From Actinomycetota bacterium (GTDB lineage Bacteria > Actinomycetota > UBA4738 > HRBIN12), in assembly GCA_036374435.1 (NCBI GenBank), contig DASUTU010000030.1:15539-79538 (forward strand): a DNA stretch of 64,000 nucleotides, in the 5' to 3' direction. The position numbers were made by a program, and so were the translations under genes. The notes beneath the pieces are model-generated. The model saw only the letters and a program-made list of their open reading frames with translations. It had not been told where the DNA came from and ran no database searches. How positions within the stretch are numbered: position 1 is the first letter of the stretch; every line of letters starts with the position of its first letter. Of the stretch, positions 1 through 64,000 are shown one piece after another.

Positions 1-210
1 GACCGGGCCGAGATCGACAAGTGGCTGAGCTCGATCGAGGCCGGCGTCGTCTACGTGAACCGCCGGGCCGGCGCCACCACCGGCGCGTGGCCGGGGGTCC
101 AGCCGTTCGGCGGCTGGAAGGGGTCAGGGACGTCCGGGAAGGCGGGCGGCGGTCCGTATTACGTGCAGCAGTACTTGCGCGAGCAGTCCAGGACGGTGAT
201 CGAGGAATGA
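1..210 (+). CDS. Aldehyde dehydrogenase, 3' fragment (P5C / glutamate-semialdehyde dehydrogenase type); 5' end lies outside the window
   Basis: Frame-1 translation ends ...GATTGAWPGVQPFGGWKGSGTSGKAGGGPYYVQQYLREQSRTVIEE*, the conserved ALDH C-terminal catalytic-domain region (QPFGG..SGT..KAGG). The TGA stop overlaps the next ATG (ATGA). Confidence 0.6.
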   Translation, partial: DRAEIDKWLSSIEAGVVYVNRRAGATTGAWPGVQPFGGWKGSGTSGKAGGGPYYVQQYLREQSRTVIEE

Positions 211-1505
211 CCGCGGTCGAGGCACCGGAGGACCTGGATCTCGCGAACGCGCAGGCCCCGCACCTCGTGACGGAGGTGCCGGGGCCGCGGGCGAGGGAGA
301 TCATCGAGCGCGACGCCAGAGTCACCAGCCCATCGCTGCCGCGAGCCTACGAGCTCGTTCCGCGGCGTGGCGCCGGATCGGTGGTGGAAGACGTCGACGG
401 CAACCGGTTCCTCGACGTGAACGCCGGCATCGCCGTCACCTCGACCGGCCACGCGCATCCCGAGGTGGTCGAGGCCGTTCAGCGCCAGGCCGCCGAGCTC
501 ATCCACTACTCGGCGAGCGACTTCTACCTGCCGATCTACTCCGAGGTGTGCGAGGTCCTGGACCGCATCGCGCCCATGTCCGCGCCGACGCGCTCGTTCC
601 TGACGAACTCGGGGACCGAGGCGGTGGAGGCGGCGATCAAGCTCTCGCGCTACGCGACCGGCCGGCAATACGTGATCGCGATGATCGGGTCGTTCCACGG
701 GCGCTCCTACGGGAGCGTCTCGCTCACCGCGAGCAAGGCGAAGTACCGGGCCAACTTCGGCCCGATGCTCCCGGGCATCCACCACACGCACTTCGGCGAC
801 TTCGAGCATCTCGAGAACGTGCTGTTCCGGCACCTCGTCGCGCCGCACGAGGTCGCGGCCATCGTGGTCGAGCCGATCCTGGGGGAAGGCGGCTACGTGC
901 CGCCGCCCGAGGGATGGTTCAGCTACCTGCGCGAGGTGTGCGACCGGCACGGCATCCTGCTCGTGGCCGACGAGGTGCAGAGCGGCGCTGGGCGCACCGG
1001 GAAGATGTGGGCCATCGAGCACTTCGGCGTGGAGCCCGATGTCCTGCTGAGCGGCAAAGGCATCGCCAGCGGGATGCCGCTGGGCGCGATGGTGGCGCGG
1101 GCGGACCTGATGACGTGGGAGCTCGGGGCCCACGGCTCGACCTACGGGGGGAGCCCCCCGTCCTGTGCGGCGGCGCTCGCCACGGTGGCGCTGCTCGAGG
1201 GCGGGCTGATCGACAACGCCCGCGAGACCGGCCGGGTCCTGCTCGACGGCCTCCACGACATCCAAGCGAGGCACCCGGTCGTGAAGGAGGTTCGCGGGCT
1301 CGGGATGATGATCGGCGTCGAGCTCTCGGATCACGAAACCATGGTCGCCGTGGAGCACGCCGCGTTCCGCCGGGGGTTGCTCGTGCTGGGGTGCGGCGAG
1401 AACGCGATCCGGATGTCGCCGCCGCTGGTCCTTCGGCGCGATCAGGCCCAGACCGCTCTCGAGGTCTTCGAGGAGGCCGTGGCCGAGGTGGACCGAGAGG
1501 CGTGA
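207..1505 (+). CDS. gabT: Class-III (omega) aminotransferase, 4-aminobutyrate aminotransferase (GabT) family
   Basis: ORF 21..1505 with start moved to the Met of MTAVEAPEDL (aa 63). N-terminus LVTEVPGP..VEDVDGNRFLD..GIAVTSTGHAHPEVV and PLP-fold motifs resemble actinobacterial GabT. ATGA overlap with the upstream gene. Confidence 0.8.
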   Translation: MTAVEAPEDLDLANAQAPHLVTEVPGPRAREIIERDARVTSPSLPRAYELVPRRGAGSVVEDVDGNRFLDVNAGIAVTSTGHAHPEVVEAVQRQAAELIHYSASDFYLPIYSEVCEVLDRIAPMSAPTRSFLTNSGTEAVEAAIKLSRYATGRQYVIAMIGSFHGRSYGSVSLTASKAKYRANFGPMLPGIHHTHFGDFEHLENVLFRHLVAPHEVAAIVVEPILGEGGYVPPPEGWFSYLREVCDRHGILLVADEVQSGAGRTGKMWAIEHFGVEPDVLLSGKGIASGMPLGAMVARADLMTWELGAHGSTYGGSPPSCAAALATVALLEGGLIDNARETGRVLLDGLHDIQARHPVVKEVRGLGMMIGVELSDHETMVAVEHAAFRRGLLVLGCGENAIRMSPPLVLRRDQAQTALEVFEEAVAEVDREA

Positions 1506-1521
1506 GGAGAGGGCGGCTCGG

Positions 1522-2436
1522 GTGAGCAAGCTCGCCACGATGCGGGACGCCGTCGCCGAGATCGTCCGCGACGGCGACACCGTGGCGATCGAGGGCTTCA
1601 CCCACCTGATCTGCTTCGCCGCCGGGCACGAGATCATCCGCCAGCGCAGGCGCGACCTGACGCTCGCCCGGATGACGCCCGACGTGATCTACGACCAGAT
1701 GATCGGCGCCGGCGTCGCCCGCAAGCTGGTCTTCTCCTGGCTCGGCAACCCGGGGGTGGGCTCGCTGCACGCGGTCCGCCGCCGGATCGAGCACGGGGAT
1801 CCCGCCTCGCTGGAGATCGAGGAGTATTCGCACTTCGGCATGGTGTGCCGGTACGTCGCCGGGGCCTCGAACCTCCCGTTCTTCCCCATCCGCAGCTACT
1901 TCGAGAGCGACATCCCCAGCGTGAACCCGAACATCAAGCCGATGCGTTCGCCGTACGACGACGGGACCGAGGTCTTCGTCGTGCCCCCGCTCAGGCCGGA
2001 CGTCACGATCGTGCACGCCCAGCGCGCCACCGCCGACGGCGACTCGCAGATCTGGGGACTCCTCGGGTGCCAGAAGGAGGCCGCGTTCGCCGCCGACCGG
2101 GTGATCGTGGTGTGTGAGGAGGTCGTGGAGGAGTCGGTGGTCCGGCAGGACCCCAACCGGACGGTGATCCCCGGCATCGTGGTGGACGCGGTGGTCGAGG
2201 AGCCATTCGCCTGCCACCCCAGCTACGCCCAGGGCTACTACGACCGCGACAACGTGTTCTACCGGGAGTGGGAGGGCATCTCGAAGGACCCCGAGGCCCT
2301 CGAGGCCTGGCTGAAGGAGTGGGTGTACGGGCTCGAGAGCCATGCGGAGTACACGGAGAAGATGACGGACCGGCGGGCCGAGCTCGCGCCGGGCGAGCGC
2401 CTGTCCGGCCAGGTCAACTACGGGACGTACGCATGA
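1522..2436 (+). CDS. Family-I CoA-transferase subunit A (3-oxoacid / glutaconate CoA-transferase type)
   Basis: 304 aa; MSKLATMRDAVAEIVRDGDTVAIEGF... is typical of subunit A. It pairs with a downstream B subunit. Confidence 0.8.
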   Translation: MSKLATMRDAVAEIVRDGDTVAIEGFTHLICFAAGHEIIRQRRRDLTLARMTPDVIYDQMIGAGVARKLVFSWLGNPGVGSLHAVRRRIEHGDPASLEIEEYSHFGMVCRYVAGASNLPFFPIRSYFESDIPSVNPNIKPMRSPYDDGTEVFVVPPLRPDVTIVHAQRATADGDSQIWGLLGCQKEAAFAADRVIVVCEEVVEESVVRQDPNRTVIPGIVVDAVVEEPFACHPSYAQGYYDRDNVFYREWEGISKDPEALEAWLKEWVYGLESHAEYTEKMTDRRAELAPGERLSGQVNYGTYA

Positions 2437-3212
2437 GCTCGGCGCCGACCGACGGCTACACGAAGAACGAGATGATGATCGCCGCGAGCGCGCGGACGCT
2501 GGCCGGCGAGCGCATCTGCTTCGTCGGCGTGGGGCTGCCCAACATCGTGTGCAATCTTGCGCAGCGAACTGTGGCGCCCGAGCTCCAACTCGTGTACGAG
2601 GCCGGCGTGTTCGGCGCGCGTCCGGCCCGACTGCCGCTCTCGATCGGCGACCCGACGCTCGTGTCGGGATCGACGGCCGTCACGTCGATGTTCGAGCTGT
2701 TCGCGTTCTACCTCCAGGCCGGGCTGATCGACGCCGCCTTCCTCGGCGGCGCGCAGATCGACCGGTTCGGGAACCTCAACACGACCGTCATCGGCGACTA
2801 CGCGAGCCCGAAGGTTCGGCTCCCCGGGTCGGGCGGCGCCTGCGAGATCGCCATCCACGCTCGGAAGATCCTCGTGATCATGCGTCAGGCCCCCCGGTCG
2901 TTCGTGGAGAGGCTGCACTTCCGGACCTCGCCAGGCCACTCGGGCGACCCCGAGCACGACCGCGCCCGCGGGTGGTTCGGCAGCGGGCCGACCAGCGTCG
3001 TGACCGATCTCGGGACCTACGGGTTCGACGAGGAGACGGGCGAGATGACCCTGCTGACGCTTCACCCCGGGGTCACGCTCGACCAGGTCCGCGAGAGCAT
3101 GGCGTGGGACCCGAAGGTCTCGGACGAGCTCGGCGAGACCCCCGTGCCGACCGGCGACGAGCTGCGGATCATCCGGACCGAGCTCGATCCCAAGGGAGCG
3201 CTCACCTCGTGA
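2433..3212 (+). CDS. Family-I CoA-transferase subunit B
   Basis: Start placed at MSSAPTDGYTKNEMMIAASAR (aa 56 of ORF 2268..3212). ATGA overlap with subunit A. The GVGLPNIV.. motif region is typical of B subunits. Confidence 0.8.
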   Translation: MSSAPTDGYTKNEMMIAASARTLAGERICFVGVGLPNIVCNLAQRTVAPELQLVYEAGVFGARPARLPLSIGDPTLVSGSTAVTSMFELFAFYLQAGLIDAAFLGGAQIDRFGNLNTTVIGDYASPKVRLPGSGGACEIAIHARKILVIMRQAPRSFVERLHFRTSPGHSGDPEHDRARGWFGSGPTSVVTDLGTYGFDEETGEMTLLTLHPGVTLDQVRESMAWDPKVSDELGETPVPTGDELRIIRTELDPKGALTS

Positions 3213-4528
3213 GCCACGTGTTCCACCGGGTCCTGACGCGCGACCTGCCGCGCGCCGTTCGGGCCGAAGGTGTCTGGGTCGAGGACGCCGGCGGAAAGCG
3301 GTACCTCGACGCCGCCGGCGGGGCGATCGTGGTCAACGTCGGGCACGGCGACCGCTCGCTGGTCGAGGCGATGGCCGCCCAGGCCGGCCGGGTGCCGTAC
3401 GTGCACGGAACCGCGTTCACCACCGACGCGCTCGAGGCCTACGCCGACGACGTCGCGCCGCTCCTGCCGCTGGAGGACGCCCGGATCTATCCGGTGTCCG
3501 GGGGGAGCGAGGCCGTCGAGACGGCGATCAAGCTCGCGCGCGCGTACCACCTCGCCCGCGGCCGGGAGTCGAGAACGCTCGTGATCGGCCGCCGGGCCTC
3601 CTACCACGGCAACACGCTCGGGGCGCTCGACGCCGGCGGCAAGGAGACCCTGAAGAAGCCGTACGGGCCGTGGCTGGGGCGGTTCGTCCACGTGGAGGCG
3701 GCGTACGAGTACCGCTGCCCGAACTCGAATCACCCGACGGGCTGCGGCGCCTGGCACGCGTCGCGGCTCGAGCGGGCGATCGAGGACGCGGGCCCGTCGA
3801 CGGTCGCGGCCTTCATCGCCGAGCCGGTGGGCGGCGCCACGCTCGCCGCGGCGGTTCCCACCGACGACTACTGGCCGGCGGTGACCGAGGTGTGCCGCCG
3901 CCACGGGGTCCTCGTGATCGCCGACGAGGTGATGACGGGGTTCGGCCGGACGGGACGGTGGTTCGGGCTCGACCATTGGTCGGTCCGAGCGGACGTCGTG
4001 ACGGTGGGCAAGGGCTCGACCTCCGGATACTGGCCGTTCGGGTTCGCCGCGTGTTCGAGCGAGGTGTTCGAGGCGGTTCGTGCCCGCGGGTTCGTCCACG
4101 GCTTCACGTGGTCGCACAACGGCGTGGGAGCGGCCGTCGCCCACGCCGCGCTCCGCCGCCTCCGCGACGACGGGCTGGTCGAGGCGAGCGCCCGCCAGGG
4201 CGAGCGGCTCCTGAAGGACCTCTCGGCCGCCCTGGTCGACGATCCGATCGTCGGCGACGCGCGCGGGATCGGCTCGATGATCGGGATCGAGCTCGTGGCC
4301 GACCGCTCGACCAAAGCCGCCTTCGCGCGAGCCGAGCAGGTGACCGAACGCACCCTGGCCGCCGCTCGCGAGGAGGGCCTCCTCCTGTATTCGAGCACCG
4401 GCCACGTCGACGGCACCAACGGCGACCTGGTGATGCTCGGGCCGCCGTTCGTCATCTCGGACGAGGAGTGCGACCTCGTCGTGGAGCGGACCGCTGCGGC
4501 CATCGCGCGCGTCTCGGGGGCCGGCTAG
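3209..4528 (+). CDS. Class-III aminotransferase (omega-amino acid / diamine:pyruvate-type)
   Basis: GTG start overlapping the upstream stop (GTGA). Has VNVGHGD, PVSGGSEAVETAIKLAR, EVMTGFGRTG and TVGKG (PLP lysine) motifs. Confidence 0.85.
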   Translation: MSHVFHRVLTRDLPRAVRAEGVWVEDAGGKRYLDAAGGAIVVNVGHGDRSLVEAMAAQAGRVPYVHGTAFTTDALEAYADDVAPLLPLEDARIYPVSGGSEAVETAIKLARAYHLARGRESRTLVIGRRASYHGNTLGALDAGGKETLKKPYGPWLGRFVHVEAAYEYRCPNSNHPTGCGAWHASRLERAIEDAGPSTVAAFIAEPVGGATLAAAVPTDDYWPAVTEVCRRHGVLVIADEVMTGFGRTGRWFGLDHWSVRADVVTVGKGSTSGYWPFGFAACSSEVFEAVRARGFVHGFTWSHNGVGAAVAHAALRRLRDDGLVEASARQGERLLKDLSAALVDDPIVGDARGIGSMIGIELVADRSTKAAFARAEQVTERTLAAAREEGLLLYSSTGHVDGTNGDLVMLGPPFVISDEECDLVVERTAAAIARVSGAG

Positions 4529-4530
4529 GG

Positions 4531-5679
4531 GTGGGGGGCCGGGCCGGGCTCGTGGTCAATCCCGAGGCCAAGATCTACGACCACGGTCCCGCCCACCCCC
4601 TCAGGCCCCAACGCGTCCTGTTCACGTGGGACCTGATCCGGGCGTGTGGCCTGCTCGAGCTGCCGCAGGTCCTCGAGCTCGGGGCCGAGGCCGCAGGCGA
4701 CGACCGGCTCGGCCTCGTGCACACCGAGGACTTCATCGAAGCCACCAGGCGTGCCGGGCACGGAGAAGCCGGGGAGTGGTGGCGGTACGGCTACGGCCCC
4801 GGCGACAACCCGATCTTCCCCCAGATGCACGAGGCGGGCGCGCTCGTTGCCGGCGCCACGCTCGCCGCGGCCGAGGCGGTCCACGAGGGCCGCGTGGACC
4901 ACGCGTTCAACGCCGCCGGCGGCCTGCACCACGCGATGCCGTCCCGGGCGTCGGGGTTCTGCGTGTACGACGACCCGGCCATCGCCATCGCCTGGCTGCT
5001 CGAGCGCGGCGTCCATCCGATCGCCTACGTCGACGTCGATGTGCATCACGGCGACGGCCCGCAGGCGATCTTCTACGATGATCCACGGGTGCTCACGATC
5101 TCGCTCCACGAGTCCGGCGAGTACCTGTTCCCCGGCAGCGGGTTCATCACCGAACGCGGCGACGGCCCGGGAGAAGGCACGAAGGTCAACGTCCCGTTCC
5201 ATCCCGGCACCACCGGACGGGCCTGGCTGGCCGCGTTCGAGTCGATCGTGCCCCCGTTGCTCCGGGCGTTCGGACCGCAGGTACTCGTGACCCAGCTCGG
5301 GGCGGACTCGCACGTCACCGATCCGCTGGCCCACCTGCGGCTCACGACCGATGTCTACCGGCAGGTGGCGTCGATGCTGCACGCGCTGGCCCACGAGGTG
5401 ACCGGCGGTCGGTGGATCGCCACCGGCGGCGGCGGGTACCAGTGGGCCACGGTGGTCCCGCGCGCCTGGACCCTGTCCTTCGCCGAGATGTGCGGCGCCG
5501 ACCTGCCCGACCACCTTCCCGAGGGCTGGATCGAGACGGTCGAGTTCGAGATCCGCGCCGAGGTCCCCGTGACGTTCTCGGACCCGCCGGTCGAAGGCGA
5601 CCACCTCGACGGCGAGACCGAAGCCACGATCGAGCTGGTGCGGAAGACCTGCTTCCCGTTCTTCGGGCTCGAGGCGTGA
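4531..5679 (+). CDS. Histone-deacetylase-family amidohydrolase (AcuC / acetylpolyamine amidohydrolase-like)
   Basis: Contains VDVDVHHGDG and SLHESGEYLFPGSG plus the Arg-binding-loop region of the HDAC/AcuC/Aph family. GTG at 4531 lies directly after the upstream TAG (alternative GTG at 4552). Confidence 0.75.
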   Translation: MGGRAGLVVNPEAKIYDHGPAHPLRPQRVLFTWDLIRACGLLELPQVLELGAEAAGDDRLGLVHTEDFIEATRRAGHGEAGEWWRYGYGPGDNPIFPQMHEAGALVAGATLAAAEAVHEGRVDHAFNAAGGLHHAMPSRASGFCVYDDPAIAIAWLLERGVHPIAYVDVDVHHGDGPQAIFYDDPRVLTISLHESGEYLFPGSGFITERGDGPGEGTKVNVPFHPGTTGRAWLAAFESIVPPLLRAFGPQVLVTQLGADSHVTDPLAHLRLTTDVYRQVASMLHALAHEVTGGRWIATGGGGYQWATVVPRAWTLSFAEMCGADLPDHLPEGWIETVEFEIRAEVPVTFSDPPVEGDHLDGETEATIELVRKTCFPFFGLEA

Positions 5680-7100
5680 ACCGGCGCGGGGTCAAGCTCG
5701 TCTGCACGTTGGGCCCGGCGACCGCCTCGCTCGAACGCGTCCGCGCGCTGGCCGAGGCCGGCTGCGAGGTGTTCCGGGTCAACCTGTCCCACGGCGACCG
5801 CGCCCAGTGGGACGAGCTGTTCTCCCTGGTCCGCTCCGTCTCCGAGGAGCGAGGGGACGACCTCGCCGTGTTGAGCGATCTGCCGGGGCCGAAGATCCGG
5901 CTGGGGCAGTTCGAAGCCGGAGAGGTCGAGCTCGAGGCCGGAGGCCGGTTCGAGCTCCGTCCCGACGTCGAATCGCCGGGCGACGCGACCGGGGCGGGGA
6001 CGACGTACGACGGTTTGGCCGCCGACGTCCGGCCCGGCGACCGCATCCTGCTCGCCGACGGCGCCGCCGAGCTGGTGGTGGCCTCGACGGACGGCTCGAT
6101 CGTGGTGAGCGAGGTGGTCCGGGCCGGACTGGTGCGTTCGGGCGGTGGCGTGAACGTGCCGGCCGAGCGGCTCGGGCTCCCCGCTGTCACCGAGCGCGAC
6201 CGAACGCGCCTGGCCGAGGCGCTCGGGCGCGGAGCCGACCTGGTGGCGCAGTCCTTCGTGCGGAACGCCGCCGATGTGGCCGAGCTCCGCGCGTTGATGG
6301 GGGAGCGAGCCGTGCCGATCGTCGCGAAGATCGAGACCCGACCGGCCGTGGAGGGCATCGAGGCCATCCTGCGGGAGGCGGACGCGATCATGGTGGCGAG
6401 GGGCGACCTCGGCGTCGAGCTGCCGATGGAAGAGATCCCGATCCTGCAGAAGGAGCTGTTGCAGGCGGCGCAGCGCGCATCGCGGCCGGTGATCGTCGCC
6501 ACCCAGATGCTCGAGTCGATGACGGCGGCCCCACGGCCCACCCGGGCCGAGGCCACCGATGTGGCGAACGCGGTGCTCGACGGCGCCGACGCCATCATGC
6601 TCTCGGCCGAGACCGCCATCGGCGCCTATCCGGTGGAGGCGGCGACCGCCGCCGTCCGGATCGCCGAGGTGGCCGGGGAGCGCGGCGCCGAGTTCCGCTC
6701 CCCACCCGCCTCGTGCACGCACGAAGACGAAGCCGGCGCCGTGGCGCACGCGGCCGCGAGGATCGCCGCCGCCGACCGCGACGTCGTCGCGATCACCTGC
6801 TACACGCAGACCGGCCGTACCGCGGCGCTGCTCTCGGCCGAACGCCCCTCGGTCCCGGTTTACGCGTTCGTTCCGAAGTCCGAGGTCCGCCGGGCGCTCG
6901 CATTGCGGTGGGGCGTCCATGCCCTTCGCGCGCGGATCCCAGACGACACCGACGAGATGATCGCGCTGATGGACGAGGGCCTGCGCGCCGAAGGGTTCGC
7001 CCGGGACGGCGACGCCGTCGTCATGGCCGCCTCCTCGCCCGCCGGGATCATGCGGACGAACATGCTCAAGGTGCACCACCTGGGCAGCGCGGTCCGCTGA
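5676..7100 (+). CDS. pyk: Pyruvate kinase
   Basis: VNRRGVKLVCTLGPATASLERVRALAEAGCEVFRVNLSHGD... is the canonical PK N-terminus. 474 aa; GTGA overlap with the upstream gene. Confidence 0.9.
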   Translation: MNRRGVKLVCTLGPATASLERVRALAEAGCEVFRVNLSHGDRAQWDELFSLVRSVSEERGDDLAVLSDLPGPKIRLGQFEAGEVELEAGGRFELRPDVESPGDATGAGTTYDGLAADVRPGDRILLADGAAELVVASTDGSIVVSEVVRAGLVRSGGGVNVPAERLGLPAVTERDRTRLAEALGRGADLVAQSFVRNAADVAELRALMGERAVPIVAKIETRPAVEGIEAILREADAIMVARGDLGVELPMEEIPILQKELLQAAQRASRPVIVATQMLESMTAAPRPTRAEATDVANAVLDGADAIMLSAETAIGAYPVEAATAAVRIAEVAGERGAEFRSPPASCTHEDEAGAVAHAAARIAAADRDVVAITCYTQTGRTAALLSAERPSVPVYAFVPKSEVRRALALRWGVHALRARIPDDTDEMIALMDEGLRAEGFARDGDAVVMAASSPAGIMRTNMLKVHHLGSAVR

Positions 7101-7112
7101 CGGTCGATCCGG

Positions 7113-7901
7113 TCAGGTCCTTCGCCGGGCCCGGGTGGTCACGGCGCCGAGACCCCATCGGTAGAGGGATGGCGTCAGCACTCGAAACGCCTGGAATGCG
7201 GCGAGCGTTCGAGGCACGGAGATCTCGGGCCCGCGGCCGCGGCGGACCACGTCTTCGATCGTCCTGGCGATCCGGTCGACGTCGACCAGGAGGGCGCGTG
7301 GGACGGCCACGCTCGGGAACCGTTCGGTCTTGGCGAACCCCGGGTTCACCGCCGTCACGAGTACGCCCTGCGGTTCCAGCTCGTGGAACAGCGCTTCGCT
7401 GAACGCCACCACACCGTGTTTGGTGGCCGAATACACCGCCGCGCCCGGGACGGCGTACCGGCCGGCCAGCGAGGCGACGTTCACCACGTGGCCCCGGCCG
7501 CGCTCGAGCATCTCGGGCAGGAACGCCTTGGTGACCAGCAGGACCGAGAGCAGGTTCACCCGCACCACGCGTTCGACCTCCTCGACCGAGACCGCCTCGA
7601 ACCGGCCGCCGCCGGGAATCCCCGCGTTGTTGACCAACACGTCGCAGCGGCCGAACGCCCCCAGCGTTGCCTCGACCAACGACGCGACGTCGGCGCCGTC
7701 CGTGACGTCGCATCGGACGGGCAGGGCCTCGCCGCCGCGAGTGCGGATTCGTTCCTCGAGCGACTCGAGCCGGTCGAGCCGGCGCGCCGCGAGCACCACC
7801 CGCGACCCCGCGCGGGCGAACCGCAAGGCCGTGGCCTCGCCGATCCCGGACGAGGCCCCGGTCACCACCACCACCGCGCCGCGAAGGTCCACGGGCCGCA
7901 A
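7113..7901 (-). CDS. Short-chain dehydrogenase/reductase (SDR)
   Basis: Has VVVTGASSGIG (Rossmann), NNAG, and the S...Y...K catalytic triad context (YSATK). Confidence 0.85.
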   Translation of the reverse strand: MRPVDLRGAVVVVTGASSGIGEATALRFARAGSRVVLAARRLDRLESLEERIRTRGGEALPVRCDVTDGADVASLVEATLGAFGRCDVLVNNAGIPGGGRFEAVSVEEVERVVRVNLLSVLLVTKAFLPEMLERGRGHVVNVASLAGRYAVPGAAVYSATKHGVVAFSEALFHELEPQGVLVTAVNPGFAKTERFPSVAVPRALLVDVDRIARTIEDVVRRGRGPEISVPRTLAAFQAFRVLTPSLYRWGLGAVTTRARRRT

Positions 7902-7924
7902 GCCTAGGCCACCGCTCTCGTACG

Positions 7925-8764
7925 ATGGAGGAACCGATGGACGTGGTCCGGTCTCATGCCGCCCGGCTTCCGGCGATCGACGATCGCTGGGAGCCTCGCC
8001 ACCACGACCGGGACGAGCTGATCCTGGGCCTGCTCGACGGACGGGTGGCGTTCGAGGAGGTCAGCCACCCGCTCGACAACGTCCTGCGCAACATCGGACT
8101 GCTGGTCGGTGGCGACCCCGACAAACAGTTCGGCCTGAGCGGCCTGAACGGCTTCTCGCGTCGCGAGATCCTCGAGCTGGTGGGGGCGGCGGCGGGGTTC
8201 GAGCCCGACCACTACGCCAGCACCGGGCCCGTGCCCGTGGATCCCGAGCGCGTGCTCCTGGCCTGCGAGCGGGTCGGGGACCGCATGGCCGAGGCGTGCC
8301 GCCGCGGTGAGCGGGTGATCTTCGCCACGGGCCACCCGGTCGGCCTCATCCACCTCTACACGGCGGTGGGGCGCGAGCTCCGGGCTCGCGGGGTCGAGCT
8401 GCTCACGCCGGCCGACGGCCTCACCTGGCACGACGACGAACGCGACCATCCCTGGCAGATCCGGTACCTCGAGGGGGTCGCGCTGCTCACCGACATCGCC
8501 AGCGCCCGCCACACGCACAGCCCGGACCCGATGCGACGGATGCTCGAGCTCGAGCGGCCGGACCTCGTGTTCGCCGACCACGGGTGGGCGGGAGCGGCCA
8601 TCGAGGACGGCGTCGACACCGTCTCGATCGCCGACGTGAACGACCCGGCGCTGGTCGTGGCGCAAGCCCAGGGACGGTCCGAGACCGTGATCGTCATGGA
8701 CGACAACGTCCGCCCGGAGGGTTACTGGCCCTGTTTCCAGGCGATCGTCTCCCGCCTGCCCTGA
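7925..8764 (+). CDS. Conserved hypothetical protein
   Basis: 279-aa ORF with good GC3 skew. The overlapping 588-aa antisense ORF is R/S/T/P-rich junk. No family recognised. Confidence 0.5.
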   Translation: MEEPMDVVRSHAARLPAIDDRWEPRHHDRDELILGLLDGRVAFEEVSHPLDNVLRNIGLLVGGDPDKQFGLSGLNGFSRREILELVGAAAGFEPDHYASTGPVPVDPERVLLACERVGDRMAEACRRGERVIFATGHPVGLIHLYTAVGRELRARGVELLTPADGLTWHDDERDHPWQIRYLEGVALLTDIASARHTHSPDPMRRMLELERPDLVFADHGWAGAAIEDGVDTVSIADVNDPALVVAQAQGRSETVIVMDDNVRPEGYWPCFQAIVSRLP

Positions 8765-8987
8765 GGAAGGTCCGCCGGACCCGATCCGCCCACCCCGGTA
8801 GGATGGCCCCGACGTGAACTCCACATCCGACCCCGAGGCACGGCTCGAACGCGTGAACAGGTTCAACTGGCGCGCACCCATCCACCTCGTGACCATCTCG
8901 ACGATCCCCCGGCGGAGGCATCCGGCAACCGGGTAGCCCGGCACGCGTGCGAACGGGCCTCCGAGGCCGACCAACCCGGAGGCGGAC

Positions 8988-9878
8988 GTGAACGAGTACG
9001 AAGCGCTCGTCGACCAGGCCGTGCGCACGAAGAACACCGTGATGCTCGTCGGCGGGCTCGACACCGGCAAGAGCACCCTGTCCCGGACGCTGCTCCAGGC
9101 GGCGGTGTCCGCCGGGCGCCGGGCGGCGTTCATCGACGCCGACGTCGGACAGAAGTCGGTGGGTCCGCCGGCGACGATCACGCTCAAGGCGACGGCCGCG
9201 GTGGCGGACCTTGAGCCGGAACGGTTCGCCGGCCAGGACGCGTTGGCCTTCGTCGGATCGACCTCCCCCGAGGGGCACCTCCTCCCGGTGCTCGCCGGCG
9301 TGGCCACCCTGCACCGCCGGGCGGTCGAGGAGAAGGCCGAGTTCGTCGTGGTGGACACCTCCGGCCTCGTGTCCGGCGTGCACGGGCAGATCCTCAAGTA
9401 CCACAAGGTCGAGCTTCTGCGGCCGGATCTGGTGGTCGGGCTCCAGCGGGGCGAGGAGCTCCTGCCGCTGTTGGGCGTGATCCAGCGGTTCTTCCCCACG
9501 GAGGTCGTGCCGATGGTTGTCCACCCCGGCGTCGTGCCGACCACGGTCGACCAGCGGGCCGAGAACCGGGAGATGGCGATGCGCCGGTACTTCGCCGGAG
9601 AGCTGCACCGCTTCCGGGTCAAGCCGACGGTGTTCATGCCGGCCCTGCCGCCGCTCTTCGACCTGGCCAACCTGCATCGGATCCTCGTGGGGCTCTCGGA
9701 CGGCGCCGGTGCCTACACGGGGCTTGGGTACCTCGAGCACGCTCCCGACGACGGCGTCCTGCGGCTCATCTCGCCCGTGGCAGCGGGGCCAAAGGCGCTT
9801 AGACTGGGGTCCGTCCGCCTCGAGAAGGACTTCCGCGCCAAGCGGGTCGACCTCCGGCATCTGTTCGGGTCGGAGTAA
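8988..9878 (+). CDS. Clp1/Grc3/Nol9-family P-loop NTPase (putative polynucleotide 5'-hydroxyl kinase) homologue
   Basis: Walker A VMLVGGLDTGKSTL is followed by FIDADVGQKSVGPPATI (Clp1 'clasp' DxGQ motif) and the Walker-B-like FVVVDTSGLV. This order and spacing match Clp1. Confidence 0.65.
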   Translation: MNEYEALVDQAVRTKNTVMLVGGLDTGKSTLSRTLLQAAVSAGRRAAFIDADVGQKSVGPPATITLKATAAVADLEPERFAGQDALAFVGSTSPEGHLLPVLAGVATLHRRAVEEKAEFVVVDTSGLVSGVHGQILKYHKVELLRPDLVVGLQRGEELLPLLGVIQRFFPTEVVPMVVHPGVVPTTVDQRAENREMAMRRYFAGELHRFRVKPTVFMPALPPLFDLANLHRILVGLSDGAGAYTGLGYLEHAPDDGVLRLISPVAAGPKALRLGSVRLEKDFRAKRVDLRHLFGSE

Positions 9879-9902
9879 ATCCAGACGACGGAGAGGAAAC
9901 GC

Positions 9903-10004
9903 GTGCCTTCGCTGATCAAGAAGCGCCGCAAGAAGATGCGGAAGAAGAAGCACAAGAAGCTTCTGAAGAAGACCCGCTGGCAGCGGCGCCAACAGGGCCG
10001 CTAG
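9903..10004 (+). CDS. 30S ribosomal protein bS22 (actinobacterial 33-aa basic protein)
   Basis: Not in the ORF track (too short). GTG start preceded by GGAGAGGAA. It encodes VPSLIKKRRKKMRKKKHKKLLKKTRWQRRQQGR, matching the conserved mycobacterial/streptomycete bS22 pattern (..IKKRRKRM.KKKHRKLLR.TR.QRR). Confidence 0.65.
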   Translation: MPSLIKKRRKKMRKKKHKKLLKKTRWQRRQQGR

Positions 10005-10017
10005 GCTCCGTCGCGCC

Positions 10018-10770
10018 ATGTGCGCGTCCCGCCGGCACGTGCTCCGTGAATCCCTCGCCATCCTCCTGGCCCTCTCGGTCCTGGGCGCCGCCTGTGGGGA
10101 CCAGGGGCCGTCGGTCGATCTCGCCGGCACCGAGCAGGTCATGTTCGAGGCCGACGACGGGATTCGGCTCGCCGGGCGACTGTTCGGGGACGGCGAGACG
10201 GCGGTGGTGCTGTCGCACATGCGTCCGGCAGACCAGTCGTCGTGGTTCCGGTTCGCCGATCGTCTGGCGGATGCCGGCTACCTGGTCTTGACCTACAACT
10301 TCCGCGGTTACTGCCCGGGCGGGGACGCCGGCTGTTCGGAGGGCGATCGCGACATCTCCGCCATCTGGCGCGACGTCGTGGGCGCGATCGGGTTCGTTCG
10401 CGCCCGCGGGGCCGCGTCGGTCTCGTTGGTGGGCGCGAGCATGGGCGGCACGGCCTCGCTGGTCGCGGCCGGGCGCGAAGGCGTCCGCGTCGACGCGGTC
10501 GTCACGCTCTCGGCCCCCGCGTCGATCGAGGGCCTCGTGGCCGACTCGGCTCTGCTGGTTCGGGTCGCGGCGGCGAAGTTGTTCATCGCGGGCGTGGGCG
10601 ACGCCCAGGCCGCACGAGACGCCGAGGCCATGTTCGAGCAGTCGCCCCAGCCCAAACGGGTCGAGATCCTGGGGTCCGACGATCACGGGACCGACCTGCT
10701 CACGGGTGGGCAGGGCGAGGTGGTTCGCCGCCTCATCGAGACGGTCCTGAGCCAGCAGGGCGGGCCGTAG
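10018..10770 (+). CDS. Secreted lipoprotein, alpha/beta-hydrolase fold
   Basis: Signal peptide with lipobox LGAAC, and nucleophile elbow GASMGG. Confidence 0.7.
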   Translation: MCASRRHVLRESLAILLALSVLGAACGDQGPSVDLAGTEQVMFEADDGIRLAGRLFGDGETAVVLSHMRPADQSSWFRFADRLADAGYLVLTYNFRGYCPGGDAGCSEGDRDISAIWRDVVGAIGFVRARGAASVSLVGASMGGTASLVAAGREGVRVDAVVTLSAPASIEGLVADSALLVRVAAAKLFIAGVGDAQAARDAEAMFEQSPQPKRVEILGSDDHGTDLLTGGQGEVVRRLIETVLSQQGGP

Positions 10771-10966
10771 GCCCGCGCGTTACGGGCTCCCGGTGACCGT
10801 CGGGAACGGCGTGCCTTCGGTCGGTCCGGGGAACCGATCGCCTCCGCGACCCGCCAGGACGATCTGGTAGACGGCCGCGCCGGTGAGCAAGGCGAACAGG
10901 CAGATCAGGGTGATCAGCGTCCACCTGCGCACGCCGGGAGGCTAACAGCGGGGCCGGAACGGCATC

Positions 10967-10994
10967 GGGGCGGGGTCCTCGCCGACCCCGCCCC
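10967..10994 (-). terminator. GC-rich hairpin (GGGGCGGGG-N10-CCCCGCCCC) just downstream of the S55 peptidase stop
   Basis: Perfect 9-bp inverted repeat 17 nt past the stop codon (complement 11011-11013). No U-tract, as is common in actinobacterial terminators. Confidence 0.35.
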
Positions 10995-11010
10995 AACCGT
11001 CCGTGCGCCG

Positions 11011-12753
11011 TCAAACGACCCTGATGGCGAAGCCGGCCGATCCCCTGACGATCACCTTCTGTGGCAGGACGTGCGTGCGGCCGAACGCGATCACGGTCAG
11101 GTCGTTGCCGTGGGGACCCTGGCTCAGCGCCCAGATCAGCTCGTCGAGGCTACCGGCACCGCCCCCGCGGTTCCGCCCCTTGGACCCGGACAGCCGAACG
11201 CCCTGGGTGCCCTTGGCCCGCTTCGGGACCTTGACCTTCAGGGTCGCCACGACATCGTCGCCGTCCGCCGGGTCGAACGTGACCTCGACCGTCACGATCT
11301 GGCCGGGTCTGGCTTTCACGACGCTCCGCGCCTTCAGCGAGGTCTGGACCGGGCTCGACAGACGGATACGCGAGATCCGGGACGTCAGGTCGTCATCCGT
11401 GATCTCGGCGGTCATGTCGATGCCGGTGAACTCGACGTCCTCGTACCCGTTGAACGCGAGCTCGTACAACGCGTCGCCCATCCGCCCGACGCCGGACGAG
11501 GCGGAGTACCGGTCGAACTCCATGAGCCGGTTGGAGACCGTGAACGGCGAGCCGTCTTCGCGCGTCCCCTCGATCGTCCAGGCGAACCGAAGGGTGCCCG
11601 GGCCATCGCCCTGCCGCACGTACGCCAGGTTCGACCACGCGTGGTACGTCGAGGCATCGGCGACGAACCAGTCCTCGTCCCAGGCGACCTGGGTCTCGCC
11701 GTCTCGAGACAGGCCGGTGTCGGGGCTCGACATCGAGCTCGTCACGGGAACGAGGTGCGGGAACTGCCCGAAGATCCCGGCCACGCCGGCGAAGCCGTCC
11801 CGGGTCAGCTCGCCGCGCAGCCCGCCGAGGGTCCCGATCTTCGACCCCCAGAAGGTGCCGTTGTCCACCGCGATCACGTCGACGGCGTTCATCCCGAGCG
11901 AGACCGACCCGCCGGTCAACATCGGATGGCCGAACCCGATTGCCACGTCTCCGCACACGGCCGTGGTGGTGCCGAACCCGTAGTAGGACACGTCCCCGTA
12001 CGAGAGCCCAACGCCCAGTCCGTCGCCCGGAGCGAACCGGGACGGATCGATCTCGGCCGAAGTCGGCACGCCCACCGAACCGGTTCGATACGGCAAGACC
12101 TGGACGCCCTGTCGGGAGAACGAACGCTCAACCTTGGCCAGAGGGATCCCGGTCAGGCCCGACACCCCGAGCGGAATGGGAAGTGCCTCGAGCGAGGCGG
12201 TCGGTCCGAGGTTCGAGCCGGCCTCCCGGGCGGCCCGCCGGACGTCCGCGGTGAGCGTCACCCGTTCGGGCGCACGCGTCACCTGGCCGGCCCCCGCCAA
12301 CGAGAACAGAGAGACCATGTCCTCGGCGGCGGTCATGCCGAAGATCTGGCGATCCTCCGCGATGGCCCAGGCCACGGCGCCGGCGAGCCGGTCGTTGATG
12401 TAGACGGGCGAACCGGACATGCCGGCCACCGCTCCGCCGGTGACGTTCACGAACGACGCCGGACCGGTGATCTTGGCGGCGACCACGTCGATCCCCAGGA
12501 AGATCGCGTCGGGAAGGATCCCGAGGATCTCGACGTCGAACGCGACGAGCTCGGTGCCCTGGATGACCGTGTAGCCGGTGCCGTGCATCCCGCGAGTCAT
12601 CTGGCTCGTCGGGAAGGTCTGCGGCGGGTTCGAGCACGGGACCGCGGCCGGGGCGGCTCCGGACCAGAGCCCCGTCGAGGCCAGAGCGATCGCCAGAGCC
12701 GTTGCCACGGCAAGACTGCTTCTGCGGCCGGAGCCGCGCCTGCGGATGAACAT
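11011..12753 (-). CDS. Secreted SpoIVB-type serine peptidase (S55) domain protein
   Basis: N-terminal signal peptide (start taken at MFIRRRGSGRRSSLAVATALA). AGMSGSPVYINDRLAGAVAWAI matches the SpoIVB catalytic-Ser block GMSGSPII..GAVTHV. Confidence 0.65.
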   Translation of the reverse strand: MFIRRRGSGRRSSLAVATALAIALASTGLWSGAAPAAVPCSNPPQTFPTSQMTRGMHGTGYTVIQGTELVAFDVEILGILPDAIFLGIDVVAAKITGPASFVNVTGGAVAGMSGSPVYINDRLAGAVAWAIAEDRQIFGMTAAEDMVSLFSLAGAGQVTRAPERVTLTADVRRAAREAGSNLGPTASLEALPIPLGVSGLTGIPLAKVERSFSRQGVQVLPYRTGSVGVPTSAEIDPSRFAPGDGLGVGLSYGDVSYYGFGTTTAVCGDVAIGFGHPMLTGGSVSLGMNAVDVIAVDNGTFWGSKIGTLGGLRGELTRDGFAGVAGIFGQFPHLVPVTSSMSSPDTGLSRDGETQVAWDEDWFVADASTYHAWSNLAYVRQGDGPGTLRFAWTIEGTREDGSPFTVSNRLMEFDRYSASSGVGRMGDALYELAFNGYEDVEFTGIDMTAEITDDDLTSRISRIRLSSPVQTSLKARSVVKARPGQIVTVEVTFDPADGDDVVATLKVKVPKRAKGTQGVRLSGSKGRNRGGGAGSLDELIWALSQGPHGNDLTVIAFGRTHVLPQKVIVRGSAGFAIRVV

Positions 12754-12876
12754 GATGAGCCTCCCCCTGTGGGCCGGCGCACGGATGCTAGTCCTCTGAC
12801 GCTTCGAAAAGGAGGTCCGTTCCACCCACGGTGAACGGGTATTCCCGGGCGACCGCCGCTCTGGTGTGCCGAACGC

Positions 12877-13686
12877 CTACGTCACGAGCGGGAACCGGGC
12901 GGCGCAGAACTCCCGATTCCGGGAAAGGGCCTCGCGCAGGGCTTCGACGTCACCCTGATGCCGCCGGAGATCGAGCTCCAATGAGACGGTGCCGGTGTAA
13001 CCGGCGGCCGCGAGGTTCTCCAGGAACGGCTCGAGAGGCAAGATGCCTTCGCCGAGCGGAAGATGCGAGTCCCACCCCTTGCCCGGGTTGTCCGAGAGGT
13101 GGACGTGGGCGATCCGGCCGCGGAGGGCGTCCAGCACCTCGAGCAGGTCGAGGCCCGCTACCGAGGCGTGGCTCGTGTCCAGGACCACGTGGTCGAAGCC
13201 GTCCAGGTCGGCCAGCGTGGTGACCGCGTGGAACGCCACGCGCCGCCCTCGAACGTGGACCGGGAACATGTTCTCGACCCCCACGACCACCGGGGTGGAC
13301 TCGGCGAACGCGGAGAGCTCCTCGCGCACCCACCGGCGATACCGGGACTGCCATCGGAACGGTGGGTGGACCACCACCAGGGGCGCGCCCACCTCCTCGG
13401 CCAGCTCCACCGCTCGGTGGATCTTGCCGACCGGGTCCGTGCCCCAGACGGTCCGGGTCACCAGCAGGAACGGCGCGTGGAGGGCGTCGATCCGAACGCC
13501 GTGGTCCTCGGCGAGCTCGCGAAGCCGCTGCGGATCACGGGTGTCGGGGTCCTTCGTCACCATGACCTCGACCCCGGAGAACCCCGCCCCGGCGATGAGT
13601 CCGAAGGCATCCGGCAGCGACAACGAGAACACGCTGACGGTCGAGCAAGCGAGCCGCGGTCCGCGGGTCGATGGGGGAGGCGTCAC
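12877..13686 (-). CDS. Sugar phosphate isomerase/epimerase (xylose-isomerase-like TIM barrel)
   Basis: 269 aa; VENMFP..HVHLSDN..LELD motifs are typical of the AP-endonuclease-2 / xylose-isomerase-like fold. Confidence 0.7.
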   Translation of the reverse strand: MTPPPSTRGPRLACSTVSVFSLSLPDAFGLIAGAGFSGVEVMVTKDPDTRDPQRLRELAEDHGVRIDALHAPFLLVTRTVWGTDPVGKIHRAVELAEEVGAPLVVVHPPFRWQSRYRRWVREELSAFAESTPVVVGVENMFPVHVRGRRVAFHAVTTLADLDGFDHVVLDTSHASVAGLDLLEVLDALRGRIAHVHLSDNPGKGWDSHLPLGEGILPLEPFLENLAAAGYTGTVSLELDLRRHQGDVEALREALSRNREFCAARFPLVT

Positions 13687-13748
13687 TCGGGGCGATGCTA
13701 ACAGCGCCCGCCCGCCGGCCGGCCGCTCGGCGTCGATATGCTGCCGCC

Positions 13749-14462
13749 CGCATGTGGCTGTTCCCGACGCTGGCGGCGGTGGTGGCGGCGGCGTTCGCGG
13801 CGCTCCTGGCCCGCCAGTTCGCGCAGCGGCGACGGTCCTACCAGGCGATCTGGGCCGTCGCCCTCCTGATGTACGCGGTCGCCTCGGTCTCGGTCGCGCT
13901 CGGCGCGGCCGACGGGTGGACCTCCGGCGAGTTCCGCGTGTACTGGGCCCTCGGGGCGGTGCTGAACGTGCCGTTCCTGGCGCAGGGAGAGCTCGACTTG
14001 CTGATCCGGACGCCCGCCGTCCGGTTCGCCCTGTACGTGGTCCTGGTCTTCGTGACCGCGTACACCATCGCGGTGGTTCGGACGGCTCCGGTCGACGGGG
14101 CGGCCCTGGGGCAAGACCTGCCGTCTGGCCGGGAGGTCTTCGGCGACGGCTCCTCGGCGTATCGGCTCCCCCGGATCATCTCGACGCCGGCGTACCTCGT
14201 GCTGCTGGGCGGGGCGCTCTGGTCGGCGTGGCGGATGCGAGGACGCCCGGCGCTCCGCGACCGCTTCTGGGGGACCCTCCTCATCGCGCTGGGGGCCACG
14301 GTGATCGCCGGGTTCGGTTCCGCGTTCGCCGCCCTGGGGCACCTGTTGCCGTTCTCGCTGTCGCTGCTTGCGGGGATCGCGGTGATGTTCGCCGGGTTCC
14401 TTCGGGCGTCCCGGCCGGGGAGTCGCACGCCGTCGGAGCCCGCGACCCAGGCGGCGAGTTAG
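13749..14462 (+). CDS. Integral membrane protein, function unknown
   Basis: About 6 predicted TM helices. Start taken at MWLFPTLAAV within ORF 13671..14462. Confidence 0.5.
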   Translation, partial: RMWLFPTLAAVVAAAFAALLARQFAQRRRSYQAIWAVALLMYAVASVSVALGAADGWTSGEFRVYWALGAVLNVPFLAQGELDLLIRTPAVRFALYVVLVFVTAYTIAVVRTAPVDGAALGQDLPSGREVFGDGSSAYRLPRIISTPAYLVLLGGALWSAWRMRGRPALRDRFWGTLLIALGATVIAGFGSAFAALGHLLPFSLSLLAGIAVMFAGFLRASRPGSRTPSEPATQAAS

Positions 14463-15205
14463 GCGAGCTCCGCCCTCCAGGACCGGCCCGCGGTGCTCGG
14501 GGCGGCCGGCGGCCCGCCCACGCGTTCTTCGGTGATCCAGACCTCGTCGAACCGCGACACGTCCACCGTGAGCTTGATCAACACCTTCCCACCGCTCGGG
14601 ACGAACATCTCTCCCACCGGGGTGAACGCGCCGTCGCGGCCCAGCCAGAGCTGGTACGCGTGTCCGGGGCGAGGTTCGGGACAGACCGAGGCGACCAGGT
14701 ACAGCCGGCGAACGTCCGGGGCCGCCGCGGCCACGAACCCCGAGCCGGCCGGAGCTTCCCCCTGCGGGTCCAGGGAGACCGGTTCCACGTCGGGCGAGCG
14801 CATGAGCGAGATCAGCTCCAGGGCCAGGGTGCGCTCGTCCTCGGCCTGGCTCGCCCGGTTCATCGACAGGAACGAGAGCCCACCCATCGCCACGAGGGCG
14901 ACGATCCCAGCCGCCAGGGCCACGGACGATCCCCGGCCGGCCCGTGGGCTCGGGCCGATGTCCTCCTCCAGGCGTCGCCGGATCCTGGCCCAGACCAGGT
15001 CGGGCGCGGAGACCGGCTCGGCGTCGAGGGCGAGGTCCCCGGCGACCGAACGCAGGTCGGCGAGCATCTGGCGACAGGACGGGCAGGAGGGCACGTGGTC
15101 GGCCAGGAGCCGATCGGCCTCGACGGCGTCCGCGTCCGAGAGCGACCGGAGCGTGTATCCGGCGAGCAGCTCCTCGATCCGTTCGTGCTCCTGCTCCAAG
15201 CTCAT
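14459..15205 (-). CDS. Membrane-spanning zinc-binding (ZAS, HxxxCxxC) anti-sigma factor
   Basis: N-terminal HVPSCPSCRQ motif and a single TM helix (ALAAGIVALVAMGGLSF), followed by a C-terminal extracytoplasmic domain. ATGA-coupled to the upstream ECF sigma gene. Confidence 0.7.
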   Translation of the reverse strand: MSLEQEHERIEELLAGYTLRSLSDADAVEADRLLADHVPSCPSCRQMLADLRSVAGDLALDAEPVSAPDLVWARIRRRLEEDIGPSPRAGRGSSVALAAGIVALVAMGGLSFLSMNRASQAEDERTLALELISLMRSPDVEPVSLDPQGEAPAGSGFVAAAAPDVRRLYLVASVCPEPRPGHAYQLWLGRDGAFTPVGEMFVPSGGKVLIKLTVDVSRFDEVWITEERVGGPPAAPSTAGRSWRAELA

Positions 15206-15768
15206 TCCTCCGCGGGAAGGGCGCGCCGCAGCTTGCGCATGGCGGCGAGCGTTCGCGTCTTGACCGTTCCGAGCGGGATCCCGAGGGCCTCGGCGATCCG
15301 ACTCTGTGTGTAGCCGCCGAAGTATGCCAGCTCGACCACCTGCCGCTGCTCGGCGGGGAGCGTCGTCAGGGCTTCCCGGACCTGCTTCCTGCGGATCGCG
15401 AGGTACGAACCCTCAACGACGTCGTCTGCAACATCTTCGCCACGAACGGGCTCGAGGTTCGAGGCTCGTTCCCCTCGCCGGCGCATCCGCTCCTCGCGCC
15501 GCACGGCGTCCACGGCCCGGTGGTGCACCAGCGACAGGAAGAACGATCGGAACGCCCCACGGGCCGGGTCGAACGCCTCGGGCGCCCGCCACATGGCGAG
15601 GAAGGCGTCCTGGACGACCTCCTGCGCCAGGGCCTCCTGCGCCGTGATCCGCAGCGCGAGCCCATACGCGGCGTCCCCGTATCGTCGGTAGAGCTCCTCG
15701 AACGCGTCCCGGTCGCCGGCGGACAGGCGCCGGTGCAGACCGAGGTCGTGGAGGTCGTCGTTCGACAC
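15202..15768 (-). CDS. ECF (sigma-70 family) RNA polymerase sigma factor
   Basis: Region 2 (AYGLALRITAQEALAQEVVQDAFLAMW) and region 4 (LAYFGGYTQSRIAEALGIPLGTVKTR). Confidence 0.85.
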   Translation of the reverse strand: MSNDDLHDLGLHRRLSAGDRDAFEELYRRYGDAAYGLALRITAQEALAQEVVQDAFLAMWRAPEAFDPARGAFRSFFLSLVHHRAVDAVRREERMRRRGERASNLEPVRGEDVADDVVEGSYLAIRRKQVREALTTLPAEQRQVVELAYFGGYTQSRIAEALGIPLGTVKTRTLAAMRKLRRALPAEE

Positions 15769-15818
15769 GGCGCCTTCCTACCACGACCACCTGAGGGGGC
15801 CGTTAGGATGCCCGGCCG

Positions 15819-16070
15819 ATGCCAGCCGTGCGGCGCGTGGTGATGTACTCCCGGCCGGGGTGCGGCCTGTGCGACGAGGCCCGCGAGGTCATCTTGGCCG
15901 AGCGCTCCCGGGCCCCGTTCGAGTTCGAGGAGGTCGACGTCAGCGGGGACGACCGGCTGGAGCTCGAGTACGGCATCCGGATCCCGGTCGTGCTCATCGA
16001 CGGCGAGGAGGAGTTCGAGATCCGGGTGGACCCGCGGGCGCTCTCCCAGGTCCTGGACCGTTCGAGTTGA
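15819..16070 (+). CDS. Glutaredoxin-like / NrdH-like redoxin
   Basis: 83 aa; VMYSRPGCGLCDEAREVIL (CxxC) in a thioredoxin fold. Divergent from the sigma/anti-sigma pair. Confidence 0.7.
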   Translation: MPAVRRVVMYSRPGCGLCDEAREVILAERSRAPFEFEEVDVSGDDRLELEYGIRIPVVLIDGEEEFEIRVDPRALSQVLDRSS

Positions 16071-16104
16071 GGCCGTCTCGGGCGCATCGCGCCGAGCTCG
16101 TGCA

Positions 16105-16125
16105 TTCGTGAACGCATTTCACGAA
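16105..16125. promoter_or_regulatory. Rex-like operator variant (TTCGTGAAcgcaTTTCACGAA) 14 nt upstream of rex; probable autoregulation
   Basis: Imperfect palindrome with TCGTGA / TCACGA half-sites, with one extra spacer nucleotide relative to the canonical 6-6-6 arrangement. Confidence 0.35.
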
Positions 16126-16139
16126 GGCACTATCATCCC

Positions 16140-16841
16140 GTGGTTGTGACGGATCGGCCCATCCCGGAGGCCACGGTGAGCCGTCTGCCCGTCTACCTGC
16201 GGGCCCTGCTCGAGCTTGCCGAGGCGGGGGGCTCCACGGTCTCCTCGGGGGATCTCGCCGTTGGCACCGGCGTGAACTCGGCGAAGGTCCGCAAGGACCT
16301 GTCCCACCTTGGCTCCTACGGGACGCGAGGCGTTGGGTACGACGTCGCATACCTCATCCATCAGATCCGCCGCGAGCTCGGGCTCACGCAGCACTGGCCG
16401 ATCGTGATCGCCGGGATCGGGAACCTCGGGCACGCGCTCGCCAACTACAAAGGATTCGCCGAGCGTGGGTTCCGGGCGGCGGCGCTCGTCGACAACGACC
16501 CGGCCAAGATCGGCGAGGTGGTGGGAGAGCTCCGCATCCGCCCGATCGAGCACCTCGGCGACATCGCCCGCGAGCACGACGCGCTGATCGGAGTGATCGC
16601 CACCCCGGCCTCGGCCGCCCAGCAGGTGGCCGAGGCGATGGTCGAGGCGGGGATCCACTCCATCCTCAACTTCGCCCCCGCCGCGATCGTCGTGCCCGAA
16701 AGCGTCTCGGTGCGCAAGGTCGACCTGGCGGTGGAGCTTCAGATCTTGACGTACTACGAGCAGAGGAAGGCGGCGCTGGCCGAGGTGCGTCGCGGGGGGA
16801 GCCGCGAGGGGGTGCGCCCGGTGGCTACTTCGCGATCGTGA
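16140..16841 (+). CDS. rex: Redox-sensing transcriptional repressor Rex
   Basis: RLPVYLRALLELAEAG winged helix, plus a Rossmann NADH-binding domain (IAGIGNLGHALANY). Confidence 0.9.
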   Translation: MVVTDRPIPEATVSRLPVYLRALLELAEAGGSTVSSGDLAVGTGVNSAKVRKDLSHLGSYGTRGVGYDVAYLIHQIRRELGLTQHWPIVIAGIGNLGHALANYKGFAERGFRAAALVDNDPAKIGEVVGELRIRPIEHLGDIAREHDALIGVIATPASAAQQVAEAMVEAGIHSILNFAPAAIVVPESVSVRKVDLAVELQILTYYEQRKAALAEVRRGGSREGVRPVATSRS

Positions 16842-16938
16842 ACCAGAGCGCGATGAACACCACCAGGACCATGATGCCGAACAGGATGAACTGCACCGAA
16901 CCCTGGTCGATCAGCCGCGCCGTCTCCTGAGCCAGCAT
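16825..16938 (-). CDS. Possible 37-aa hydrophobic peptide (MLAQETARLIDQGSVQFILFGIMVLVVFIALWFTIAK)
   Basis: ATG 16 nt after the stop of the 3-TM gene and preceded by AACGGAGGGGAACGA (SD). It has a single TM helix and overlaps the 3' end of rex convergently. Not in the ORF track. Confidence 0.3.
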   Translation of the reverse strand: MLAQETARLIDQGSVQFILFGIMVLVVFIALWFTIAK

Positions 16939-16954
16939 TCGTTCCCCTCCGTTC

Positions 16955-17701
16955 TCAGGCCGGTCCGTACCAGGGCGGGGCCGTCCCGCCGGTCAAGATC
17001 TCCTTGCGCCTGCGCTCGGCGCGGTCGAGCAGCGGGAGGTGGATGGCCAGCCCCACCGCGGACCCGATCAGGAACATCCACGAGTACCGGTCCACGCTTC
17101 CCGAGTCATGCCGCATGAGGAGGGTCACGCGGGGCCCTCCGCCCGTGAAGTACCCCTGCGCCGCAGCCAGCGAGACGTCCTCCGCGGTGGCGAACCGGAT
17201 CTGCTCGATCGCGAAGTCGCTCGTCTGCAGGGCACCTGGCTCGTGGACGCCCAGTCCGAGGTCCTCGTTCGCCCGCTCCGCGAGGAACCCCTGGGCGGCG
17301 GTCGTCACGCTCTGGACCGATGCGCTGTCCGCGTTGTTCGAACCGGGAGCTCGCCACTCCTGCCCGTCGGGGTAGGTGGCGTAGGCGTCGTAGACCGGCT
17401 CCGGGTCGGTGCCGACGGACTCGACCACCCACGCGGGCTCGGCGCCTCGAGGGCCGAGGTTCACGGGGGTGTCCAGGCCCTGGCTGACCCAGAACCCGGT
17501 GAGCCAGATGAACGAAATGATGAACATCCATCCGAAGAAGCCCACCGCCAGAACGAGGTACCCCATCCGCCTGCCGAAGACCGCCGAGAGCAGCAGCAGG
17601 ACGCTGCCGACGAACAGGACGAACCCGAGGACGGTGGCCAGGCCGCCCTTCAGGAGCGTCTCGCAGGGAATCTCGAACCCGACGCACGTCTGGGCGAGCA
17701 T
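16955..17701 (-). CDS. Membrane protein (3 TM) of unknown function, last large gene of the bc-complex operon
   Basis: Start moved to MLAQTCVGFEIPCETLLKGG (ATG overlaps the cytochrome c stop, TGATG). The first 123 aa of ORF 16955..18070 are low-complexity read-through. Confidence 0.55.
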   Translation of the reverse strand: MLAQTCVGFEIPCETLLKGGLATVLGFVLFVGSVLLLLSAVFGRRMGYLVLAVGFFGWMFIISFIWLTGFWVSQGLDTPVNLGPRGAEPAWVVESVGTDPEPVYDAYATYPDGQEWRAPGSNNADSASVQSVTTAAQGFLAERANEDLGLGVHEPGALQTSDFAIEQIRFATAEDVSLAAAQGYFTGGGPRVTLLMRHDSGSVDRYSWMFLIGSAVGLAIHLPLLDRAERRRKEILTGGTAPPWYGPA

Positions 17702-18438
17702 CAGACTTGCGCCTCCGGGTTGTCCGTGGCCGGCGGCTTGTCCGGGAACTCCTCGTCGGCCTGCGTCTGCGCGTCGGGGTTGGTGCACACGTTCTGCTCG
17801 GCCGGCACCTGCTCCTCGTCCTGGATGCTCACGAGGTACGCCACGATGTCGTTGATCTGCTGCTCGTTCAGGGCCCCCTCGTAGCGAACGCTCCACGACG
17901 GCATCAGGCCCCGCCCCTGCTCGATCGTCGTGTAGATGTCGGCCAGGCGGTGGATCGCCGGGTGGCCGGTGAACGGGCCCCCACACACCGTGGTGAGGTT
18001 CGGCACCTGGATCGGAGTGTTCGTCTCCGTGTTGAGGATCACGCCGCCGGTCAGGTCGTCCCCGTGACACTGGACGCAGCCCACGCCGGACTGGTTCTCC
18101 TCGGTGAACAGCTCGACGGCGTGACGTCCGCGCTCGATCGCGCTGTCGGTGACCTCTCGTTCCTGCGTGAGGTTGACGTTCGGCTCGAACAGCCAGACCA
18201 CCGGGACCCAGATCACGAAGAACACGACCATCAAGACGCCCCAGCCCTGCAGCTTCTGGAGCAGGGGGGTCTCGAGATCGGCGTCGGAGGGACCCGGACG
18301 CATCCCATGCGGGACGTCCGGCGGCGGAACGACACCCGGACGGCGGCCACGCAGGAGCAGGACGGCGCCGGCGACGGCGACGACGACGGCGCCGCCGATG
18401 GCGAGGATGACCGCCTGCGCCGGGCTGATCGCGATCAC
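17701..18438 (-). CDS. Membrane-anchored mono-heme cytochrome c
   Basis: Two N-terminal TM helices, then a single CxxCH (GCVQCHGDD). Confidence 0.8.
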   Translation of the reverse strand: MIAISPAQAVILAIGGAVVVAVAGAVLLLRGRRPGVVPPPDVPHGMRPGPSDADLETPLLQKLQGWGVLMVVFFVIWVPVVWLFEPNVNLTQEREVTDSAIERGRHAVELFTEENQSGVGCVQCHGDDLTGGVILNTETNTPIQVPNLTTVCGGPFTGHPAIHRLADIYTTIEQGRGLMPSWSVRYEGALNEQQINDIVAYLVSIQDEEQVPAEQNVCTNPDAQTQADEEFPDKPPATDNPEAQV

Positions 18439-18448
18439 CGCGTCCCCC

Positions 18449-19186
18449 TCATACGGTGGCCACGCAGAACGGCCCTGCCTGGGGGCGCTGGAGCGTGTCG
18501 GTGCCGCGCGGCGGTCCCGGGACGACCACGGAGGTGTCGACCAGCACGTCCCCGGCGTCGGTGATCTCGATCCGGAACCGGTCCAGTCCGCGAGGAGCGG
18601 GACCCAGCTTGTATTCGCCCGCGGTGTTGTACTTCGAGCCGTGACAGGGACACTCGAACCACTGCGACTGCTTGCAGAACGGGACCCGGCAGCCGAGGTG
18701 CACGCAGCGCTGGTACAGCGGCATGACCCCCTCCGCCGCCAACTGGTCGGACGCGTAGTCGATGTCGCCGGAGGGACGGCCGTCGTAGATCACGATGTAG
18801 AAGCGGCCGGTGCCCGAATACACGGGCTCCTCGGTGGAGTTGATCGCGCGGCGGATGTCGGCGAGCTTTCCGGCGTTGATCACCGAACCGAACCCGCCCC
18901 GGAGGTTCGGCCACAGGAACGCGAGGGTCGCGCCCCCGAACTGCGCCCCGAACACAAGGAGGGAAGCAACCAGCGACTTCCGGAAGAACTCGCGCCGGCT
19001 GAGGGGCTTGGGGGCCTTGGGGGCGGGCTCGCCCAGCGCCGCGGCGGTGGCGGCGGCCTCGGCGGCCCGCTGCTCGCGCCGCGCTCGGAGGAACGAGAGC
19101 CCGAAGGCGATCGCGAACAGGTCGACGATGACGATGACGACGATCGCTACCAGCGTCCCGGTCGAGATGGCCAGCACCGGCGTCAT
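18449..19186 (-). CDS. qcrA: Rieske [2Fe-2S] iron-sulfur protein of the cytochrome bc/b6c complex
   Basis: CVHLGCRVP and CPCHGSKY boxes, and the Tat-like SRREFFRKS. Start taken at MTPVLAIS (ATGA overlap with the subunit IV stop). Confidence 0.85.
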
Positions 19187-20088
19187 AACTCGAAGAACAC
19201 CCCTTGCGCCCACGGCCAGACCCAGTTGTAGCCGGTGCCGCGGAAGAAGGACCCGATGATGGTCAACGTGGCGCCGAACATCATCAGCATCGTGAACATG
19301 GTGATCGCGAGCTTGCGATCACCCGGCTTGGTGCTCGGGTTGCGGTCGACGTAGGGAACCACCGCCAGGGCGAGCAGCACCAGCGTCGGAGCGAAGAGCA
19401 CGCCGGCCACCATGGGGTGGAAGTACCGCAGCAGCTCCTGGAGGCCGAGGAAGTACCACGGGGCCTTCGACGGGTTCGGGGTCAGGTTCGGGTTGGCGAG
19501 CTCGCGCAGCGGCGCATTGACGAACGTCGAGAAGATCACCAGCCCGCCGAGCACGATCAGCATGGCCACGAACTCCTCGATCAGCAGGTGCGGCCAGACG
19601 TTGATCCGGTCCCCCTGCTCCCGCTCGACCCGCTGGATCCCCTCGGGCGGCACCAGCGCCAGCAGCCGGTGTTTCTCCTGCGCCCCCTTCTTCGGCTCCG
19701 GCACGTTCCCGGTCGGAGCCGGCGCCTGCCTGGTGGGAGCCAATGTGGTGGCACCGGCGGCGGGCGCCGAAGCGGCGGCAGCCGCCGCAGGTGCCGACGC
19801 AGCAGCAGCGGGGGCCGGAGCTGCGCTCGGAGCGGAGGTCGCCGCAGGCGCCGGCGACTCGGCCGCGCCCGAAGCCGCTCCACCATCCCCCTCCGCCGCG
19901 GCTGAGCGAGCCGGCGTGGCGGCGGCCGGAGCGGGCGCGCTGCCCTCTCCGGTCTTGGCTCTATGGGCTCGAACGGCAGCCGAGCGGGCCCGGCCTTCGG
20001 CGACCCGCCGGTCGGTGCCCTTAGCGAGCTCGTCGGCCAGGACCCGGTCGAAGGTCTCCTGGTCGAGCGGGGTGTCGTCGCGCGCCAT
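19183..20088 (-). CDS. Cytochrome b C-terminal half (b6f subunit IV-like, 3 TM) with an N-terminal extension of about 150 aa
   Basis: C-terminal [28 protein letters not shown] matches PetD/QcrB-C. The N-terminus has a conserved 28-aa motif plus an Ala/Pro-rich linker. Confidence 0.8.
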
Positions 20089-20104
20089 GTCCTTGCCTCA
20101 GCTC

Positions 20105-20875
20105 CTACAGCGGTCCCGAGATGCCACCGTCTTTGCGGATCCGCCAGAAGTGCACCGCCAGGAAGATCACCAGCACGAACGGCAGCGCGAGCACGTGCAA
20201 CACGTACCAGCGGAGCAACGTGTCCGGTCCCACCACCACGCCGCCGAGCAATAGGAAGTTCGCCTGGCTGGCGATCATGGGCGAGTACGCGGCGAGGGAC
20301 GTCCCCACCGTAACCGCCCAGATCGCGAGCTGGTCCCACGGCAGCAGGTAGCCGGTGAACGACAGCCCGAGCGTCAGGAACAGCAAGACCACGCCGACCA
20401 CCCAGTTGAACTCCCGCGGCGGCTTGTACGAGCCCGTGTAGAAGACGCGGGCCATGTGCAGCGTCACGGTGAAGACCATCAGGTGGGCGCCCCAACGGTG
20501 GATGTTGCGGACCAGGTCGCCGAAGAACACGGACGTCCGGATGTTCTGCATGTCGGTGTACGCCTGGGCCGCGCCGATCTCCGCGGCGGGCCGGTAGAAG
20601 AACATCAGGAAGATCCCGGTCACCGTGAGCAGGATGAACAGGAAGAACGAGAGGCCGCCCAGGCAGAACGTGTAGGTCAACTTCAGCCCGTGACGCTTCA
20701 TCTTGACGGGGTGGAGGTGGTACAGGACGTTGTTCATGGTCGCGAGCGCCCGGTCGCGCGACGTGTCCTTGTAGCCCTTGCGGAAGATCGATCCCGGCCG
20801 GAAGATCGACTTCCAGACCTCGGTCTCCCGAACTCGATCCAGCACCTCGCTCGGCGAGGGCGGTTTGAGCTTCAC
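20105..20875 (-). CDS. qcrB: Cytochrome b6 (N-terminal, heme-binding half of a split cytochrome b)
   Basis: GTG start ([26 protein letters not shown]) after GGAAGGAGCGGG. Heme-ligand His in RWGAHLMVF and [16 protein letters not shown]; 4 TM helices. Confidence 0.85.
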
Positions 20876-20897
20876 CCCGCTCCTTCCCCAGCTCTCG

Positions 20898-21296
20898 TTA
20901 TTCGGCCTCGGCCCGCTGTGACTCGGGCACGGCGGCCATCCGTCGCTGCCCCGAGGACGGTTCGGGCAGCCGCGCATAGTACAGCGTGTCGGTGGGGCAG
21001 CGCTCGACGCAGACCGAGCACCGAGTGCAGGCGTTGTCGTCGACCACGAAGATCGAGAAGGCCTGGCCGATCTCTGCGTCCACGGCCTCGTCGGCCGCCC
21101 CCTCCACGATGTCCGTGGACATCATGAAGATGCAGTTCCACGGGCAGACGTCCTCGCAGGCCCGGCACAAGATGCAGTTGTCCGGGTCAAGCATGAGGTG
21201 TTTGGGCGAACGAACCCCCTGGGTCAGCCACGAGGGGTCGACGCCCTCCACGACGTAGTCGGTGTGGATGTCGACTTCGGTCTTCGTGAACGGCAT
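20898..21296 (-). CDS. 2[4Fe-4S] ferredoxin
   Basis: [12 protein letters not shown] and [12 protein letters not shown]. Start at MPFTKTEV, preceded by GGAGGA. Confidence 0.8.
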
Positions 21297-21312
21297 CAGT
21301 CCTCCGAACCCG

Positions 21313-21663
21313 TCATCGATACCCTCCGGTCGGGCGATCGCCCGAGGCACCCCGGAGCTTGCGGCGCCAGTTCTGCATGATCGCGGCCGCGACCACGATC
21401 GTGACGAACGGCCCGATCGACAGGTTCACCGCGACGAAGTCGCGGGCGAGAGGCCGCCAGTCCGACGTCCCCGAAAGCCCGTCCCACCCGAGCGTCTGTT
21501 CGGCGAAGTACAGCCAGAACGACGGGATCACCGCCATCGAGACGACAGAGAAGAAGCCCAATCCCACCGCGAACACGACGGCCTTCGTCCAGGTCCATTC
21601 GAAATCCCGGACGATCGGCTCGGCCCGCTCCCGCAGCTTGACCAGCGGTTCCGGGACCTTCAT
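21313..21663 (-). CDS. Small membrane protein (2 TM), first gene of the bc-complex operon
   Basis: 116 aa; hydrophobic segments AVVFAVGLGFFSVVSMAVI and GPFVTIVVAAAIM. Confidence 0.45.
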   Translation of the reverse strand: MKVPEPLVKLRERAEPIVRDFEWTWTKAVVFAVGLGFFSVVSMAVIPSFWLYFAEQTLGWDGLSGTSDWRPLARDFVAVNLSIGPFVTIVVAAAIMQNWRRKLRGASGDRPTGGYR

Positions 21664-21774
21664 ACGACCCCCACCATCACGCGAAACGTAACTCCCAACT
21701 CGATCGCGCGTCCCGAAGGCGGATTCTACACGGGCCCCTGGTGCCTCCCGGGCGCCGAGCTCCTGCGGGACGTC

Positions 21775-21792
21775 TCGTGAAAGCCTTCACAA
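21775..21792. promoter_or_regulatory. Rex operator TCGTGAAagccTTCACAA in the divergent bc-operon / ccdA intergenic region
   Basis: Matches TTGTGAA-N4-TTCACAA at 13 of 14 half-site positions. Lies 112 nt upstream of the bc-operon start and about 78 nt upstream of the ccdA start. Confidence 0.6.
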
Positions 21793-21869
21793 GCGCACGT
21801 TCCAACTATGGCAAGGAGCCTTGGCCGCCGCAACCCACTCTCCACGGAGCCCACTCCTACACTTGGGGT

Positions 21870-22607
21870 GTGCTCGTGGACTTCGTCCAGGACGGCCTCG
21901 GGTCGTGGTGGGCGCCCGGGCTGGCGTTCGCGGCCGGGGTCGTCTCGTTCGCCTCGCCGTGCGTCTTCCCGTTAGTGCCGGGGTACCTGTCGTTCGTCGC
22001 CGGGGGCGAGGCGGCGGACGAACGCCGGTCGGCCGTCCCGATCCTCCTGTTCATCGCGGGCTTCGCGGCGGTGTTCACGGCGCTGGGCGCGTTCACGGGG
22101 GCGATCAAGAGCGTGCTGGCCTCGTCGGCGGGGATCCGCGTCTCGGGCGCGATCATCGTGGCCTTCGGCGTGCTGATGCTCCTGTACGCGCTCCGCATCG
22201 GGACGCCGTCGCTGTTCGCGGAGCGCCGCCCCCTCCTCGCCGAGGTTCGCCCGGGGCCCGTGTGGGCGTTCCCGCTCGGGGTGGCGTTCGGCGCTGGCTG
22301 GACCCCGTGCATCGGGCCGGTCCTCGCCGGCGTCCTGGCCATCGCGGCAGCCCAGGGCGGCTCGTTCCGGGGGGCCGGGCTGCTGTTCGTCTACTCGATC
22401 GGGCTGGGGTTGCCGTTCTTGCTGGTCGGCCTGGGCGTGAGGCGGTTGATGGGCGCCCTCGCGTTCGTGCGGCGGAACTATCACTGGTTCGCCGGTGTCT
22501 CCGGCGTCGTGATGATCGCGATCGGAGTGTTGGTGGCGACCAACCTGTGGACGCGGCTGCTGGGTCCGGTGCTCCGGGCCATCAACAGCTTCGAGCCGCC
22601 GATCTGA
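21870..22607 (+). CDS. ccdA: Cytochrome c-type biogenesis protein CcdA (DsbD-family thiol:disulfide transporter)
   Basis: ASPCVFPLVPGYLSF and GWTPCIGPVL conserved Cys motifs; 6 TM helices. Confidence 0.8.
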   Translation: MLVDFVQDGLGSWWAPGLAFAAGVVSFASPCVFPLVPGYLSFVAGGEAADERRSAVPILLFIAGFAAVFTALGAFTGAIKSVLASSAGIRVSGAIIVAFGVLMLLYALRIGTPSLFAERRPLLAEVRPGPVWAFPLGVAFGAGWTPCIGPVLAGVLAIAAAQGGSFRGAGLLFVYSIGLGLPFLLVGLGVRRLMGALAFVRRNYHWFAGVSGVVMIAIGVLVATNLWTRLLGPVLRAINSFEPPI

Positions 22608-22701
22608 GCTCCCGGTGTTCGACGGACGGCCGCGCCGCTAGGATCGAACCAGTGGGGGTCCTCGATCCTGCACGAGGCCGACGCCGATTCGAAGGTGTAC
22701 A

Positions 22702-23883
22702 GTGCGCCGGCATTCGGTGACCCGGCGATGCTCGGTTCGGAGGGATCCGGCGAAGGTGCGTAGGAAGACGCTGCTGGCCGTCGGCCTGGTGGCCCTGGCC
22801 GCGGTCCTCGGCGCGTGCGCCCCGAATGCCACCCAGGACTCCCTGGAGCCGGCGGGGGAGTTCGCGCGCAAGTCCCACGATCTGTTCGTGCCGGTCTTCT
22901 GGGTGGCGACCGGCATCTTCGTCGTGGTCGAGGGCGCCCTGGTCGTCTTCGCGTTCCGGTATCGCCACCGCAAGGGCCGCGAGGGGATCCCTCCGCAGGT
23001 GCACGGGAACACCCGGCTCGAGGTGGCCTGGACGATCCTTCCGGCCGTGATCCTTGCCGGCGTGGCCGTTCCCACGGTCGCGACGATCTTCGACCTGGCG
23101 CGCCAGCCCGAAGAGGGCACCATGCGGGTGGACGTCCTCGGGCACCAGTGGTGGTGGGAGTTCAACTATCTCGAGCAGGGGTTTACCACCGCGAACGAGC
23201 TCCACATCCCCACGGGCGAGCCCGTCTACCTCCGCCTGTGCGGCGTGGGGCTGGGCGGCATCCCGGACGCCAAGACGCCGGTACCGACAGAGTGCCAGCC
23301 GGGCCCACCGGACGGCCCCGCGGCGGCGGCCGTCGGCGACGCGGTGGTCCACTCGTTCTGGGTGCCGCAGCTCGCCGGGACGATCGACGTCGTGCCGGGC
23401 CAGACCAATTTCTTGTGGATCGAGGCCGACGAGCCGGGCCGATACCCGGGGCAATGCAAGGAGTTCTGCGGGCTCTCTCACGCGTACATGAAGTTCGTCG
23501 TGGTGGCGCACGACCCGGGGGACTACCAACGGTGGGTGGAGGGGCAGCAGGCCCCGGCCGCGATGCCCGAGCCGGAGACCGCGGCCGCGTCGGGCGCGCA
23601 GACGTTCGCCGCCCAGAACCGGTGCACGCGGTGCCACACCATCGACGGGCTGGAGGACCAGGACGGCCAACCCGTCGTCGGCTCGAACGGAGCCCCCGAC
23701 CTGACGCACTTCATGAGCCGCGAGTGTTTCCGCGGGTGCACGCTGCCCGTCACCGAGGAGAACCTGCGGCGATGGCTGCAGAACCCGCAGGCCGTGGAGG
23801 CCGGGTCGTGGATGGTGGTCGACCCGCCGCTGACCGAGGGCGAGATCGACGACCTCGTCGCGTTCCTGCAGACGTTGCGATGA
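22702..23883 (+). CDS. ctaC: Cytochrome c oxidase subunit II, caa3 type with a C-terminal cytochrome c domain
   Basis: CuA site H..CKEFCGLSHAYM and C-terminal NRCTRCH (CxxCH). Lipoprotein-type signal. A GTG at 22756 is an alternative start. Confidence 0.85.
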   Translation: MRRHSVTRRCSVRRDPAKVRRKTLLAVGLVALAAVLGACAPNATQDSLEPAGEFARKSHDLFVPVFWVATGIFVVVEGALVVFAFRYRHRKGREGIPPQVHGNTRLEVAWTILPAVILAGVAVPTVATIFDLARQPEEGTMRVDVLGHQWWWEFNYLEQGFTTANELHIPTGEPVYLRLCGVGLGGIPDAKTPVPTECQPGPPDGPAAAAVGDAVVHSFWVPQLAGTIDVVPGQTNFLWIEADEPGRYPGQCKEFCGLSHAYMKFVVVAHDPGDYQRWVEGQQAPAAMPEPETAAASGAQTFAAQNRCTRCHTIDGLEDQDGQPVVGSNGAPDLTHFMSRECFRGCTLPVTEENLRRWLQNPQAVEAGSWMVVDPPLTEGEIDDLVAFLQTLR

Positions 23884-23899
23884 CGGAGGGGGTGATGCG

Positions 23900-25798
23900 G
23901 TGGCGAGCGTGAGCGTTCCGGCGCGGCGTCCAGGCCTCCTCGGCCGTCCGACGTCCACCACCGGGCTGTGGTCCTGGTTCACCACCGTGGACCACAAGAA
24001 GATCGGCATCCTCTACGGGGTCACCGCGTTCGCGTTCTTCCTCGTCGGCGGCGTCGAGGCCCTCCTGATCCGGGTACAGCTGGCCAGGCCGGACCAGAAC
24101 GTCATCTCGGAGGCGGCGTTCAACGAGCTGTTCACGATGCACGGCGTGACGATGGTGTTCCTCGTCGTCATGCCGCTCTCGGCCGCCTTCTTCAACTACT
24201 TCATCCCCCTCATGATCGGGGCCCGGGACGTGGCGTTCCCGCGGCTGAACGCCTACAGCTACTGGGCGTTCCTGTTCGCGGGCATCTTCATCTATTCGAG
24301 CTGGTTCCTGGGCGGCGCGCCGAACGGCGGCTGGTTCGGCTATCCGCCGAACTCGGTCCTCGACCCCACGCGAGGGATGACGTTCTACTCGCTCGGCCTG
24401 CTGATCGCGGGGATCGCCTCGACCGTGTCCGCGGTGAACCTGGCCGTGACGGTGATCAACATGCGGGCGCCCGGCATGACGCTGTTCCGGATGCCGGTGT
24501 TCGTGTGGATGGGGCTCGTGGTCCAGCTCCTGCTGGCCTTCTCGCTTCCGATCGTCACGATCGGGCTGGTCGAGCTGTTGTTCGACCGTCGGTTCGGGAC
24601 CCACTTCTTCGACGCCGCGGCGGGGGGGAGCCCCGTCCTGTGGCAGCACCTGTTCTGGTTGTTCGCGCACCCAGAGGTCTACATCCTGGTCCTGCCCGCC
24701 ATGGGCATCGTGTCCGAGATCCTGCCGGTGTTCTCGCGCAAACCGCTGTTCGGCTACCAGTTCGTGGTCTTCAGCGGCATCGCCATCGGCTTCATCGGGT
24801 TCGGCGTGTGGGCCCACCACATGTTCGCGGTGGGCCTGGGCCCGATCGCCAACACGGCGTTCGGCATCTCGACGATGATCATCGCCGTGCCGACCGGCGT
24901 GAAGATCTTCAACTGGCTCGGCACGATGTGGCGCGGCGACATCCGCTTCACCACGCCGATGCTGTTCGCCATCGGGTTCATCGGCATGTTCGTGATCGGT
25001 GGGCTCTCGGGCGTCTCGCACGCCGTCGTGCCCGCGGACTACCAGCAGACCGACACGTACTACATCGTGGCGCACTTCCACTACGTGCTCTTCGGCGGCG
25101 CGATCTTCGGGCTCTTCGGCGGGATCTACTACTGGTGGCCGAAGGTGTTCGGCCGGATGTTGTCCGAGCGGGCCGGCAAGTGGAACTTCTGGATCATGCT
25201 CGTCGGGTTCAACATGACGTTCGGGCCGATGCACGTGCTGGGGCTCCAGGGCATGCCGCGGCGGATCCAGAGCTACCCGGAGTCGCTCGGCCTGACGTTC
25301 TGGAACACGGTGTCGACGGTGGGCGCCTTCCTGATCGCCGTGAGCGTGCTGGTGTTCCTCGTCACCGCCGTGGCGAGCTTCCGCAGGCCCAAGGAGATGG
25401 AGGCCGATCCGTGGGACGCCAGGACGCTCGAGTGGTTCACGTCCTCGCCGCCGCCGGAGCACAACTTCGACGAGATCCCCACGGTGCATTCCCTGGATGA
25501 GCTCTGGCACCGCAAGTACGCCGAGACCCACGGCGGCAGGGTGGTCCCCGTTCCGGCCGGCGGCTCGGGCCGGCCGGCGTCGGGTCACGGCCGGAGCGAA
25601 GGGGACGGCGGGCACGGGTCGGAGCACGGCGGGCACGGGATCCACCTCCCGGGGCCGTCGTATTACCCGCTGATCGCGTCGCTCGGGCTCCCCATCGTCG
25701 GGTACGGGTTGATCTTCGGGTGGTGGATGGTCGGGGTCGGCCTGCTGGTCACGCTGGCCGGCTTCTACGGCTGGATCCTGGAGCCCTCGGCGGAGTGA
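23900..25798 (+). CDS. ctaD: Cytochrome c oxidase subunit I with a C-terminal CtaF-like 2-TM extension
   Basis: WFTTVDHKKIGILY.. is canonical COX1. There is an extra His-rich linker of about 75 aa (GHGRSEGDGGHGSEHGGHG), then LPGPSYYPLIASLGLPIVGYGLIFGWW, which resembles the C-terminal helices of actinobacterial CtaF. Confidence 0.85.
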   Translation: MASVSVPARRPGLLGRPTSTTGLWSWFTTVDHKKIGILYGVTAFAFFLVGGVEALLIRVQLARPDQNVISEAAFNELFTMHGVTMVFLVVMPLSAAFFNYFIPLMIGARDVAFPRLNAYSYWAFLFAGIFIYSSWFLGGAPNGGWFGYPPNSVLDPTRGMTFYSLGLLIAGIASTVSAVNLAVTVINMRAPGMTLFRMPVFVWMGLVVQLLLAFSLPIVTIGLVELLFDRRFGTHFFDAAAGGSPVLWQHLFWLFAHPEVYILVLPAMGIVSEILPVFSRKPLFGYQFVVFSGIAIGFIGFGVWAHHMFAVGLGPIANTAFGISTMIIAVPTGVKIFNWLGTMWRGDIRFTTPMLFAIGFIGMFVIGGLSGVSHAVVPADYQQTDTYYIVAHFHYVLFGGAIFGLFGGIYYWWPKVFGRMLSERAGKWNFWIMLVGFNMTFGPMHVLGLQGMPRRIQSYPESLGLTFWNTVSTVGAFLIAVSVLVFLVTAVASFRRPKEMEADPWDARTLEWFTSSPPPEHNFDEIPTVHSLDELWHRKYAETHGGRVVPVPAGGSGRPASGHGRSEGDGGHGSEHGGHGIHLPGPSYYPLIASLGLPIVGYGLIFGWWMVGVGLLVTLAGFYGWILEPSAE

Positions 25799-25805
25799 GG
25801 ACCTG

Positions 25806-26435
25806 ATGGCCACTGTCGAACACGCGGACGAACGCCCACTCGTCGTCGAGGAGCACGCCACCAGCACGGGGTTGCCGAACACGAAGCTCGCGATGTGGCT
25901 GTTCCTGGCTTCGGACTGCCTGTTGTTCGGCGCCCTGATCTCGACGTACGTGCTCTATCGGGGCGCCAGCACCACCGGGCCGTTCCCGAACGACGTCTTC
26001 GACATCCCCTACACGTCCGTGTCGTCATTCGTGCTGCTGGCCAGCTCGCTCACGATGGTGCTCGCCCTGGCGGCGATCCAGCGCGGTGACGTGGCCCGCT
26101 CGCGCGTGTGGCTGCTGGCGACCGCGCTGCTCGGGTCGACCTTCGTCGGGGGGCAGGTCTACGAGTTCACCGCGTTCCACGACGAGGGCCTCACGCTGAG
26201 CGCCAACGTGTTCGGGTCGTCGTTCTACGTCCTGACCGGCTTCCACGGGACGCACGTCACGGTCGGCGTCCTGATGTTGCTGACGTTGGTGTTCCTCTCT
26301 CTGGCCGGGCGCCTCGGCCCCGAACGCGCGGAGACGGTCGAGATGGTCGGCCTGTATTGGCACTTCGTCGACATCGTTTGGATCGTCATCTTCACGGTCG
26401 TCTACCTGATCCCGACCGGGAACGGGAGTCCCTGA
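25806..26435 (+). CDS. ctaE: Cytochrome c oxidase subunit III
   Basis: Typical COX3 helices (WLFLASDCLLFGALI, FYVLTGFHGTHV). Confidence 0.9.
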   Translation: MATVEHADERPLVVEEHATSTGLPNTKLAMWLFLASDCLLFGALISTYVLYRGASTTGPFPNDVFDIPYTSVSSFVLLASSLTMVLALAAIQRGDVARSRVWLLATALLGSTFVGGQVYEFTAFHDEGLTLSANVFGSSFYVLTGFHGTHVTVGVLMLLTLVFLSLAGRLGPERAETVEMVGLYWHFVDIVWIVIFTVVYLIPTGNGSP

Positions 26436-26776
26436 TGGCCACCGAGCCCGTCGAACGCTCCGAGCGGATCGCGGCCAGACAACGCACTCACGCGCGCCAC
26501 CCGAGCACGAGGGAATACGTGCGGATCGCGATCGTCCTGGCCGTGGTCACGGCGGCCGAGGTGGCCATCTACTACATCGACTGGATCCACGAGAACGGAC
26601 TCCTGATCCCCCTGCTGTTCCTGTTCTCGTTGATCAAGTTCTCGCTCGTCGTGATGTGGTTCATGCACCTGAAGTTCGACAGCCGGACGTACTCGCGCTT
26701 CTTCCTCATGGGCCTGGCGGGCGCGATCACCCTGTACCTCATCGTGTTGTTGCTGTTTCGGACGTTTGCGAACTGA
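26435..26776 (+). CDS. ctaF: Cytochrome c oxidase subunit IV (prokaryotic COX4 / Bacillus CtaF type)
   Basis: 113 aa, 3 TM. TGATG overlap with ctaE. Confidence 0.7.
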   Translation: MATEPVERSERIAARQRTHARHPSTREYVRIAIVLAVVTAAEVAIYYIDWIHENGLLIPLLFLFSLIKFSLVVMWFMHLKFDSRTYSRFFLMGLAGAITLYLIVLLLFRTFAN

Positions 26777-26778
26777 CC

Positions 26779-27606
26779 ATGCCCGGCTGGCATCCCCACG
26801 CCGACGTCTGGCTCCTCCTCGGAGGCCTCTGGGTGGGGTATCTGGTCGCCTGGCGGCGACGCGCGGCCGACGTCCCTCCCGCCCGAGAGCAACGGCGCCG
26901 CCGCACCGCGCTGTTCACCGTCGGGATGGCGCTCCTGCTGTTGGCGTCCGACTGGCCGGTGCACGACCTGGCCGAGGAGCGCCTGTATTCGGCGCACATG
27001 GTTCAGCACCTCGTCTACACGCTCGTGGCGGCGCCGTTGCTTCTCGCGGGGGTGCCCGCGTGGATGTGGCGAGCGCTGCTGCGCCCGTCGCCCGTGTGGG
27101 CGGTGTTCGGGTTCCTGACGCGCCCGATCGTCGCGCTCGCCGTGTTCAACGGGCTGCTCCTGCTCACGCACTGGCCGGAGGTCGTGAACGCCTCCGTGAG
27201 GTCGGAGTGGACCCACTTCGGCCTGCACGTCCTGATCGTCGGATCGGCCGTGGTGATGTGGTGGCCCGTGCTCTCCCCGCTGCCCGAACGCCCGCCATTG
27301 TCCCCCCCGCTCCAGATGGTCTACCTGTTCCTGCAGTCGCTGGCGCCGACCATCCCCGCGTCGTTCCTCACCTTCGGGACCTCGCCGCTCTACGCGGCCT
27401 ACGAGTCCTTCCCCAGGACGTGGGGGCTCAGCGCGCTGGACGACCAGCTCATCGCCGGCCTGGTGATGAAGATCGCCGGCGGGCTGATCCTGTGGGCGTT
27501 CATCGCGGTGATCTTCTTCAACTGGCACGCCCGGGAGCGAACGGGGTGGGACGCCCTGGGTCTGCGGCAGGTGGAGCGCGACGTCCGGGCGAGGATGGCC
27601 CGGTGA
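26779..27606 (+). CDS. ctaG: Cytochrome c oxidase assembly factor CtaG (caa3 type)
   Basis: SAHMVQHLVYTLVAAPLLLAGVP motif; multi-TM. Confidence 0.7.
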   Translation: MPGWHPHADVWLLLGGLWVGYLVAWRRRAADVPPAREQRRRRTALFTVGMALLLLASDWPVHDLAEERLYSAHMVQHLVYTLVAAPLLLAGVPAWMWRALLRPSPVWAVFGFLTRPIVALAVFNGLLLLTHWPEVVNASVRSEWTHFGLHVLIVGSAVVMWWPVLSPLPERPPLSPPLQMVYLFLQSLAPTIPASFLTFGTSPLYAAYESFPRTWGLSALDDQLIAGLVMKIAGGLILWAFIAVIFFNWHARERTGWDALGLRQVERDVRARMAR

Positions 27607-28547
27607 AACCGACGACCCGGGACCGGCTCGTGCTCCCGATCCTGCTGCCGGTCGGGATCCTCGTGGCCCTGGCGGCGGCGTTGTGGGGGTTCTCGCGCAT
27701 CCTCCTCGGCATCCACGGGTCGCCGGCCACCGCCGTGGCGCTCGTCGTGGCCGCGGCGATCCTCGTGGTCTCGGCTCTTGCCGCCTCACGGCCCCAGGTG
27801 CGGGGGTCGACGATCGGCGCGGTGATCGGGGGGACCGCGGGGATCGCCATGCTTGCCGGCGGTATCGCGCTCGCGGTCGTGGCTGCCGACGAAGGCGAGC
27901 ACCCGCCCGGACCGCAGGAGCCGGGGGGAGCGGTGCCGCTCGTAGCTCAGGACATCGCGTTCGACCCCACGATGCTGACGGTCCCCGCGGGGCAGCCGTT
28001 CACCATCGCCTTCGACAACCGGGACGCCGGCATCCAGCACAACATGGTGATCTTCGACAACCCGGACTTCTCGGGCCCGCCGCTGTTCGACGGGGAGATC
28101 GTGACCGGGCCGATCCAGGTCGACTACGACGTCGACCCGCTCGAAGCGGGCACCTACTACTTCTACTGCGTGGTGCACCCGAACATGACCGGCCAGATCG
28201 AGGCGGTCGAGGAGCCGGGCGGCGGCGAGGGCCCCGAACCCGGAGGGCCTGGAGCGGGCGAAGGGCCGGTCGTGGCCGCCATGAACCTGGCGTTCGACAC
28301 CGACACGATCGAGCTTCCCGCGGACGCCCCGACCATGATCACGTTCGACAACCAGGAGGCGGTCCCGCACAACATCGCGATCTATTCCGACGACAGCCTC
28401 CGGGAGCTGCTGTTCCAGGGCGACATCGTCACCGGCCCCACGACGATCGAATACGAGATCCCGCCGCTGCCGGCCGGCGAGTACTACTTTCAATGCGACG
28501 TGCACCCGAACATGAACGGCCGGGTGGTCGTCGGGGGTGGTGGCTGA
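27603..28547 (+). CDS. Membrane-anchored tandem (two-domain) cupredoxin / blue copper protein
   Basis: N-terminal TM helix, then two plastocyanin-like ligand sets: H..YYFYCVVHPNM and H..YYFQCDVHPNM. GTGA-coupled to ctaG. Confidence 0.75.
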   Translation: MKPTTRDRLVLPILLPVGILVALAAALWGFSRILLGIHGSPATAVALVVAAAILVVSALAASRPQVRGSTIGAVIGGTAGIAMLAGGIALAVVAADEGEHPPGPQEPGGAVPLVAQDIAFDPTMLTVPAGQPFTIAFDNRDAGIQHNMVIFDNPDFSGPPLFDGEIVTGPIQVDYDVDPLEAGTYYFYCVVHPNMTGQIEAVEEPGGGEGPEPGGPGAGEGPVVAAMNLAFDTDTIELPADAPTMITFDNQEAVPHNIAIYSDDSLRELLFQGDIVTGPTTIEYEIPPLPAGEYYFQCDVHPNMNGRVVVGGGG

Positions 28548-28558
28548 CGGCTCGGTCG

Positions 28559-30388
28559 CTAGGCGAGCCCGCCCGTCGGCACGATCGCGTCGACGGCCAC
28601 CGAGGCGAACAGCAGCCCGAGATAGGCGATCGAGAACCGGAACAGGTGGACCGGCTCGGCCGGGGACGCCTCGCGCCACAGCCGGAGGGCGCGCCACACG
28701 AACCAGCCCCCCAGGACGAGCGCCGTGGCCGCGTAGACCGGGCCCATGTGCCCGACCGGGATCAAGACCAGCGAGGCCGCGAACAGGACCAGCGAGTAGA
28801 GCAGGATTTGGCGGCGGGTCTCCTCGGGGCCGCGGACCACCGGGAGCATCGGGACCCCCGCGGCCGCGTAGTCGCCCTGGTAGCGCATGGCCAGCGCCCA
28901 GAAATGCGGCGGGGTCCACACGAACACGATCGCGAACAGCACCCAAGCCGGCGGCCCCACGGTGCCGGTGACGGCGGCCCACCCGACCAGTGCGGGGACC
29001 GCCCCAGCCGCGCCGCCGATGACGATGTTCTGCACGCTGGTTCGCTTCAGCCACAAGGTGTACACGAAGACGTAGAAGGCGATCGCGGACAGCGCCAGCG
29101 AGGCCGCCAGCATGTTCACGGCGATCGCGAGGAAGAAGAACGAGACCGCGCCGAGCATGTACCCGAAGGCGAGAGCGCGTTCGGGCGCGATGCGGTGCGC
29201 CGGCAGGGGGCGCCGCCTCGTCCGGCGCATCACCTCGTCGATGTCCCGGTCGAGGTAGCAGTTGATGGCGTTCGCGGAGCCGGCAGCCATGGCCCCGCCG
29301 AGCAGCGTCGCGCCCACCAGCCACAGGGAGGGCATCCGACGCTCGGCCAGGACCATCGCCGGGACCGTCGTGATCAGCAGCAGCTCGATGATGCGCGGCT
29401 TGGTGAGCTGGACGTAGGCGGCGGTGGTCTCGCGGAGCGATCCGCGTCTGCCGTTCCCGCCGACGCCGGCGCGATCCGCCCGCATTCGGCCTCGGGCGAG
29501 GGCCCGGCCGAGCGTGGCCACCACCATCAGGACCGCCCAGATCGCGCCGGAGAACGCCACGTGCGCCGTGACGGCGGCCGCGCTCAGCTCGGACCAGACG
29601 TTGGCCGCCCCGACGAGGATCTGCCCCGCGAACAGGACGAGCGCAATCGTCGTCAGGACCACCAGAGCGGGCGAGCGCACCGGAGACGTGCGTGCCCGGA
29701 TCGCGAGCCAGAGCACCAGCACGAGCGCGAGCGCCGCCAACACCCGGTGGACGAACATCAGCGTTGCCGCGCCTCCGAGGGTGGGCACCAGCCGACCGTC
29801 CATCAGCGGCCAGTCCCGAAACGCCAGTCCCGCCCCCTCGGCCCGGACGTACGCCCCCACCACGAGGAGCGCCCCCACCGCGGCGGCGGTCCCCAGGGCG
29901 AGGCGAGCGAGGGCCGGATCCGCTCCTGCCGGCGGCTCGTCGCCACCTCGGTGCGGCTCGAACCGGAAGGTGTTCGCGGCGACCACGGTCACCACGGCGA
30001 CCAGGGCCATGGCGGTCGCGAAGTGCAGCGCCACCACGGTGGCCTCCAGGCCGCCCTCGACGACCACGCCGCCCAGCCCGGCCTGGACGAGGACGACGCC
30101 CACGGCGGCGACGGCCGGGCCGACGATTGCGGGCTGGTGTCGCAGCCGGCGCCAGGCCATCACGGCCTGCAACGCCACGAGCACCACCACGATGCTGGCG
30201 AGCAGGCGGTGCGCGTATTCGATGACCGCGTGGTACTCGAGCGGCGGGATCCATCGCCCGTAGCAGGTGGGCCAGCCCGGGCACCCCAGCCCCGACGCGG
30301 TCGCCCGGACGAGGCCCCCTACCGCCACCAGCAGCAACGTCGAAGCCGTCGTGGTGATCGCGAGCTTCTGGAAGCGGGTCATCGGCAT
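28559..30388 (-). CDS. ctaA-ctaB: Fused heme A synthase (CtaA, N-terminal) and heme O synthase / protoheme IX farnesyltransferase (CtaB, C-terminal)
   Basis: A single uninterrupted ORF. The N-terminal half has GCPGWPTCYG and His pairs (CtaA). The C-terminal half has YVQLTKPRIIELLLITT..DRDIDEVMRRTRRRPLP (UbiA-type CtaB). Start taken at MPMTRFQKL; the listed M is 19 codons upstream. Confidence 0.8.
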   Translation of the reverse strand: MPMTRFQKLAITTTASTLLLVAVGGLVRATASGLGCPGWPTCYGRWIPPLEYHAVIEYAHRLLASIVVVLVALQAVMAWRRLRHQPAIVGPAVAAVGVVLVQAGLGGVVVEGGLEATVVALHFATAMALVAVVTVVAANTFRFEPHRGGDEPPAGADPALARLALGTAAAVGALLVVGAYVRAEGAGLAFRDWPLMDGRLVPTLGGAATLMFVHRVLAALALVLVLWLAIRARTSPVRSPALVVLTTIALVLFAGQILVGAANVWSELSAAAVTAHVAFSGAIWAVLMVVATLGRALARGRMRADRAGVGGNGRRGSLRETTAAYVQLTKPRIIELLLITTVPAMVLAERRMPSLWLVGATLLGGAMAAGSANAINCYLDRDIDEVMRRTRRRPLPAHRIAPERALAFGYMLGAVSFFFLAIAVNMLAASLALSAIAFYVFVYTLWLKRTSVQNIVIGGAAGAVPALVGWAAVTGTVGPPAWVLFAIVFVWTPPHFWALAMRYQGDYAAAGVPMLPVVRGPEETRRQILLYSLVLFAASLVLIPVGHMGPVYAATALVLGGWFVWRALRLWREASPAEPVHLFRFSIAYLGLLFASVAVDAIVPTGGLA

Positions 30389-30405
30389 CGGAGGTCGGCG
30401 CCCGT

Positions 30406-30423
30406 GAACGATAGCAGTCGTTC
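30406..30423. promoter_or_regulatory. Perfect palindrome GAACGA-tagcag-TCGTTC in the ctaAB / polyprenyl-synthase divergent region
   Basis: 18-bp inverted repeat 18 nt upstream of the proposed ctaA-ctaB start and 55 nt upstream of the divergent gene. Confidence 0.35.
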
Positions 30424-30477
30424 CCCCGCGGGCCGATCCCCACACCGGCCGGCGACCCGTCTTGCGATACTCCTCCG

Positions 30478-31371
30478 GTGAGCCGCGACGCGACGCCGAA
30501 CGCCGCCCGACCGCCGGCGGACGCCCGTGACCGACTGGACGCCGAGCTGGAGCGTTTCCTGGGCGAGCGCCGGGCGGAGCTCGCGGCGCTCGATCCCGCG
30601 GCGGTCGCCCTCGTCGACGAGCTTCTGCGGCTGCTGGCGGCGGGCGGCAAACGGCTTCGACCGGCGTTGTGCCTGTGGGCCCATCGTGCGGCCGGTGGGG
30701 CGGAGGGCGGCGGTGCGGTTCGGGCGGCGGCGGCCCTCGAGCTCCTTCACACGTTCGCGCTGATCCACGACGACGTCATGGATGCGTCGAGGACACGCCG
30801 CGGTGTGGCCTCCTCGTGGGCGTGGTTCGCGCAGTCCGCGCCTCCCGGGACGGATGCCGACACCTACGGGAGGTCGGTGGCGATCTTGGTGGGCGACCTC
30901 GCCGCGGTGCTCGCCGAGCAGATGCTCCGCACGTGCGGGGCGTCCCCGGTGGCGCTCGGGCTCGCCATGGACCGGTTCGACCGGATGCGGACGGAGATGG
31001 CGGCGGGCCAGCTCCTCGACGTCCGCGGCGCCGGCGCGGATCGCGTACGCGTGGCGGCCCTGAAGACGAGCTCCTACACGGCAGAAGGCCCGGTGTTGAT
31101 CGCCACGGCCTTGGCCGGGGCCGGCCCGGCGGTGGAGGGTCCGCTCCGCGTCTACGCCGGGCTGGTGGGAGAGGCCTTTCAGCTCCGGGACGACGTCCTG
31201 GACGGCGACGCGGAGCCGGGCGCCGCCGGCCGGGTGAACGAGCTCGTCGATCGCGCCGTGGGCACGTTGTCGGGCGCGCCGCTGGATCCGCATGGGGTCG
31301 CCGGGCTGACCGGGCTCGCCATGTTGCTGCGCCTCGAGCCGCCGGTCGTGCCCGCGGCGGCGGAGGCCTGA
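30478..31371 (+). CDS. Polyprenyl (farnesyl/geranylgeranyl) diphosphate synthase
   Basis: LIHDDVMD (first DDxxD) and QLRDDVLD (second Asp-rich motif). Confidence 0.75.
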   Translation: MSRDATPNAARPPADARDRLDAELERFLGERRAELAALDPAAVALVDELLRLLAAGGKRLRPALCLWAHRAAGGAEGGGAVRAAAALELLHTFALIHDDVMDASRTRRGVASSWAWFAQSAPPGTDADTYGRSVAILVGDLAAVLAEQMLRTCGASPVALGLAMDRFDRMRTEMAAGQLLDVRGAGADRVRVAALKTSSYTAEGPVLIATALAGAGPAVEGPLRVYAGLVGEAFQLRDDVLDGDAEPGAAGRVNELVDRAVGTLSGAPLDPHGVAGLTGLAMLLRLEPPVVPAAAEA

Positions 31372-31811
31372 TGCAGCTCCGGCGGGCCGACGTGGTGGCC
31401 GCCCGCCGGCTGTTCGGCGGGTTGCCGGTGGCGAGCGTCGCCACGATCGGCCAGGACGGGTTCCCCCACGTCGTGCCGCTGTGGTTCGTCTGGCCCGACG
31501 ACGCGATCTACGTCTCGACCAGGCTGGAGAGCCGGACGTGGGGCAACGTCCGGGTGGATCCCCGGGTCGCGCTCACCGTCGACGTCGGCCGGGCCTGGGT
31601 CGAGATCGCCGGGATCGAGGTGCGAGGCCACGCCGAGCCCCTGCCGGCCGAACGCCCCGAGATGCGAGGCGCCATCTCCGCGTGGCACGAGAAGTACCGG
31701 TCGTTGTTGTCGGGGAACGGGTTCCCCCGGTTCGCCGAGGAGGTCCGAGGCCTGGGGTTCCTTCGCGTCGTCCCGGAGCGGATCGCCGCTTGGGACCACG
31801 CCCGGCACTGA
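31371..31811 (+). CDS. Pyridoxamine 5'-phosphate oxidase-family (FMN/F420-binding split-barrel) protein
   Basis: 146 aa; VATIGQDGFPHVVPLWFVW motif. TGATG overlap with the upstream gene. Confidence 0.65.
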   Translation: MQLRRADVVAARRLFGGLPVASVATIGQDGFPHVVPLWFVWPDDAIYVSTRLESRTWGNVRVDPRVALTVDVGRAWVEIAGIEVRGHAEPLPAERPEMRGAISAWHEKYRSLLSGNGFPRFAEEVRGLGFLRVVPERIAAWDHARH

Positions 31812-31855
31812 CCGTCTCGAGGCTTGGGACCACGCCCGGCACTGACCGGCTCGAG
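31788..31855. repeat. 34-bp perfect tandem direct repeat x2 (GCTTGGGACCACGCCCGGCACTGACCG[T/G]CTCGAG)
   Basis: Copy 1 is at 31788-31821 and contains the stop codon of the PPOX-family gene. Copy 2 is at 31822-31855. There is one mismatch. Confidence 0.9.
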
Positions 31856-31885
31856 GCGGCGAGCCGCCGCCCACCCCCCCGGCGG

Positions 31886-31915
31886 TTGAACCTCTCGAGC
31901 GGGGCGGCATAGGGT
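31886..31915 (+). promoter_or_regulatory. Candidate sigma-A promoter (TTGAAC-N18-TAGGGT) for the ggr-nuoA-N operon
   Basis: -35 TTGAAC and -10 TAGGGT; the first Rex operator overlaps the predicted +1. Confidence 0.35.
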
Positions 31916-31933
31916 TTGTGAGGAACTTCACAA
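31916..31933. promoter_or_regulatory. Rex operator 1 upstream of ggr-nuoA-N: TTGTGAGgaacTTCACAA
   Basis: 13 of 14 half-site positions match TTGTGAA-N4-TTCACAA. Confidence 0.65.
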
Positions 31934-31948
31934 GTCGTTTAGCATTGC

Positions 31949-31966
31949 TTGTGAAGGAATTCACAA
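31949..31966. promoter_or_regulatory. Rex operator 2 upstream of ggr-nuoA-N: TTGTGAAggaaTTCACAA (perfect consensus)
   Basis: All 14 half-site positions match. Centre-to-centre spacing to operator 1 is 33 bp. Confidence 0.7.
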
Positions 31967-31968
31967 GC

Positions 31969-33237
31969 GTGGGGGACAAGCCGTTGCCAGGTGGTTCGAA
32001 CACGCACGTCGAAACCGACGTCTTGATCGTCGGGGCGGGGCCCGGCGGCTCGACGGCCGCGTACCACCTGGCGCGCCACGGCGTGGACGTCACCGTCGTC
32101 GAGAAGTCCAGCTTCCCCCGCGAGAAGGTCTGCGGAGACGGGCTCACGCCGCGGGCGATCGTCCAGCTCCGCAAGATGGGGATCGATACCGACGATCCCC
32201 GGTTCGAGCGTCACGAGGGCCTTCGCATCTACTCGCGCAGGACCAGGCTCGAGTTGCCGTGGCCCGCGCTCGAGTCGTTCCCGGGGTTCGGCCTGACCAT
32301 GACCCGGTCGAGCTTCGACGAGCTCCTGGCGCGGAGGGCCGAAAAGGCCGGGGCCGCGCTGCGCGAGCGCGTGGAGGCCCTGGCGCCGATCCGCGACGAC
32401 GGCTGGGTCACGGGGGCGCGGGTCCGGGACCTCGAGCGGGACGTGGAGCTCGACGTTCGAGCGCGATTCGTCATCGCCGCCGACGGGGCGGCCTCGCGGT
32501 TCGCCGGTGCCGTCGGCGTCCGCCGTGATCCGTCCAAGCCGCTCGGCATCGCCGCGCGCCGGTACTACCGGATCGATCGCCATCCCGGTCCGTGGCTCGA
32601 GGTGTGGATGGACCTGTGGGACGGCGAATCGCTCATGCCGGGCTACGGGTGGTTCTTCGCGTTGTCCGACGGCTCCGTCAACCTCGGCGCGGGGCTGCTG
32701 AACACCTTCCGCAACTTCCGCGACGTGTCGGCGCAACAAGTGTTCGATGCGTTCGCCCGGATGCTCCCGCCGGGGTGGGGGGTGGACGAATCGACCGCCG
32801 AGGGTCGGACGCTCTCGGGTCCGCTGCCGATGGGGATGAACCGAGATCGTGTGACCGTGCCGGGGATGTTGCTCGTCGGCGACGCCGCGGGGATGGTCAA
32901 CCCGTTCAACGGTGAGGGCATCGCGTACGCCATGGAGTCCGGCGAGCTCGCCGCCGAGCTGGTCCACGACGCGCTCGTGCTCGACCGTCCGGGGCTCGCC
33001 CACGTGTATCCGACCATCCTGCGCGAGCGGTATGGGCGGTACTTCCGGATCGGGACGAACTTCGTCCGCGCGATCGGCAACCCGACTGTGATGCGGACCC
33101 TCACCGATTACGGCCTGCCACGCGCGTGGCTGATGCGGTTCGCCCTTCGGGTGATGGGCAACCTCACGGACGGATCGGAAGGGGACCTGCAGGACAAGAT
33201 GATGTACGGGCTCGAGCGCCTGGCCCGAGCGCCGTAG
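31969..33237 (+). CDS. FAD-dependent geranylgeranyl reductase family protein (MenJ-like menaquinone/prenyl reductase)
   Basis: DVLIVGAGPGGSTAAYHLA (FAD dinucleotide-binding), CGDGLTPR and GDAAGMVNPFNGEGI. Start placed at the GTG just after the Rex operators. Confidence 0.8.
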   Translation: MGDKPLPGGSNTHVETDVLIVGAGPGGSTAAYHLARHGVDVTVVEKSSFPREKVCGDGLTPRAIVQLRKMGIDTDDPRFERHEGLRIYSRRTRLELPWPALESFPGFGLTMTRSSFDELLARRAEKAGAALRERVEALAPIRDDGWVTGARVRDLERDVELDVRARFVIAADGAASRFAGAVGVRRDPSKPLGIAARRYYRIDRHPGPWLEVWMDLWDGESLMPGYGWFFALSDGSVNLGAGLLNTFRNFRDVSAQQVFDAFARMLPPGWGVDESTAEGRTLSGPLPMGMNRDRVTVPGMLLVGDAAGMVNPFNGEGIAYAMESGELAAELVHDALVLDRPGLAHVYPTILRERYGRYFRIGTNFVRAIGNPTVMRTLTDYGLPRAWLMRFALRVMGNLTDGSEGDLQDKMMYGLERLARAP

Positions 33238-33263
33238 TCCAGGGGGAGAGGAGGACACAGGGC

Positions 33264-33695
33264 GTGGAGCTTTCCGAGTACCTGCCGGTCGTGGTGCTGG
33301 CGGTGCTCTCGCTGGGGTTCGCGGTGCTCTCGTTGGCCGCGTCTTCCCTCCTGCGGCCGCGCCGTCCCACGCCGGCCAAGCTCGCGCCCTACGAGTGCGG
33401 GATCGAGCCGGAGCGGCTGCCCCGGGGCGAACGCTTCAGCGTGAAGTTCTACGTGGTCGCGATGTTGTTCATCATCTTCGACGTCGAGACCATCTTCCTG
33501 TTCGCGTGGGCCATATCGGCCCGGGCCCTCGGCGTCTTCGGTTTGGTCGTGGTCGGAATCTTCATCGTGCTGCTCTTCGTGGTCGAGGGCTACGCCTGGC
33601 TGACGGGCGGCTTGGACTGGGGTGGGCGGGAGCGTCCGGCTCCGCCGGCCGCGCTCGAGCGGGACGAGGACCGGGAGCTCGTCGGTGCCGGTTGA
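33264..33695 (+). CDS. nuoA: NADH-quinone oxidoreductase subunit A
   Basis: [21 protein letters not shown]. Strong SD GGGGGAGAGGAGGA. Confidence 0.85.
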
Positions 33696-34206
33696 GCGGA
33701 TCGAGGGCTTCCAGGCCGGACGCGGACGCGGCGCGTCCGAGGAGGAAGAGCTCAAGCGCGGCATCCTGCTGACGACGCTCGATCGGGCCGTGGGATGGGC
33801 GCGGAAGCAGTCGATGTGGCCGGTCACCTTCGGGTTGGCCTGCTGCGCCATCGAGATGATGGCAACGGGCGCGGGAACGTACGACCTCTCTCGGTGGGGG
33901 ATGGAGCTGTTCCGCGCCTCTCCCCGGCAGTCCGACCTGATGATCGTGGCCGGGCGCGTCAGTCAGAAGATGGGGCCGGTTCTTCGCACCGTCTACGACC
34001 AGATGCCCGAGCCCAAGTGGGTCATCTCGATGGGCGTGTGCGCTTCTGCCGGCGGGATGTTCACCAACTACGCCGTGATCCAGGGTGTCGACACGGTGGT
34101 TCCGGTGGACATCTACGTGCCGGGATGCCCGCCGAAGCCGGAGATGTTGATGTACGGGATCCTCCGGCTGCACGAGAAGGTTCGGACGGAGGGCACCTTC
34201 AAGTGA
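33685..34206 (+). CDS. nuoB: NADH-quinone oxidoreductase subunit B
   Basis: [21 protein letters not shown] (N2 cluster cysteines). Confidence 0.85.
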
Positions 34207-34700
34207 GGCCCGGCGAGCTGGCCGAGCGGATGCGGGCCCACACGCCCGACGTGGTAGTGGCGCGGGACGAGGTGACCGCGATCCTCGACCGGAGCGAGCT
34301 CGTCGGGACGCTGTCGGCCCTCCGGGCGGATCCCGAGCTGGCGTTCGATTTCCTGGCGAGCGTGACGGCCGCCGACTGGCCCGGACGCCGGCCGCGGTTC
34401 TGGATTGCGTACGACCTCGCCTCGATCGAGCACCGTCACCGGGTTCGAGTGAAGGTGGGCGTGGAGGGCGAGGACGCGCGCGTTCCGTCCGTCGTCTCGT
34501 TGTTCCCCACCGCGGACTGGCACGAACGCGAGACCTACGACTTCTACGGCATCGAGTTCGAGGGGCACCCCGACCTGCGCCGGATCCTGATGCCGGAGGA
34601 CTGGGAGGGCTGGCCTCTCCGCAAGGACGAGGAGCTCGGCGGCGTCGACACGCGCTACAAGGGCGCCTTCATCCCGCCCGTCGACCGGAGGGTCACGTGA
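34203..34700 (+). CDS. nuoC: NADH-quinone oxidoreductase subunit C
   Basis: [29 protein letters not shown] overlap with nuoB. Confidence 0.85.
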
Positions 34701-35998
34701 GCTCGTCGGGGCCCGCGTTCGATCCCGACCTTCGGGAGGTGGAGGCCTTCACCGAGGACGCCGGGTCCGTCGGCGAGCTCCGGCAGGAGACCATGGTGAT
34801 CAACATGGGGCCCCAGCACCCGGGAACCCATGGCGTCCTCCGGCTGCTCCTGGAGCTCGACGGCGAGACCGTCGTGTCCTGCCGTCCCATCATCGGATAC
34901 CTGCACACGGGGATCGAGAAGAACACGGAATACCGCACGTGGCAGCAGGGAGTCACGTTCGTCACTCGCGCCGACTACCTCTCCCCGTTCTTCAACGAGA
35001 CCGCGTATTGCCTGGCCGCCGAACGCCTCCTTGGCATCGAGGCGCCCCCGCGCGCCCAGGTGCTCCGGGTCCTGTTCATGGAGATGAACCGGATCGCCTC
35101 GCACCTCGTGTGGCTGGCCACCACCGGGCTGGAGCTCGGCGCCGTGAGCGTCATGCTGTACGGGTTCCGCGAGCGCGAGATGGTGCTCGACCTCTTCGAG
35201 GCCGCCACCGGTCTGCGCATGAACCACGCGTACGTGCGGATCGGCGGCGTCGTGATGGACCTCCCCGCCGACGGCCCGGAGCGCATCCTGGACTGGCTCG
35301 AGGTGATGCCCAGTCGCATCGACGACTACGTGACGCTCCTGTCCGCGAACCCGATCTGGATCGAACGAAACGTCGACGTCGGTCTCCTCTCCGCCCAGGA
35401 CGCGCTCGCGTTCGGCGTGACGGGTCCGTCACTGCGGGCGGCGGGGACCGCGAGGGACCTCCGCCGTGACGAGCCCTACTGCGGCTACGAGACCTACGAG
35501 TTCGACGTCCCCGTGCTCGACGGAGGCGATTGTTACGCGCGCTACGCCGTCCGAATCCAGGAGATGCGCGAGTCTCTGCGGATCGTTCGGCAATGCCTGG
35601 AGCGGCTCGAGGAGCCGGGGCCGGTCATGGTCGAGGACCCCAAGGTGCGCTGGCCCTCGAAGCTCGAGGTCGGGCCGGACGGGATCGGAAACTCCACCGC
35701 GTACGTCCGCCACATCATGGAGGAGTCGATGGAGGCCCTGATCCATCACTTCAAGATGGTGACCGAAGGCATCTCCGTCCCCGCCGGCGAGGTCTACGTC
35801 GCGGTCGAGTCCCCGCGGGGCGAGCTCGGCTACTACGTCGTGTCCGATGGTGGTCACCGTCCCTACCGGGTGAAGATCCGCGACCCGTCGTTCGTCAACC
35901 TCCAGGCGCTCCCGCACATGGTCGAGGACGGGCTGGTGGCCGACGTGATCGCGGCGATCGCGAGCCTGGATCCCGTCATGGGTGGGGCAGACCGCTGA
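34697..35998 (+). CDS. nuoD: NADH-quinone oxidoreductase subunit D (49 kDa)
   Basis: [18 protein letters not shown]..; 433 aa. Confidence 0.9.
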
Positions 35999-36650
35999 TG
36001 CGGGTGCTCTCGGACGATCTCCGCTCTCGGGCGGAGGGCATCGTCGAGCGCTACCCCAAGGGGCGGGAACGATCCGCGCTGATGCCGCTGCTGTACCTCG
36101 TGCAGTCCGTGGAGGGACGGGTGACGCGGGAGGGGATGCGCGAGGTGGCCGATCTCCTCGGCCTGACCATGGCGGAGGTCGAGTCGGTGGCGACCTTCTA
36201 CACGATGCTCCGGCTCCGGCCCACCGGCCGGCACCTCATCAGCGTGTGCACGAACCTGTCGTGCGCCCTTCGCGGCGCGAACGGAGTGTACGAGGCGGCC
36301 CACCGGGAGACCGGCATCCCCCACGGCGGCGAGTTGTCCGAGGACGGGTTGTTCTCGGTGCACGAGGAGGAATGTCTCGGTGCGTGCGAGGGGGCGCCGG
36401 TGGTCCAGGTGGACTTCGCCAGCCACCACCGCGTGACCCCCGAACGGATGCGCGAGCTCGTGGAGCGGCTCCGGGCGGGCGAGGTCCCCACCCCGGATCT
36501 CGGCGACGCGCCGGCGGACTTCCGCCACGCCTCGCGCATCCTCGCCGGGATCGACGGCGCCGCCAGGCCGGGCGCCGACGGGCCGGGCGCCGACGACCGG
36601 GGGGACGGGGGGGCCGACGAGCGAGGCCACGAGCGAACGGCGGCCGGGTC

Positions 36651-36654
<4 letters not shown>
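35998..36654 (+). CDS. nuoE: NADH-quinone oxidoreductase subunit E
   Basis: CTNLSCALRGANGV..CLGACEGAP [2Fe-2S] motif. Confidence 0.85.
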
Positions 36655-37999
<1,345 letters not shown>

Positions 38000-38003
<4 letters not shown>

Positions 38004-40420
38004 CTCCCCAGGGCACGGTCACGCTCACGATCGACGGCAAAGAGGTCGCGGTCCCCGGAGGGACCCTGATCATCCGGGCCGCCGAGCGGCTGGGGATCGA
38101 GATCCCGCGCTTCTGCGATCATCCGTTCCTCGAGCCGGTCGGGGCGTGCCGGCAGTGTTACGTGGAGGTCGAGGGCCAACGCAAGCTCTTCACCTCGTGC
38201 ACGACGGCCGTCGCGCCCGACATGGTTGTGCGGACCCAATACACGTCGGACGTGGTCCGGGACGCTCAGGAGGCCAACCTCGAGTTCCTCCTGCTCAACC
38301 ACCCGCTCGACTGTCCCGTCTGCGACCGCGGCGGCGAGTGCCCTCTCCAGGACCAGGCGCTGGCATTCGGGCCCGGCGAGAGCCGGTACACGGAGCCCAA
38401 ACGGGTCTACGCGAAGCCCATCCCGCTCTCTCCGCTGGTCAAGCTGGACCGGGAACGGTGCGTGCTCTGCGCCCGCTGCACCCGGTTCTGTGACGAGATC
38501 AGCGGCGACCGGTTCATCGAGCTGTTCGCCCGCGGAGCCGGCGAGCGCGTGTCGATCTCGGGCGGCGAGGATTTCCGGTCGCCGTTCAGCGGCAACACGG
38601 TGCAGATCTGTCCGGTGGGAGCGCTCACGTCTTCGACGTACCGCTTCGTTGCCCGGCCGTTCGACCTGTCCAGCGCCGACTCCGTGTGCGGTCACTGCAG
38701 CGCTGGCTGCAACGTCAAGGTGGACGTCCGCGGCGGCGAGATCGTGCGGGTGCTGGCCCGCGACAACCTCGAGGTGAACGACGCCTGGCTGTGCGACAAG
38801 GGACGGTACGCGTTCCGCCACCCGGACCTGCCCTCGCGCGTCACGACGCCGCTGATCCGCGATCGCGGCCTCGAGCCGGCCTCGTTCGGTGAGGTGCTCG
38901 GGACGATCGCCACGTGGTGCCGCGACGCGCGGGTGGCGTTCCTCGCGGGCGGCCGGCTGGCCGACGAGGACGCGTACGCGTTGTCCAAGCTCGCCCGGAC
39001 CGTCGTGGGGACCAACGACCTCGACCACCGACGAGCCTTCCTGGGTGGCAAGGCCGAGGAGCTCGCGGCCGCGGCCCCGCTGGCGACGACCTATCGCGAC
39101 GTCGAGCGGGCGAAGGTGATCCTGGTGGCCGGGCTCGACGCCGAGCAGGAGGTGCCGATCCTGCACCTGCGGATCCGCAAGGCGGCGCGCCGCGGGGCAC
39201 GGGTCTTCGTCATCCACCCCCGGACCACCCGCCTGCACGACGTCGCGGAGCACGCGCTCTGCCGGCCCGAACATCAAACGTACGTGCTCGAGCAGATCCA
39301 CGACGCGGACGGCGACGGCGACGGCTTCGTGGACCGCGTGGCCGCGGCCCTGCGGGGGGCCGGGGAGGACGGCGTCGTGTTGGCCGGCGAACGCCTTGCC
39401 GAACACCCGCTGGCTGCGGACGTCGCCCTCTCGGTGGCGCAGCGATACGGGGCACGGTTCGGCTACGTGACGCGGCGGGCGAACGACCGCGGGGCGCTGC
39501 GGGCCGGCGTCCATCCCGCCCTGCTCCCCGGGGGCCGCCGGGTGGATGACGCGGACCGGCGGGCCGAGGTCGAGTCGGTCTGGGGTTCCCTCACCGCGGC
39601 CGAGCGGGGGCGCTCGGGCCGGGAGATCCTCGAGGCCTGCGCCGCCGGCGAGATCGACCTCCTGTTCCTGGCCGGCGTCGACCCCCTTCGGGACCTGCCC
39701 GACGCCGGGCTGGTCCGCCGGGCCCTCGGCAACGTCCGGTTCAAGGTCGTCCAGGGATTGGAGCTCGGTGGCCTCGAGCCGTACGCGGACGCGTTCCTCC
39801 CGGCGGCGGCCTGGGCCGAACGGGAGGGGACGGTCACGGATTGGGAGGGTCGCCCGCAGGAGATCCGTCCGGTCCGGTCGGCGGCCGGGGTGTCCCGGCC
39901 GGACTGGGAGATCTTCGCCGTCCTCGCCGCGGCCATGGGAGGCGACCTCGGATTCGAAACGATCGAGGAGCTTCGCGCGGAGGCCGGCCGCCTGCTCGAG
40001 CCGCGGCACGCGTCGGTCCGGACCGACGCGTGGACCGGGACCGGCCGGCCGCAGCTCCTGGGGGACCTGACGTTGTTCACCTATCCGCTGCTCGTGGACG
40101 AAGGCCGCCTCTCCGACGGCGCCGACGATCTCAAGGCGGCGCTCGCCGAGGAGCCGTTCGTCGAGGTGCACCCGGAGGACGCCGAGAAGCGGGGCGTCCT
40201 GGACGGCGGCAGGGTACGGGTCCGGACGGACCTCGGACAGGCCGAGGTGCCGGTCCGGGTGACGCCGGACGTGGCGCCCGGGTCCGTGTTCGTGCCGTTC
40301 AACCAGCGGGACCTGGCCGCGAACACCCTGCTGGCGCGAGGGTTCGTGGAGCCGGCGACGATCGAACCCGTCCCGGAGCCGGCCGAGGCCGGCGCCGCCG
40401 CATCGGAGGGAGCCGCCTAG
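38000..40420 (+). CDS. nuoG: NADH-quinone oxidoreductase subunit G
   Basis: N-terminal 2Fe-2S and 4Fe-4S Cys motifs ([32 protein letters not shown]), then a molybdopterin-like domain; 806 aa. Confidence 0.9.
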
Positions 40421-41547
40421 TGGACTGGCTCGACTGGGTGCTGCTCGTGGTCCGGGTCGTCGTCGTGTTCTTCGCGCTCCTGCTCTCGGTCCTGCTCCTG
40501 ATCTGGATGGAGCGCAAGGTCATCGCCGACATGCAGACGCGGGTCGGCCCGATGCGCGCGGGGCCCCGTGGGCTGCTGATCACGCTCGCCGACGGCATCA
40601 AGCTCTTCTTCAAGGAGGGCATCACGCCCACCCTGGTCGATCGCCCCGTCTACCTGGTTGCGCCCGTGATCGCGATGTTGCCCGCGTTCCTCGCCTTCGC
40701 CGTGATCCCGTTCGGGACGAGCGTGACGGTGTTCGGCCGCGAGATCCCGTTCCAGATCGCCGACCTGAACATCGGCGTCTTGTGGGTCCTGGCCATGGGG
40801 TCGCTGATGGTCTACTCGATCGTGCTGGCGGGATGGTCGAGCGGGTCGAACTACCCGTTGCTCGGCGGGATCCGCTCCTCGGCACAGATGATCAGCTACG
40901 AGATCGGCATGGGCCTCGCGCTCGTCGCCGTGTTGTTGTACTCGGACTCGCTTCGGATGTCGGAGATCGTGGCGAACCAGGACTCGGTGTGGAACGTGAT
41001 CCCGCAGTTCCCCGCGTTCGTGATCTATCTCGTGGCCGGGCTGGCCGAGACGAACCGCCCGCCGTTCGACCTGCCGGAGGCCGAGTCGGAGCTGGTCGCC
41101 GGCTACCACACCGAATACAGCGGCATCAAGTTCGCGATGTTCTTCCTCGGCGAATACCTCAACGCCGTGACGGTGGCGGCCGTGGCGACCACCCTGTGGC
41201 TGGGCGGATGGCGCGGCCCGGCTCCGGACTTCCTGCCGTGGCTGTGGCCGGTCCTGTGGTTCCTGGTCAAGGTGCTGGCCGTCCTCTACGCCTACATCTG
41301 GATCCGCGCCACGTTGCCTCGGTTCCGCTACGACCGGCTGATGGCGTTCGGGTGGAAGTTCCTGATCCCGTTCGGCCTGCTGTGGGTCCTGGCCACCGGG
41401 GCCGTGGTCGTGCTCCCGGAGGCTTACGGCCGGCAGGCCGTCGTCACGGGGGCGGCGATCGTGGTCGGTCTCGTCCTGGCGCTCTCGCTGATCTGGCCGC
41501 TGTTCTCGCGGCCGGCGGATCGGACGCGGGAGGTGACGCCGTCGTGA
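40420..41547 (+). CDS. nuoH: NADH-quinone oxidoreductase subunit H
   Basis: [41 protein letters not shown]. Confidence 0.9.
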
Positions 41548-42044
41548 GCGAGCGGGGCCGTCCACCGCGCCCGGACTTCGGCTCGGCGATCGCCGCCGTG
41601 AGCAAGGGGCTGGCGACGGTCTTCAAACAGATCTTCCGGCGCGACGTCACCGAGCAGTACCCCAAGGAGATCGTGCCGCCGCCGCCCCGCAGCCACATCG
41701 GCCGGCACCTGCTGAACCGTCACGAGAACGGGCTCGAGAAGTGTATCGGCTGCGAGCTGTGCGCGTACGCGTGTCCGGCCGACGCGATCTGGGTCGAGGG
41801 AGCCGACAACGACCCGGAGAACCCGACGAGCCCGGGCGAGCGGTACGCGAAGGACTACCAGATCAACTACCTGCGCTGCATCATGTGCGGTCTGTGCGTC
41901 GAGGCGTGCCCGACCCGGGCCCTCACGCTCACGAGCGCGTTCGAGATGAGCTACACGTCCCGGGAGGACGCGATCCTGACCAAGCAGGAGCTCCTGGAGC
42001 CGCCCTTGCCGCTCGGGACGGCGCCGGGGACGAGGGAGGGGTAG
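41544..42044 (+). CDS. nuoI: NADH-quinone oxidoreductase subunit I
   Basis: [12 protein letters not shown] and [12 protein letters not shown]; 166 aa. Confidence 0.9.
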
Positions 42045-42047
42045 CCG

Positions 42048-42644
42048 GTGCCGCTCGACAACCTCGTCTTCTGGGTGTTCGCGCCGATCTGTGTCGGAAG
42101 CGCCCTGGCGATGATCCTGCAGCGCAACGCGGTGCACGCCGCGCTCCTCCTCGTCGTCAACTTCTTCACGATCTCGGTCTTCTACCTGGTCCTCGGCGCC
42201 TCGTTCCTGTTCGCGGTGCAGATCATCGTGTACGCGGGCGCCATCATGGTGCTGTTCCTCTTCGTGATCATGCTCCTGGGCGTGGATCGAGACGAACCGC
42301 TGGTCGAGCGGATCCGGGGACAACGCGCCCTCGGCGTGACGCTCGGGGTCGGGATCTTCCTGGAGCTGTTCTTCGCCGTCCGAGCCGGCATCGGGTTCGC
42401 CACGCGGGCGCCGGCGTCCTTCGACCGGGTCGCCAACGAGGGCGGCAACCCGGTCGCGTTGTCGCGCGTGTTGTTCCGGGATTACTTCTTCCCCTTCGAG
42501 GTCACCTCGGTGCTGCTGATCGTCGCCGCCGTGGCGGTCATGGTGCTGGCGTCCCGGCAGCGCCGGGCGATCACGCGGGCCGAGGTCGAGCGCGCCGCGG
42601 CTCAGAGCCCGGCTCGAGAGACGGCTCCGGATCCGGCGCCGTGA
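42048..42644 (+). CDS. nuoJ: NADH-quinone oxidoreductase subunit J
   Basis: 5 TM helices in typical operon position. Confidence 0.85.
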
Positions 42645-42946
42645 GGACGCCCATCTCCTACTTCCTGATCGTGTCCGGGATGCTCTTCGCCATCGGCACC
42701 GTGGGCGTGTTGGTTCGCAAGAACGCGCTCGTGATCTTCATGGCGGTCGAGCTCCAGCTGAACGCGGTGAACCTGTCGCTGGTCGCGTTCAGCCGTATGC
42801 ACAACAACCTGAACGGGCAGGTCATGGCGTTCTTCTCCATGGTCGTGGCCGCCGCCGAGGTCGTGGTCGGCCTGGCGATCATCGTGACCATCTACCGCCG
42901 TCGCCAGAGCGCCAGCGTGGACGACGCGAACGTGTTGCGAGGGTGA
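42641..42946 (+). CDS. nuoK: NADH-quinone oxidoreductase subunit K
   Basis: 101 aa; [17 protein letters not shown]. Confidence 0.85.
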
Positions 42947-42950
42947 GCGG

Positions 42951-44825
42951 ATGTTCGACCTGGCCTGGCTGATCCCCGCGCTCCCGCTCGCCGGGGCGGT
43001 CCTGAACCTGTTCGCCGGACGCCGCCTGGGGAGCCGGGCCGGCTGGGTGGCCTCCGCGCTCGTCGCGGCCTCGTTCGCCGTGGCCGTCGCCGTCCTGATC
43101 GATCTCGTGGCGCTGCCGGGCGAGGAGCGTCGTCACGCGGTTCGGCTGTTCGAGTGGATCGCGGCCGGAGCGTTCCGGGTCGAGGCGACCATCCTGCTCG
43201 ACCCGCTGTCGATGACGATGACGCTCGTCGTCACCGGCGTGGGGGCGCTGATCCACGTCTACGCGGTCGGCTACCTGGAGAACGACCCGCGCGTGGGCCT
43301 GTTCTTCTCGTACTTCAACCTGTTCGTGTTCTTCATGTTGATGCTCGTCTTGGCGGACAACTACCTCGTGCTCTACCTGGGGTGGGAGGGCGTCGGCCTC
43401 TGTTCGTACCTCCTGATCGGCTTCTGGCACGACCGTCCCGTCGCGGCGAGCGCCGCCAAGAAGGCGTTCGTCACCACCAGGATCGGCGACGCCGCGATGA
43501 TGTTGGGGCTCGTCTTGATCTTCGTGCACCTGGGGACGCTCGACTTCGAGACCGTTCTGGGGCCGGAGGCCGGGGCGCTCTCGAACGGCGCGGCGACGGC
43601 GATCGCCCTCCTGCTGCTGGCCGGCGCCGTCGGCAAGTCCGCGCAGCTCCCGCTCCACGTCTGGTTGCCCGACGCCATGGAGGGCCCCACGCCGGTCTCG
43701 GCCCTGATCCACGCGGCGACGATGGTGACGGCGGGCGTGTACCTCATCGTCCGGTCGCACCCGCTCTTCGAGGCCTCCGACATCGCGCTCACGGTGGTCC
43801 TGGTGGTCGGACTCCTGTCGGCGATCTACGCCGCGCTCGCCTCGATCGGCCAGTTCGACGTCAAGCGCGCCCTGGCCTATTCAACGATGAGCCAGATCGG
43901 CTTCATGTTCTTCGCCGCCGGCATGGGTTTCTACGCCGGGGCGATGCTCCTGCTGGTCGCGCACGCCTTCTACAAGGCCCTGTTGTTCCTGACGAGCGGC
44001 AACGTGATGCACGGCCTGCACGACGAGACCGACCTTCGGGCCATGGGAGGCCTCCGGTCGGAGATGCCCGTCTCGACCGCGTGGTTCGGCATCGGGGCGC
44101 TGGCGCTGGCCGGGGTGCCGCCGCTGGCCGGCTTCTTCGCCAAGGACCACATCGTGAACTTCGCCTCACAGTCGGGGCGGGCGACGGCATGGGTCCTGGC
44201 CTCGATCGCCGCGTTCATCTCGGCGGTGTACATCTCGCGGCCGCTCTTCCTGGTGTTCTTCGGACGCCGGCGGACGGAGGCCCGGGCGCACGAAGCGCCG
44301 TGGCGCATGCACGCACCGCTGGCGGTCCTGGCCGCCGGCGCCGTGACGAGCGGCCTGGTTCTCGGGCTCCAGGCCGAGGGCGGCCTGCTCGAACGGTTCC
44401 TGGAGCCGGTGACGGGCGCGGCCCACGGCACCGGGACCGGTCCCTCCGAGGCCGTGTTGATCGCCGTCTCGATCGTGATCGCCGTGGCGGGGGTGGCCGT
44501 CGCCTGGTGGATCTGGGGATCCGAGCGCGTCGACTGGCAGTCGTTCCCCGAGCGTCAGCCCGAGCTCGCGGGGTGGCTCTCGAACGCCTTCTACCTGAAC
44601 GCGCTGTATTCGTGGCTGGTCCGGGCTCCGGGGCTGGGGTTCGGCCGGGGCCTCCGAGTCGTGGACGACCGCGTCGTGGACGGGGCGGCCAACGAGCTCG
44701 GCGTCGCGGTCACGCGCTCGTCCCGCCTCGCCCCCATCCTGCAGTCCGGGTTGGTCCGCTCGTACGCGCTCGCGTTCCTGCTCGGTGCGGTCGTGCTCCT
44801 GCTCTTCATGGGGTTGCGGTTCTGA
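42951..44825 (+). CDS. nuoL: NADH-quinone oxidoreductase subunit L
   Basis: 624 aa antiporter-like subunit; LPDAMEGPTPVSALIHAATMV. Confidence 0.9.
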   Translation: MFDLAWLIPALPLAGAVLNLFAGRRLGSRAGWVASALVAASFAVAVAVLIDLVALPGEERRHAVRLFEWIAAGAFRVEATILLDPLSMTMTLVVTGVGALIHVYAVGYLENDPRVGLFFSYFNLFVFFMLMLVLADNYLVLYLGWEGVGLCSYLLIGFWHDRPVAASAAKKAFVTTRIGDAAMMLGLVLIFVHLGTLDFETVLGPEAGALSNGAATAIALLLLAGAVGKSAQLPLHVWLPDAMEGPTPVSALIHAATMVTAGVYLIVRSHPLFEASDIALTVVLVVGLLSAIYAALASIGQFDVKRALAYSTMSQIGFMFFAAGMGFYAGAMLLLVAHAFYKALLFLTSGNVMHGLHDETDLRAMGGLRSEMPVSTAWFGIGALALAGVPPLAGFFAKDHIVNFASQSGRATAWVLASIAAFISAVYISRPLFLVFFGRRRTEARAHEAPWRMHAPLAVLAAGAVTSGLVLGLQAEGGLLERFLEPVTGAAHGTGTGPSEAVLIAVSIVIAVAGVAVAWWIWGSERVDWQSFPERQPELAGWLSNAFYLNALYSWLVRAPGLGFGRGLRVVDDRVVDGAANELGVAVTRSSRLAPILQSGLVRSYALAFLLGAVVLLLFMGLRF

Positions 44826-46456
44826 TGCCCTGGCTCACGGTGCTCATCTTCCTGCCGCTGCTCGGGGTCCCGGTGCTCGCGTTGTGGCCGCGGATGTCGG
44901 ACGCCGTCGCCCGGTGGGTGACGCTCGTGGTGATGGTGGCCACGTTCATCGTGGCCCTCGGCGCCCTCGGCGCCTTCGACCCGCAGGTCGCCGGGTATCA
45001 GCTGGTCGAGCGGGTCGAGTGGGTGTCGTCGGCGGGCCTGGCGTACCTGGTGGGCGTCGACGGGTTCAGCATCTGGCTGGTCGTCTTGACCGCGTTCCTG
45101 TTCCCGGTGGGGCTGCTGGCCGCGTGGACCACGACCCATCGCGTCCGGCTGTTCATGGCGCTGTCGCTGCTGCTCGAGACCGTGGTGCTGGGGTCGTTCT
45201 GCGCGCTCGACCTGTTGTTGTTCTTCGTGTTCTTCGAGGCGCTGCTGGTCCCCATGTTCCTGATCATCGGGGTCTGGGGATCGGGCCGGCGTGTGTACGC
45301 GAGCGTCAAGTTCTTCCTCTACACGATGTTCGGCTCCGCGTTCATCCTCGCCGCCACCGTCTACCTCTGGTTCCAGACATCGGCGCAGTTCGGACAGGGG
45401 AGCTTCGACCTTCGCCAGATGGAGCAGCTCTCCTTGGGCGTGACGGCGCAGCGATGGCTGTTCGTCGCGTTCTTCGTCGGGTTCGCGGTGAAGGTGCCGA
45501 TCTTTCCTCTGCACACGTGGCTCCCCGACGCCCACACGGAGGCTCCCACGCACGGATCGATCGTCTTGGCCGCGCTCCTGCTGAAGGCCGGTCCGTACGG
45601 GATCCTCCGGTTCAATCTCGACCTGTTCCCCGAGGCCAGCCGGTATTTCGCGGACGCCATCGCGGTGCTGGCCGTGATCGGCATCGTCTACGGCGCCATC
45701 GTGGCCATGATGCAGACCGACGTGAAACGCCTGGTGGCGTATTCGTCCGTGAGCCACATGGGGTTCGTGATCCTGGGGATCTTCACGTTCACCACCGAGG
45801 GGATGAGCGGCGCGGCGATCCAGATGGTGAACCACGGGTTGGCCACCGGGCTGCTGTTCTTCGCCATCGGGATGTTGTACGAGCGCACGCACACCCGAGA
45901 GATGGACGAGATGAGCGGCCTGGGGCAGGTGACGCCGTGGATCGCGGGGACGTTCCTGGTGGCGAGCCTGTCCTCGATCGGCCTGCCCGGACTGAACAAC
46001 TTCGTCGGCGAGTTCCTGGTGATCCTGGGGGCGTTCGGGGCGGACCGATGGTTCGGCGCCTTCGCCGTCAGTGGGGTGGTGCTCGCCGCGATCTACCTGC
46101 TGTGGGCGTACCAGCGCACGTTCCACGGGCCGGCCCGCGAGGGGCAACGCGGCCTGGCGGACATGGTGCCCCGCGAGTTCGCGGCCGTGGTGCCGGTCGT
46201 CGCCGCGATGATCTTCATCGGCGTGTACCCCAAGGTCGTGCTCGACCGGATCAACCCGACCAGCGACGGCGTCGTCCGGTGGGTCGAGACGGTGGAGGTC
46301 GATCAGCCCGACCTGCCCGGCGGGCTTCGGGCCGACGTCCAACCCGACTACGCGCCGCCGGAGGGCGTCATCGCGGCGGAGCGGGCGGGGGTTCGGGGGG
46401 CTCAAGGAGCGAGCGCGAATGCGCGAGCGTTCGCCCCCCGAGGGGAAGGCCCGTGA
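44825..46456 (+). CDS. nuoM: NADH-quinone oxidoreductase subunit M
   Basis: 543 aa; WLPDAHTEAPTHGSIVLAALLLK. Confidence 0.9.
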   Translation: MPWLTVLIFLPLLGVPVLALWPRMSDAVARWVTLVVMVATFIVALGALGAFDPQVAGYQLVERVEWVSSAGLAYLVGVDGFSIWLVVLTAFLFPVGLLAAWTTTHRVRLFMALSLLLETVVLGSFCALDLLLFFVFFEALLVPMFLIIGVWGSGRRVYASVKFFLYTMFGSAFILAATVYLWFQTSAQFGQGSFDLRQMEQLSLGVTAQRWLFVAFFVGFAVKVPIFPLHTWLPDAHTEAPTHGSIVLAALLLKAGPYGILRFNLDLFPEASRYFADAIAVLAVIGIVYGAIVAMMQTDVKRLVAYSSVSHMGFVILGIFTFTTEGMSGAAIQMVNHGLATGLLFFAIGMLYERTHTREMDEMSGLGQVTPWIAGTFLVASLSSIGLPGLNNFVGEFLVILGAFGADRWFGAFAVSGVVLAAIYLLWAYQRTFHGPAREGQRGLADMVPREFAAVVPVVAAMIFIGVYPKVVLDRINPTSDGVVRWVETVEVDQPDLPGGLRADVQPDYAPPEGVIAAERAGVRGAQGASANARAFAPRGEGP

Positions 46457-47901
46457 TCGGCACCCCCGCCATCGACCTGGGACCCGTCGTCCCCGAGCTC
46501 ATTCTGGTGGGGACGGCCATCCTGGTCTTGCTGGGCGCCGCGCTGGCGCGGCGGGTCGAGCCGCTCGGCTGGTTGTTCGTCTCGCTGGCCGGGGTGGGCG
46601 GCGCCGCGGCGGCCGCGGTGGCGCTCTGGGACCGCGAGGGGGACCTGACGGTCCTGGGCGGAACGGTCGCCGCCGACCGGTTCGGGGTTGCGGTTCGATT
46701 GATCCTGCTGGCCATCGCGGCGATCGGCCTCGTCCTCGGCCACCACTACTTCGAACGTTCGGGCGAGGGCCGGCCGGAGTTCTACCCGCTCGTGCTGTTC
46801 GCGACCTCTGGCATGACGCTCATCGCCGTCGCCACCGACCTGATCCTGGTGTTCCTGGCGCTCGAGGTACTGTCGCTGTCGCTGTACGTGTTGACCGGCC
46901 TCGGATCGCGGCTGGGCTCGATCGAGGGCGCGATGAAGTACTTCTTGCTCGGCGCGTTCTCCTCGGCCTTCTTCCTGTTCGGCGTCGCGATGGCCTACGG
47001 CGCGACGGGATCCACGGGCTTCGCCGACGTGGCGTCCTCGCTGGCGGGCCGGACCGACGGGCTGGCGCTGGCCCTGACCGGGCTGGGGCTGCTCGCCGTG
47101 GGGTTCGCCTTCAAGGTCTCCGCCGTCCCCTTCCACATGTGGACGCCGGACGTGTACCAGGGGGCCCCCACGGCGGTGACGGCGTTCATGTCGGCCGCCA
47201 CGAAGGTGGCCGGGTTCGCGGCGTTGATGCGTCTGTTCAACATCGCGCTCCAGCCACTCGCCTGGGACTGGCGGCCGATCGTGTGGGCCCTGGCGGCCGT
47301 TTCGGTCGTGGCGGGCAGCGTGTTGGCCATTGCCCAGCGCGACGTCAAGCGCCTGCTCGCGTATTCGAGCATCGCCCACGCCGGGTTCGTGCTCACGGGC
47401 TTGACCGCGGCCGGCGAACCCGGCATCAGCGCGGGCCTGTATTACCTGCTCGCGTACTCGCTGACCATTCTCGGGGCGTTCGGCGTGGTCATGCTGGTGT
47501 CCTCGCGGGGCGACCGGCGCACCGAGCTGGAGGCCTACCGAGGCCTGGGCATGCACAGCCCGGTGCTGGCCGGCCTCCTGGCCGTCTTCCTCCTGTCGCT
47601 CACGGGGATCCCGCCGACGGCCGGGTTCGTGGCGAAGGTCGCGGTGTTCAGCGCCGCGATGGAGGCCGGAGGGTGGCCGCTCGTGTTGATCGGCGTCGTC
47701 GCGAGCGTGGTCGCCGCCTATTTCTACCTGCGGGTCATCGTGTTGATGTTCATGCACGAGCCGGAGGGCGAACCCGAGACCGACCGAGGCTGGGTGCCGA
47801 GGTTCGTCGTGGGGCTGCCGGCGGCCCTCGTGCTGATCCTGGGCGTGTTCCCGGGGCTCGTGGTCGGCTTCCTGGAGACCGCGGCGGTGTTGCGCTGGTG
47901 A
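46453..47901 (+). CDS. nuoN: NADH-quinone oxidoreductase subunit N
   Basis: 482 aa; MWTPDVYQGAPTAVTAFM. Confidence 0.9.
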   Translation: MIGTPAIDLGPVVPELILVGTAILVLLGAALARRVEPLGWLFVSLAGVGGAAAAAVALWDREGDLTVLGGTVAADRFGVAVRLILLAIAAIGLVLGHHYFERSGEGRPEFYPLVLFATSGMTLIAVATDLILVFLALEVLSLSLYVLTGLGSRLGSIEGAMKYFLLGAFSSAFFLFGVAMAYGATGSTGFADVASSLAGRTDGLALALTGLGLLAVGFAFKVSAVPFHMWTPDVYQGAPTAVTAFMSAATKVAGFAALMRLFNIALQPLAWDWRPIVWALAAVSVVAGSVLAIAQRDVKRLLAYSSIAHAGFVLTGLTAAGEPGISAGLYYLLAYSLTILGAFGVVMLVSSRGDRRTELEAYRGLGMHSPVLAGLLAVFLLSLTGIPPTAGFVAKVAVFSAAMEAGGWPLVLIGVVASVVAAYFYLRVIVLMFMHEPEGEPETDRGWVPRFVVGLPAALVLILGVFPGLVVGFLETAAVLRW

Positions 47902-47935
47902 CGCCGACGCGCGTCCTCAGGGTAGGGTCGGGGTC

Positions 47936-48958
47936 GTGAGCCGGCGCGTCATCCCAGGCCTCGAAGCGCCCGACCCGGGGCTCGAGCGCGACATCCGGGC
48001 CCGCCTGGACCAGGTCGAGGAGGCTCTGGAGAAGGCCGTGCGGGCGGACTCGAACCTGCTCGGCGAGACCGCCCAGTACCTGCTCTCCGCGGGCGGGAAG
48101 CGGTTCCGCCCGATCCTCACGTTGTTGTCGGGGTACTTCGGCGACCCGGCCGATCCGCGGTTGATCCCCGGGTCGGTCGCCATCGAGCTCGTGCATCAGG
48201 CCACCCTGTACCACGACGACGTGATCGACGAGGCCGACGCGCGGCACGGCGTCCCCGCCGCCAACGTCCGGTGGAGCAACACCGTCGCCATCCTGACGGG
48301 GGACTACCTGTTCGCGAAGGCGTCGGAGATCTCGACCGACCTCGGGACCGACATCTGCGCCCTGCTGGCTCGGACCATCGCCGTCCTGTGCGACGGGCAG
48401 ATCCGGGAGGTGGAGGCCGCCGGCCGCGTCGAGCAGACGGTGGACGCCTACATGGAGATCATCCGCCGCAAGACCGGGGCGCTGATCGCGACGTCGTGCC
48501 GGCTCGGCGGGATGCTCTCGGACGCCCCCGCGGAGTCCGTCGACGTGCTGGAGCAGTTCGGCGAGGCGCTGGGGCTCGCCTTCCAGCTCTCCGACGACAT
48601 CATGGACTTCACCTCTACCAAGCAGGAGCTGCAGAAGCAGCCCGGTCAGGACCTCAAGGAAGGCGTGTACACGTTCCCGGTGCTGCACGCCCTCGTCGAC
48701 GGCGAACGCGCCGAGGAGCTGGGGGCGATCCTTCGATCGGGACCGCCGGAGGGGCCCGAGCTGGAGCGGGCGCTGGCCATCATCCACTCGTCCGAGAGCC
48801 TGTCGGTGGCGCGAGCCGCCGTGGTCGCGGAGGTCGACCTGGCCCACGGCCTCGCGTCCCGACTGCCGGTTGGCCCCGCCCGAGCGGCGTTGGAGCAGCT
48901 CGCGGAGTTCCTCGCTACGCGGTGCGGCGCCAGGCAGGGGGGTGCGGCGGACTCATGA
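47936..48958 (+). CDS. Long-chain (hepta/octaprenyl-type) polyprenyl diphosphate synthase, probably for the menaquinone side chain
   Basis: LYHDDVIDEAD and QLSDDIMD; 340 aa. Confidence 0.8.
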   Translation: MSRRVIPGLEAPDPGLERDIRARLDQVEEALEKAVRADSNLLGETAQYLLSAGGKRFRPILTLLSGYFGDPADPRLIPGSVAIELVHQATLYHDDVIDEADARHGVPAANVRWSNTVAILTGDYLFAKASEISTDLGTDICALLARTIAVLCDGQIREVEAAGRVEQTVDAYMEIIRRKTGALIATSCRLGGMLSDAPAESVDVLEQFGEALGLAFQLSDDIMDFTSTKQELQKQPGQDLKEGVYTFPVLHALVDGERAEELGAILRSGPPEGPELERALAIIHSSESLSVARAAVVAEVDLAHGLASRLPVGPARAALEQLAEFLATRCGARQGGAADS

Positions 48959-49012
48959 AGCGATCCGCACGGCGCGGCAGTCCCCCGGGAGGGAGGGCTG
49001 AGCAGGTGATGT

Positions 49013-49021
49013 TGCTAGAAT
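49013..49021 (+). promoter_or_regulatory. Extended -10 element TGcTAGAAT of a candidate nuo2 promoter
   Basis: A TGn-TAnnnT hexamer 9 nt upstream of the Rex operator. Confidence 0.3.
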
Positions 49022-49030
49022 CCGCGCTGC

Positions 49031-49048
49031 TCGCGAAAACCTTCACAA
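49031..49048. promoter_or_regulatory. Rex operator upstream of nuoA2: TCGCGAAaaccTTCACAA
   Basis: 12 of 14 half-site positions match; it ends 16 nt before the nuoA2 GTG. Confidence 0.55.
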
Positions 49049-49064
49049 GCGTGGAAAGTCGCCG

Positions 49065-49430
49065 GTGAGCACCTATTACGAGTCCTACGGAGTCGTTCTC
49101 GCGGTCCTGGTCGTCGGTGGTGGTTTGGTCGCGGTCGCCTTCGGAGCCGCACGACTGATCGCGCCCAGGCGCCCCCTGCCGGAGAAGCTGCTGACCTACG
49201 AATGCGGGATCGACCCGGTGGGGCAGGGGTGGTCCCAGAGCCAGGTGCGCTACTACATCTACGGGTTCCTGTTCGTGATCTTCGACATCGAGGCCGTCTT
49301 CCTGTTCCCCTGGGCCAGGATCTTCGAGGACCTCGGCTACCAGGCCGTGGCCGAGATGGCCATCTTCATCGGCATCCTGGGGGCGGGCCTGCTCTACGCC
49401 TGGCGGAAGGGGGTCCTGCGATGGGCCTGA
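49065..49430 (+). CDS. nuoA: NADH-quinone oxidoreductase subunit A, second copy
   Basis: [23 protein letters not shown]; 121 aa. Confidence 0.85.
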
Positions 49431-49933
49431 TCACCGAACGCACCGGGCTCGCGCAGATCCAGCCCATCAAGTTCATCCTCAACTGGGGACGCAAGTATTC
49501 GCTGTGGGTGTTCAACTTCGGGCTGGCCTGCTGCTCGATCGAGTTCATCGCCGCCTCGACCTCCAAACACGACTTCATCCGGTTCGGCGTGATTCCGTTC
49601 GCGCACGGCCCGCGCCAGGCCGACCTCCTCGTGATCGCCGGGACGCCGACCGACAAGATGGCCCCGGTCATCAAGCGGCTCTACGACCAGATGGCGGACC
49701 CCAAGTACGTCATCTCGATGGGGTCGTGCGCCAACTGCGGGGGTCCGTACTGGGACTCGTATTCGGTGTTGAAGGGGATCGACCAGGTCCTGCCGGTGGA
49801 CGTCTACGTGCCCGGGTGCCCGCCGAGGCCCGAGGCGCTCCTGGAGGGCATCGTCCGGCTCCAGCAGAAGATCGAGAAGGAAGACATCAGGGAGAAGTGG
49901 AGTGGCAGGCTCACGGCCGCTACCCCCTCCTGA
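49421..49933 (+). CDS. nuoB: NADH-quinone oxidoreductase subunit B, second copy
   Basis: [29 protein letters not shown]. Confidence 0.85.
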
Positions 49934-50423
49934 GGTCGAGACGCGCGTCCGCGCGCAGTTCGGGGACGACGTCCTTGCGGTCGAGGACCAGGTCGGACAC
50001 GCCGTCGTGACCGTCTCCCTGGCGCGGTACCACGAGCTGGTGCAGTTCCTCCGTGACGAGCCGGACTTCGCCTGCGACTACTGCGACTTCACCTCCGGCG
50101 TCGATCGCGGCGACGAGGGCATCGAGATCGTCACGCACGTCTTCTCCACCACGCTTCACCACAACGTCCGGGTTAAGGTCCGGCTGCCCGCGGACGACCC
50201 GGTCTGCCCCACGATCTCGGACCTGTATCCGACCGCGGACTGGCACGAGCGGGAGACGATGGAGATGTTCGGGGTCACGTTCGAGGGCCACCCCACCCCC
50301 GTTCGGCTGCTCCTGCCCGAGCCGTTCGAGGGCCACCCGCTCCGCAAGGACTTCGAGCTGATGTCGCGGGTCGTCAAACCCTGGCCGGGGGCCGCCGAGG
50401 GCGAAGAGGAGGAGGAAGAGTGA
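49902..50423 (+). CDS. nuoC: NADH-quinone oxidoreductase subunit C, second copy (30-kDa domain only, no NuoD fusion)
   Basis: [25 protein letters not shown]; 173 aa with a C-terminal EGEEEEEE tail. GTG start. Confidence 0.8.
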
Positions 50424-51427
50424 TCGCCCAGTCCGGGGTGAGCTTCGTCGACCAATGGTTCGACGTCTACTGGCTCGTTCTGGTGGTGAAGGCCGCCATC
50501 GTCCTCGGCTTCTTCCTCGTGGCCCCGCTCGGCATCGGATACATGGAGCACAAGGTCCTCGCCCACATGCAGGGGCGTCTCGGCCCGATGTACGCGGGAC
50601 GATTCCACGGGTGGGCCCAGCTCGTGGCCGACGGGATCAAGTTCGTCCAGAAAGAGGACGTGATCCCCGCCGCGGCCGATCGCTGGGCGTACTCGCTGGC
50701 TCCGGCGGTGGCGCTCGTGCCGTACCTCGCGGTGTTCGTGGTGATCCCGTTCTCCGCCGAGATCTACATCCTCGATCTCGACGTGGGGATCTTCTTCGTC
50801 CTGGCCATCTCGTCCGTCGGGGTGATCGGGACGCTGATGGCGGGGTGGGCCTCGGCGAACAAGTTCTCGTTGATCGGAGCCTTGCGGGGCGCCGCTCAGC
50901 TGATCGCCTATGAGCTCCCGTTGGTGCTGGCCGCCGCCTCGGTCGTCATGCAGGCCGGCACGTTGTCGATGATCGGCATCGTCGAGGCCCAGGCCCGGTA
51001 CTGGTTCGTGCTGACGCAGCCCATCGGTTTCTTCATCTTCATGGTGGCCGCGCTGGCCGAGCTGACGAGGCCGCCGTTCGACATGCCGGTCGCGGACTCG
51101 GAGATCATCTTCGGCCACATGACCGAATACACCGGGTTGAAGTTCGCGTTCTTCCTGCTGGCCGAGTACGGGGGCATCGTGGCGCTCTCGGCGGTGGCGT
51201 CCGTGTTGTATCTCGGCGGGTACCAGGCGCCGCCGTTCCTCGGGGCCATCCCGGCACCGCTGTGGATGGCGGCGAAGATCGGCGCGTTGTCGTTCGTGAT
51301 CATCTGGCTGCGGGCCACCTATCCGCGGCTTCGCGAGGACCAGCTCCAGCGCGGGTCGTGGCTGGCGCTGATCCCGCTGGGCCTGCTCCAGGTGCTCGTC
51401 GTCGGCGCGGTCAAGGTGGCGGTCTAG
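50420..51427 (+). CDS. nuoH: NADH-quinone oxidoreductase subunit H, second copy
   Basis: MEHKVLAHMQGRLGP..ELTRPPFDMPVADSEIIFGHMTEYTG. Confidence 0.85.
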   Translation: MIAQSGVSFVDQWFDVYWLVLVVKAAIVLGFFLVAPLGIGYMEHKVLAHMQGRLGPMYAGRFHGWAQLVADGIKFVQKEDVIPAAADRWAYSLAPAVALVPYLAVFVVIPFSAEIYILDLDVGIFFVLAISSVGVIGTLMAGWASANKFSLIGALRGAAQLIAYELPLVLAAASVVMQAGTLSMIGIVEAQARYWFVLTQPIGFFIFMVAALAELTRPPFDMPVADSEIIFGHMTEYTGLKFAFFLLAEYGGIVALSAVASVLYLGGYQAPPFLGAIPAPLWMAAKIGALSFVIIWLRATYPRLREDQLQRGSWLALIPLGLLQVLVVGAVKVAV

Positions 51428-52300
51428 ATGGCGATCGAGGAGCGCGAGACGCTGGTCTCCCCGGACGTGGAGGGGATGGGCCTCGGCCTGATCAAGGGGC
51501 TCGGGGTCACGCTGAAACACGCCCTTCGGCGCTCGGTCACCCAGCAGTATCCCGAGGTCAAGCCGGACCTCCCCGCGCGCACCCGAGGCGTCATCGCGCT
51601 CAAGGAGGCGAACTGCACCGTCTGTTACAAGTGCGCGCGCGAATGCCCCGACTGGTGCATCTACATCGACGCGCACAAGGAGACGCACGACCCGGCTTCC
51701 GGTGGCAAGGCGCGGTCGGTGAAGGTGCTGGATCGGTTCGCCATCGACTACGCGCTCTGCATGTACTGCGGGATCTGCGTCGAGGTGTGCCCTTTCGACG
51801 CCTTGTTCTGGAGCCCGGAGTTCGAGTACTCGGAGTACGAGATCGACCTGCTCACGCACGAGAAGGAGAAGCTCGAGGAGTGGACCTACACGGTCCTGCC
51901 CCCGCCCGAGCTCGAGGTCGGCGCCGAGCCGTCGATTGAGGACAAGGGGGGTGGCGCTGGGGCAGGGGCTCCGGGCTCCGGTTCGGCGGCTGGATCGCCG
52001 CCTCCGGTCGCTCCGGCGCCCGTAGCCGCCTCACAGTCGCCCTCCGTCCCCACCCCAACGCCTGCCGAGGCCGCCCCCGCCGCTGCGACCGCGCCCGCCG
52101 CCGAAGCCGCCCCCCAGACCGCGGAGGTCACTCCCTCGCCAACGGAAGCCGGGGAGCGGGTCGAGGTGGAGCCGGATCCGGAGACGTTCGAGCGCGTCCT
52201 GGCGGAACAGCTGGCGCAGGGGAAGGATCGGCGCGTCGCCGAAGGACAAGCGCGCCGGGCGGCGATGCTCGAGGCCCGACGCAGGGCGGGCGGCGGATGA
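51428..52300 (+). CDS. nuoI: NADH-quinone oxidoreductase subunit I, second copy, with a C-terminal Ala/Pro-rich extension of about 120 aa carrying a conserved motif
   Basis: [12 protein letters not shown] and [12 protein letters not shown], then a [34 protein letters not shown] linker and the terminal [31 protein letters not shown]. Confidence 0.85.
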
Positions 52301-52797
52301 CGGGTCAGGAGTACGCGTTCCTCGTGTTGTCCGTCGTTGGCGTCGGCGCGGCCATTCGCGTCGTGACGGCGCGAAACGTCGTGCACGCCGCGCTGTACCT
52401 GGTCGTCACGCTCTCGATGGTGGCGGGCGCGTACCTGATCCTCTCGGCCGAGTTCGTGGCGTGGGTGCAGGTCCTCATCTACGTCGGGGCCGTGGTGATC
52501 CTGTTCCTGTTCGGCCTCATGTTGACGAAGGCGCCGATCGGGCGCGAGGCCCTCGACAACCAGCGGCGGGGTGTGGCCTTCCTCGTTGGGCTGGCCATCC
52601 TGGCCGGGCTGGTCTTCCTGATCCAGGACGCGTTCGGGTGGGACGAGTCGCGGATCGACCCCTCCGGAGGAGGCGCCGCCGAGGTCGGGTCGGCGATCTT
52701 CTCTCGGTTCGTCCTTCCGTTCGAGGTCGTGTCCTTCCTGCTGCTGGCGGCGCTGATCGGGGCCATCGTGCTCTCCCGGAGGGACGACTCGACGTGA
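52297..52797 (+). CDS. nuoJ: NADH-quinone oxidoreductase subunit J, second copy
   Basis: 166 aa, 5 TM. ATGA overlap with the upstream gene. Confidence 0.8.
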
Positions 52798-53096
52798 TCC
52801 GCCTGGCGCTCCCCCTGCTGTTCTCGGCCGCGCTGTTCGCCACCGGGGTGTACGGCGTCCTGGCCCGGCGCAACGGGGTCCTGGTGCTGATGTCGATCGA
52901 GCTGATGCTCAACGCCGTGAACGTGAACCTGATCGCGTTCGGCCAGTGGCTTGGCGACCTGACGGGGCAGGTCTTCGGGCTGTTCGTGATCGCGGTTGCC
53001 GCCGCCGAGGTGGGCATCGGCCTCGCCATCGTGATCCTCATCTACCGCAACCGGGAGACGATCAACGTGGACGAGGTGAACCTCCTCAAGTGGTAG
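52794..53096 (+). CDS. nuoK: NADH-quinone oxidoreductase subunit K, second copy
   Basis: 100 aa; [17 protein letters not shown]. Confidence 0.85.
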
Positions 53097-53101
53097 CCGC
53101 C

Positions 53102-55075
<1,974 letters not shown>

Positions 55076-55149
55076 GAGGGGGTGCGGGGACTGACGGAGC
55101 GAGCCCGTGAGCGAGCGGTCGTCCCCCACGCGGAAGGGTGGGAGAGCAG

Positions 55150-56685
55150 ATGACCTGGGAGAACTCGGCGATCACGATCGCCACGTTCCTGCCGCTGGTG
55201 GGGGCGCTGGTGATCGCGCTCGTGCCTCGCGAGAGCGACCGGGCGGTTCGAGCCCTGGGGATCGTCGTCACCGGAGCGGCGCTGGTGGTCGCGTTGGCGC
55301 TGGCCGTCTCGTTCGACTACGGAGCGGCCGGGCTCCAGTTCGAGCTCGACACACGATGGATCCCCGCGATCGACGCCCGGTACCACGTCGGGATCGACGG
55401 GATCTCGCTGCCGCTGTACCTGCTCACGTTCGCCCTGTCGTTCCTGTGCGCCGTCTACTCGTGGCGAGTCGTCCCGAGCCCCGGCAAGACCAAGGGGTTC
55501 ATCGCGCTGATGCTGCTCCTGGAAACCGGCATGGCCGGAACGTTCATCGCGTTCGATCTGATCCTGTTCTTCATCTTCTGGGAGCTGGTGCTGGTCCCGA
55601 TGTACTTCCTCATCGGCATCTGGGGCAGCGCGAATCGCGAATACGCCGCGATCAAGTTCTTCCTCTACACCTTGTTCGGTTCGATCTTCATGCTGCTGGG
55701 GTTCCTGGCGATGTATTTCCGGTCCGACCTCGGCGGCGGCCAGCACACGTTCGACATCCTCGCCCTCCAGGAGTTCGCGGCCGGCGGGGGGTTTCCACAG
55801 GGGTTCCAGCTCGTCGCGTTCGCCGCCGTGGGACTCGGGTTCGCCGTGAAGGTGCCGATGTGGCCGTTCCACACGTGGCTGCCCGACGCCCATACCGAGG
55901 CGCCCACGATCGGCTCGGTCCTGCTGGCCGGGGTCATGCTGAAGATGGGCACCTACGGGTTCGTTCGGATCGCGCTCCCCGTCCTGCCGTACGGGGCCGA
56001 GAAATACGCCCCCTGGATCGGAGCGCTCGCCGCGATCGCCATCGTCTATGCGGCGCTGGCCTGCCTGGCGCAGAAGGACCTGAAACGGCTGATCGCCTTC
56101 AGCTCGGTGGGGCACATGGGGTTCGTCATGCTCGGCATCGCCACGCTCACGCCTATCGGGATCAACGCGGCGATCTTCGGGATGGTGGCTCACGGGATCA
56201 TCACCGGCATGTTGTTCTTCTGCGTGGGATCGCTCTACGACCGATACCACACGCGGGAGATCGCCGAGATCGGCGGCGGGGTCATGCAGAAGCTGCCGTA
56301 CCTGGGGGGCGTGTTCGCGTTCGTCTCGATCGCCTCGCTGGGGCTCCCCGGCCTGGCCGGCTTCTGGGGCGAGGTCATGGCCCTCCTCTCGGCCTACAAC
56401 CCCGTCGCCGGCCTCAACGCGGGCCTGTTCCGGGTGTTCATGGTGGCCGGCGGGATCGGCACGATCCTGACCGCCGGCTACTTCCTGTGGATGCTCCAGC
56501 GCGTGAACATGGGCGCGTTGCCGGAGAAGTGGCGGGCGTCCCCGTTCCCGGACATCGTGGCCGTCGAGTGGGTGTCGTGGGCGCCGCTGCTCGCGGCCAC
56601 GGTCGCCCTCGGCGTGTTCCCCCGGCTCGTCTTCGGCGTGACCGAGGAGCCGGTCGAGGCCATCCTGCGCCTGTTCGGCGGCTGA
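55150..56685 (+). CDS. nuoM: NADH-quinone oxidoreductase subunit M, second copy
   Basis: WLPDAHTEAPTIGSVLLAGVMLK. Start at MTWENSAIT after GGGTGGGAGAGCAG. Confidence 0.85.
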   Translation: MTWENSAITIATFLPLVGALVIALVPRESDRAVRALGIVVTGAALVVALALAVSFDYGAAGLQFELDTRWIPAIDARYHVGIDGISLPLYLLTFALSFLCAVYSWRVVPSPGKTKGFIALMLLLETGMAGTFIAFDLILFFIFWELVLVPMYFLIGIWGSANREYAAIKFFLYTLFGSIFMLLGFLAMYFRSDLGGGQHTFDILALQEFAAGGGFPQGFQLVAFAAVGLGFAVKVPMWPFHTWLPDAHTEAPTIGSVLLAGVMLKMGTYGFVRIALPVLPYGAEKYAPWIGALAAIAIVYAALACLAQKDLKRLIAFSSVGHMGFVMLGIATLTPIGINAAIFGMVAHGIITGMLFFCVGSLYDRYHTREIAEIGGGVMQKLPYLGGVFAFVSIASLGLPGLAGFWGEVMALLSAYNPVAGLNAGLFRVFMVAGGIGTILTAGYFLWMLQRVNMGALPEKWRASPFPDIVAVEWVSWAPLLAATVALGVFPRLVFGVTEEPVEAILRLFGG

Positions 56686-56710
56686 TCGAGGTGCGGGAGG
56701 CGACCCGGCG

Positions 56711-58177
56711 ATGAACCCGGCGATCGACTACCACGCGATCCTGCCCGAGATGATCCTGGCCGGCACGATCCTGCTCGTCTTGGTGGTCGACGCCTTCCTG
56801 TCGCAGCGGCGCAAGTGGTTCACGATGCCGCTGGGGTTCGCCGGCGTGGCGGCGGCCCTGGTGGCCGTGTTGACGCTCATCGGCCAGGAGCGGACGACCT
56901 TCGACGGCATGTTCGTGGTCGACGACTTCGCCGTGTTGTTCAAGACGTTCTTCCTGTCGGTCGCGCTCGTCGTGCTGATGCTCTCCCTGCGGTACTTCCG
57001 TGACGGCAGCTTCTACCAAGGGGAGTACTACTTCCTGCTGCTGACCTCGTTCCTGGGCACCCTCCTGATGCCGAGCTCGCGGGACCTGCTGATGTTGTTC
57101 ATCGCGCTCGAGCTCGTGAGCGCTCCCGGCTTCCTCATGGCGGCGTTCCGGAAGACCGACCCGAGGTCCAACGAGGCCGGGATGAAGTTCTTCCTGATCG
57201 GGGTGCTCTCGGCCGCGGTCATGCTCTACGGGATGAGCCTGGTCTACGGCGTGACCGGGACGCTCAACCTGAGCGAGATCGGGCAGGCCCTGTCGGGCGC
57301 GCTGGCCCAGGGACAGGAGGCGCTCGTCCTGGCGGCGATCCTGTTCATCGTGGCGGGATTCGCTTTCAAGGTGAGCGCGGTGCCGTTCCAGTTCTGGGCT
57401 CCGGACACGTACGAGGGGGCCCCGGTCCCGGTGGCGGCGTTCCTGGCCACGGCGTCGAAGGCGGCGGGCTTCGCCGGCCTGCTCCAGCTCATGTTCGTTG
57501 CCTTCCCCCACCAGCACGAGTTCTGGGCGCCCATCTTCGCCGCCCTGTCGATCGCCACGATGTCGATCGGCAACCTGGTCGCCCTCCAGCAGCGCCAGGT
57601 GGTGCGGCTGCTGGCGTACTCGAGCATCGCCCAGGCCGGCTACATGTTGCTGCCGTTCGCGCTGGTGTCGGCGGACCAGGCGGTGAACCAGGACGCCTTC
57701 GCCGCCTCGGTCACCTACATCTTGATCTACGCCATCATGACGCTCGGCGCCTTCGCCGTCGTGATCGCGCTGTCGCGGGAGTCGCGGGGGCTCCTGATCT
57801 CCGACTTCGCCGGGCTGAGTCGCCGGGCGCCGGTGCTGGCCGTGGCCATGACGGTGTTCATGGTCTCGTTGGCGGGCGTCCCGCCCACGGGCGGGTTCTG
57901 GGCCAAGTTCCTCGTGTTCAAGGCGGCGATCGAGGCCGGGGGCATCGGGACGGTTCTGGCCGTCGTGATGCTCGTGAACTCGGTGATCAGCCTCGTGTAC
58001 TACCTGGCGGTGCCGCGGCAGATGTTGTTCGAGGAGCCCGAGCTGGACCGGCGGCTGGTCTCGCCGTCGTTGGTCACGGCGGTCACCGTCGTGGCCATGG
58101 TGGCCATCGCCGCCGTGGGGGTCTGGCCGGAGCTCCTCGCCCACTTCCCGCCGCTGTCCACCCTGGCCGGTCCGTAG
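56711..58177 (+). CDS. nuoN: NADH-quinone oxidoreductase subunit N, second copy
   Basis: FWAPDTYEGAPVPVAAFL; 488 aa. Confidence 0.85.
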   Translation: MNPAIDYHAILPEMILAGTILLVLVVDAFLSQRRKWFTMPLGFAGVAAALVAVLTLIGQERTTFDGMFVVDDFAVLFKTFFLSVALVVLMLSLRYFRDGSFYQGEYYFLLLTSFLGTLLMPSSRDLLMLFIALELVSAPGFLMAAFRKTDPRSNEAGMKFFLIGVLSAAVMLYGMSLVYGVTGTLNLSEIGQALSGALAQGQEALVLAAILFIVAGFAFKVSAVPFQFWAPDTYEGAPVPVAAFLATASKAAGFAGLLQLMFVAFPHQHEFWAPIFAALSIATMSIGNLVALQQRQVVRLLAYSSIAQAGYMLLPFALVSADQAVNQDAFAASVTYILIYAIMTLGAFAVVIALSRESRGLLISDFAGLSRRAPVLAVAMTVFMVSLAGVPPTGGFWAKFLVFKAAIEAGGIGTVLAVVMLVNSVISLVYYLAVPRQMLFEEPELDRRLVSPSLVTAVTVVAMVAIAAVGVWPELLAHFPPLSTLAGP

Positions 58178-58229
58178 AACCTCCCTTATCCGGACGGCGA
58201 ACTATCCTGAGGTAGGAGGAACGGACACG

Positions 58230-59096
58230 ATGATCGGTCTCAACCGCGTCAAGACCTGGATCCTGATCGCCGCCCTGGGCGGCCTGTTCGTGCTGATCGG
58301 CGGCGCCATCGGCGGGCAGAACGGCATGGTGATCGCCCTCGGGATCGCCCTGGTCTTCAACTTCTCGATGTACTGGTTCAGCGACAAGATCGCCATCGCC
58401 ACCACCCGCTCGAAACCGGTGACGGAGCAGGAGGCGCCCGACCTGTACCGGATCGTTCGGGAGCTGGCGACCACCAATCAGATGCCGATGCCCCGCATCT
58501 ACGTCTCGGACATGCAGCAGCCCAACGCGTTCGCCACGGGACGCAACCCGAACCATGCGGCGGTTTCGGTGACGCGGGGGATCCTGCAGGTCCTCGACGA
58601 GCGGGAGCTGCGGGGCGTGCTCGCCCACGAGCTGTCCCACGTGGCGAACCGCGACATCCTCGTCAGCTCGATCGCCGCGGCGATCGGCATGAGCATCACG
58701 TTCCTGGCCCGGTTCGCCCTGTGGTTCGGCGGGGGCGACAACCGCAACAACCCGCTGGGGGCCTTCGGCCTGATCTTCGCCTGGATCCTCGCCCCGCTCG
58801 CGGCGGCGGTGATCCAGATGGCCGTGAGCCGCTCACGCGAATACCAGGCGGACGAGTCGGGCGCCCTCCTGTCGCGCGACCCGGACGCGCTGGCCAGTGC
58901 GCTGCGGAAGCTGGAGGCCACGGCCAAACAGGTGCCGGTGCCCGCCAATATCAGCCCGGCGGAGGCCCACCTGTTCATCGTGAACCCGCTTCGCGGACGG
59001 CAGGCCGCGATGAACCTGGCGAACCTGTTCTCGACGCACCCGCCGACCGAGGCCCGGGTGGCCCGACTGGCCGAGATCAAGAAGCAGATCGGCTGA
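58230..59096 (+). CDS. htpX: Zinc metalloprotease HtpX (M48)
   Basis: HELSHV zinc motif and EYQADE; 4 TM helices. Confidence 0.9.
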   Translation: MIGLNRVKTWILIAALGGLFVLIGGAIGGQNGMVIALGIALVFNFSMYWFSDKIAIATTRSKPVTEQEAPDLYRIVRELATTNQMPMPRIYVSDMQQPNAFATGRNPNHAAVSVTRGILQVLDERELRGVLAHELSHVANRDILVSSIAAAIGMSITFLARFALWFGGGDNRNNPLGAFGLIFAWILAPLAAAVIQMAVSRSREYQADESGALLSRDPDALASALRKLEATAKQVPVPANISPAEAHLFIVNPLRGRQAAMNLANLFSTHPPTEARVARLAEIKKQIG

Positions 59097-59099
59097 GCG

Positions 59100-60450
59100 C
59101 GGGTATGTCAAGCCATCAAGCGGCCAGACGGGTCGCCCCCTCGTGGCGCGCGGGGTCGTAGGGCACCCCGTCGGTCCAACACCTCCAGATCACCCGGACC
59201 CAGGCCCGCGCGAGGATCCTGACGGCGTGAGGATGTCGACAGCCCCTGGATCGGGCGCGGTCGTAGATGTCGCGCGCCCACGGGCTCGCCTGCACGCTGT
59301 CCTGAGCGAAGTCGATGAGCGCCGCCCGCAGCTGTTTGTCGCAACCTCGACGGAAGCTCACCGCTCTACGCTTGCCCGAGGCCCGCGTCGACGGCGCTAC
59401 CCCGGCCGCGGCCGCGAGCGAGGACTCGTCCGGGTACCTGCCTCGGCAGTCTCCGATCTCGGCCAGCAGCAGCGCCGCCCGGTTCACGCCCGCACGCGGC
59501 AATGACCGGAAGATCTCACCGTCCGGGTGGAGTCCAAGCGCCTCGGCGATCCGGCGGTCGAGCGCTTCGATCCGATCGCGGATCTGTCCGGCCAGGCCGA
59601 CGAGCTCGGTCGTGACGACCCCGAAGGCCTCCCCCGCCTCACCCAGGAGGCCCTCGGCTGCCGCGTCCAGGTGCGCCATCAGCTCGGCGGAGGTCCTGCG
59701 GCCGGCGTAGCCGACCGAGCGCAGCCAGGACGCCAGCCGACGCTCCGACAGCCACCGGGCCCGTTCGGCGGTCGGGAATCGGCGAAGGAACGTGAGCGAG
59801 ATCGGACTGTCGAGCTGTGCGAACAGACCGATCGCCCCCGGGAAGGCCTGCTGCAGGTTCGCCAGCAGCTGGTTGTGCACGGCGATCCGGTGTCCCACCA
59901 GGTCCTTGCGCGCCCGCACCAGAGCCCGGAGCGCCCGCGTCGCCGCCGTGTCTGGATCAAGCGATGCCATCCGATGTCCGTCGGTCCGAAGGGCATCCGC
60001 CAACACCAGCGCGTCGAAGCGGTCGTCCTTGTTGCCGGCGGTCCCGTGACGCAGGCGGTAGGCCCGCACCTGGCGGGGGGAGATCACCACGACCTGCAGG
60101 CCGGCGGCGAGCAGCGCGTCGACCACGGGTCCGTCTGGCCGTTCGATCGCCACCCGCTCGACGCCGTGGCTCCGAAACCTCGAACTCAGCTGCTCGAGCC
60201 CGCGGCGGCCGTGCTGGACGTCGAACCGGTCCACGACCTCACCGACGTCGTCCAGGACGCAGACCGCGTGCCGTTCCCAGGACCAGTCCACGCCACCGTG
60301 ACGTGGACCACCAGATGCCCTAGCGTCCATCCCGCTCCTCCCGTCACCTCGGGGGAAGCGCCCGGTCCGGTTCGGGGTCTGCTCGCCGGTCGCTCACTGA
60401 TCGGCGCTCGAGGCGCATAGCCCTATGGCCAGTCGGCGGACCCCGGGCCG
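59100..60450 (-). mobile_element. IS110-family insertion sequence (approximate extent; ends not defined)
   Basis: A single transposase ORF without obvious terminal inverted repeats, as is usual for IS110. It is flanked by htpX and an unrelated cluster. Confidence 0.5.
59116..60330 (-). CDS. IS110-family (DEDD) transposase
   Basis: N-terminal WSWERHAVCVLDD..V (DEDD_Tnp_IS110) and C-terminal transposase_20 region (ALLLAEIGD..FRS..LAAAAGVAPSTRASGK). Confidence 0.85.
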   Translation of the reverse strand: MDARASGGPRHGGVDWSWERHAVCVLDDVGEVVDRFDVQHGRRGLEQLSSRFRSHGVERVAIERPDGPVVDALLAAGLQVVVISPRQVRAYRLRHGTAGNKDDRFDALVLADALRTDGHRMASLDPDTAATRALRALVRARKDLVGHRIAVHNQLLANLQQAFPGAIGLFAQLDSPISLTFLRRFPTAERARWLSERRLASWLRSVGYAGRRTSAELMAHLDAAAEGLLGEAGEAFGVVTTELVGLAGQIRDRIEALDRRIAEALGLHPDGEIFRSLPRAGVNRAALLLAEIGDCRGRYPDESSLAAAAGVAPSTRASGKRRAVSFRRGCDKQLRAALIDFAQDSVQASPWARDIYDRARSRGCRHPHAVRILARAWVRVIWRCWTDGVPYDPARHEGATRLAA

Positions 60451-60572
60451 CCGGGCCTGCGCTTCTCAGCCTGGCCCTCGAGGAGCTCGGTCAGCCTGGC
60501 AGTGCACCGGCGACCCCGGGCGATGCCGCAGGCTCTCACCTGCAAGGTGAAGGGTGAAGCAGTGAGCGCGGG

Positions 60573-61238
60573 TCAGACCAGCTCGAGCACCGTCCGGAGG
60601 TCCCGGATCACCCGGTGGCCTCCGGGCGCGTTCACTCCCTCGCCGGGCTGCGCGCCCTCTCGCAGGAGCAGCAACGTGCGGATCCCGGTCGCGGCGGCGC
60701 CGTCGCAATACGCCGCCTGGTCGTCCACGAACACGGCCCGCTCGGGCTCGGCTCCGAGCCGCTCCAGCGCCGCCCGGTAGATGCCGGGATCCGGCTTGGC
60801 CGAGCCGGCCTCGTAGGACAGGACCACCGCATCGGCCTCCTCGTGCAGGCCGAGCCGCTCCACCACCGGCCCCGTCAGGTGGTCGCAGTTGCTGACCACC
60901 GCCGTCGCGACGCCGCGGCTGCGGAGCTCGCGCAGCACCGGCAGCGAGTCCTCGTGCAGGGTGACCCCGGTCTTCAGGAACCGCTCGATCCGCGCCCTGA
61001 GATCGCGCACCCGGTGCCCGTCCGGGGAGACGCCGGCGGCCTCGATCACCGCGGCCACGTCGCCCTCGGCGCTCCCGAACGTCCCCACGCTTCGCGCCTC
61101 GCGCGTGATGGTGTAGGCGCGGAGTAGGTCGTCGGTCGAGACCTCGAGCTCGGCCTCCAGGTGGCCGCGCAACGCCGGCCAGTCGCTCCACACGAGCGTG
61201 TCGTACAGATCGAGGAGCACGGCGCGGATCGAGCTCAC
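60573..61238 (-). CDS. HAD-superfamily hydrolase
   Basis: N-terminal VLLDLYDTL (motif I), VVSN (motif II), K..DDQ region. GTG start overlapping the upstream stop. Confidence 0.7.
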   Translation of the reverse strand: MSSIRAVLLDLYDTLVWSDWPALRGHLEAELEVSTDDLLRAYTITREARSVGTFGSAEGDVAAVIEAAGVSPDGHRVRDLRARIERFLKTGVTLHEDSLPVLRELRSRGVATAVVSNCDHLTGPVVERLGLHEEADAVVLSYEAGSAKPDPGIYRAALERLGAEPERAVFVDDQAAYCDGAAATGIRTLLLLREGAQPGEGVNAPGGHRVIRDLRTVLELV

Positions 61239-62602
61239 GTCGTCGTGTCGAGGATGGCGCGAACGTGCTCGATCGTCGTTCGCGGGTTGACGAAACACAA
61301 CCGGGCGACCTTCTCGCCCTCCCACAGCGTGGGCTGCACGAACGCCACGTGGTCGCGCAGGATCCGTCGCCACCACGCCTCGTAGTCCTCGGCGTCCCAG
61401 CCCAGCCGGCGGAACACCACCACCGACAGCTCCGGCTCGACGACGAGCTCGAGCTCGCGGCGGCCGCGGATCTCCTCGGCGGTCGCGCGAGTGACGGCCA
61501 GGACCTGCTCCACCGCCGCTCGGTGCGCGTCGGTACCGTGGACGGCCAGGGAGAACCACAGGGGGAGCCCTCGCGCCCGGCGGGAAAGATGGGGAGCGAA
61601 ATCGCTCGGGTTCCACTCGGCCGACGCGTTGAGCGTCTCGAGGTACGCCGCGTCCTGGCGGTGGGCCGCCCGGGCGGCCTCCGGATCCCGATACACGAGG
61701 GCGCAGGCGTCGTAGGGCGCGAACAGCCACTTGTGCGGGTCCACGATGAACGAGTCGGCCCGCTCGAGCCCGCGGAAGCGCTCGCGGACGGTCGGCGCGA
61801 GCAGCGCCGCACCCCCGTAGGCGCCGTCCACGTGCAGCCAGATCCCGTGTTGGGAGCAGGCCGCGGCCACCCCGGCGAGGTCGTCGACCAGGCCCGCGTT
61901 CGTCGAGCCGGCGCTCGCGGCCACGGCGACCACCTCCGCCGGGTCGTGGCCCTCGAGCCAGGCCCGGAGGCCGGCGCCGGTGAGGCGTCCGCCGACGTCG
62001 GGGACCCGGTCGAGCTCCACGTCCATGATCCGCGCCGCGGCGGCGACGGAGGAGTGCGCGGACTCGGCGCACACGATGCGCCGGCGCTCTCGCTTGCCGC
62101 CGCGGGCGACGAACGCATGACGAGCGGTGATCAGCGCCGCGAGGTTCCCCGCGGTCCCGCCCGAGACGAAACACCCACCGGCCCCGGGGGGCAGGCCGGC
62201 CAGGTCGGCCAGCCAGCGAAGGACCTGGTTCTCGGCCCAGACCGCCCCGGCCCCCTCGATCCAGGTGCCGCCGTAGGAGCAGGCGGCGCTGACGGCGAGG
62301 TCGAACAGGACGCTCGCCGGGGTGGGCGCTCCGGGGACGAACGCGAGAAACCCGGGATGGTCGGTGGACATGATCGTGGGGGCGAGTTCGTCGCCCCAGA
62401 TCCGCAGGGCCTCCTGCCCGCCCAGGCCGCCGGGCGTGATCGTGGCTCCGACCCGCCGGGTCAGCACCTCTGGCGAGGGCGGCCGGTCGAGCGGCCGGGG
62501 GTTCGCGATGCGGCCCCTGGCGTAGTCGACGATGGCTCGCGCCAGCCCCTCGGTTGCATCCGTGTACTCGTGCATCGGCGACATGGCGAAAACTTCCCCC
62601 AC
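61235..62602 (-). CDS. Group-II pyridoxal-phosphate-dependent decarboxylase
   Basis: SFIVDPHKWLFAPYD (PLP-lysine motif of the group II decarboxylase fold); 455 aa. Confidence 0.8.
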   Translation of the reverse strand: MGEVFAMSPMHEYTDATEGLARAIVDYARGRIANPRPLDRPPSPEVLTRRVGATITPGGLGGQEALRIWGDELAPTIMSTDHPGFLAFVPGAPTPASVLFDLAVSAACSYGGTWIEGAGAVWAENQVLRWLADLAGLPPGAGGCFVSGGTAGNLAALITARHAFVARGGKRERRRIVCAESAHSSVAAAARIMDVELDRVPDVGGRLTGAGLRAWLEGHDPAEVVAVAASAGSTNAGLVDDLAGVAAACSQHGIWLHVDGAYGGAALLAPTVRERFRGLERADSFIVDPHKWLFAPYDACALVYRDPEAARAAHRQDAAYLETLNASAEWNPSDFAPHLSRRARGLPLWFSLAVHGTDAHRAAVEQVLAVTRATAEEIRGRRELELVVEPELSVVVFRRLGWDAEDYEAWWRRILRDHVAFVQPTLWEGEKVARLCFVNPRTTIEHVRAILDTTT

Positions 62603-62625
62603 CGGACGGTCGACGAGGCCTCAGG

Positions 62626-64000
62626 CTACGCGACGAGCGCCGAGCAGAACTCGTCGAACGCCTCGAGGTAGCGCTCGACGTCCTCCTCCGAGTGCTGCAC
62701 CGAGATCGTCCACTGCTCTTCGTCGCCGGGCGTCATGAAGATGCCGCGGTTGATCATCCAGGAGAAGGAGGCGTAGAAGAGCTCGGGGATGGTCTCGAGG
62801 AAGTCGCGGTAGCTGGTGAGCGGCTCCTTGCGGTACGAGACGCATCCCTTGGCGCCCAGGTCCACGGCGTGCGCCGGGATCCCGGTCTCGACGATGGCCC
62901 GCTCGCACCCCTCGGCCAGCATGGTGCCGAGCTTGCCGAGGTGGTCGTAGGCGTCTTTCGTCAGGACCTCGGTCAGCGCGGCCAGCCCGGCCGCGACCGA
63001 GAGCGGATTCCCGTTGAACGTCCCCTGCTGGGCCGCGCCCTTGGTGACCAGGTCCATGAACCGCGCCTCGCCGCCGAAGGCACCGATGGTGGCTCCGCCG
63101 CCCAGAGCCTTGGCGAACGCCGCCAGGTGGGGCTTCACGCCGTAGCGCTCGGCGGTCCCGCCGTACGCGATCGTGCCCCCGCACTTGACCTCGTCGTAGA
63201 TCAGGACCGCGCCGCCTGCTTCGCACGCGTCGCGCAGCGCCTGGAGGTACCCGGGTTTGGGCGGAACGAGCCCGATGTTCATCATCACCGGCTCGAGGAT
63301 CACCGCCGCGATCTGGTCTGGGTTGTCCGCGAAGGCCTGAGTGACGGCTTCGGCATCGTTGAACGGCACCACGATGACCGTGTCCCACAGCGCCTCCGGG
63401 ATGCCCTTGGAGGTGGGCCGCGTCGTGTACCAGCTCTGGCCCTCGGCGCCGGTCTCGTACCGCATCTCGAGCACGTCGGCCTCGGGCACCACCGAGAACA
63501 GGAGCGAGTCGTGGTGGCCGTGGTACGAACCCTCCATCTTCACGACCCTGTCCCGGCCGGTGGCCGCCCGGGCCACCCGGAGGGCGTCCATGGTCGCCTC
63601 GGTCCCGGAGTTCACGAACCGCATCTGCTCGAGCTGGAACCGTTCGCAGATGGCCTCGGCCAGGGCCACCGTGCTCTCGGTGGTCACCGCGAAGTGGATG
63701 CCCTGGTCGGCGACGTTTCGGATGGCCTCGACGATCTTCGGGTGGGCGTGGCCCACGACGTTGACGCCGAACCCGCCGTGGAAGTCCACGTACTCCGTCC
63801 CGTCCACGTCCCAGACTCGCGACCCCCGGCCGCGCTGGAGATAGACGGGGTAGGGGTGGCCGGCTTGGAAGTTCGACGCGACTCCGTTCGGCATGCTTCG
63901 AACCGCTCGCTCGAACAGCGCCTTGGACGCGGGCGTCCGCTCCAGCAGACGCGCCGTCTCCCGATCCGCGATCTCGTTCGCCCTGGCCTTCAGCCGCTCA
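62626..64000 (-). CDS. Class-III aminotransferase (glutamate-1-semialdehyde aminomutase-like family); 5' end uncertain
   Basis: The listed ORF 62626..63894 begins MPNGVASNFQAG. The frame stays open upstream to the window edge (..ERTPASKALFERAVRSMPNGV), so the true start may lie beyond 64000 or at a non-ATG codon. PLP motifs VILEPV, DEVKCGG and FAKALGGG are present. Confidence 0.75.
   Translation of the reverse strand, partial: ERLKARANEIADRETARLLERTPASKALFERAVRSMPNGVASNFQAGHPYPVYLQRGRGSRVWDVDGTEYVDFHGGFGVNVVGHAHPKIVEAIRNVADQGIHFAVTTESTVALAEAICERFQLEQMRFVNSGTEATMDALRVARAATGRDRVVKMEGSYHGHHDSLLFSVVPEADVLEMRYETGAEGQSWYTTRPTSKGIPEALWDTVIVVPFNDAEAVTQAFADNPDQIAAVILEPVMMNIGLVPPKPGYLQALRDACEAGGAVLIYDEVKCGGTIAYGGTAERYGVKPHLAAFAKALGGGATIGAFGGEARFMDLVTKGAAQQGTFNGNPLSVAAGLAALTEVLTKDAYDHLGKLGTMLAEGCERAIVETGIPAHAVDLGAKGCVSYRKEPLTSYRDFLETIPELFYASFSWMINRGIFMTPGDEEQWTISVQHSEEDVERYLEAFDEFCSALVA

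Follow-up and report, generated by a model that had tools for sequence, protein, structure and literature searches.

In the textbook view, actinobacterial respiration does without a mobile carrier, as a dihaem QcrC makes a direct connection within an obligate bcc-aa3 supercomplex. Blue copper proteins take up electrons in other chains: auracyanin accepts them from alternative complex III, and amicyanin, encoded in mau clusters, receives them from methylamine dehydrogenase. Auracyanin has been proposed to link a quinol oxidoreductase to its acceptor (PMC7439408, PMC10873879). The sulfocyanin of Ferroplasma associates with oxidase subunit II (PMC10654088), and COX clusters hold membrane-bound 'Cup' proteins (PMC8239418). 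AcoP is membrane-associated and binds cytochrome c as well as the oxidase; its site is green, its ligand loop is of unusual length, and it has a specific 'region 2' and a potential of +566 mV (PMC4059628). Among the haem proteins, cytochrome cy is integrated in bc1-oxidase supercomplexes (PMC8361435). Here we describe a gene in the window, a 64-kb stretch of DNA from an uncultured member of the Actinomycetota, whose product appears to be an extracytoplasmic, membrane-anchored blue-copper electron-transfer protein working with a caa3-type oxidase, a reading to which we assign a probability of about 0.55. Its complete blue-copper domains together with its conserved operon position indicate that the protein probably supplies the oxidase with electrons, taking over the role of a small cytochrome c.

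A sequence-only reading of this DNA had described a 314-aa open reading frame that follows ctaG, is coupled to it through a GTGA junction and lies at the end of a caa3 operon. Translation and the junction sequence bear out the first two points, and the Pfam matches to Caa3_CtaG and to COX2 and Cytochrom_C in CtaC bear out the third (Table 1). The GTG start overlaps the TGA stop of ctaG by 4 nt, and the Shine-Dalgarno-like motif GAGGA is found 7 nt upstream of it. The N-terminus M-K/R-x-x-T-R-D-R of the 314-aa protein aligns with the starts of its homologues. The gene is the last of a ctaCDEFG operon of the caa3 type, in which every junction from ctaC through the cupredoxin gene measures 16 nt or less. 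The convergent ctaA-ctaB fusion ends 11 nt past the stop codon of the cupredoxin gene, a placement kept in related loci. Co-expression with the cta genes is suggested by the gene overlap. A scan of positions 21300-30600 returned no promoter-like sites and two terminator-like sites that did not stand above shuffled sequence, which is uninformative for an actinobacterium with 70% GC. An Rfam scan of the 64-kb window gave zero matches, with no rRNA or tRNA.

Table 1. Positions in the window of the cupredoxin gene, its parts and the neighbouring respiratory genes.
Feature	Position	Strand	Basis and remarks
Divergent Rieske/cytochrome b6-type operon	17701..21663	-	Pfam; order: 116-aa conserved membrane ORF, 2x[4Fe-4S] ferredoxin, cytochrome b6-like, PetD-like, Rieske, monoheme cytochrome c
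ctaC with fused cytochrome c	22702-23883	+	Pfam COX2 domains and Cytochrom_C; CTRCH at 23623
ctaD	23900-25798	+	Pfam
ctaE	25806-26435	+	Pfam
ctaF	26435-26776	+	Pfam
ctaG (Bacillus-type caa3 assembly factor), directly upstream	26779..27606	+	Pfam Caa3_CtaG, E 2.7e-51
Translational coupling junction	27591..27606	+	GAGGA 27591-27595, GTG start 27603-27605, ctaG TGA stop 27604-27606
Whole gene: three-helix anchor and two type-1 copper cupredoxin domains	27603..28547	+	314 aa plus stop; translation, Pfam Cupredoxin_1 and Copper-bind
Three-transmembrane-helix anchor, conserved (aa 1-97)	27603..27893	+	Hydropathy, AlphaFold2, conservation
Acidic Gly/Pro-rich linker 1 (aa 96-109)	27888..27929	+	pLDDT <50 for residues 96-107; composition
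Cupredoxin domain 1 (aa 110-203)	27930..28211	+	pLDDT 94-97; invariant ligands
Domain 1 ligand codons	H146 28038-28040, C189 28167-28169, H192 28176-28178, M195 28185-28187	+	
Gly/Pro/Glu-rich linker 2 (aa 204-222)	28212..28268	+	pLDDT <50 for residues 206-218
Cupredoxin domain 2 (aa 223-310)	28269..28532	+	Single-domain model pLDDT 96.9; Foldseek
Domain 2 ligand codons	H256 28368-28370, C298 28494-28496, H301 28503-28505, M304 28512-28514	+	
ctaA-ctaB fusion (haem A synthase and haem O synthase), convergent	28559..30445	-	Pfam COX15-CtaA plus UbiA

The protein carries two complete His/Cys/His/Met type-1 copper ligand sets, from which copper binding is predicted. Two such sites, each with an upstream His, had been claimed from the sequence, with structure prediction of both domains named as a check and a ligand set incomplete on alignment as a refutation. 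The motifs YYFYCVVHPNM and YYFQCDVHPNM are indeed present, and all eight ligands are invariant in alignments of 14 and of 67 sequences. As the mean column identity of the latter alignment is 53%, the ligand sets are not a product of chance. Both ligand loops read C-x2-H-x2-M, the shortest type. Pfam Cupredoxin_1 (PF13473) matches the protein over two stretches with 81.5 bits (cut-off 27) and Copper-bind (PF00127) with 36.4 bits (cut-off 21.2). AlphaFold2 models both domains confidently as small cupredoxins, with pLDDT values of 94-98 overall. The nearest solved folds are electron carriers, namely amicyanin, the auracyanins, plastocyanin and rusticyanin, and Foldseek TMq values of 0.64-0.83 to these proteins support a Greek-key beta-sandwich fold. 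The ligands align with the His, Cys and His of the amicyanin and plastocyanin chains.

When the whole model is compared with the PDB by Foldseek, two-domain laccases and a NirK come out on top (E ~1e-9 to 1e-10), a result that would fit a two-domain multicopper oxidase or NirK-like enzyme. However, these superpositions have an rmsd of 11-17 Å and TM-scores of 0.17-0.28, and the matches arise because two cupredoxin domains stand in series, nothing more. Each domain is of minimal cupredoxin size (~90 aa), and the linker between them is disordered (pLDDT <50) with no rigid interface. The trinuclear-cluster ligands are absent, and a total of six His residues without any His-x-His allows neither a type-2/type-3 cluster nor a type-2 site. 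The enzyme reading is refuted.

The protein also falls outside two defined carrier families. It scores 45.2 bits against the amicyanin model TIGR02657, whose cut-off is 110.2, and its neighbours are cta, bc and nuo rather than mau genes, so it is not an amicyanin; with 30 bits against TIGR02656 (cut-off 87.85), it is not a plastocyanin. Within the family the two domains are weakly differentiated, with identities of 46-48% between positions versus 53-61% within a position, and the third domain found in some relatives is a copy of domain 2 (60% identity). This weak differentiation argues against an ordered relay of specialised domains with distinct potentials, and the near-equal identities favour equivalent copies.

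The sequence-only reading had placed a single transmembrane helix at the N-terminus. The membrane anchor itself stands, but it consists of three conserved helices rather than one, as seen in hydropathy peaks at residues 6-38, 33-66 and 70-97 and in AlphaFold2 helices at 3-36, 40-61 and 68-96. The anchor is conserved as strongly as the domains it carries: its mean identity to the window protein is 67%, versus 67% and 69% for the two copper domains, and alignments reveal small-residue packing motifs in it. No relative of the anchor sequence was found in the PDB. A phmmer search with the anchor alone against 1.84 billion cluster representatives matched 161 of them, and those listed are solely cupredoxin-bearing proteins or fragments. 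A cytochrome c on the same anchor, sought as a functional equivalent, did not appear, as the best 150 of the 161 matches contain no CxxCH. The positive-inside rule would place the N-terminus inside and the C-terminus outside. The linkers are predicted to be disordered; across the family they vary in length and contain 51% Gly and 14% Pro. An anchor, a flexible linker and a small redox domain make up the design of membrane-anchored respiratory electron carriers, here with an outward topology suggested by the positive charges.

More than 1100 homologues were found in 224 species-level genomes, all of uncultured Actinomycetota. Members have two or three copper domains with Gly/Pro-rich linkers between them. 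The cupredoxin gene lies directly after Caa3_CtaG in 83 of 83 loci, these being the loci with sufficient upstream sequence among the first 84, and its start overlaps the preceding stop by 4 nt in 60 of the 83. The same position is found in three distant loci (L085-L087), which were counted separately. Co-occurrence with a ctaC bearing a fused cytochrome c had been proposed as a check on the sequence-only reading, and CtaC indeed combines CuA with one haem c (CxxCH) in 54 of 55 loci. It does so in L087 as well; an aa3-type CtaC without cytochrome c was considered for this locus and rejected, since Pfam Cytochrom_C is silent but a CVNCH motif is present. Literature searches brought up no description of the family and gave only the general concept of cupredoxins in the oxidase clusters of iron oxidisers. 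The family, undescribed in the literature searched, keeps its position across hundreds of uncultured soil actinobacteria.

The respiratory genes of the window are Bacillus-like, with a split cytochrome b6, a caa3 oxidase and Caa3_CtaG. In the divergent Rieske/b6-type operon, where positions 17701-21350 encode the complex, the 116-aa membrane ORF shares 78% identity with the corresponding ORF of another locus of the family (L002), and the cytochrome c, the product of 17701-18438, has a single CxxCH at 18078. No haem c motif is found in the 64-kb window beyond this cytochrome and CtaC. As the bc complex includes a monoheme cytochrome c and CtaC carries a fused one, carrier-free haem-to-haem transfer within a supercomplex is conceivable. 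The candidate partner domains, that is the copper domains and both cytochrome c domains, are all acidic (pI 4.0-4.6), so that their charges do not complement each other and are uninformative as to a specific docking pair.

Such a direct cytochrome c route from bc to caa3 could make a shuttle between them redundant, and the copper protein might then serve as an entry port that passes electrons to caa3 from a non-bc donor, either extracellular Fe(II) or an extracytoplasmic dehydrogenase, as Ferroplasma sulfocyanin and Acidithiobacillus rusticyanin/AcoP do. The tethered domains would face the outside in a monoderm cell, and iron oxidisers offer documented cases of blue copper proteins that bind A-type oxidases or share their gene clusters (PMC4059628, PMC8239418, PMC10654088). 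A weak signal of the sulfocyanin family SoxE (PF06525) points the same way: it is found in the distant relative P0224 and in the window protein, where the whole protein reaches 22.5 bits (cut-off 21) although none of its stretches passes alone and the alignment is confined to residues 235-263. However, the short amicyanin-type Cys-x2-His-x2-Met loops differ from the long loop of AcoP (PMC4059628). Across 88 loci, conserved neighbours are limited to genes for cta, haem A, cytochrome c maturation, bc and nuo, and none of the 88 has a gene for an outer iron-oxidase-like protein or a dehydrogenase linked to the cupredoxin gene. The source genomes are overwhelmingly soil MAGs, not genomes from acidic iron-rich sites. 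We consider an entry port of this kind unlikely.

Physical association with the oxidase is suggested by gene fusions. In five distant cluster representatives, a common N-terminal extension is fused to the anchor and one copper domain, and in locus L088 a fusion gene of this kind directly follows ctaD-ctaE. The extension of P0242 matches the actinobacterial oxidase subunit IV family Cyt_c_ox_IV (PF12270) with 31.1 bits (cut-off 26.9), those of P0238 and P0252 score under the cut-off, and those of P0231 and P0254 give no PF12270 match. Only one fusion in five passes the Pfam threshold, a point against the donor reading. By the Rosetta-stone argument, the resemblance of the extension to subunit IV points to a physical association with the oxidase. 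In M. smegmatis, the contact between complex III and complex IV is mediated by CtaE and CtaF (PMC8361435). A further, doubtful proposal makes the protein a structural subunit, present in stoichiometric amount, of a Rieske/b6c-caa3 supercomplex. Its anchor would sit at the subunit III/IV face, which forms the complex III contact in mycobacteria, and its copper domains would be an obligatory bridge from the bc monoheme cytochrome c to the haem c and CuA of CtaC. Copper would thereby stand in for the second haem that the dihaem QcrC of actinobacteria provides.

The surroundings of the gene also bring to mind an oxidase accessory or assembly factor, one that stabilises or protects the CuA/cytochrome c site or handles the copper of CuA and CuB instead of carrying electrons. 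The gene lies inside an assembly block at the operon end, between ctaG and the convergent ctaA-ctaB, and in three-domain relatives the next gene encodes a thioredoxin/TlpA-like protein. AcoP, itself a cupredoxin from an oxidase operon, keeps the oxidase to which it binds active (PMC4059628). However, the thioredoxin-like neighbour could equally be the ResA of the adjacent cytochrome c maturation genes, and the invariant ligand sets are canonical for electron-transfer type-1 sites. A PCuAC or Sco chaperone was rejected, as neither the PCuAC motif H(M)X10MX21HXM (PMC9145763) nor the Sco CxxxC motif is present in the window protein. Two or three domains on flexible tethers are hard to explain for a chaperone. 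An assembly role appears improbable, more so than an entry port.

Based on these results, we propose that the protein acts as an electron donor to the oxidase as follows. The three-helix anchor would dock in the membrane beside the oxidase, as its conservation and its fusion to subunit IV-like sequence suggest. The two type-1 copper domains would be held on flexible Gly/Pro-rich tethers at the outer face of the membrane, where each may cycle between Cu(II) and Cu(I) and pass electrons to CtaC, which takes them up at its fused cytochrome c and CuA. The most likely source of electrons would be the nearby Rieske/b6-type complex with its monoheme cytochrome c. Under this mechanism the protein would do the job that cytochrome cy, Bacillus CccA or auracyanin does elsewhere. 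The built-in wire between bc complex and caa3 oxidase, which the sequence-only reading had envisaged, would be a plausible specific form of this role.

The family suggests that a large radiation of uncultured actinobacteria, most of them from soil, has found another solution, in which a b6c-type complex like that of Bacillus and a caa3 oxidase go together with a copper carrier encoded in the oxidase operon; some lineages have this carrier fused to a sequence similar to an oxidase subunit. Should the carrier role be confirmed, the few blue copper proteins known to replace cytochrome c in respiration would gain a bacterial member with tandem domains and a polytopic anchor. The family would also offer a compact model of the way in which electron delivery is tuned by the length of the tether and the number of domains, and would tie the aerobic respiration of abundant soil bacteria more tightly to copper supply.

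The window gene can be compared with five groups of known carriers. Like AcoP and the cupredoxins of COX clusters, it lies in the operon of an A-type haem-copper oxidase and its product is membrane-associated, whereas the long Cys...Met loop of AcoP is absent. AcoP ranks 38th in the Foldseek comparison, with 13% identity, and AcoP-type proteins are single-domain, come from acidophilic Proteobacteria and are without the anchor of the window protein. Sulfocyanin (SoxE) of Sulfolobus and Ferroplasma and halocyanin of haloarchaea are membrane-bound blue copper proteins that are part of terminal oxidases, or donate to them, instead of cytochrome c; unlike the window protein, they are archaeal and single-domain. 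Cytochrome cy of Rhodobacter and CccA/c550 of Bacillus share the plan of a membrane anchor, a flexible linker and a one-electron domain at the outer face, but differ in their haem c cofactor, single-helix anchor and single domain, and have no sequence kinship. Amicyanin of Paracoccus and Methylobacterium has the same short Cys-x2-His-x2-Met loop and a domain of about equal size. It is the best sequence match for domain 2 (E 2.3e-5; Foldseek TMq ~0.7, 0.71), with coinciding His, Cys and His and with the wild-type Met matched in P94 mutant chains, but it is soluble and periplasmic.

The auracyanins A and B of Chloroflexus and the auracyanin of Roseiflexus differ from the window protein in having a single domain of ~120-140 aa and a longer Cys...His...Met loop. 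They are tethered by a lipid or a single helix, not by a three-helix module, belong to a different phylum and are not encoded after ctaG. Auracyanin A and plastocyanin are the best PDB sequence matches of domain 1, the similarity to auracyanin being significant solely in the N-terminal half (query residues 7-62, E 4.8e-7) with a poorly aligned loop. In structure, the auracyanins are the best match (domain 2, TMq 0.79-0.83), and, as proposed for the window protein, they combine a type-1 His/Cys/His/Met site with a tether to the outer face of the membrane. The protein may best be read as an oxidase-associated, tethered blue-copper donor with analogues in auracyanin, sulfocyanin, AcoP and cytochrome cy.

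Translation of the cupredoxin gene gives 314 residues and a stop codon. Its GTG start (27603-27605), with a GAGGA motif 7 nt upstream, overlaps the stop codon of the preceding ctaG (TGA, 27604-27606), and the junctions from ctaC through ctaG are each 16 nt or less. The oxidase is of the caa3 type, as CtaC carries a Cytochrom_C domain with CTRCH besides COX2_TM and COX2. The sequence-only reading had placed a GTGA-coupled ORF directly after ctaG, at the end of a caa3 oxidase operon; translation and overlap agree with the former, and the Pfam matches of ctaC (Cytochrom_C) and ctaG (Caa3_CtaG) with the latter. The order ctaC-ctaD-ctaE-ctaF-ctaG-cupredoxin was found in every one of the first 84 related loci having upstream sequence, and 60 of 83 loci share the 4-nt start/stop overlap. 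A ctaC bearing a fused cytochrome c does co-occur with the gene, as CuA and one CxxCH were found in 54 of 55 complete CtaC cases, the exception being a truncated gene. In three distant loci retrieved via the anchor alone (L085, L086 and L087, 35-42% identity), the cupredoxin gene again lies right after Caa3_CtaG with the same overlap, which indicates an old and stable association with the caa3 operon. Across a large family, the cupredoxin gene is thus the last, overlapping gene of a caa3 operon.

Features of the window and of related loci (L)
Feature	Locus	Position	Strand	Remarks
RskA-type anti-sigma factor	window	14459-15205	-	paired with ECF sigma gene
ECF sigma factor	window	15202-15768	-	overlaps partner gene
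Rex-type redox-sensing regulator	window	16140-16841	+	Put_DNA-bind_N + CoA_binding; about 900 bp from bc operon end
ORF just 3' of bc cytochrome c gene	window	16955-18070	-	hydrophobic stretches; no Pfam match
2x[4Fe-4S] ferredoxin and 116-aa membrane ORF	window	20898-21350, 21313-21663	-	head of Rieske/b6-type operon
ccdA	window	21741-22607		directly before ctaC
ctaC	window	22702-23883	+	COX2_TM, COX2, Cytochrom_C with CTRCH (Pfam)
ctaD	window	23900-25798	+	
CtaD C-terminal extension	window	25628-25783		residues about 577-628
ctaE	window	25806-26435	+	
ctaF	window	26435-26776	+	
ctaG	window	26779-27606	+	Bacillus-type cytochrome oxidase assembly factor; Caa3_CtaG, E 2.7e-51
cupredoxin gene	window	27603-28547	+	
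ctaA-ctaB fusion	window	28559-30445	-	convergent (Pfam)
polyprenyl synthase and geranylgeranyl-reductase-like flavoprotein	window	30478-33237	+	
start of complex I operon	window	33126 onward	+	nuoA onward
thioredoxin-like gene	L001	11315-11824		right 3' of cupredoxin
thioredoxin-like gene	L003	11263-11799		right 3' of cupredoxin
thioredoxin-like gene	L004	2926-3462		right 3' of cupredoxin
fusion gene	L088	2244-3308		directly 3' of ctaD-ctaE
anchor with single sulfocyanin-like domain	L087	8001-8912		C-x4-H-x4-M loop
second, separate cupredoxin	L087	8954-9382		142 aa

The copper domains match Cupredoxin_1 (81.5 bits in two stretches, cut-off 27) and Copper-bind (36.4 bits, cut-off 21.2) in Pfam. 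The two type-1 copper sites read from the motifs hold up, with the complete ligand sets H146/C189/H192/M195 and H256/C298/H301/M304, all eight ligands being invariant in a 67-sequence alignment. AlphaFold2 with this alignment predicted both domains confidently as cupredoxins (pLDDT 94-98; domain 2 modelled by itself, 96.9), as that reading supposed. The linkers (residues 96-107 and 206-218) have a pLDDT below 50 and are therefore flexible. The architecture of the protein is thus of an extracytoplasmic type: flexible tethers carry two canonical type-1 sites. Among solved structures, the best matches of domain 2 all either carry single electrons or are cupredoxins linked to an oxidase, and they include auracyanins (TMq 0.79-0.83), amicyanin (about 0.7), an uncharacterised Bacillus anthracis Cupredoxin_1 protein, a Nitrosopumilus cupredoxin, plastocyanin and rusticyanin; AcoP ranks 38. 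Amicyanin also aligns to domain 2 by sequence across the ligand positions (E 2.3e-5), and domain 1 matches auracyanin A (E 4.8e-7) and plastocyanin. A search with the whole model returned two-domain laccases and a NirK, but at rmsd 11-17 Å; with six histidines in all and no His-x-His motif, the window protein cannot be a multicopper oxidase. It also lacks the motifs of the PCuAC and Sco chaperones.

The ligand loop, Cys-x2-His-x2-Met, is short and of the amicyanin type. Ferroplasma sulfocyanin and rusticyanin/AcoP are precedents for a cupredoxin through which a different donor, such as Fe(II), feeds the oxidase (PMC10654088, PMC4059628, PMC8239418). However, the loops do not resemble the long one reported for AcoP (PMC4059628), and a donor-side gene was never linked to the cupredoxin gene in the loci examined, making this role unlikely.

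The N-terminal anchor is more than a tether. A single transmembrane helix had been proposed, but hydropathy and AlphaFold2 agree on three (at 3-36, 40-61 and 68-96 in the AlphaFold2 model from the 67-sequence alignment, with pLDDT about 66-84). Its mean identity to the window protein is 67%, versus 67% and 69% for the copper domains, and its invariant or near-invariant positions include prolines, arginines and motifs of small residues (in helix 3, for instance, G76/A79/G80 and G86/G87). Used by itself as the query of an exhaustive phmmer search, the 97-residue anchor yielded only 161 cluster representatives. Among the best 150, type-1 loops were found in 86, the remainder being mostly fragments or frameshifted, and no haem c motif was present. 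In five distant representatives (P0242, P0238, P0252, P0231 and P0254), a common homologous N-terminal extension precedes the anchor and one complete type-1 domain. Against PF12270 (Cyt_c_ox_IV, the actinobacterial oxidase subunit CtaF; cut-off 26.9 bits), only P0242 passes the threshold (31.1 bits); P0238 (23.7) and P0252 (18.2) fall below it, and P0231 and P0254 gave no match. The gene immediately after ctaD-ctaE in L088 encodes a three-part fusion of this kind, with the subunit IV/CtaF-like extension, the anchor and one cupredoxin. In M. smegmatis, the oxidase face touching complex III consists of CtaE and CtaF (PMC8361435). These Rosetta-stone fusions, one of five above threshold, indirectly suggest that the anchor may be seated on the oxidase. 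The CtaD tail in the window also matches PF12270 (E 8.3e-7, 29.6 bits), indicating a subunit IV-like segment fused to subunit I; the same extension occurs in L002 and L003.

The homologues number more than 1100, nearly all metagenomic, and are named, where at all, "plastocyanin" or "cupredoxin domain-containing protein"; literature searches turned up no account of this family. With one genome scanned per species, relatives were located in 224 genomes. The 80 records listed are all metagenome-assembled genomes with no cultured isolates, and almost all bear the label Actinomycetota or Actinomycetes; soil surveys are the main source, and one record comes from a hot spring. The window protein scores under the family-specific thresholds for amicyanin and plastocyanin and marginally for SoxE. 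Family members with two copper domains are about 310-345 aa long and those with three about 413-445 aa; their linkers span 2 to 45 residues (51% Gly, 14% Pro). Within a protein, domain 3 is 60% identical to domain 2 versus 48% to domain 1, so the third is a copy of the second. In L087 (GCA_040960765.1, 71% GC), the single copper domain has a longer loop, and the neighbouring cupredoxin has a lipoprotein-like signal (…LIAAC…).

An accessory or assembly role in the oxidase would suit the proximity to ctaG and the thioredoxin-like gene (thioredoxin/Redoxin/AhpC-TSA) alongside in some relatives, yet invariant electron-transfer sites and domain multiplication are hard to square with such a role, and we consider it quite improbable. 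That gene, which follows the cupredoxin in three-domain relatives, could be TlpA-like (CuA assembly) or ResA-like; in the window it is absent, and the convergent ctaA-ctaB starts 11 nt past the cupredoxin stop. CcdA is also encoded directly before ctaC in several listed relatives, mostly two-domain ones. Comparison of L001-L003 with L006-L008 showed resB and resC (cytochrome c maturation system II) between ccdA and ctaC in three-domain and some two-domain relatives.

Upstream, a divergent Rieske/cytochrome b6-type operon encodes the 2x[4Fe-4S] ferredoxin, cytochrome b6-like, PetD-like and Rieske proteins and a monohaem cytochrome c. A ferredoxin subunit within a bc-type operon is unusual. The 116-aa ORF has no Pfam match and is 78% identical to its L002 counterpart; it and the ferredoxin gene also lie 5' of cytochrome b in L001-L003. 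The ORF 3' of the cytochrome c gene probably starts internally, because its upstream end overlaps that gene. The Rex-type protein is a candidate regulator of the respiratory genes. Downstream, the 628-aa ctaA-ctaB product, haem A synthase (CtaA/COX15) fused to haem O synthase (CtaB/UbiA), is kept in related loci, and the order polyprenyl synthase, geranylgeranyl-reductase-like, nuo is common to relatives. As quinone-tail genes and the nuo start adjoin, the locus gathers genes for complexes I, III and IV and haem A. No CxxCH was found elsewhere in the 64-kb window besides the bc cytochrome c and CtaC.

Based on these data, we propose, at a probability of about 0.55, that the window protein is a membrane-anchored electron-transfer protein working with the caa3 oxidase. 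Positive charges on the N-tail and loop 2 point to an N-in/C-out topology. The anchor would dock to the oxidase, and the copper domains might take up single electrons from the b6c-type complex, at its monohaem cytochrome c, and pass them to haem c/CuA of CtaC. Several equivalent carriers per anchor are favoured over an ordered relay, because the domains are weakly differentiated. The partner domains are all acidic, which makes charge uninformative about docking.

The family is solid, well conserved and tractable by experiment, and it somewhat alters the picture of actinobacterial respiration; the underlying principle will not surprise a bioenergetics specialist. Bacillus CccA represents a parallel design. 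Cytochrome cy is also similar, being itself membrane-anchored and integrated into bc1-oxidase supercomplexes (PMC8361435). Membrane-tethered blue copper proteins that replace cytochrome c, and that bind terminal oxidases or are encoded together with them, are already known, such as auracyanin, sulfocyanin, halocyanin, AcoP/rusticyanin and the "Cup" proteins of COX clusters (PMC8239418, PMC4059628, PMC10654088). New here are the anchor, which is conserved and polytopic with its three helices, the tandem of two or three type-1 domains, the fixed place after Caa3_CtaG in Actinomycetota and the fusions with subunit IV-like sequence.

Follow-up and report, generated by a model that had tools for sequence, protein, structure and literature searches.

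A single open reading frame (ORF) on the minus strand, running for 628 codons from 30445 to 28559 with no internal stop in the ORF listing, occupies the space between a cytochrome c oxidase operon and a polyprenyl diphosphate synthase gene in the window, as we call the whole 64,000-nucleotide stretch of Actinomycetota DNA analysed here. The ORF joins a heme A synthase (CtaA) domain to a heme O synthase (CtaB) domain. Its setting is listed below, and residue numbers throughout are those of the 628-codon ORF.

22702 to 28547, plus strand: convergent caa3-type cytochrome c oxidase operon, with CtaC carrying a cytochrome c domain, CtaD, CtaE, CtaF, Caa3_CtaG and a tandem-cupredoxin protein (Pfam)
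28559 to 30382, minus strand: CtaA-CtaB fusion coding sequence (heme A synthase / heme O synthase), 607 aa, 64.0 kDa, stop codon at 28559-28561
30383 to 30445, minus strand: upstream in-frame extension of the ORF, GTG start, 21 codons, column identity 0.00 over aa 1-20
30478 to 31371, plus strand: polyprenyl diphosphate synthase, divergent (head-to-head), Pfam PF00348, E = 2e-33

A preliminary description of this DNA had drawn the gene across the full interval 28559-30445, with CtaA at the N-terminus and CtaB at the C-terminus of one polypeptide of about 66 kDa, no stop between them, and the cta operon converging on it. The unbroken frame and the convergence are as described, and domain searches, structure matches and all of the 120 best homologues agree on the two-domain content, but the initial 63 nt are probably not coding. 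Met22 (window 30382) is invariant in an alignment of 57 sequences and is the first residue of a database protein, P0001, that is 100% identical; by this comparison Met22 is almost certainly the true start of the fusion, and the product beginning there is 64.0 kDa rather than 66 kDa. The GTG at 30445 was rejected as a start: the first 21 codons are unconserved and the gap to the divergent gene would shrink to 32 nt. The extension, whose aa 1-17 have pLDDT below 50 in an AlphaFold model, probably remains untranslated, as a stretch of the divergent promoter region. Scans of 28300-30700 for consensus sigma-70 promoters and intrinsic terminators found none, a result that is uninformative in actinobacterial DNA of 70% GC, and the window contains no RNA genes according to Rfam and tRNA scans of its full length.

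The cta operon, in which CtaD matches NCBIfam TIGR02891 at 722 bits, ends 11 nt from the stop codon of the fusion in a tail-to-tail arrangement, and its arrangement is the same in four related Actinomycetota metagenome-assembled genomes (loci L001, L002, L003 and L021). On the other side, the polyprenyl synthase has NCBIfam matches that are all below cutoff, the best being to an encapsulin-cargo polyprenyl transferase, with a mycobacterial farnesyl/geranyl diphosphate synthase also among the strongest; it is possible that this enzyme would be the source of farnesyl diphosphate for the CtaB domain. A polyprenyl synthase gene also lies beside ctaA-ctaB at L001-L003, L015 and L023.

The CtaB half and the linker

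28562 to 29434, minus strand: CtaB / heme O synthase (protoheme IX farnesyltransferase) domain, aa 338-628, nine transmembrane helices predicted in the model
29237 to 29272, minus strand: NAINCYLDRDID, first Asn/Asp-rich motif of UbiA-type prenyltransferases, aa 392-403, with N392, N395, D399, D401 and D403 invariant
28838 to 28891, minus strand: AMRYQGDYAAAGVPMLPV, second conserved CtaB motif, with Y522, D525, Y526, G530, P532 and P535 invariant
29435 to 29506, minus strand: inter-domain linker RALARGRMRADRAGVGGNGRRGSL, aa 314-337, eight Arg, variable in sequence and near-constant in length across the alignment
29483 to 29485, minus strand: internal ATG (Met321, in GRMRADRAG), weak GAGG 4 nt upstream, unconserved

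The C-terminal half matches Pfam UbiA (PF01040) over aa 356-603 (E = 4e-71, profile positions 1-245 of 250) and exceeds the cutoffs of two NCBIfam models of heme O synthase, the equivalog NF003349 (422 bits versus a cutoff of 246, aa 333-622) and TIGR01473 (340 bits versus 210, CtaB domain), while the UbiA, MqnP, ChlG and other UbiA-family equivalogs all fall far under their own cutoffs. Foldseek aligns the modelled half with the UbiA-family structures 7BPU and 6M31 at a TM-score of 0.82. The UbiA-type domain with D-rich motifs that had been read from the sequence was recovered: YVQLTKPRIIELL is present from aa 344 and is followed at aa 392-403 by the Asn/Asp-rich motif, with an N-x3-D-x-D-x-D region, which we take to be catalytic, as in the UbiA family at large. 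The second conserved motif contains the Y-x-x-D-Y region typical of UbiA-type enzymes (Y522, D525 and Y526).

The AlphaFold model is of moderate confidence (pLDDT 79, pTM 0.71) and consists of eight and then nine helices joined by a flexible linker, with halves that match solved CtaA and UbiA-family folds in Foldseek. Helices were taken from this model; a simple hydropathy scan merged or split several and missed the first helices of CtaB. For the orientation of the termini we rely on what we take to hold for the B. subtilis CtaA structure, the UbiA family and the positive-inside rule: the CtaA half, with eight helices, would have both ends in the cytoplasm, and the CtaB half, with nine, would have its N-terminus there. 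Because these cytoplasmic ends would face each other, an Arg-rich linker of about 24 residues, presumably cytoplasmic itself, could join the halves without a change in topology. The linker has pLDDT below 50 at aa 326-334 and its flanks are basic; R314 and R338 are at least 90% conserved, and N331, G332 and R334 occur in most sequences.

These features bear on whether a continuous ORF might nonetheless yield, in addition or even mainly, a separate CtaB, either because translation also starts at Met321 or because the linker is cut. An in-frame ATG does lie in the linker, 12 codons ahead of where the heme o synthase profile begins to match, and the model shows a flexible linker; because of the weak GAGG upstream, initiation at Met321 may occur in the window organism alone. 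Methionine at column 321, however, is confined to the window sequence and the identical P0001, the other 55 aligned homologues having R, G, T or a gap, and an internal start is therefore not kept by selection. GAGG-like strings are expected by chance at 70% GC, and the spacing here is short. The steady length of the linker and its conserved basic flanks suggest instead a maintained tether rather than a site of cleavage or restart. We consider a separate CtaB unlikely, and its initiation from the internal ATG, which the preliminary description had offered as an alternative, finds little support.

The CtaA half

29507 to 30382, minus strand: CtaA / COX15 heme A synthase domain, aa 22-313, eight predicted transmembrane helices, class C / type 1C
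30257 to 30286, minus strand: GCPGWPTCYG, Cys pair of the first extracytoplasmic loop, aa 54-63, C55 and C61 (C-x5-C) corresponding to B. subtilis C35/C42
30206 to 30220, minus strand: EYAHR, Glu76 and His79, aligning with B. subtilis E57/H60 (substrate-side heme ligand), both invariant
29795 to 29827, minus strand: LAFRDWPLMDG, third extracytoplasmic loop, with Phe209 and Met215 in place of B. subtilis C191/C197

The N-terminal half matches Pfam COX15-CtaA (PF02628) over aa 28-306 (E = 6e-38, 131 bits versus a cutoff of 29.9, profile positions 3-321 of 322), and the B. subtilis CtaA structure 6A2J is matched both by phmmer (E = 3e-21) and by Foldseek (TM-score 0.78, normalised to the target). 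DNA of 70% GC often contains long spurious ORFs, but the scores of both domain matches of the fusion are much too high to be due to chance. The modelled helices of this half span aa 24-48, 71-100, 105-130, 135-159, 177-202, 229-253, 259-284 and 289-326; together with the Foldseek match to 6A2J, they fit the heme A synthase fold of two four-helix bundles.

The motif GCPGWPTCYG and the paired histidines singled out in the preliminary description are where a CtaA should have them. E76, H79, H141, H233 and H295 align with E57, H60, H123, H216 and H278 of B. subtilis CtaA in 6A2J, and all five residues (four His, one Glu) are invariant in the 57 homologues, as are C55, W58, P59 and C61; the 5-residue Cys spacing is found in 57 of 57 family members. 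None of these 57 has a second Cys pair: at the corresponding positions F209 is invariant and M215 at least 90% conserved. Since the second pair is missing and the first kept, the CtaA half belongs by its sequence to class C / type 1C of the heme A synthases, which is defined by a Cys pair in loop 1 and the absence of the pair in loop 3 (PMC8239418; PMC12808453).

The missing pair, which B. subtilis CtaA possesses, is what could suggest that one half is a catalytically dead scaffold, for example a CtaA half that only binds or chaperones heme, with the real enzyme encoded elsewhere. We regard this as very unlikely: heme A synthases without the second pair are recognised as a class of their own, class C (PMC8239418, Table), the four ligand His, Glu76 and C55/C61 show no variation in the alignment, the CtaB half scores well over its equivalog cutoff, and no other ctaA or ctaB is found in the 64-kb window, a respiratory gene cluster.

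Fused and split junctions in relatives

The 120 best homologues all contain both PF02628 and PF01040; they come from many independent assemblies (NCBI, JGI, ENA and Logan) and are nearly all about 600 aa long, apart from a few truncated ones of 491-579 aa. Across 80 species-representative genomic loci, one uninterrupted two-domain ORF occurs at 24, including the closest, L001-L003, and when the CtaA domain was compared with cluster representatives at 50% identity, about 19 of the nearest 150 were proteins of 598-827 aa with CtaA N-terminal. Third-position GC in the window gene is 0.88-1.00, with one frame held through the linker (0.88 in the linker itself). That a missed stop or a 1-nt indel has artificially joined two adjacent genes that are really separate, an error at the junction against which the preliminary description had cautioned, is extremely improbable: the sequence does match a metagenome-assembled genome (P0001 is named 'MAG TPA') and in some relatives a mere stop codon or 4-nt overlap splits the genes, so that one base would decide, but the idea is refuted by the independently assembled homologues, the single ORF at the closest loci, the near-constant linker length in 57 aligned sequences and the continuous codon bias across the junction (third-position GC of at least 0.88 in one frame).

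Among the relatives, ctaA and ctaB are separate genes with a 4-nt ATGA overlap at L023, are split by an in-frame TAG-ATG at L047, and are parted at L014 and L079 by TAG or TGA, one or two codons, and then ATG. Because the genes of close relatives differ by as little as a stop codon or an ATGA overlap, fusion and fission of ctaA and ctaB are, on sequence comparison, apparently easy and recurrent. The fusion itself probably arose when neighbouring, translationally coupled ctaA and ctaB genes lost the stop codon, or the shift in frame, that had kept them apart. In neighbor-joining trees the window protein groups with Chloroflexota-type fusions; these are rough, unbootstrapped distance trees of BLAST-delimited segments and are only suggestive as to the direction of fusion or fission or lateral transfer.

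Proposed function and comparison with known systems

The gene is a single ORF with two complete domains, conserved catalytic residues, a recurrent architecture and conserved synteny, and we are confident on these grounds that its product is truly an integral membrane enzyme with two functions, which carries out the final two reactions of heme A synthesis. The C-terminal, UbiA-type CtaB domain would transfer the farnesyl group of farnesyl diphosphate onto heme B to give heme O. The N-terminal CtaA domain would then convert heme O to heme A in an O2-dependent reaction, by oxidising the C8 methyl to a formyl group, and the heme A would go to subunit I of the caa3-type oxidase from the convergent cta operon. 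By analogy with the B. subtilis structure, His233 and His295 would hold a heme b cofactor, Glu76, His79 and His141 would form the substrate site, and the Cys55/Cys61 pair in the first outer loop would be essential in the CtaA half. Expressed as one uncleaved polypeptide and oriented in the membrane as proposed above, the fusion would fix a 1:1 stoichiometry and keep the two active sites close in the membrane, and this proximity presumably favours the hand-over of heme O, which is hydrophobic and potentially toxic. Channelling of heme O from CtaB to CtaA within the fusion is plausible by analogy: the separate CtaA and CtaB proteins form a membrane complex that is thought to tunnel heme O (PMC9145763).

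The fusion is functional-looking, natural and already known, and thus an ordinary finding that matters little beyond correct annotation. Annotation is nonetheless a practical concern, in that public records call the identical protein P0001 only 'heme o synthase'; the name hides the predicted heme A synthase activity, and pathway reconstruction could therefore wrongly infer that ctaA is missing beside an oxidase of the heme A-dependent caa3 type. The fused, overlapping and stop-separated junctions also make a clean example of how readily coupled genes for consecutive membrane-bound steps may fuse and split.

A wider reading combines three elements, and as a combination we put it forward only tentatively. 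First, the clade of the window organism, L001-L003 and L021 may lack the usual divergent His-to-Asn ctaA and separate ctaB, and may have in their place a Chloroflexota-like class C fusion, laterally acquired or deep-ancestral. Second, the fusion and a short-chain polyprenyl synthase dedicated to it may belong to one conserved module, and the supply of farnesyl diphosphate, heme O and heme A would then be one co-regulated unit beside the oxidase. Third, phmmer and Foldseek searches of solved structures returned neither a heme O synthase nor a complex of one with a heme A synthase, so that a stoichiometric natural fusion would be a convenient cryo-EM target for heme O hand-over; natural fusions of this kind may be a practical path to the structure of the hand-over complex.

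In B. subtilis, CtaA (6A2J) and CtaB catalyse the same two reactions proposed here, and the fold (TM-score 0.78) and ligand residues of CtaA agree with those of the window protein. However, B. subtilis CtaA belongs to class B, with two Cys pairs (C-x6-C), and is a separate polypeptide, whereas in the window the association is covalent; B. subtilis ctaA is, we presume, transcribed divergently from ctaB. The typical actinobacterial CtaA shares with the window protein its phylum, class C and the retention of only the first Cys pair, but it is of type 1.3, has His60 replaced by Asn, and stands alone with ctaB divergent (PMC8239418, Table; PMC12808453). Curtobacterium (L035) and a member of the Acidimicrobiales (L036) follow this pattern, with E..N and ctaB on the opposite strand, whereas the window protein is a fusion and retains His79.

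Similar fusions were said in the preliminary description to have been reported before, and some bacteria do have fused CtaA-CtaB proteins (PMC9145763; PMC8239418, Table; PMC12808453). They have been described in Deinococcus-Thermus, Chloroflexi, Armatimonadetes, Bdellovibrio and Halobacteria and are common in public sequence data. The class C (type 1.0) fusions from Deinococcus-Thermus, Chloroflexi metagenome-assembled genomes, Armatimonadetes and others (Degli Esposti et al., 2021; PMC8239418, Table) share with the window protein the order CtaA then CtaB, the first Cys pair alone and all heme-ligand His. The host of the window sequence is an uncultured Actinomycetota lineage, whereas the same Table names no such taxon for fused forms, and the Cys spacing is 6 residues in its Chloroflexi/Acetothermia fused row but 5 throughout the window family. 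The nearest loci outside the Actinomycetota, L004-L010, belong to Chloroflexota and encode class C fusions whose Cys spacing, C-x5-C, matches that of the window protein. In archaea, type 1A heme A synthase is fused to heme O synthase in 154 of 273 sequences, mostly from Halobacteria (PMC12808453); both activities reside in one polypeptide, as proposed for the window protein, but the archaeal CtaA part is a compact four-helix unit that must dimerise, whereas that of the window protein has the full eight helices. Closest in layout are the unfused pairs at L023, L015, L047, L014 and L079, where the gene order is that of the fusion, and at L015 and L023 the flanks are also as in the window, with a polyprenyl synthase and a reductase on one side and the cta operon on the other; in these pairs the genes are parted by a stop codon or overlap by the 4 nt ATGA, whereas in the window they are fused.

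A single reading frame for both synthases

The preliminary description read 28559-30445 (minus strand) as a fusion of heme A synthase (CtaA) with heme O synthase (CtaB), and the domains, homologues, loci and literature considered here bear this out. The ORF has 628 codons and zero internal stops in the ORF listing of the window, and each sequence string quoted at that stage was found where expected. Because the window is 70% GC and rich in long spurious ORFs (a 932-codon antisense ORF overlaps the fusion gene), ORF length is uninformative by itself and profile scores are the informative evidence. Residues 28-306 match Pfam COX15-CtaA (E 6e-38, profile positions 3-321 of 322) and residues 356-603 match UbiA (E 4e-71), and two NCBIfam heme o synthase equivalogs, NF003349 and TIGR01473, score 422 bits against a cutoff of 246 and 340 bits against a cutoff of 210; the remaining UbiA-family equivalogs tried on the protein all fall far under their own cutoffs. 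An earlier worry, that a frameshift or stop error lies at the junction, is refuted: third-position GC is 0.88-1.00 in one frame from end to end of the gene, linker included, so a hidden frame switch is absent, and both Pfam domains are present in all of the best 120 hits from a 5.8-billion-protein collection. These hits, drawn from NCBI, JGI, ENA and Logan assemblies, are nearly all about 600 aa (a few are shortened to 491-579 aa). The CtaA-CtaB fusion is neither an artefact nor rare.

The interval first proposed holds for the ORF but not for the translation start. When the ORF is aligned with 56 homologues (64-100% identity), nothing in them corresponds to residues 1-21, and Met22 is present in every sequence; a database protein identical to ours (P0001; 607 aa; record name "MAG TPA: heme o synthase [Actinomycetota bacterium]") begins at Met22. 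The CDS is therefore 28559-30382, with a product of 607 aa and 64.0 kDa, and 95 nt of divergent intergenic DNA separate its start from the polyprenyl synthase gene at 30478. Conservation in this alignment is lowest in the linker (aa 314-337), although linker length differs by only a few residues family-wide. The linker contains the internal ATG previously suggested as the start of a separate CtaB, but this Met321 is peculiar to the window sequence and the database protein identical to it; R, G, T or a gap stands at that column in the other 55 sequences. The GAGG lying 4 nt upstream of this ATG is expected by chance at such base composition. Some separate CtaB, in small amount, could conceivably be made in the source organism; what selection has conserved is the fusion.

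Active-site residues, topology and a possible mechanism

Aligned to B. subtilis CtaA (6A2J, whose chain index is the native numbering plus 6), residues C55/C61, E76, H79, H141, H233 and H295 of the window protein correspond to C35/C42, E57, H60, H123, H216 and H278, and all are invariant in our alignment, with C-x5-C spacing in 57 of 57 family members. F209 and M215 stand in place of the second Cys pair (C191/C197 in B. subtilis numbering), which makes the CtaA domain class C, or type 1C, in the classifications of PMC8239418 and PMC12808453. In the CtaB half, NAINCYLDRDID (N392...D403) and RYQGDYAAAGVPMLP (Y522, D525, Y526...) are likewise invariant.

An AlphaFold model built from this alignment (mean pLDDT 79, pTM 0.71) places eight helices in residues 24-326 and nine in residues 350-621; between them lie a segment of low confidence at 326-334 and one short helix at 337-347. 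By Foldseek, the N-terminal half resembles B. subtilis CtaA (TM-score 0.78) and also the Aquifex trimeric enzyme, and the C-terminal half resembles UbiA-family intramembrane prenyltransferases (TM-score 0.82); neither a heme O synthase nor a fused CtaA-CtaB is among the solved structures matched by sequence or by Foldseek. In UbiA-family enzymes the N-terminus is cytoplasmic, as both termini of CtaA are, and the Asp-rich motifs face the cytoplasm, so joining eight and nine helices through a cytoplasmic linker would be topologically neutral. The linker has 8 Arg in 24 residues, in agreement with the positive-inside rule and a probable cytoplasmic orientation. In such a protein, the CtaB domain would farnesylate heme B to heme O, which would travel laterally into the CtaA domain, where the substrate site would lie in the N-terminal of the two four-helix bundles. 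The C-terminal bundle would hold the heme b cofactor that mediates O2-dependent oxidation of heme O to heme A, and heme A would then be delivered to CtaD. Covalent fusion would make CtaA-CtaB association obligatory and 1:1, and may permit channelling.

A respiratory gene island

The fusion gene is a member of a respiratory gene island. It is convergent with the cta oxidase operon, as first described, the stop codons lying 11 nt apart, and no further ctaA or ctaB was found within the 64-kb window.

Features of the island
19183-20977, minus strand: cytochrome b, apparently split
21741-22607: CcdA
22702-28547, plus strand: caa3-type oxidase operon (CtaC with cytochrome c domain, CtaD, CtaE, CtaF, Caa3_CtaG, membrane-anchored tandem-cupredoxin protein)
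30478-31371, plus strand: polyprenyl synthase, divergent from the fusion gene
31918-33237, plus strand: MenJ-like geranylgeranyl reductase-family protein
Beyond the reductase-family gene: nuo operon
47837-48958, plus strand: second polyprenyl synthase (PF00348, E 1e-61)

The arrangement from reductase to CtaC is kept whole in three related Actinomycetota MAG loci (L001-L003), in its CtaB-to-CtaC portion in a fourth (L021), and also in L015 and L023, there with separate ctaA and ctaB. The polyprenyl synthase and reductase-family pair, syntenic with ctaA-ctaB in L001-L003, L015 and L023, may provide the farnesyl diphosphate needed for heme O, or serve menaquinone synthesis. Among the strongest NCBIfam matches of this synthase is a mycobacterial farnesyl/geranyl diphosphate synthase, below cutoff, and a Phe lies five residues ahead of its DDVMD motif. 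The synthase at 47837-48958, inside or after the nuo cluster, scores better and brings the prenyl diphosphate synthases in the window to two.

Several neighbours have features of their own. Cytochrome b appears split in b6/subunit IV style, its N-terminal part encoded at 20105-20977 (Cytochrome_B) and its C-terminal part by a separate gene at 19183-20088 (Cytochrom_B_C), both on the minus strand. The COX1 domain of CtaD (subunit I; 23900-25798, plus strand, 632 aa) ends near aa 478-540; further on, aa 577-628 form a C-terminal extension that weakly matches the actinobacterial Cyt_c_ox_IV family in Pfam (PF12270, E 8e-7). CtaD may be a subunit I/subunit IV-like fusion; a separate COX4_pro gene is also present (26432-26776, plus strand). 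The Caa3_CtaG mechanical ORF (26656-27606, plus strand) overlaps the CtaF ORF (26432-26776) by 121 nt and matches Pfam from aa 61 onward, so its start is probably further downstream. The product of the last operon gene (27603-28547, plus strand) is anchored in the membrane and has a pair of amicyanin/plastocyanin-like cupredoxin domains with HPNM motifs; it could be an electron donor for the oxidase or a copper-handling factor. The gene ends 11 nt from the fusion-gene stop, and its position is kept in L001-L003 and L021. Several NuoL/M/N-type antiporter-like subunits (42888-44825, 52757-55075 and 55111-56685, plus strand) include two NuoL-like genes with Proton_antipo_N, that at 52757-55075 (772 aa) having a long N-terminal extension; such a set may point to a further module of complex I-like or Mrp-like type.

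Distribution, origin and relation to known fusions

Among 80 species-representative genomic loci, CtaA and CtaB share one uninterrupted ORF in 24 and are separate genes inside the locus in 27; in the other 29 the locus yielded ctaB alone. In 13 of the 27 the two genes lie on the same strand; in the rest they were called on opposite strands, several from short partial matches. Fused forms are present in Actinomycetota MAGs, Gemmatimonadales, Armatimonadetes and many Chloroflexota (Chloroflexia, Ktedonobacteraceae, Dehalococcoidia, Thermomicrobiales and Anaerolineaceae). A search of 1.84 billion cluster representatives (50% identity) with the CtaA domain alone gave, among the nearest 150, about 19 proteins of 598-827 aa with an N-terminal CtaA match, which are therefore fused; most others were stand-alone proteins of 300-360 aa. 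In two MAG loci, L028 (5890-7892, labelled Mycobacteriales) and L060 (5952-7969, labelled Acidimicrobiaceae), the frames of the CtaA and CtaB matches differ and overlap, and no clean stop/start junction lies between them; these may be assembly frameshifts within otherwise fused genes.

Every intermediate between split and fused ctaA-ctaB is seen among relatives.

Junctions between ctaA and ctaB in split relatives
L023, 6895-7002: ATGA overlap of ctaA stop with ctaB start
L047 (Gemmatimonadales), 1399-1506: TAG then ATG directly, same frame
L014, 1180-1287: TAG ACG ATG, same frame
L079 (Paraburkholderia nemoris), 6982-7089: TGA CCC CAC ATG, same frame

Since these junctions consist of a lone stop codon or an ATGA overlap, one substitution or 1-nt indel interconverts the two states. 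In rough, unbootstrapped neighbor-joining trees, one per domain, the window clade clusters with class C fused Chloroflexota proteins, the split L015/L023 pair is placed near it, and fused and split Gemmatimonadales are sister groups, which suggests repeated fusion or fission. Class B as well as class C CtaA domains are found in fusions.

Classic actinobacterial CtaAs (L035 and L036) differ from the window protein in having Asn for His at the first ligand, a change already known (PMC12808453), and, unlike the window fusion, were called on the strand opposite ctaB. CtaA-CtaB fusions are explicitly on record: Deinococcus-Thermus, Chloroflexi, Armatimonadetes, Acetothermia, Ktedonobacter, Bdellovibrio and others are tabulated with fused forms in PMC8239418, in line with the statement in the preliminary description that similar fusions have been reported. 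The finding is thus ordinary, and the window fusion is no new kind of system. The published lists of fused-form taxa cited here, this table among them, do not name Actinomycetota, and the window protein is publicly annotated as heme o synthase only, so what this case contributes to the known fusions is a further host lineage and a corrected annotation.

Follow-up and report, generated by a model that had tools for sequence, protein, structure and literature searches.

A predicted Rex regulon, conserved among relatives, at respiratory-chain promoters of an uncultured soil actinobacterium

Introduction

In Streptomyces, the repressor Rex acts directly on the nuoA1-N1, atp, cyd and rex-hem operons (PMC5355995, PMC9739823). 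In an uncultured soil actinobacterium, a rex gene adjoins respiratory-chain genes within a 64,000-nucleotide stretch of DNA, hereafter called the window. Palindromes resembling the Rex operator precede several of these genes, which raises the question of whether the neighboring Rex could use them to adjust the respiratory chain to the NADH/NAD+ poise, as an original prediction had proposed. We considered this question from the protein, from the sites and their conservation, and from the position of each site relative to the promoter that it might control.

Results

The rex gene and the operator matches

The rex gene (16146-16841, plus strand) encodes an N-terminal winged-helix domain followed by a Rossmann NAD(H)-binding domain, as expected for a Rex protein (Pfam PF06971 and PF02629). 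The longest open reading frame begins at 16140; the start codon is probably the GTG at 16146, in which case the mRNA would be leaderless. The product scores 331.6 bits against the NCBIfam Rex equivalog NF003992 (cut-off, 226) and matches Rex chains of the PDB with E-values of 2e-43 to 1e-39 over about 200 residues, which identifies the gene announced in the original prediction as a bona fide rex. Alignment with Thermus aquaticus/thermophilus Rex (T-Rex; PDB 1xcb, 2dt5, 3ikt, 3ikv) spans some 200 residues (E about 1e-39) and reveals a common Rossmann GxGxxG signature and a nearly identical recognition helix and wing (VRKDLS..GSYGTRGVGY), with the RKDLS helix and the GIGNLG motif aligned. The Thermus protein comes from a different phylum and is about 20 residues shorter at the C-terminus than the protein studied here. 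Structure 3ikt is presumably a complex of Thermus Rex with DNA whose operator is the same 18-bp palindrome. We infer, only from its family and from DNA-reading residues nearly identical to those of Thermus Rex, that the window protein would bind such palindromes and that NADH would relieve the binding.

All five sequences put forward as Rex sites were found exactly where they had been placed. Three carry the 18-bp Rex operator TTGTGAA-N4-TTCACAA with at most one mismatch: TTGTGAAGGAATTCACAA at 31949-31966 (0 mismatches), TTGTGAGGAACTTCACAA at 31916-31933 (1 mismatch) and TCGTGAAAGCCTTCACAA at 21775-21792 (1 mismatch). The fourth, TCGCGAAAACCTTCACAA at 49031-49048, conforms in part, one of its 2 mismatches falling on position 4. 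The last, a Rex-like palindrome upstream from rex (TTCGTGAA-CGCAT-TTCACGAA, 16105-16125), departs from the operator by its 5-nt spacer. When up to 3 mismatches are tolerated, the window holds 5 matches to the consensus against 0.18 expected from 100 dinucleotide shuffles, none of which reached this number. The fifth match (42154-42171, 3 mismatches including a G at position 5) lies within the nuoJ coding sequence and is probably due to chance. A scoring matrix built solely from orthologous sites of other genomes, with the window sites left out, gave 32.6 bits for the site at 31949, 30.5 for that at 21775, 24.4 for that at 31916 and 23.1 for that at 49031. The next-best match in the window reached 17.4 bits, and the highest score obtained with 20 shuffles was 14.4. 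The peptides KAFTSA, KEFTSV and KTFTSV, interpreted earlier as the translated footprint of the half-site, indeed derive directly from the sequence.

Conservation among relatives

At orthologous promoters of related Actinomycetota MAGs, sites of this type recur in some 20 genomes and in 29 metagenomic contexts. Of the 22 loci that cover the bc/ccdA divergent region, 21 have the site there; it precedes ggr in 10 of 10 loci and nuoA2 in 29 of 41 contexts. Wherever a related locus extends as far as rex (15 loci), the gene is present in synteny with these operons. From one orthologous site to the next the half-site positions stay invariant, variation being seen in the flanks and in the central 4 nt. 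In 36/36 sites T1, A7, T12 and A18 are unchanged, and C at -1 and G at +1 nearly so; likewise, position 4 is a T in each of the 36 canonical sites. When up to 2 mismatches are allowed, nearly every match within 467 kb of syntenic loci lies at an orthologous promoter position; when up to 1 is allowed, every match within the 358 kb of nuoA2 loci does. The exceptions are two matches in non-syntenic loci, one before cox2 (L019), the other at a gene that is cut off (L022). No comparable match was found in coding sequence across the combined 0.8 Mb or so.

The ggr-nuoA-N promoter region

The ggr gene and nuoA-N, the latter identified by Pfam and NCBIfam, occupy positions 31984-47901 of the plus strand. 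As judged from orthologue alignments, ggr starts at TTG 31984 behind the Shine-Dalgarno sequence GGGGGA. The nuoA-N genes (33264-47901) begin 26 nt after ggr; the junction contains a Shine-Dalgarno sequence and no operator, and the whole probably forms one transcription unit. The ggr product, described at the outset as a MenJ-like reductase, can be so called only at the family level: it passes the geranylgeranyl-reductase subfamily TIGR02032 (233.8 bits against 158.8) but, with 254 bits, misses the cut-off of 700 for the MenJ equivalog NF045655.

The two operators upstream from ggr lie 33 bp apart, centre to centre, as originally noted. The distal one (31916-31933) abuts the -10 hexamer of the TTGAAC-N18-TAGGGT element reported there (TTGAAC, 31886-31891; TAGGGT, 31910-31915; plus strand), a putative distal promoter whose hexamers and spacing are conserved in L002, L004 and L012-L014. 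Its left half, TTGTGA, could double as the -35 element of a proximal promoter, since it is located 18 nt from TAGCAT (31940-31945, plus strand), a -10-like hexamer conserved in relatives. In 10/10 related loci the proximal operator is preceded, at a distance of -1 to 5 nt, by TAGCAT, TAGGCT or TAGCCT. A site with 0-1 mismatch is found at the place of the proximal operator in each of the 10 loci that reach ggr, and is accompanied by a tandem distal site, 29-33 bp away, in five of them (L002, L012-L014, L016); L004 retains a degenerate distal copy.

The second nuo-like operon

The site before nuoA2 had been taken for a canonical operator. Its right half is perfect and its left half degenerate. 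The surrounding geometry is as first described: the extended -10 TGcTAGAAT (49013-49021, plus strand) precedes the site, and 16 nt separate the site from the GTG at 49065. TGnTAGAAT or TGnTAGGAT is found ahead of nearly all nuoA2 orthologues. Among 41 orthologous metagenomic contexts, 29 contain the element T[TC]G[AG]GAA-N4-TTCACAA, located 4-12 nt after the -10 (mode, 6); in the other 12 it has decayed or is absent. At position 4, the left half carries A in 19 and G in 10 of the 29 and T in no orthologue, at variance with the canonical form. [quoted passage not shown]

The operon itself comprises nuoA2-B2-C2-H2-I2-J2-K2-L2-M2-N2 (49065-58177, plus strand); Pfam and NCBIfam searches found no D, E, F or G subunit encoded in it. 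In 17 related contigs, too, the genes run A2-B2-C2-H2-I2, again with no D subunit. A complex I has 14 Nuo subunits, including the NADH-oxidizing NuoE/F/G module and NuoD at the quinone site. As it lacks these, the nuo2 product is not demonstrably an NADH dehydrogenase, and to speak of both NADH dehydrogenases being under Rex control overstates the case.

The bc/ccdA divergent region

The bc-type complex operon (16955-21663, minus strand), identified by Pfam and with a gene order kept in related loci, encodes hyp116, a 2x[4Fe-4S] ferredoxin, the N-terminal and C-terminal parts of cytochrome b, a Rieske protein, a cytochrome c and a 248-aa protein. It diverges from ccdA, whose product carries the Pfam domain DsbD_TM. 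Throughout the 21 related loci that have the operator of this region, the T-GTGAA and TTCAC-A positions are invariant, the central 4 nt and the flanks variable. Within a conserved block, TAGAAT (21723-21728, minus strand; TATAAT in relatives) would form the -10 of a proximal leftward promoter. It is separated from the operator by 35-37 nt in 6 loci and by 46-50 nt in 15 others, with no intermediate values; relative to this promoter the operator is centred around -57 or -68, outside the classic positions for repression.

Two other blocks, ACTATCGCA and CGCAACCC, are nearly invariant and 17-18 nt apart in an alignment of the window with L001-L009. Read on the minus strand, they suggest a distal bc promoter (21805-21833) with a -35 TTGCGG (21828-21833), a 17-nt spacer and an extended -10 TGcCATAGT (21805-21813), which would place the operator at about +7 to +24; a simple promoter scan did not call this promoter. 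On the ccdA side, alignment of the window and related loci points to the -10-like TACACT (21858-21863, plus strand), 7 nt before the GTG at 21870. It lies about 65 bp beyond the operator, with no overlap. Similarly, cox2 has its own conserved -10 that no operator overlaps. In a sister clade, that of L012, the corresponding site covers the -35 element of ccdA. The original prediction needs correction here: in the clade of the window ccdA has a -10 of its own clear of the site, and the operator looks better placed to block the distal leftward bc promoter.

The palindrome upstream from rex

The weaker variant announced before rex is present, as a perfect 8-nt inverted repeat that covers the -35/spacer portion of the rex promoter (-10 TATCAT, 16131-16136). 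Taken alone, this repeat falls short of significance in the window: a match of this kind turned up at least once in 24 of 100 shuffles. L002 retains the arms and the 5-nt spacing, and so do L012, L014 and L047, though with mismatches. The spacer measures 6 nt in L006; L005, L007 and L008 have the right half only, and L015, L018, L020, L026 and L027 lack the inverted repeat upstream of rex. Autoregulation of rex through this palindrome is possible but doubtful because of its spacing.

Promoter positions

A strict sigma-70 scan of the window called none of the promoters proposed above, so that all arguments from position rest on conserved -10-like hexamers. These occur 0-9 nt before the ggr and nuoA2 operators, and a -35/extended -10 pair is seen at bc/ccdA. 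Judged from these hexamers, the operators appear to lie over the transcription start point or the -35 region. Such positions match those of the Rex operators footprinted in S. avermitilis (nuoA1, -42 to -16; rex, -39 to -17; cydA1, -3 to +25) (PMC5355995).

Discussion

A canonical rex gene in the window, perfect or near-perfect operators and, above all, their conservation support the local Rex regulon of the original prediction. We consider it quite probable that the palindromes are operators for the Rex encoded at 16146-16841. The regulog is real and conserved; it extends a circuit already known from Streptomyces and represents no new kind of system. At a low NADH/NAD+ ratio, an NAD+-bound Rex dimer would occupy the 18-20-bp C-TTGTGAA-N4-TTCACAA-G element and block transcription. 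Upon NADH build-up Rex would leave the DNA, and the derepressed operons would raise the capacity for NADH reoxidation and electron flow. At ggr-nuoA-N, repression would involve two tandem promoter-operator modules, each operator beginning 0-3 nt after the -10 so as to cover the transcription start; the distal operator would additionally overlap the -35 of the proximal promoter. At nuoA2, the single operator would start 9 nt after the extended -10. Its left half being conserved in degenerate form, weaker binding is predicted, which would make nuo2 the leakiest operon or the first to be derepressed. The single bc/ccdA operator would most plausibly block the distal leftward bc promoter in this clade.

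The TGTGA-N6-TCACA core recognized by CRP/FNR-family regulators of the actinobacterial Crp/GlxR type is contained in every canonical site, and these regulators control respiratory genes in Corynebacterium and Mycobacterium; cydAB induction by a Crp in M. smegmatis is reportedly the subject of one paper. One might then imagine that such a regulator, responding to cAMP or another signal, activates or represses from these sites and that rex is a mere neighbor. The bc operator, at about -57/-68 with spacing classes one helical turn apart, does resemble class I activator geometry. We find this very unlikely. The pentamers are common to both site types, but the invariant T1, A7, T12 and A18 do not fit a CRP/GlxR site: positions 7 and 12 would sit in its free spacer, and the conserved span is that of the 18-20-bp Rex operator. 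The ggr and nuoA2 sites over the inferred start, and the L012-clade site over the ccdA -35, occupy repressor positions; a cNMP-binding domain was found in none of the window genes scanned, whereas rex is conserved in the cluster. An assignment of the sites to the CRP/FNR class, with its 16-bp core, free 6-nt spacer and usual activator positions at -41.5, -61.5 and -71.5, was tried and rejected. An activator-like distance occurs only at the proximal bc promoter, most sites lying over the start point or the -35. Even less credible is the notion that the palindromes act as RNA or DNA hairpins (5'-UTR structures, attenuators) or are dispersed repeats. Those of ggr and nuoA2 would enter the first 20 nt or so of the mRNA, where a 7-bp stem with a 4-nt loop could form, but compensatory changes are lacking. 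Position 2 is C in 10/21 sites and position 17 is A in 19/21, the T/C variation of the former being unmatched at the latter; this independent evolution of the half-sites fits a protein site, not a hairpin. Moreover, pairing in the stem is lost at position 4 in the conserved nuoA2 variant, an Rfam search of the window found nothing, and the sites have only 18-20 bp in common, with no flanking repeat.

A more restricted reading would retain the sites at 21775, 31916 and 31949 as Rex operators and regard the nuoA2 and rex-upstream elements as ineffective, leaving nuo2 and rex outside NADH/NAD+ control; the two elements would then represent relics or promoter context, or would serve some other factor. 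Position 4, never T in the 29 nuoA2 contexts against T in 36/36 canonical sites, speaks for it, as do the position 4/5 exchanges and spacer-length changes that weaken S. aureus Rex binding (PMC2883068), the loss or rearrangement in many relatives of a rex-upstream element that is not significant alone, and the absence from nuo2 of an NADH-oxidizing module, which makes NADH-responsive control less obviously logical. We nevertheless judge it unlikely. In 29 contexts the nuoA2 element preserves TTCACAA, the 4-nt spacing and a fixed place after the -10, together with 5-6 of the 7 positions of the left half; unless a dimeric protein with Rex-like specificity binds there, such conservation is difficult to account for. 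In S. avermitilis even half-sites are footprinted by Rex, and the rex-upstream palindrome occupies the same -35/spacer place as the footprinted Streptomyces rex operator (PMC5355995); its arms are conserved between the window and L002 while the spacer differs.

The closest known system for the Rex reading is that of S. coelicolor and S. avermitilis, from the same phylum, with the same repressor family, the ROP consensus TTGTGAANNNNTTCACAA and the complex I operon also among the direct targets (PMC5355995, PMC9739823). There, the operators (nuoA1-N1, cydA1B1CD, atpIBEFHAGDC, rex-hemAC1DB) overlap the -35/spacer or the start point, as those of the window appear to do. Streptomyces rex lies beside heme-synthesis genes, whereas here rex is inside the respiratory cluster next to a glutaredoxin-like gene; the site before rex has a spacer of 4 nt in Streptomyces and of 5 nt here; and, unlike in Streptomyces, the nuo operator precedes a ggr/MenJ-like gene and is duplicated with two promoters. 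The Rieske/cytochrome b complex, ccdA and the second nuo-like operon are further candidate targets, not found as Rex targets in the literature examined. S. aureus and B. subtilis Rex recognize the same operator (TTGTGAAW4TTCACAA), with positions 4 and 5 and spacer length critical by mutagenesis (PMC2883068), but prefer A/T-rich spacers, whereas those seen here are often G/C-rich (AGCC, AACC, TCCC); their regulons, unlike this one, are mainly for fermentation, anaerobic respiration and cydAB/ndh.

For this uncultured soil lineage of Actinomycetota, the analysis yields a well-supported regulatory prediction: the NADH/NAD+ poise, read by Rex, would jointly set the expression of complex I and a reductase of the menaquinone-tailoring type, of a second complex-I-like pump, and of the Rieske/cytochrome b complex or cytochrome c maturation. 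The regulon known from Streptomyces, with nuo, cyd, atp and rex-hem, would thereby be extended to quinone modification and complex III, an incremental gain on a principle already established. A rather improbable elaboration is that the lineage uses graded classes of Rex operator instead of one switch. It is prompted by the hemi-degenerate operator before a complex-I-like operon without NADH module, by the conserved operator with one extra spacer base-pair on rex, and by the helical-phase-locked distance (35-37 or 46-50 bp) of the bc operator from the proximal promoter. The last suggests that Rex or a partner may have a further role there, exerted at about -57/-68 and either activating or architectural, which would be non-canonical for Rex. 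As conserved operator variants, nuoA2 with its altered position 4 and rex with its +1 spacing offer natural test cases for operator strength tuning the order of derepression.

Rex operator-like palindromes in the window

The prediction of a local Rex regulon was originally built on five sequences, all of which are present, exactly as written, where it had placed them. A search with the consensus TTGTGAA-N4-TTCACAA, allowing up to three mismatches, returned five matches in the window against 0.18 expected from dinucleotide shuffles, none of which reached five. Four of the matches are intergenic: one between the bc operon and ccdA (site 21775, one mismatch), two in front of the geranylgeranyl-reductase-like gene ggr (distal site 31916, one mismatch; proximal site 31949, none) and one upstream from nuoA2 (site 49031, two mismatches). 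Scored with a weight matrix trained on orthologous sites of other genomes only, they reach 30.5, 24.4, 32.6 and 23.1 bits, respectively; the runner-up scores 17.4 bits and the best of 20 shuffles 14.4 bits. The fifth match (42154-42171; 17.4 bits) lies inside the nuoJ coding sequence, carries three mismatches, one of them at position 5, where the G is critical, and is rejected as a probable chance occurrence.

The window (70% G+C) belongs to a lineage of uncultured Actinomycetota known from soil MAGs only, the closest species-representative COX2 being 82% identical. Conservation was assessed in 65 loci from species-representative genomes, anchored on COX2; in the syntenic Actinomycetota loci COX2 is 45-82% identical. 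With up to two mismatches, the site is found in the bc/ccdA divergent region of 21 of the 22 syntenic loci covering it and just 5′ of ggr in 10/10; half of these ten carry, as does the window, a second tandem site 29-33 bp off. Over 36 orthologous sites, T1, G3, T4, G5, A6, A7, T12, T13, C14, A15, C16 and A18 are invariant and the adjoining bases, C at -1 and G at +1, almost so, whereas the central 4 nt and outer flanks vary freely. Across the syntenic loci (467 kb) and the nuoA2 loci (358 kb), every good match occupies an orthologous promoter position, except for one each in two non-syntenic loci: L019, where the match precedes cox2, and L022, where a perfect site sits at a contig end with its downstream gene cut off and is uninformative. 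No good match was assigned to a coding region, which answers, to the extent of the sequence available, the main objection foreseen in the original prediction, that such matches might be equally common in coding DNA.

The Rex protein and the palindrome upstream from rex

The rex gene (16146-16841) encodes a canonical Rex (PF06971 + PF02629), scoring 331.6 bits against the NCBIfam Rex equivalog (cut-off 226) and matching solved Rex structures with E values of 2e-43 to 1e-39. Its DNA-reading helix and wing (VRKDLS..GSYGTRGVGY) are nearly identical to those of Thermus Rex. Among the matches is the protein of 3ikt, the Thermus Rex-DNA complex, which defines the operator and its critical positions structurally. 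The Rex orthologue of L002 is 86% identical. The gene is syntenic in all 15 related loci that extend to its position. Protein, operator and regulog conservation all agree with what is expected of the Rex family; this sequence evidence identifies the window sites as putative Rex operators, with binding and NADH response predicted.

The segment preceding rex (16105-16125), put forward as a weaker operator variant, is a perfect 8-nt inverted repeat, TTCGTGAA-CGCAT-TTCACGAA; the sequence is there, but its spacer is 5 nt rather than 4 and it is not significant alone. L002 keeps both arms and the 5-nt spacing, as do, with mismatches, L012, L014 and L047; L006 has a 6-nt spacer, L005, L007 and L008 retain one half, and another clade has a direct TTGTGA repeat instead. 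Changes in spacer length strongly impair binding by S. aureus Rex (PMC2883068). The palindrome occupies the -35/spacer position, as does the Streptomyces rex operator (PMC5355995). Divergent from rex and the glutaredoxin-like gene preceding it (glrx, 15819-16070) are genes for an ECF sigma factor and an RskA-type anti-sigma factor (14459-15768, minus strand), an arrangement conserved in related loci that may feed a second redox or stress signal into the rex cluster.

Putative tandem operators at the ggr-nuoA-N promoter

A strict sigma-70 and terminator scan of three promoter regions called nothing; the promoters described here are therefore read from conserved hexamers. The promoter proposed for ggr, TTGAAC-18 nt-TAGGGT, is of this kind and adjoins the distal operator. 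The proximal operator is preceded, at a distance of 3 nt, by another -10, TAGCAT, which in relatives reads TAGGCT or TAGCCT; the left half of the distal operator, TTGTGA, is 18 nt from this hexamer and usable as its -35. From this layout we infer that both ggr operators would cover start points. The nuoA-N genes begin 26 nt after ggr. The ggr product, labelled "MenJ-like", passes the geranylgeranyl-reductase subfamily model; its best equivalog, MenJ, scores 254 bits against a cut-off of 700.

A 34-nt tandem duplication (31769-31870) affects the 3′ end of an F420/PPOX-class oxidoreductase gene (g31371, 31371-31811); the duplicated piece (...CGGCACTGACCGnCTCGAGGC...) contains the stop codon, and a remnant copy lies just 5′ of the ggr promoter. 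The one relative in which g31371 is not followed by ggr (L015, 19560-19600) has a different palindrome, TTGAGCAGATGCTCAA, after a TAGGGT -10, suggesting that the corresponding promoter there has another operator and another regulator.

The bc operon/ccdA divergent region

The bc operon (16955-21663, minus strand) adjoins rex and encodes a 116-aa protein, a 2x[4Fe-4S] ferredoxin, a split cytochrome b, a Rieske protein, a cytochrome c and a 248-aa protein. The N and C parts of cytochrome b are separate genes, and the cytochrome c is mono-haem; the 116-aa and 248-aa proteins gave no family match. The cluster as a whole is unusual and differs from the common actinobacterial qcrCAB. Its gene order is kept in about 20 related MAG loci.

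Alignment of the divergent region from the window and L001-L009 (alignment A1) identified five conserved blocks: a leftward TAGAAT/TATAAT (21723-28), the operator-like site 21775, ACTATCGCA(A/G)G (21805-16), CGCAACCC (21829-36) and TACACT (21858-63), 7 nt 5′ of the ccdA start. Read on the minus strand, blocks three and four give TTGCGG-17 nt-TGcCATAGT, apparently a good -35/extended -10 pair that would start transcription about 6 nt before the operator. This conserved pair makes a distal bc promoter the most plausible operator target in the window clade. The site had been assigned to the bc and ccdA promoters alike; it is conserved, and the bc half of the assignment is plausible, but the window's own ccdA promoter lies about 65 bp past it. 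In a sister clade (L012-L014, L047) the site is 13 nt 5′ of a TAAGCT -10, itself 12-15 nt before the ccdA ATG, and would overlap the ccdA -35. If the ACTATCGCA block is taken for a rightward -10 whose -35 the operator covers, the reading holds in this sister clade, where the hexamer is TAAGCT, and is weak in the window clade, where it is TATGGC/TATCGC and lacks the final T. The operator and the proximal bc -10 are separated by either 35-37 nt (6 loci) or 46-50 nt (15 loci), with no intermediate spacing and both classes mixed among close relatives. A spacing that steps by one turn in this way is not explained by simple occlusion and hints at an interaction dependent on helical phase.

The nuo2 operon and its putative, imperfect operator

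The second nuo operon, nuo2 (49065-58177), consists of A2, B2, C2, H2, I2, J2, K2, L2, M2 and N2 only; NuoD (the quinone-site subunit) and NuoE, F and G (the NADH module) are not among its genes. The order pps2-A2-B2-C2-H2-I2, without D, is kept in 17 related metagenomic contigs (L068-L116). The description of both nuo operons as NADH dehydrogenases is too strong for nuo2, which cannot be called one on present evidence. NuoI2 is unusually long (290 aa), and an IS110-family transposase gene (DEDD_Tnp_IS110 + Transposase_20; 59116-60330, minus strand) lies just 3′ of the operon and an M48 peptidase gene.

Metagenome contigs anchored on NuoA2 provided 41 distinct contexts. In 29 of them the element follows a conserved extended -10, TGnTAGAAT, at a distance of 4-12 nt (mode 6); in the window it starts 9 nt after TGcTAGAAT. 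Such placement fits the operator predicted here, but "canonical" it is not: position 4 of the left half, T in 36/36 canonical sites, is A or G in all 29 contexts, C in the window, and never T. Rex binding in S. aureus is weakened most by changes at positions 4 and 5 (PMC2883068). The nuoA2 operator thus appears to be a conserved, "deliberately imperfect" site, likely to mediate weak repression by Rex; another binder is conceivable.

Alternative interpretations of the sites

A CRP/GlxR-type regulator shares the TGTGA-N6-TCACA core and might bind the sites in place of Rex. The invariance of positions 1, 7, 12 and 18, the repressor-type placement of the sites and their conserved linkage with rex all argue against it. 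Formation of a hairpin or RNA element is excluded: position 2 alternates between T and C with no matching change at position 17, so the halves evolve independently, as in a protein-binding site; the conserved nuoA2 variant breaks the stem; and an Rfam search of the window was empty. Rex remains the probable binder. A response confined to the three canonical sites would accord with the absence of T at nuoA2 position 4 and with the 5-nt spacer upstream from rex, both being departures of the kind that affects S. aureus Rex (PMC2883068); we consider so restricted a response less likely, though a serious possibility.

Comparison with known Rex systems

The Rex operator and its critical positions have been defined in S. 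aureus (PMC2883068). In Streptomyces, Rex represses complex I, cytochrome bd, ATP synthase and rex via the same operator (PMC5355995, PMC9739823), and S. avermitilis operators were footprinted at -42 to -16 (nuoA1), -39 to -17 (rex) and -3 to +25 (cydA1) (PMC5355995). The ggr and nuoA2 operators would occupy repressor positions like these. More distant nuoA loci (L127, L134, L142, L145; 53-55% identical) have a TTTGGC -35 followed by [CAGT]TGTGAA-N4-TTCACTA, the final TAnnnT bases of which form the -10; the operator thus lies between and over the promoter elements, as in the footprinted Streptomyces nuoA1 design. This suggests that Rex control of nuoA is widespread in the phylum, with lineage-dependent geometry.

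The literature searched yielded no precedent for Rex control of qcr/cta. New relative to the literature compared are the candidate targets (a MenJ-like reductase probably co-transcribed with nuo, the Rieske/cytochrome b complex or ccdA, and a nuo2 lacking D, E, F and G), the arrangement of promoter-operator modules in tandem and both of the conserved variants of the operator. The predicted Rex regulon of the window is a sound and useful annotation, if a modest surprise to the specialist.

The oxidase operon and palindromes in other phyla

Divergent from the bc operon lie ccdA, a caa3-type oxidase operon, a fused ctaA-ctaB and two polyprenyl synthase genes. The fusion, kept in related loci, is a 628-aa ORF (28559-30445, minus strand) joining CtaA (COX15, haem A synthase) to CtaB (UbiA-family haem O synthase). 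The oxidase operon was downgraded as a target of site 21775, as cox2 has its own strongly conserved TACAGT -10 block directly 5′, without an operator; the evidence thus does not support control of the oxidase by Rex directly. The block, GGTG(n)TACAGTGCGC (22698-22703 in the window; also in L001-L010, L016-L020 and L027), looks like an extended -10, which would form a separate operator-free promoter for a near-leaderless cox2 mRNA. Since GTG 22702 overlaps it, translation of cox2 probably begins further downstream, perhaps at GTG 22717.

Rex-like palindromes, each conserved within its own phylum, also occur near caa3 cox2 in other phyla. In five Gemmatimonadota loci (L032, L034, L035, L040, L043) and the Chloroflexi locus L019, the sequences shortly 5′ of the gene are TCGTGAATnTTTTCACAT (TCGTGAATCCTTTCACAT in L035) and GTGTGAAGACTTTCACGA; Dehalococcoidia loci (L033, L038, L044, L048, L051, L053, L057) have TTGTGAAACTTTGCACAA-type sites 0.2-2 kb 5′. 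No rex was found within 10 kb. Unlike in the window's lineage, where such regulation is not obvious, the caa3 oxidase of those phyla may be under Rex-type control.

Follow-up and report, generated by a model that had tools for sequence, protein, structure and literature searches.

An actinobacterial nuo2 operon without nuoD: probably an N-module-less complex I with NuoD2 supplied in trans

How can a complex I-like operon work when nuoD is absent from it? The question is raised by the 64-kb stretch of DNA analyzed here (the window), in which a complete nuoA-N operon (nuo1) is followed by ten consecutive plus-strand genes, nuoA2-B2-C2-H2-I2-J2-K2-L2-M2-N2 (nuo2, 49065-58177), as identified by Pfam and NCBIfam profile searches (Table 1). 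An initial annotation had described a second, tightly coupled operon devoid of D, E, F and G, with a stand-alone NuoC2 of 173 residues instead of a CD fusion and nuoH2 next to it, and this description is borne out. Neither Pfam nor NCBIfam models detect nuoD, E, F or G within nuo2, and tblastn with NuoD1 as query finds no second NuoD-like sequence in the entire window. No candidate electron-input subunit is encoded beside the operon. Start and stop codons mostly overlap, by 10, 32, 4, 0, 4, 4 and 7 nt from A2 through L2, followed by gaps of 62 and 25 nt at the L2/M2 and M2/N2 junctions. NuoC2 contains PF00329 alone, without a 49-kDa (NuoD) domain, and its stop codon shares the sequence GTGA with the start of nuoH2.

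Table 1. Features of the nuo2 locus and its surroundings (window coordinates)
Feature	Position	Strand	Remarks
PetD-like bc complex subunit, N-terminus	19942..20064	-	61% identity over 41 aa with the NuoI2 C-terminal motif, E 8e-12
nuoA1-N1 operon, complete (context)	33291..47901	+	D1, E, F and G included
nuoD1	34697..35998	+	within nuoA1-N1; sole nuoD of the 64-kb window
Polyprenyl diphosphate synthase	47936..48958	+	PF00348; between both nuo operons, position kept in L001-L012, L045, L083, L085
Rex-operator-like palindrome TCGCGAAAACCTTCACAA	49031..49048	+	17 nt upstream of nuoA2 start
nuoA2	49065..49430	+	121 aa; PF00507, E 4.8e-35; 43% identity with NuoA1
nuoB2	49421..49933	+	170 aa; carries Fe-S cluster N2; PF01058; NCBIfam NuoB subfamily, 226 bits (cut-off 116)
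nuoC2	49902..50423	+	173 aa; stand-alone 30-kDa subunit; PF00329 only
nuoH2	50420..51427	+	335 aa; PF00146, E 1.9e-101; NCBIfam NuoH equivalog NF004741, 323.5 bits (cut-off 305)
nuoI2	51428..52300	+	290 aa; Fer4 families (Pfam), NuoI models (NCBIfam)
NuoI2 41-aa C-terminal motif	52175..52297	+	recurs at the PetD-like bc subunit N-terminus
nuoJ2	52297..52797	+	166 aa; PF00499
nuoK2	52794..53096	+	100 aa; PF00420; length equal to L001 counterpart
nuoL2	53090..55075	+	~661 aa; PF00662 and PF00361; NCBIfam NuoL equivalog, 605.6 bits (cut-off 556)
nuoM2	55138..56685	+	515 aa; TIGR01972, 559 bits
nuoN2	56711..58177	+	488 aa; TIGR01770, 399 bits (cut-off 332.6)
HtpX-type M48 peptidase	58230..59096	+	PF01435; directly 3′ of nuoN2
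IS110-family transposase	59116..60330		shortly 3′ of the nuo2 operon

The arrangement had been deemed unusual, but it is widespread in Actinomycetota and already in the literature. The genes run in the same order, A2-B2-C2-H2...N2-htpX, in Streptomyces, Micromonospora, Microbispora, Planomonospora and others, with an htpX gene after N2 in most nuo2 loci (Nonomuraea included), and NuoH2 of the window shares 61-65% identity with the H2 proteins of such genera versus 44% with its own NuoH1. Every nuo2 copy falls in one clade, apart from nuo1. The window operon is orthologous to the actinobacterial nuo2 cluster, known in S. coelicolor as SCO4599-SCO4608 and in S. ambofaciens as nuoA2...N2, whose function in Streptomyces has been called unclear (PMC9239103). 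The Streptomyces clusters follow the same order, A2-B2-(C2)-H2-I2-J2-K2-L2-M2-N2 and then htpX, likewise lack D, E, F and G, and lie beside or downstream of a canonical nuoA-N operon. Published descriptions overlook the C2 gene, though it is present in all loci.

Several features set the window apart from the Streptomyces clusters. Its lineage belongs to another branch (Solirubrobacterales-like MAGs), and nuo2 directly follows nuo1 with a polyprenyl synthase gene alone between them. NuoC2 is short with a conserved acidic C-terminal tail, whereas Streptomyces C2 carries a long Pro/Ala-rich one. In NuoI2, a 2x[4Fe-4S] domain is followed, after an Ala/Pro-rich linker, by a conserved basic motif at the C-terminus that the bc complex also has; this 41-residue motif is kept in L001-L013, a set of 13 independent related assemblies.

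Relatives of the locus also record where nuoD once was. It lies between C2 and H2 in L014, L033, L045, L063, L080 and L083-L085, and since these deeper relatives keep it there, the ancestral operon encoded 11 subunits. In 99 of 100 bootstraps, the window's lineage is placed with L045, whose operon contains nuoD, and an exclusive grouping with the Streptomyces-type clade appears in none of 100. Hence nuoD was lost from the operon on two or more occasions, independently in the window's lineage, and precedents from Streptomyces and Nonomuraea transfer to it by analogy only.

Such precedents do exist. In Streptomyces, nuoD2 is encoded apart from the nuo2 cluster (PMC3765725, PMC8388888). On the complete chromosome of Nonomuraea gerenzanensis (NZ_LT559118.1), a D-less nuo2 is located at ~1.21 Mb and a stand-alone NuoD2 is encoded ~740 kb away, at 471058-472179; this protein is 57% identical to the operon-encoded NuoD2 of L045 versus 38% to NuoD1 of the window. 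A second stand-alone NuoD2 lineage is found in soil metagenomes (L098, L116, L117, L118 and L156; 70-72% GC), with ~62% identity to the L045-type protein. With 91 of 100 bootstraps, it joins the NuoD2 of the L045 and Nonomuraea types in one clade; support for the branching order within the NuoD2 tree is weak (27, 53 and 10 of 100). For each of the L098, L116 and L118 contigs, the window is the one of 29 reference sequences whose tetranucleotide signature correlates most strongly. This second lineage is likely the partner of the window's lineage, as judged from tree congruence, elimination and composition rather than from a shared contig.

NuoD2 proteins are short and NdhH-like (~385-400 aa), without a ~25-residue segment found in NuoD1. 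Every nuo2-associated NuoD bears a tryptophan aligned with Tyr87 of Thermus Nqo4, where the quinone-ligand tyrosine usually sits, together with an HRG motif whose arginine occupies the position methylated in mitochondria. An NDUFAF7/MidA-like methyltransferase gene usually lies near stand-alone nuoD2. Two 11-subunit-type outgroup operons (L054, Nitrospirota; L060, Bacteroidota) keep the tyrosine instead.

Together, these observations are best explained if the operon encodes the actinobacterial Nuo2, an N-module-less, 11-subunit-type complex I-like proton pump with NuoD2 supplied in trans, a reading that we consider probable. Ten of the 11 subunits would come from the operon: A2, H2, J2, K2, L2, M2 and N2 build the membrane arm, and B2 (carrying cluster N2), C2 and I2 (carrying two 4Fe-4S clusters) account for all but one of the four Q-module subunits. 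Cofactor motifs of B2 and I2 and the pumping residues of M2 are conserved. The remaining Q-module subunit would most likely be a dedicated stand-alone NuoD2 encoded elsewhere, typically near the methyltransferase gene, and the window's own genome probably carries such a gene outside these 64 kb. Its NuoC2 and NuoN2, the two proteins looked up, have no identical record in the collection searched. Among the three options originally put forward, a NuoD paralogue encoded elsewhere is favored by the Streptomyces papers, the Nonomuraea case and the second lineage, with borrowing of NuoD1 less likely and a D-less architecture unlikely.

Borrowing would have Nuo2 take NuoD1, possibly along with E1, F1 and G1, from the adjoining operon to yield an alternative complex I that differs in its membrane arm. 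NuoD1, the sole nuoD of the window, is encoded in the same orientation 15 kb 5′ of nuo2, Rex-like sites are present at both operons, and a nuo/nuo2 hybrid machinery has been proposed for Streptomyces (PMC9239103). Moreover, the independent loss of nuoD from the operon in this lineage means that a stand-alone copy is not guaranteed. However, Nuo1 and Nuo2 paralogues are merely 33-50% identical, so their interfaces have long diverged; a dedicated NuoD2 is present where a complete genome was checked (Nonomuraea), and the second stand-alone lineage matches the composition of the window's lineage. At 433 aa, NuoD1 is itself of the long type and has the extra segment and HTG motif that characterize N-module-bearing enzymes, in contrast to the short NuoD2 with HRG and tryptophan found across the family. 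This mismatch makes borrowing the less likely reading.

A truly D-less module is harder to sustain. It might be an Mrp-like ion-translocating module or a reduced redox head of NuoC2 and NuoB2, in keeping with the absence of nuoD from operon and window, the unusual conserved acidic tail of NuoC2, and the intact antiporter-like subunits L2, M2 and N2 (NuoM2 retains the TM5 Glu, TM7 Lys, TM8 Lys and TM12 Glu motifs when aligned to solved NuoM chains). Yet MrpE/F/G genes are absent, and sister lineages with nearly identical subunits include NuoD. Alignment with E. coli and mouse NuoB/PSST indicates that NuoB2, an estimated ~55-60% identical to the canonical protein, keeps all N2 ligands (the CC...C...CPP cysteines); to our knowledge, NuoB/PSST sits on NuoD in every solved structure. 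NuoC is an obligate partner of NuoD, and NuoC2, with homologues of 172-177 aa in more than 120 clusters, displays the canonical, invariant WHERE...FEGHP...LRKDF motifs in their alignment and evolves under purifying selection (dN/dS = 0.14). NuoI2 retains both CxxCxxCxxxCP motifs and its eight cluster cysteines. With the N2 cysteines kept and NuoC2 under purifying selection, we regard an enzyme devoid of NuoD as very unlikely.

Finally, nuo2 might be the decaying or non-functional leftover of an operon duplication, or nuoD might be missing through an assembly artefact. The sole support for this view is the IS110-family transposase just 3′ of the operon, and conservation refutes it: none of the ten reading frames is broken, they are translationally coupled, dN/dS relative to L001 is 0.13-0.26 for 10 of 10 genes (purifying selection), a proteomic comparison reports high abundance of the S. 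coelicolor orthologues SCO4599-4608 (PMC9739823), and the layout nuo1-polyprenyl synthase-A2 B2 C2 H2...N2-htpX recurs with an identical C2/H2 junction in the 13 independent assemblies. This recurrence rules out the local deletion or assembly error between nuoC2 and nuoH2 that the initial annotation had asked about, and flanks of up to 10 kb in L001-L013 contain no nuoD.

An N-module-less Nuo2 with NuoD2 in trans has a close counterpart in the 11-subunit complex I NuoABCDHIJKLMN covered by the survey of Moparthi and Hagerhall 2011 (PMC3144371), a type that includes cyanobacterial and chloroplast NDH-1. Both lack NuoE, F and G, the donor presumably not being NADH, and the sister operons L045, L033, L080 and L083-L085 have exactly the 11-subunit form, their NuoD2 being short like NdhH. 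The window differs in that its operon lacks nuoD and its organism additionally has a full 14-subunit enzyme; no ferredoxin-docking subunits of the NdhS/V/O type were seen. Fpo, the F420H2:methanophenazine oxidoreductase of methanogens, also has a complex I-like core without NuoEFG, but nuo2 of the window lacks FpoF and FpoO, and the Fpo models of NCBIfam fall far short of their cut-offs (FpoH 252 versus 475) while Nuo models reach or exceed theirs (NuoH 323.5 versus 305). The F420/Fpo-type candidate raised earlier is therefore not supported. Group 4 membrane-bound [NiFe] hydrogenases and relatives (Mbh, Mbx/MBS, Ech, FHL) show distant homology to B, C, H, I and L/M/N. Their matches are far weaker than those to complex I chains (for NuoB2, E 5e-30 with Mbh versus E 3e-54 with complex I), the hydrogenase large subunit is absent, and the full complex I membrane arm A/J/K/L/M/N is present.

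By analogy with other 11-subunit enzymes, it is reasonable that NADH is not the direct donor. Electrons would enter at NuoI2/NuoB2, with reduced ferredoxin, as in cyanobacterial NDH-1, being the best guess for their source, and would pass through N2 to an acceptor that may be menaquinone, protons being translocated via L2/M2/N2. The acceptor chemistry is uncertain, because tryptophan at the Tyr87 position cripples canonical quinone reduction in mutants according to work cited in PMC4758237.

A Rex-like operator 5′ of nuoA2 probably couples expression to the NADH/NAD+ ratio. The consensus TTGTGAA-N4-TTCACAA has five matches in the window versus 0.18 expected, and equivalent sites precede A2 in L001, L002, L004-L012, L014, L033 and L045 but are absent upstream of A2 in the Streptomyces-type loci of the same comparison. 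Consensus match and conservation suggest that the palindrome is probably the nuo2 operon's own regulatory site.

Relative to the literature, the new elements for the Nuo2 family are an 11-subunit ancestor, at least two exits of nuoD from the operon, the Nonomuraea case and a second stand-alone NuoD2 lineage, together with the tryptophan common to all NuoD2 and the methyltransferase gene near stand-alone nuoD2.

Ten of the eleven subunits of an N-module-less complex I are encoded in the nuo2 operon, NuoD being the absent one. The gene set that the initial annotation had assigned to 49065-58177 is correct, since Pfam and NCBIfam identify A, B, C and H to N there. The claimed absence of nuoD, nuoE, nuoF and nuoG from nuo2 is also upheld: a tblastn search with NuoD1 as query detects nothing else NuoD-like in the whole 64-kb window, and by Pfam and NCBIfam NuoE, F and G occur within the window only in nuo1. 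Seven of the nine gene junctions overlap or abut. NuoC2, described earlier as a stand-alone 173-aa protein followed directly by nuoH2, indeed matches the 30-kDa family only, and its stop overlaps the nuoH2 start by 4 nt in GTGA; no degenerate nuoD remnant lies between these genes in the window. An HtpX-type M48 peptidase gene is found immediately downstream of nuoN2. The Rfam scan of the window returned no RNA element, and scans for sigma-70 promoters and terminators were uninformative in its ~70% GC DNA.

Features of the window and their coordinates; each nuo2 gene was identified by Pfam and NCBIfam and its start codon placed
Feature	Position	Strand	Remarks
Respiratory gene island	17701-33237		
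41-aa motif, PetD-like copy	19942-20064	-	N-terminus of subunit IV
Rex-like palindrome	21775-21792		bc-operon/ccdA divergent region
CtaA-CtaB fusion	28559-30445	-	in the island
Rex-like palindromes	31916-31933, 31949-31966		ahead of geranylgeranyl-reductase - nuo1 block
nuo1 operon	33291-47901		complete nuoA-N including D1, E, F, G; upstream of nuo2
Rex-like palindrome	42154-42171		inside nuoJ1; weakest match
Rex-like palindrome	49031-49048		just upstream of nuoA2
nuoA2	49065-49430	+	
nuoB2	49421-49933	+	
nuoC2	49902-50423	+	173 aa; 30-kDa family match only
nuoH2	50420-51427	+	
nuoI2	51428-52300	+	
41-aa motif, NuoI2 copy	52175-52297	+	C-terminus of NuoI2
nuoJ2	52297-52797	+	
nuoK2	52794-53096	+	
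nuoL2	53090-55075	+	
nuoM2	55138-56685	+	
nuoN2	56711-58177	+	
IS110-family transposase	59116-60330	-	PF01548, PF02371; directly after htpX

The layout nuo1 - polyprenyl synthase - A2 B2 C2 H2 I2 J2 K2 L2 M2 N2 - htpX recurs in two long metagenome contigs (L001, L002) and eleven MAG contigs (L003-L013), labelled Actinomycetota and, in one case, Solirubrobacterales. Their NuoC2 proteins are 55-84% identical to that of the window, and up to 10 kb of flank contains no nuoD. An assembly error or deletion between nuoC2 and nuoH2, considered at the outset as a possible explanation, is therefore excluded. Between the window and L001, dN/dS is 0.13-0.26 for all ten nuo2 genes (0.14 for C2). NuoB2 aligns full-length with its E. 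coli and mitochondrial counterparts (NuoB/PSST) and retains the four N2 cysteines, and the translation of nuoI2 contains both CxxCxxCxxxCP motifs. A residue-by-residue check of NuoM2 alone found the TM5 Glu, TM7 Lys, TM8 Lys and TM12 Glu motifs retained, while NuoL2 and NuoN2 exceed the NCBIfam family cut-offs, a family score rather than a residue-level check; NuoH2 and NuoL2 also exceed the equivalog cut-offs for Nuo. Conservation, dN/dS and intact motifs mark nuo2 as a real and, judged from sequence, functional operon. The IS110-family transposase beside it is a local insertion, since L001 and L002 carry a HAD-family hydrolase at that position.

Affiliation with other ion-translocating enzymes is rejected. 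For the F420H2 dehydrogenase Fpo, the FpoC, H, I, K and L models all score well below their cut-offs, and no gene for the FpoF input subunit is present in the nuo2 operon or its flanks. For the membrane-bound [NiFe] hydrogenases (Mbh/Ech/FHL), hydrogenase models are far below cut-offs, the nuo2 cluster encodes no [NiFe] large subunit with CxxC pairs, and complex I chains give the best structural-sequence matches. An Mrp-type cation/proton antiporter is dismissed on gene content, with homologues of NuoB, C, H and I in the cluster and none of MrpE/F/G, and on Mrp model scores that are far under the cut-offs. Ndh models also remain far below the NCBIfam cut-offs for nuo2 proteins.

Scanning one genome per species with the NuoC2 alignment revealed the A2-B2-C2-H2...N2-htpX cluster in Streptomyces, Micromonospora, Microbispora, Planomonospora, Streptosporangium, Spirillospora, Glycomyces and others. 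The H2, B2 and I2 proteins of the window resemble nuo2 copies from other genera more than they resemble their nuo1 counterparts in the window. In a concatenated H+L+M+N tree, the nuo2 copies form one clade apart from nuo1, and actinobacterial nuo2 is monophyletic in 100/100 bootstraps. On this phylogenetic evidence, the window operon belongs to the Streptomyces nuo2 cluster family (SCO4599-4608), which like the window has the same gene order without D, E, F and G and htpX after N2. The Streptomyces cluster is known to lack D, E, F and G, with nuoD2 encoded separately (PMC3765725, PMC8388888), and the SCO4599-4608 subunits of S. coelicolor were abundant in a proteomic comparison (PMC9739823). 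D-less operons are not discussed in Spero 2015 or in Moparthi and Hagerhall 2011. The arrangement, initially taken as unusual, is thus no anomaly of the window genome: the observation was accurate, but it represents an arrangement already known, seen here in a new lineage, and the missing NuoD is solved in the best-studied relatives.

A NuoC homologue lies between B2 and H2 in every nuo2 locus, although C2 is not listed in published descriptions, according to which nuoC is missing from the Streptomyces cluster. In Streptomyces (L031, 9485-11203, and other loci), C2 carries a Pro/Ala-rich low-complexity C-terminal tail of ~250 aa reaching to the H2 start, so that the C2-H2 gap is this tail and not a nuoD remnant. 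Loci from Micromonospora and relatives (L016, L020, L022-L024, L034-L037, L043, L051) have a B2-C2 gap of ~1.5-5 kb (mostly ~3 kb) of unidentified sequence and an H2-I2 gap of ~2-3 kb. A2 was not detected in them, and no insert matches NuoD.

Several relatives retain a nuoD of 380-400 aa between C2 and H2 (L014, L033, L045, L063, L080, L083-L085). The hosts of such operons include Actinomycetota, Acidimicrobiia, Nitriliruptorales and Egibacteraceae MAGs, and the loci often share the upstream nuo1 - polyprenyl synthase synteny. Given the presence of nuoD at this position in deeper relatives, nuo2 started out as an ordinary 11-gene, N-module-less operon. In the concatenated tree, the window lineage groups with the D-containing locus L045 in 99/100 bootstraps and exclusively with the D-less Streptomyces-type clade in 0/100. 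By this topology, nuoD has departed from the operon on at least two occasions.

The published separate nuoD2 is confirmed, at sequence level, in Nonomuraea gerenzanensis, which has a D-less nuo2 at ~1.21 Mb (L087) and a stand-alone NuoD2 of 384 aa at 471058-472179 (L086). This NuoD2 is 57% identical to the operon-encoded NuoD2 of L045 and 38% identical to the NuoD1 of the window; its gene sits beside DoxX-like and acyltransferase genes, ~2-8 kb from folK, folB, folP, ftsH, hpt and tilS. The 11.85-Mb record, NZ_LT559118.1, is listed as 'plasmid I' but is evidently the chromosome, and carries ten annotated features in all, none in the regions examined. As a whole chromosome, it permits a genome-wide check of nuo2 and nuoD2 in Nonomuraea.

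A metagenome scan with a high-GC version of the NuoD2-specific GYMHRGxEKL motif yielded 120 loci, of which 58 are operon-type, ~39 are stand-alone and Nonomuraea-like (type 1) and ~10 represent a second stand-alone kind (type 2: L098, L116, L117, L118, L156 and fragments). Type 2, with a GC content of 70-72%, is ~62% identical to the L045 type and 56% to type 1, and its genes are located between a PF02636 methyltransferase gene and selA-selB. The three groups form a clade in 91/100 bootstraps with internal order unresolved; monophyly is recovered in 100/100 for type 1 and for type 2 and in 83/100 for the L045 type. Within this radiation, the operon tree contains two D-less lineages, and the NuoD2 tree contains two stand-alone lineages. 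Type 1 falls in the Streptomyces/Nonomuraea clade, which by elimination leaves type 2 as the fit for the window lineage. Of 29 references, it is the window whose tetranucleotide signature L098, L116 and L118 match most closely (correlations of 0.76-0.82). Type 2, known from metagenomes with no linking contig, is thus a suggestive candidate for the NuoD2 of the window lineage. Protein-database searches for stand-alone NuoD2 with the operon-encoded NuoD2 of L033 and L045 returned only close relatives (>=69% identity); all three matches whose context was examined are operon-encoded.

To our knowledge, every solved structure has NuoB, NuoC and NuoI assembled on NuoD. All three are conserved in nuo2, so the 49-kDa subunit must be supplied, and the operon provides everything else for an N-module-less complex I. 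The window Nuo2 probably uses a dedicated stand-alone NuoD2. Hybrids with the canonical operon have been suggested for nuo2, whose function is unclear (PMC9239103); nuo1 and nuo2 of the window are old paralogues with 33-50% identity, and borrowing of NuoD1 from nuo1 appears unlikely. A truly D-less enzyme is highly improbable given that NuoB2, NuoC2 and NuoI2, the assembly partners of NuoD, are conserved. With moderate confidence for the window genome, the missing NuoD is best read as a dedicated paralogue that was relocated, and more than once, rather than as a true absence.

NuoD2 proteins differ from NuoD1 in several respects. The sequence R-x-D-W-L-S is present in every NuoD2, operon-encoded or stand-alone (L014, L033, L045, L063, L080, L083-L086 and the metagenome loci). 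Its Trp aligns with Tyr87 of Thermus Nqo4, a quinone head-group ligand, while His38 is retained; the Tyr is kept in NuoD1 and in two outgroup operons of the 11-subunit type (L054, Nitrospirota; L060, Bacteroidota). A ~25-aa segment of NuoD1 and of the Thermus and mitochondrial subunits is missing from NuoD2; in overall length, the cyanobacterial NdhH chain is similarly short (394 aa). At the HTG of NuoD1 and Thermus, NuoD2 reads HRG. We take this Arg, matched to the bovine sequence, to correspond to Arg85 of mitochondrial NDUFS2, the NuoD homologue, which is dimethylated there by NDUFAF7.

For piericidin-producing Streptomyces, the Tyr87-to-Trp exchange in NuoD has been described and interpreted as self-resistance (Degli Esposti 2015, PMC4758237). 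From its distribution, it appears to characterise the NuoD2 lineage as a whole rather than to reflect piericidin self-resistance. In mutants, the exchange severely reduces decylubiquinone activity (noted in PMC4758237), so Nuo2 may have a non-canonical acceptor chemistry.

Among loci with flanks on both sides, a PF02636 (MidA/NDUFAF7-family) methyltransferase gene lies <=5 kb from the stand-alone nuoD2 in 11/16 type-1 and 3/4 type-2 cases. Such genes occur in L098, L116, L118, L086 (2652-3647), many of L088-L207, and L080 (10757-11842), where the gene directly follows nuoN2. This linkage would be a possible bacterial counterpart of the mitochondrial assembly step.

NuoI2 has a C-terminal extension of ~140 aa ending in a conserved basic 41-aa motif, D(P/Q)ETF(E/D)RVLA..LA.G.DRRVAEG.AR.AA. 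A second copy (61% identical, E 8e-12) forms the N-terminus of a PetD-like subunit IV, part of a split cytochrome b6-type bc complex whose operon also encodes a 2x[4Fe-4S] ferredoxin. All of L001-L013 keep the motif at the NuoI2 C-terminus, with two copies in L004, and a weaker form is seen in L014 and L033. The motif may act as a docking helix common to both proteins and facing the cytoplasm, and its sharing with the bc complex may bear on the electron input of Nuo2. The best guess for the electron donor, by analogy with cyanobacterial NDH-1, is ferredoxin; no ferredoxin-docking subunit is encoded near nuo2.

The respiratory gene island also comprises genes for cytochrome c, a Rieske protein, the split cytochrome b6/PetD-like pair, CcdA, caa3-type oxidase subunits II (cytochrome c fusion), I (subunit IV-like tail) and III, CtaG, and a geranylgeranyl-reductase-like flavoprotein. 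Five Rex-operator-like palindromes (TTGTGAA-N4-TTCACAA, up to 3 mismatches) are observed in the window against 0.18 expected. One lies 17 nt upstream of nuoA2 and is conserved in the window lineage and its D-containing sisters, which suggests that nuo2 has a promoter separate from nuo1 and is controlled by the NADH/NAD+ ratio. The set of sites suggests a single redox-sensing regulon over the whole respiratory island.

Repeated nuoD relocation, the NuoD2 Trp variant and the methyltransferase linkage were not found discussed in the literature searched and constitute the residual novelty. In a reading that is unlikely as a whole, Nuo2 with stand-alone NuoD2 would be a distinct enzyme class and not a spare complex I. 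It could be an N-module-less pump with Trp instead of the universal Tyr in its quinone pocket, its 49-kDa subunit could be matured by a co-inherited NDUFAF7-like arginine methyltransferase, and its NuoI2 tail could have a docking motif in common with the b6-type bc complex, a motif that may link both to a common partner such as the bc-operon ferredoxin. A need of NuoD2 for separate maturation or dosage would then explain why nuoD left the operon repeatedly. The nuo2 enzyme is carried by many soil Actinomycetota, antibiotic-producing genera among them, and the NuoD2 data turn an annotation puzzle into predictions of its composition (NuoD2 or NuoD1), maturation (arginine methylation) and substrate.
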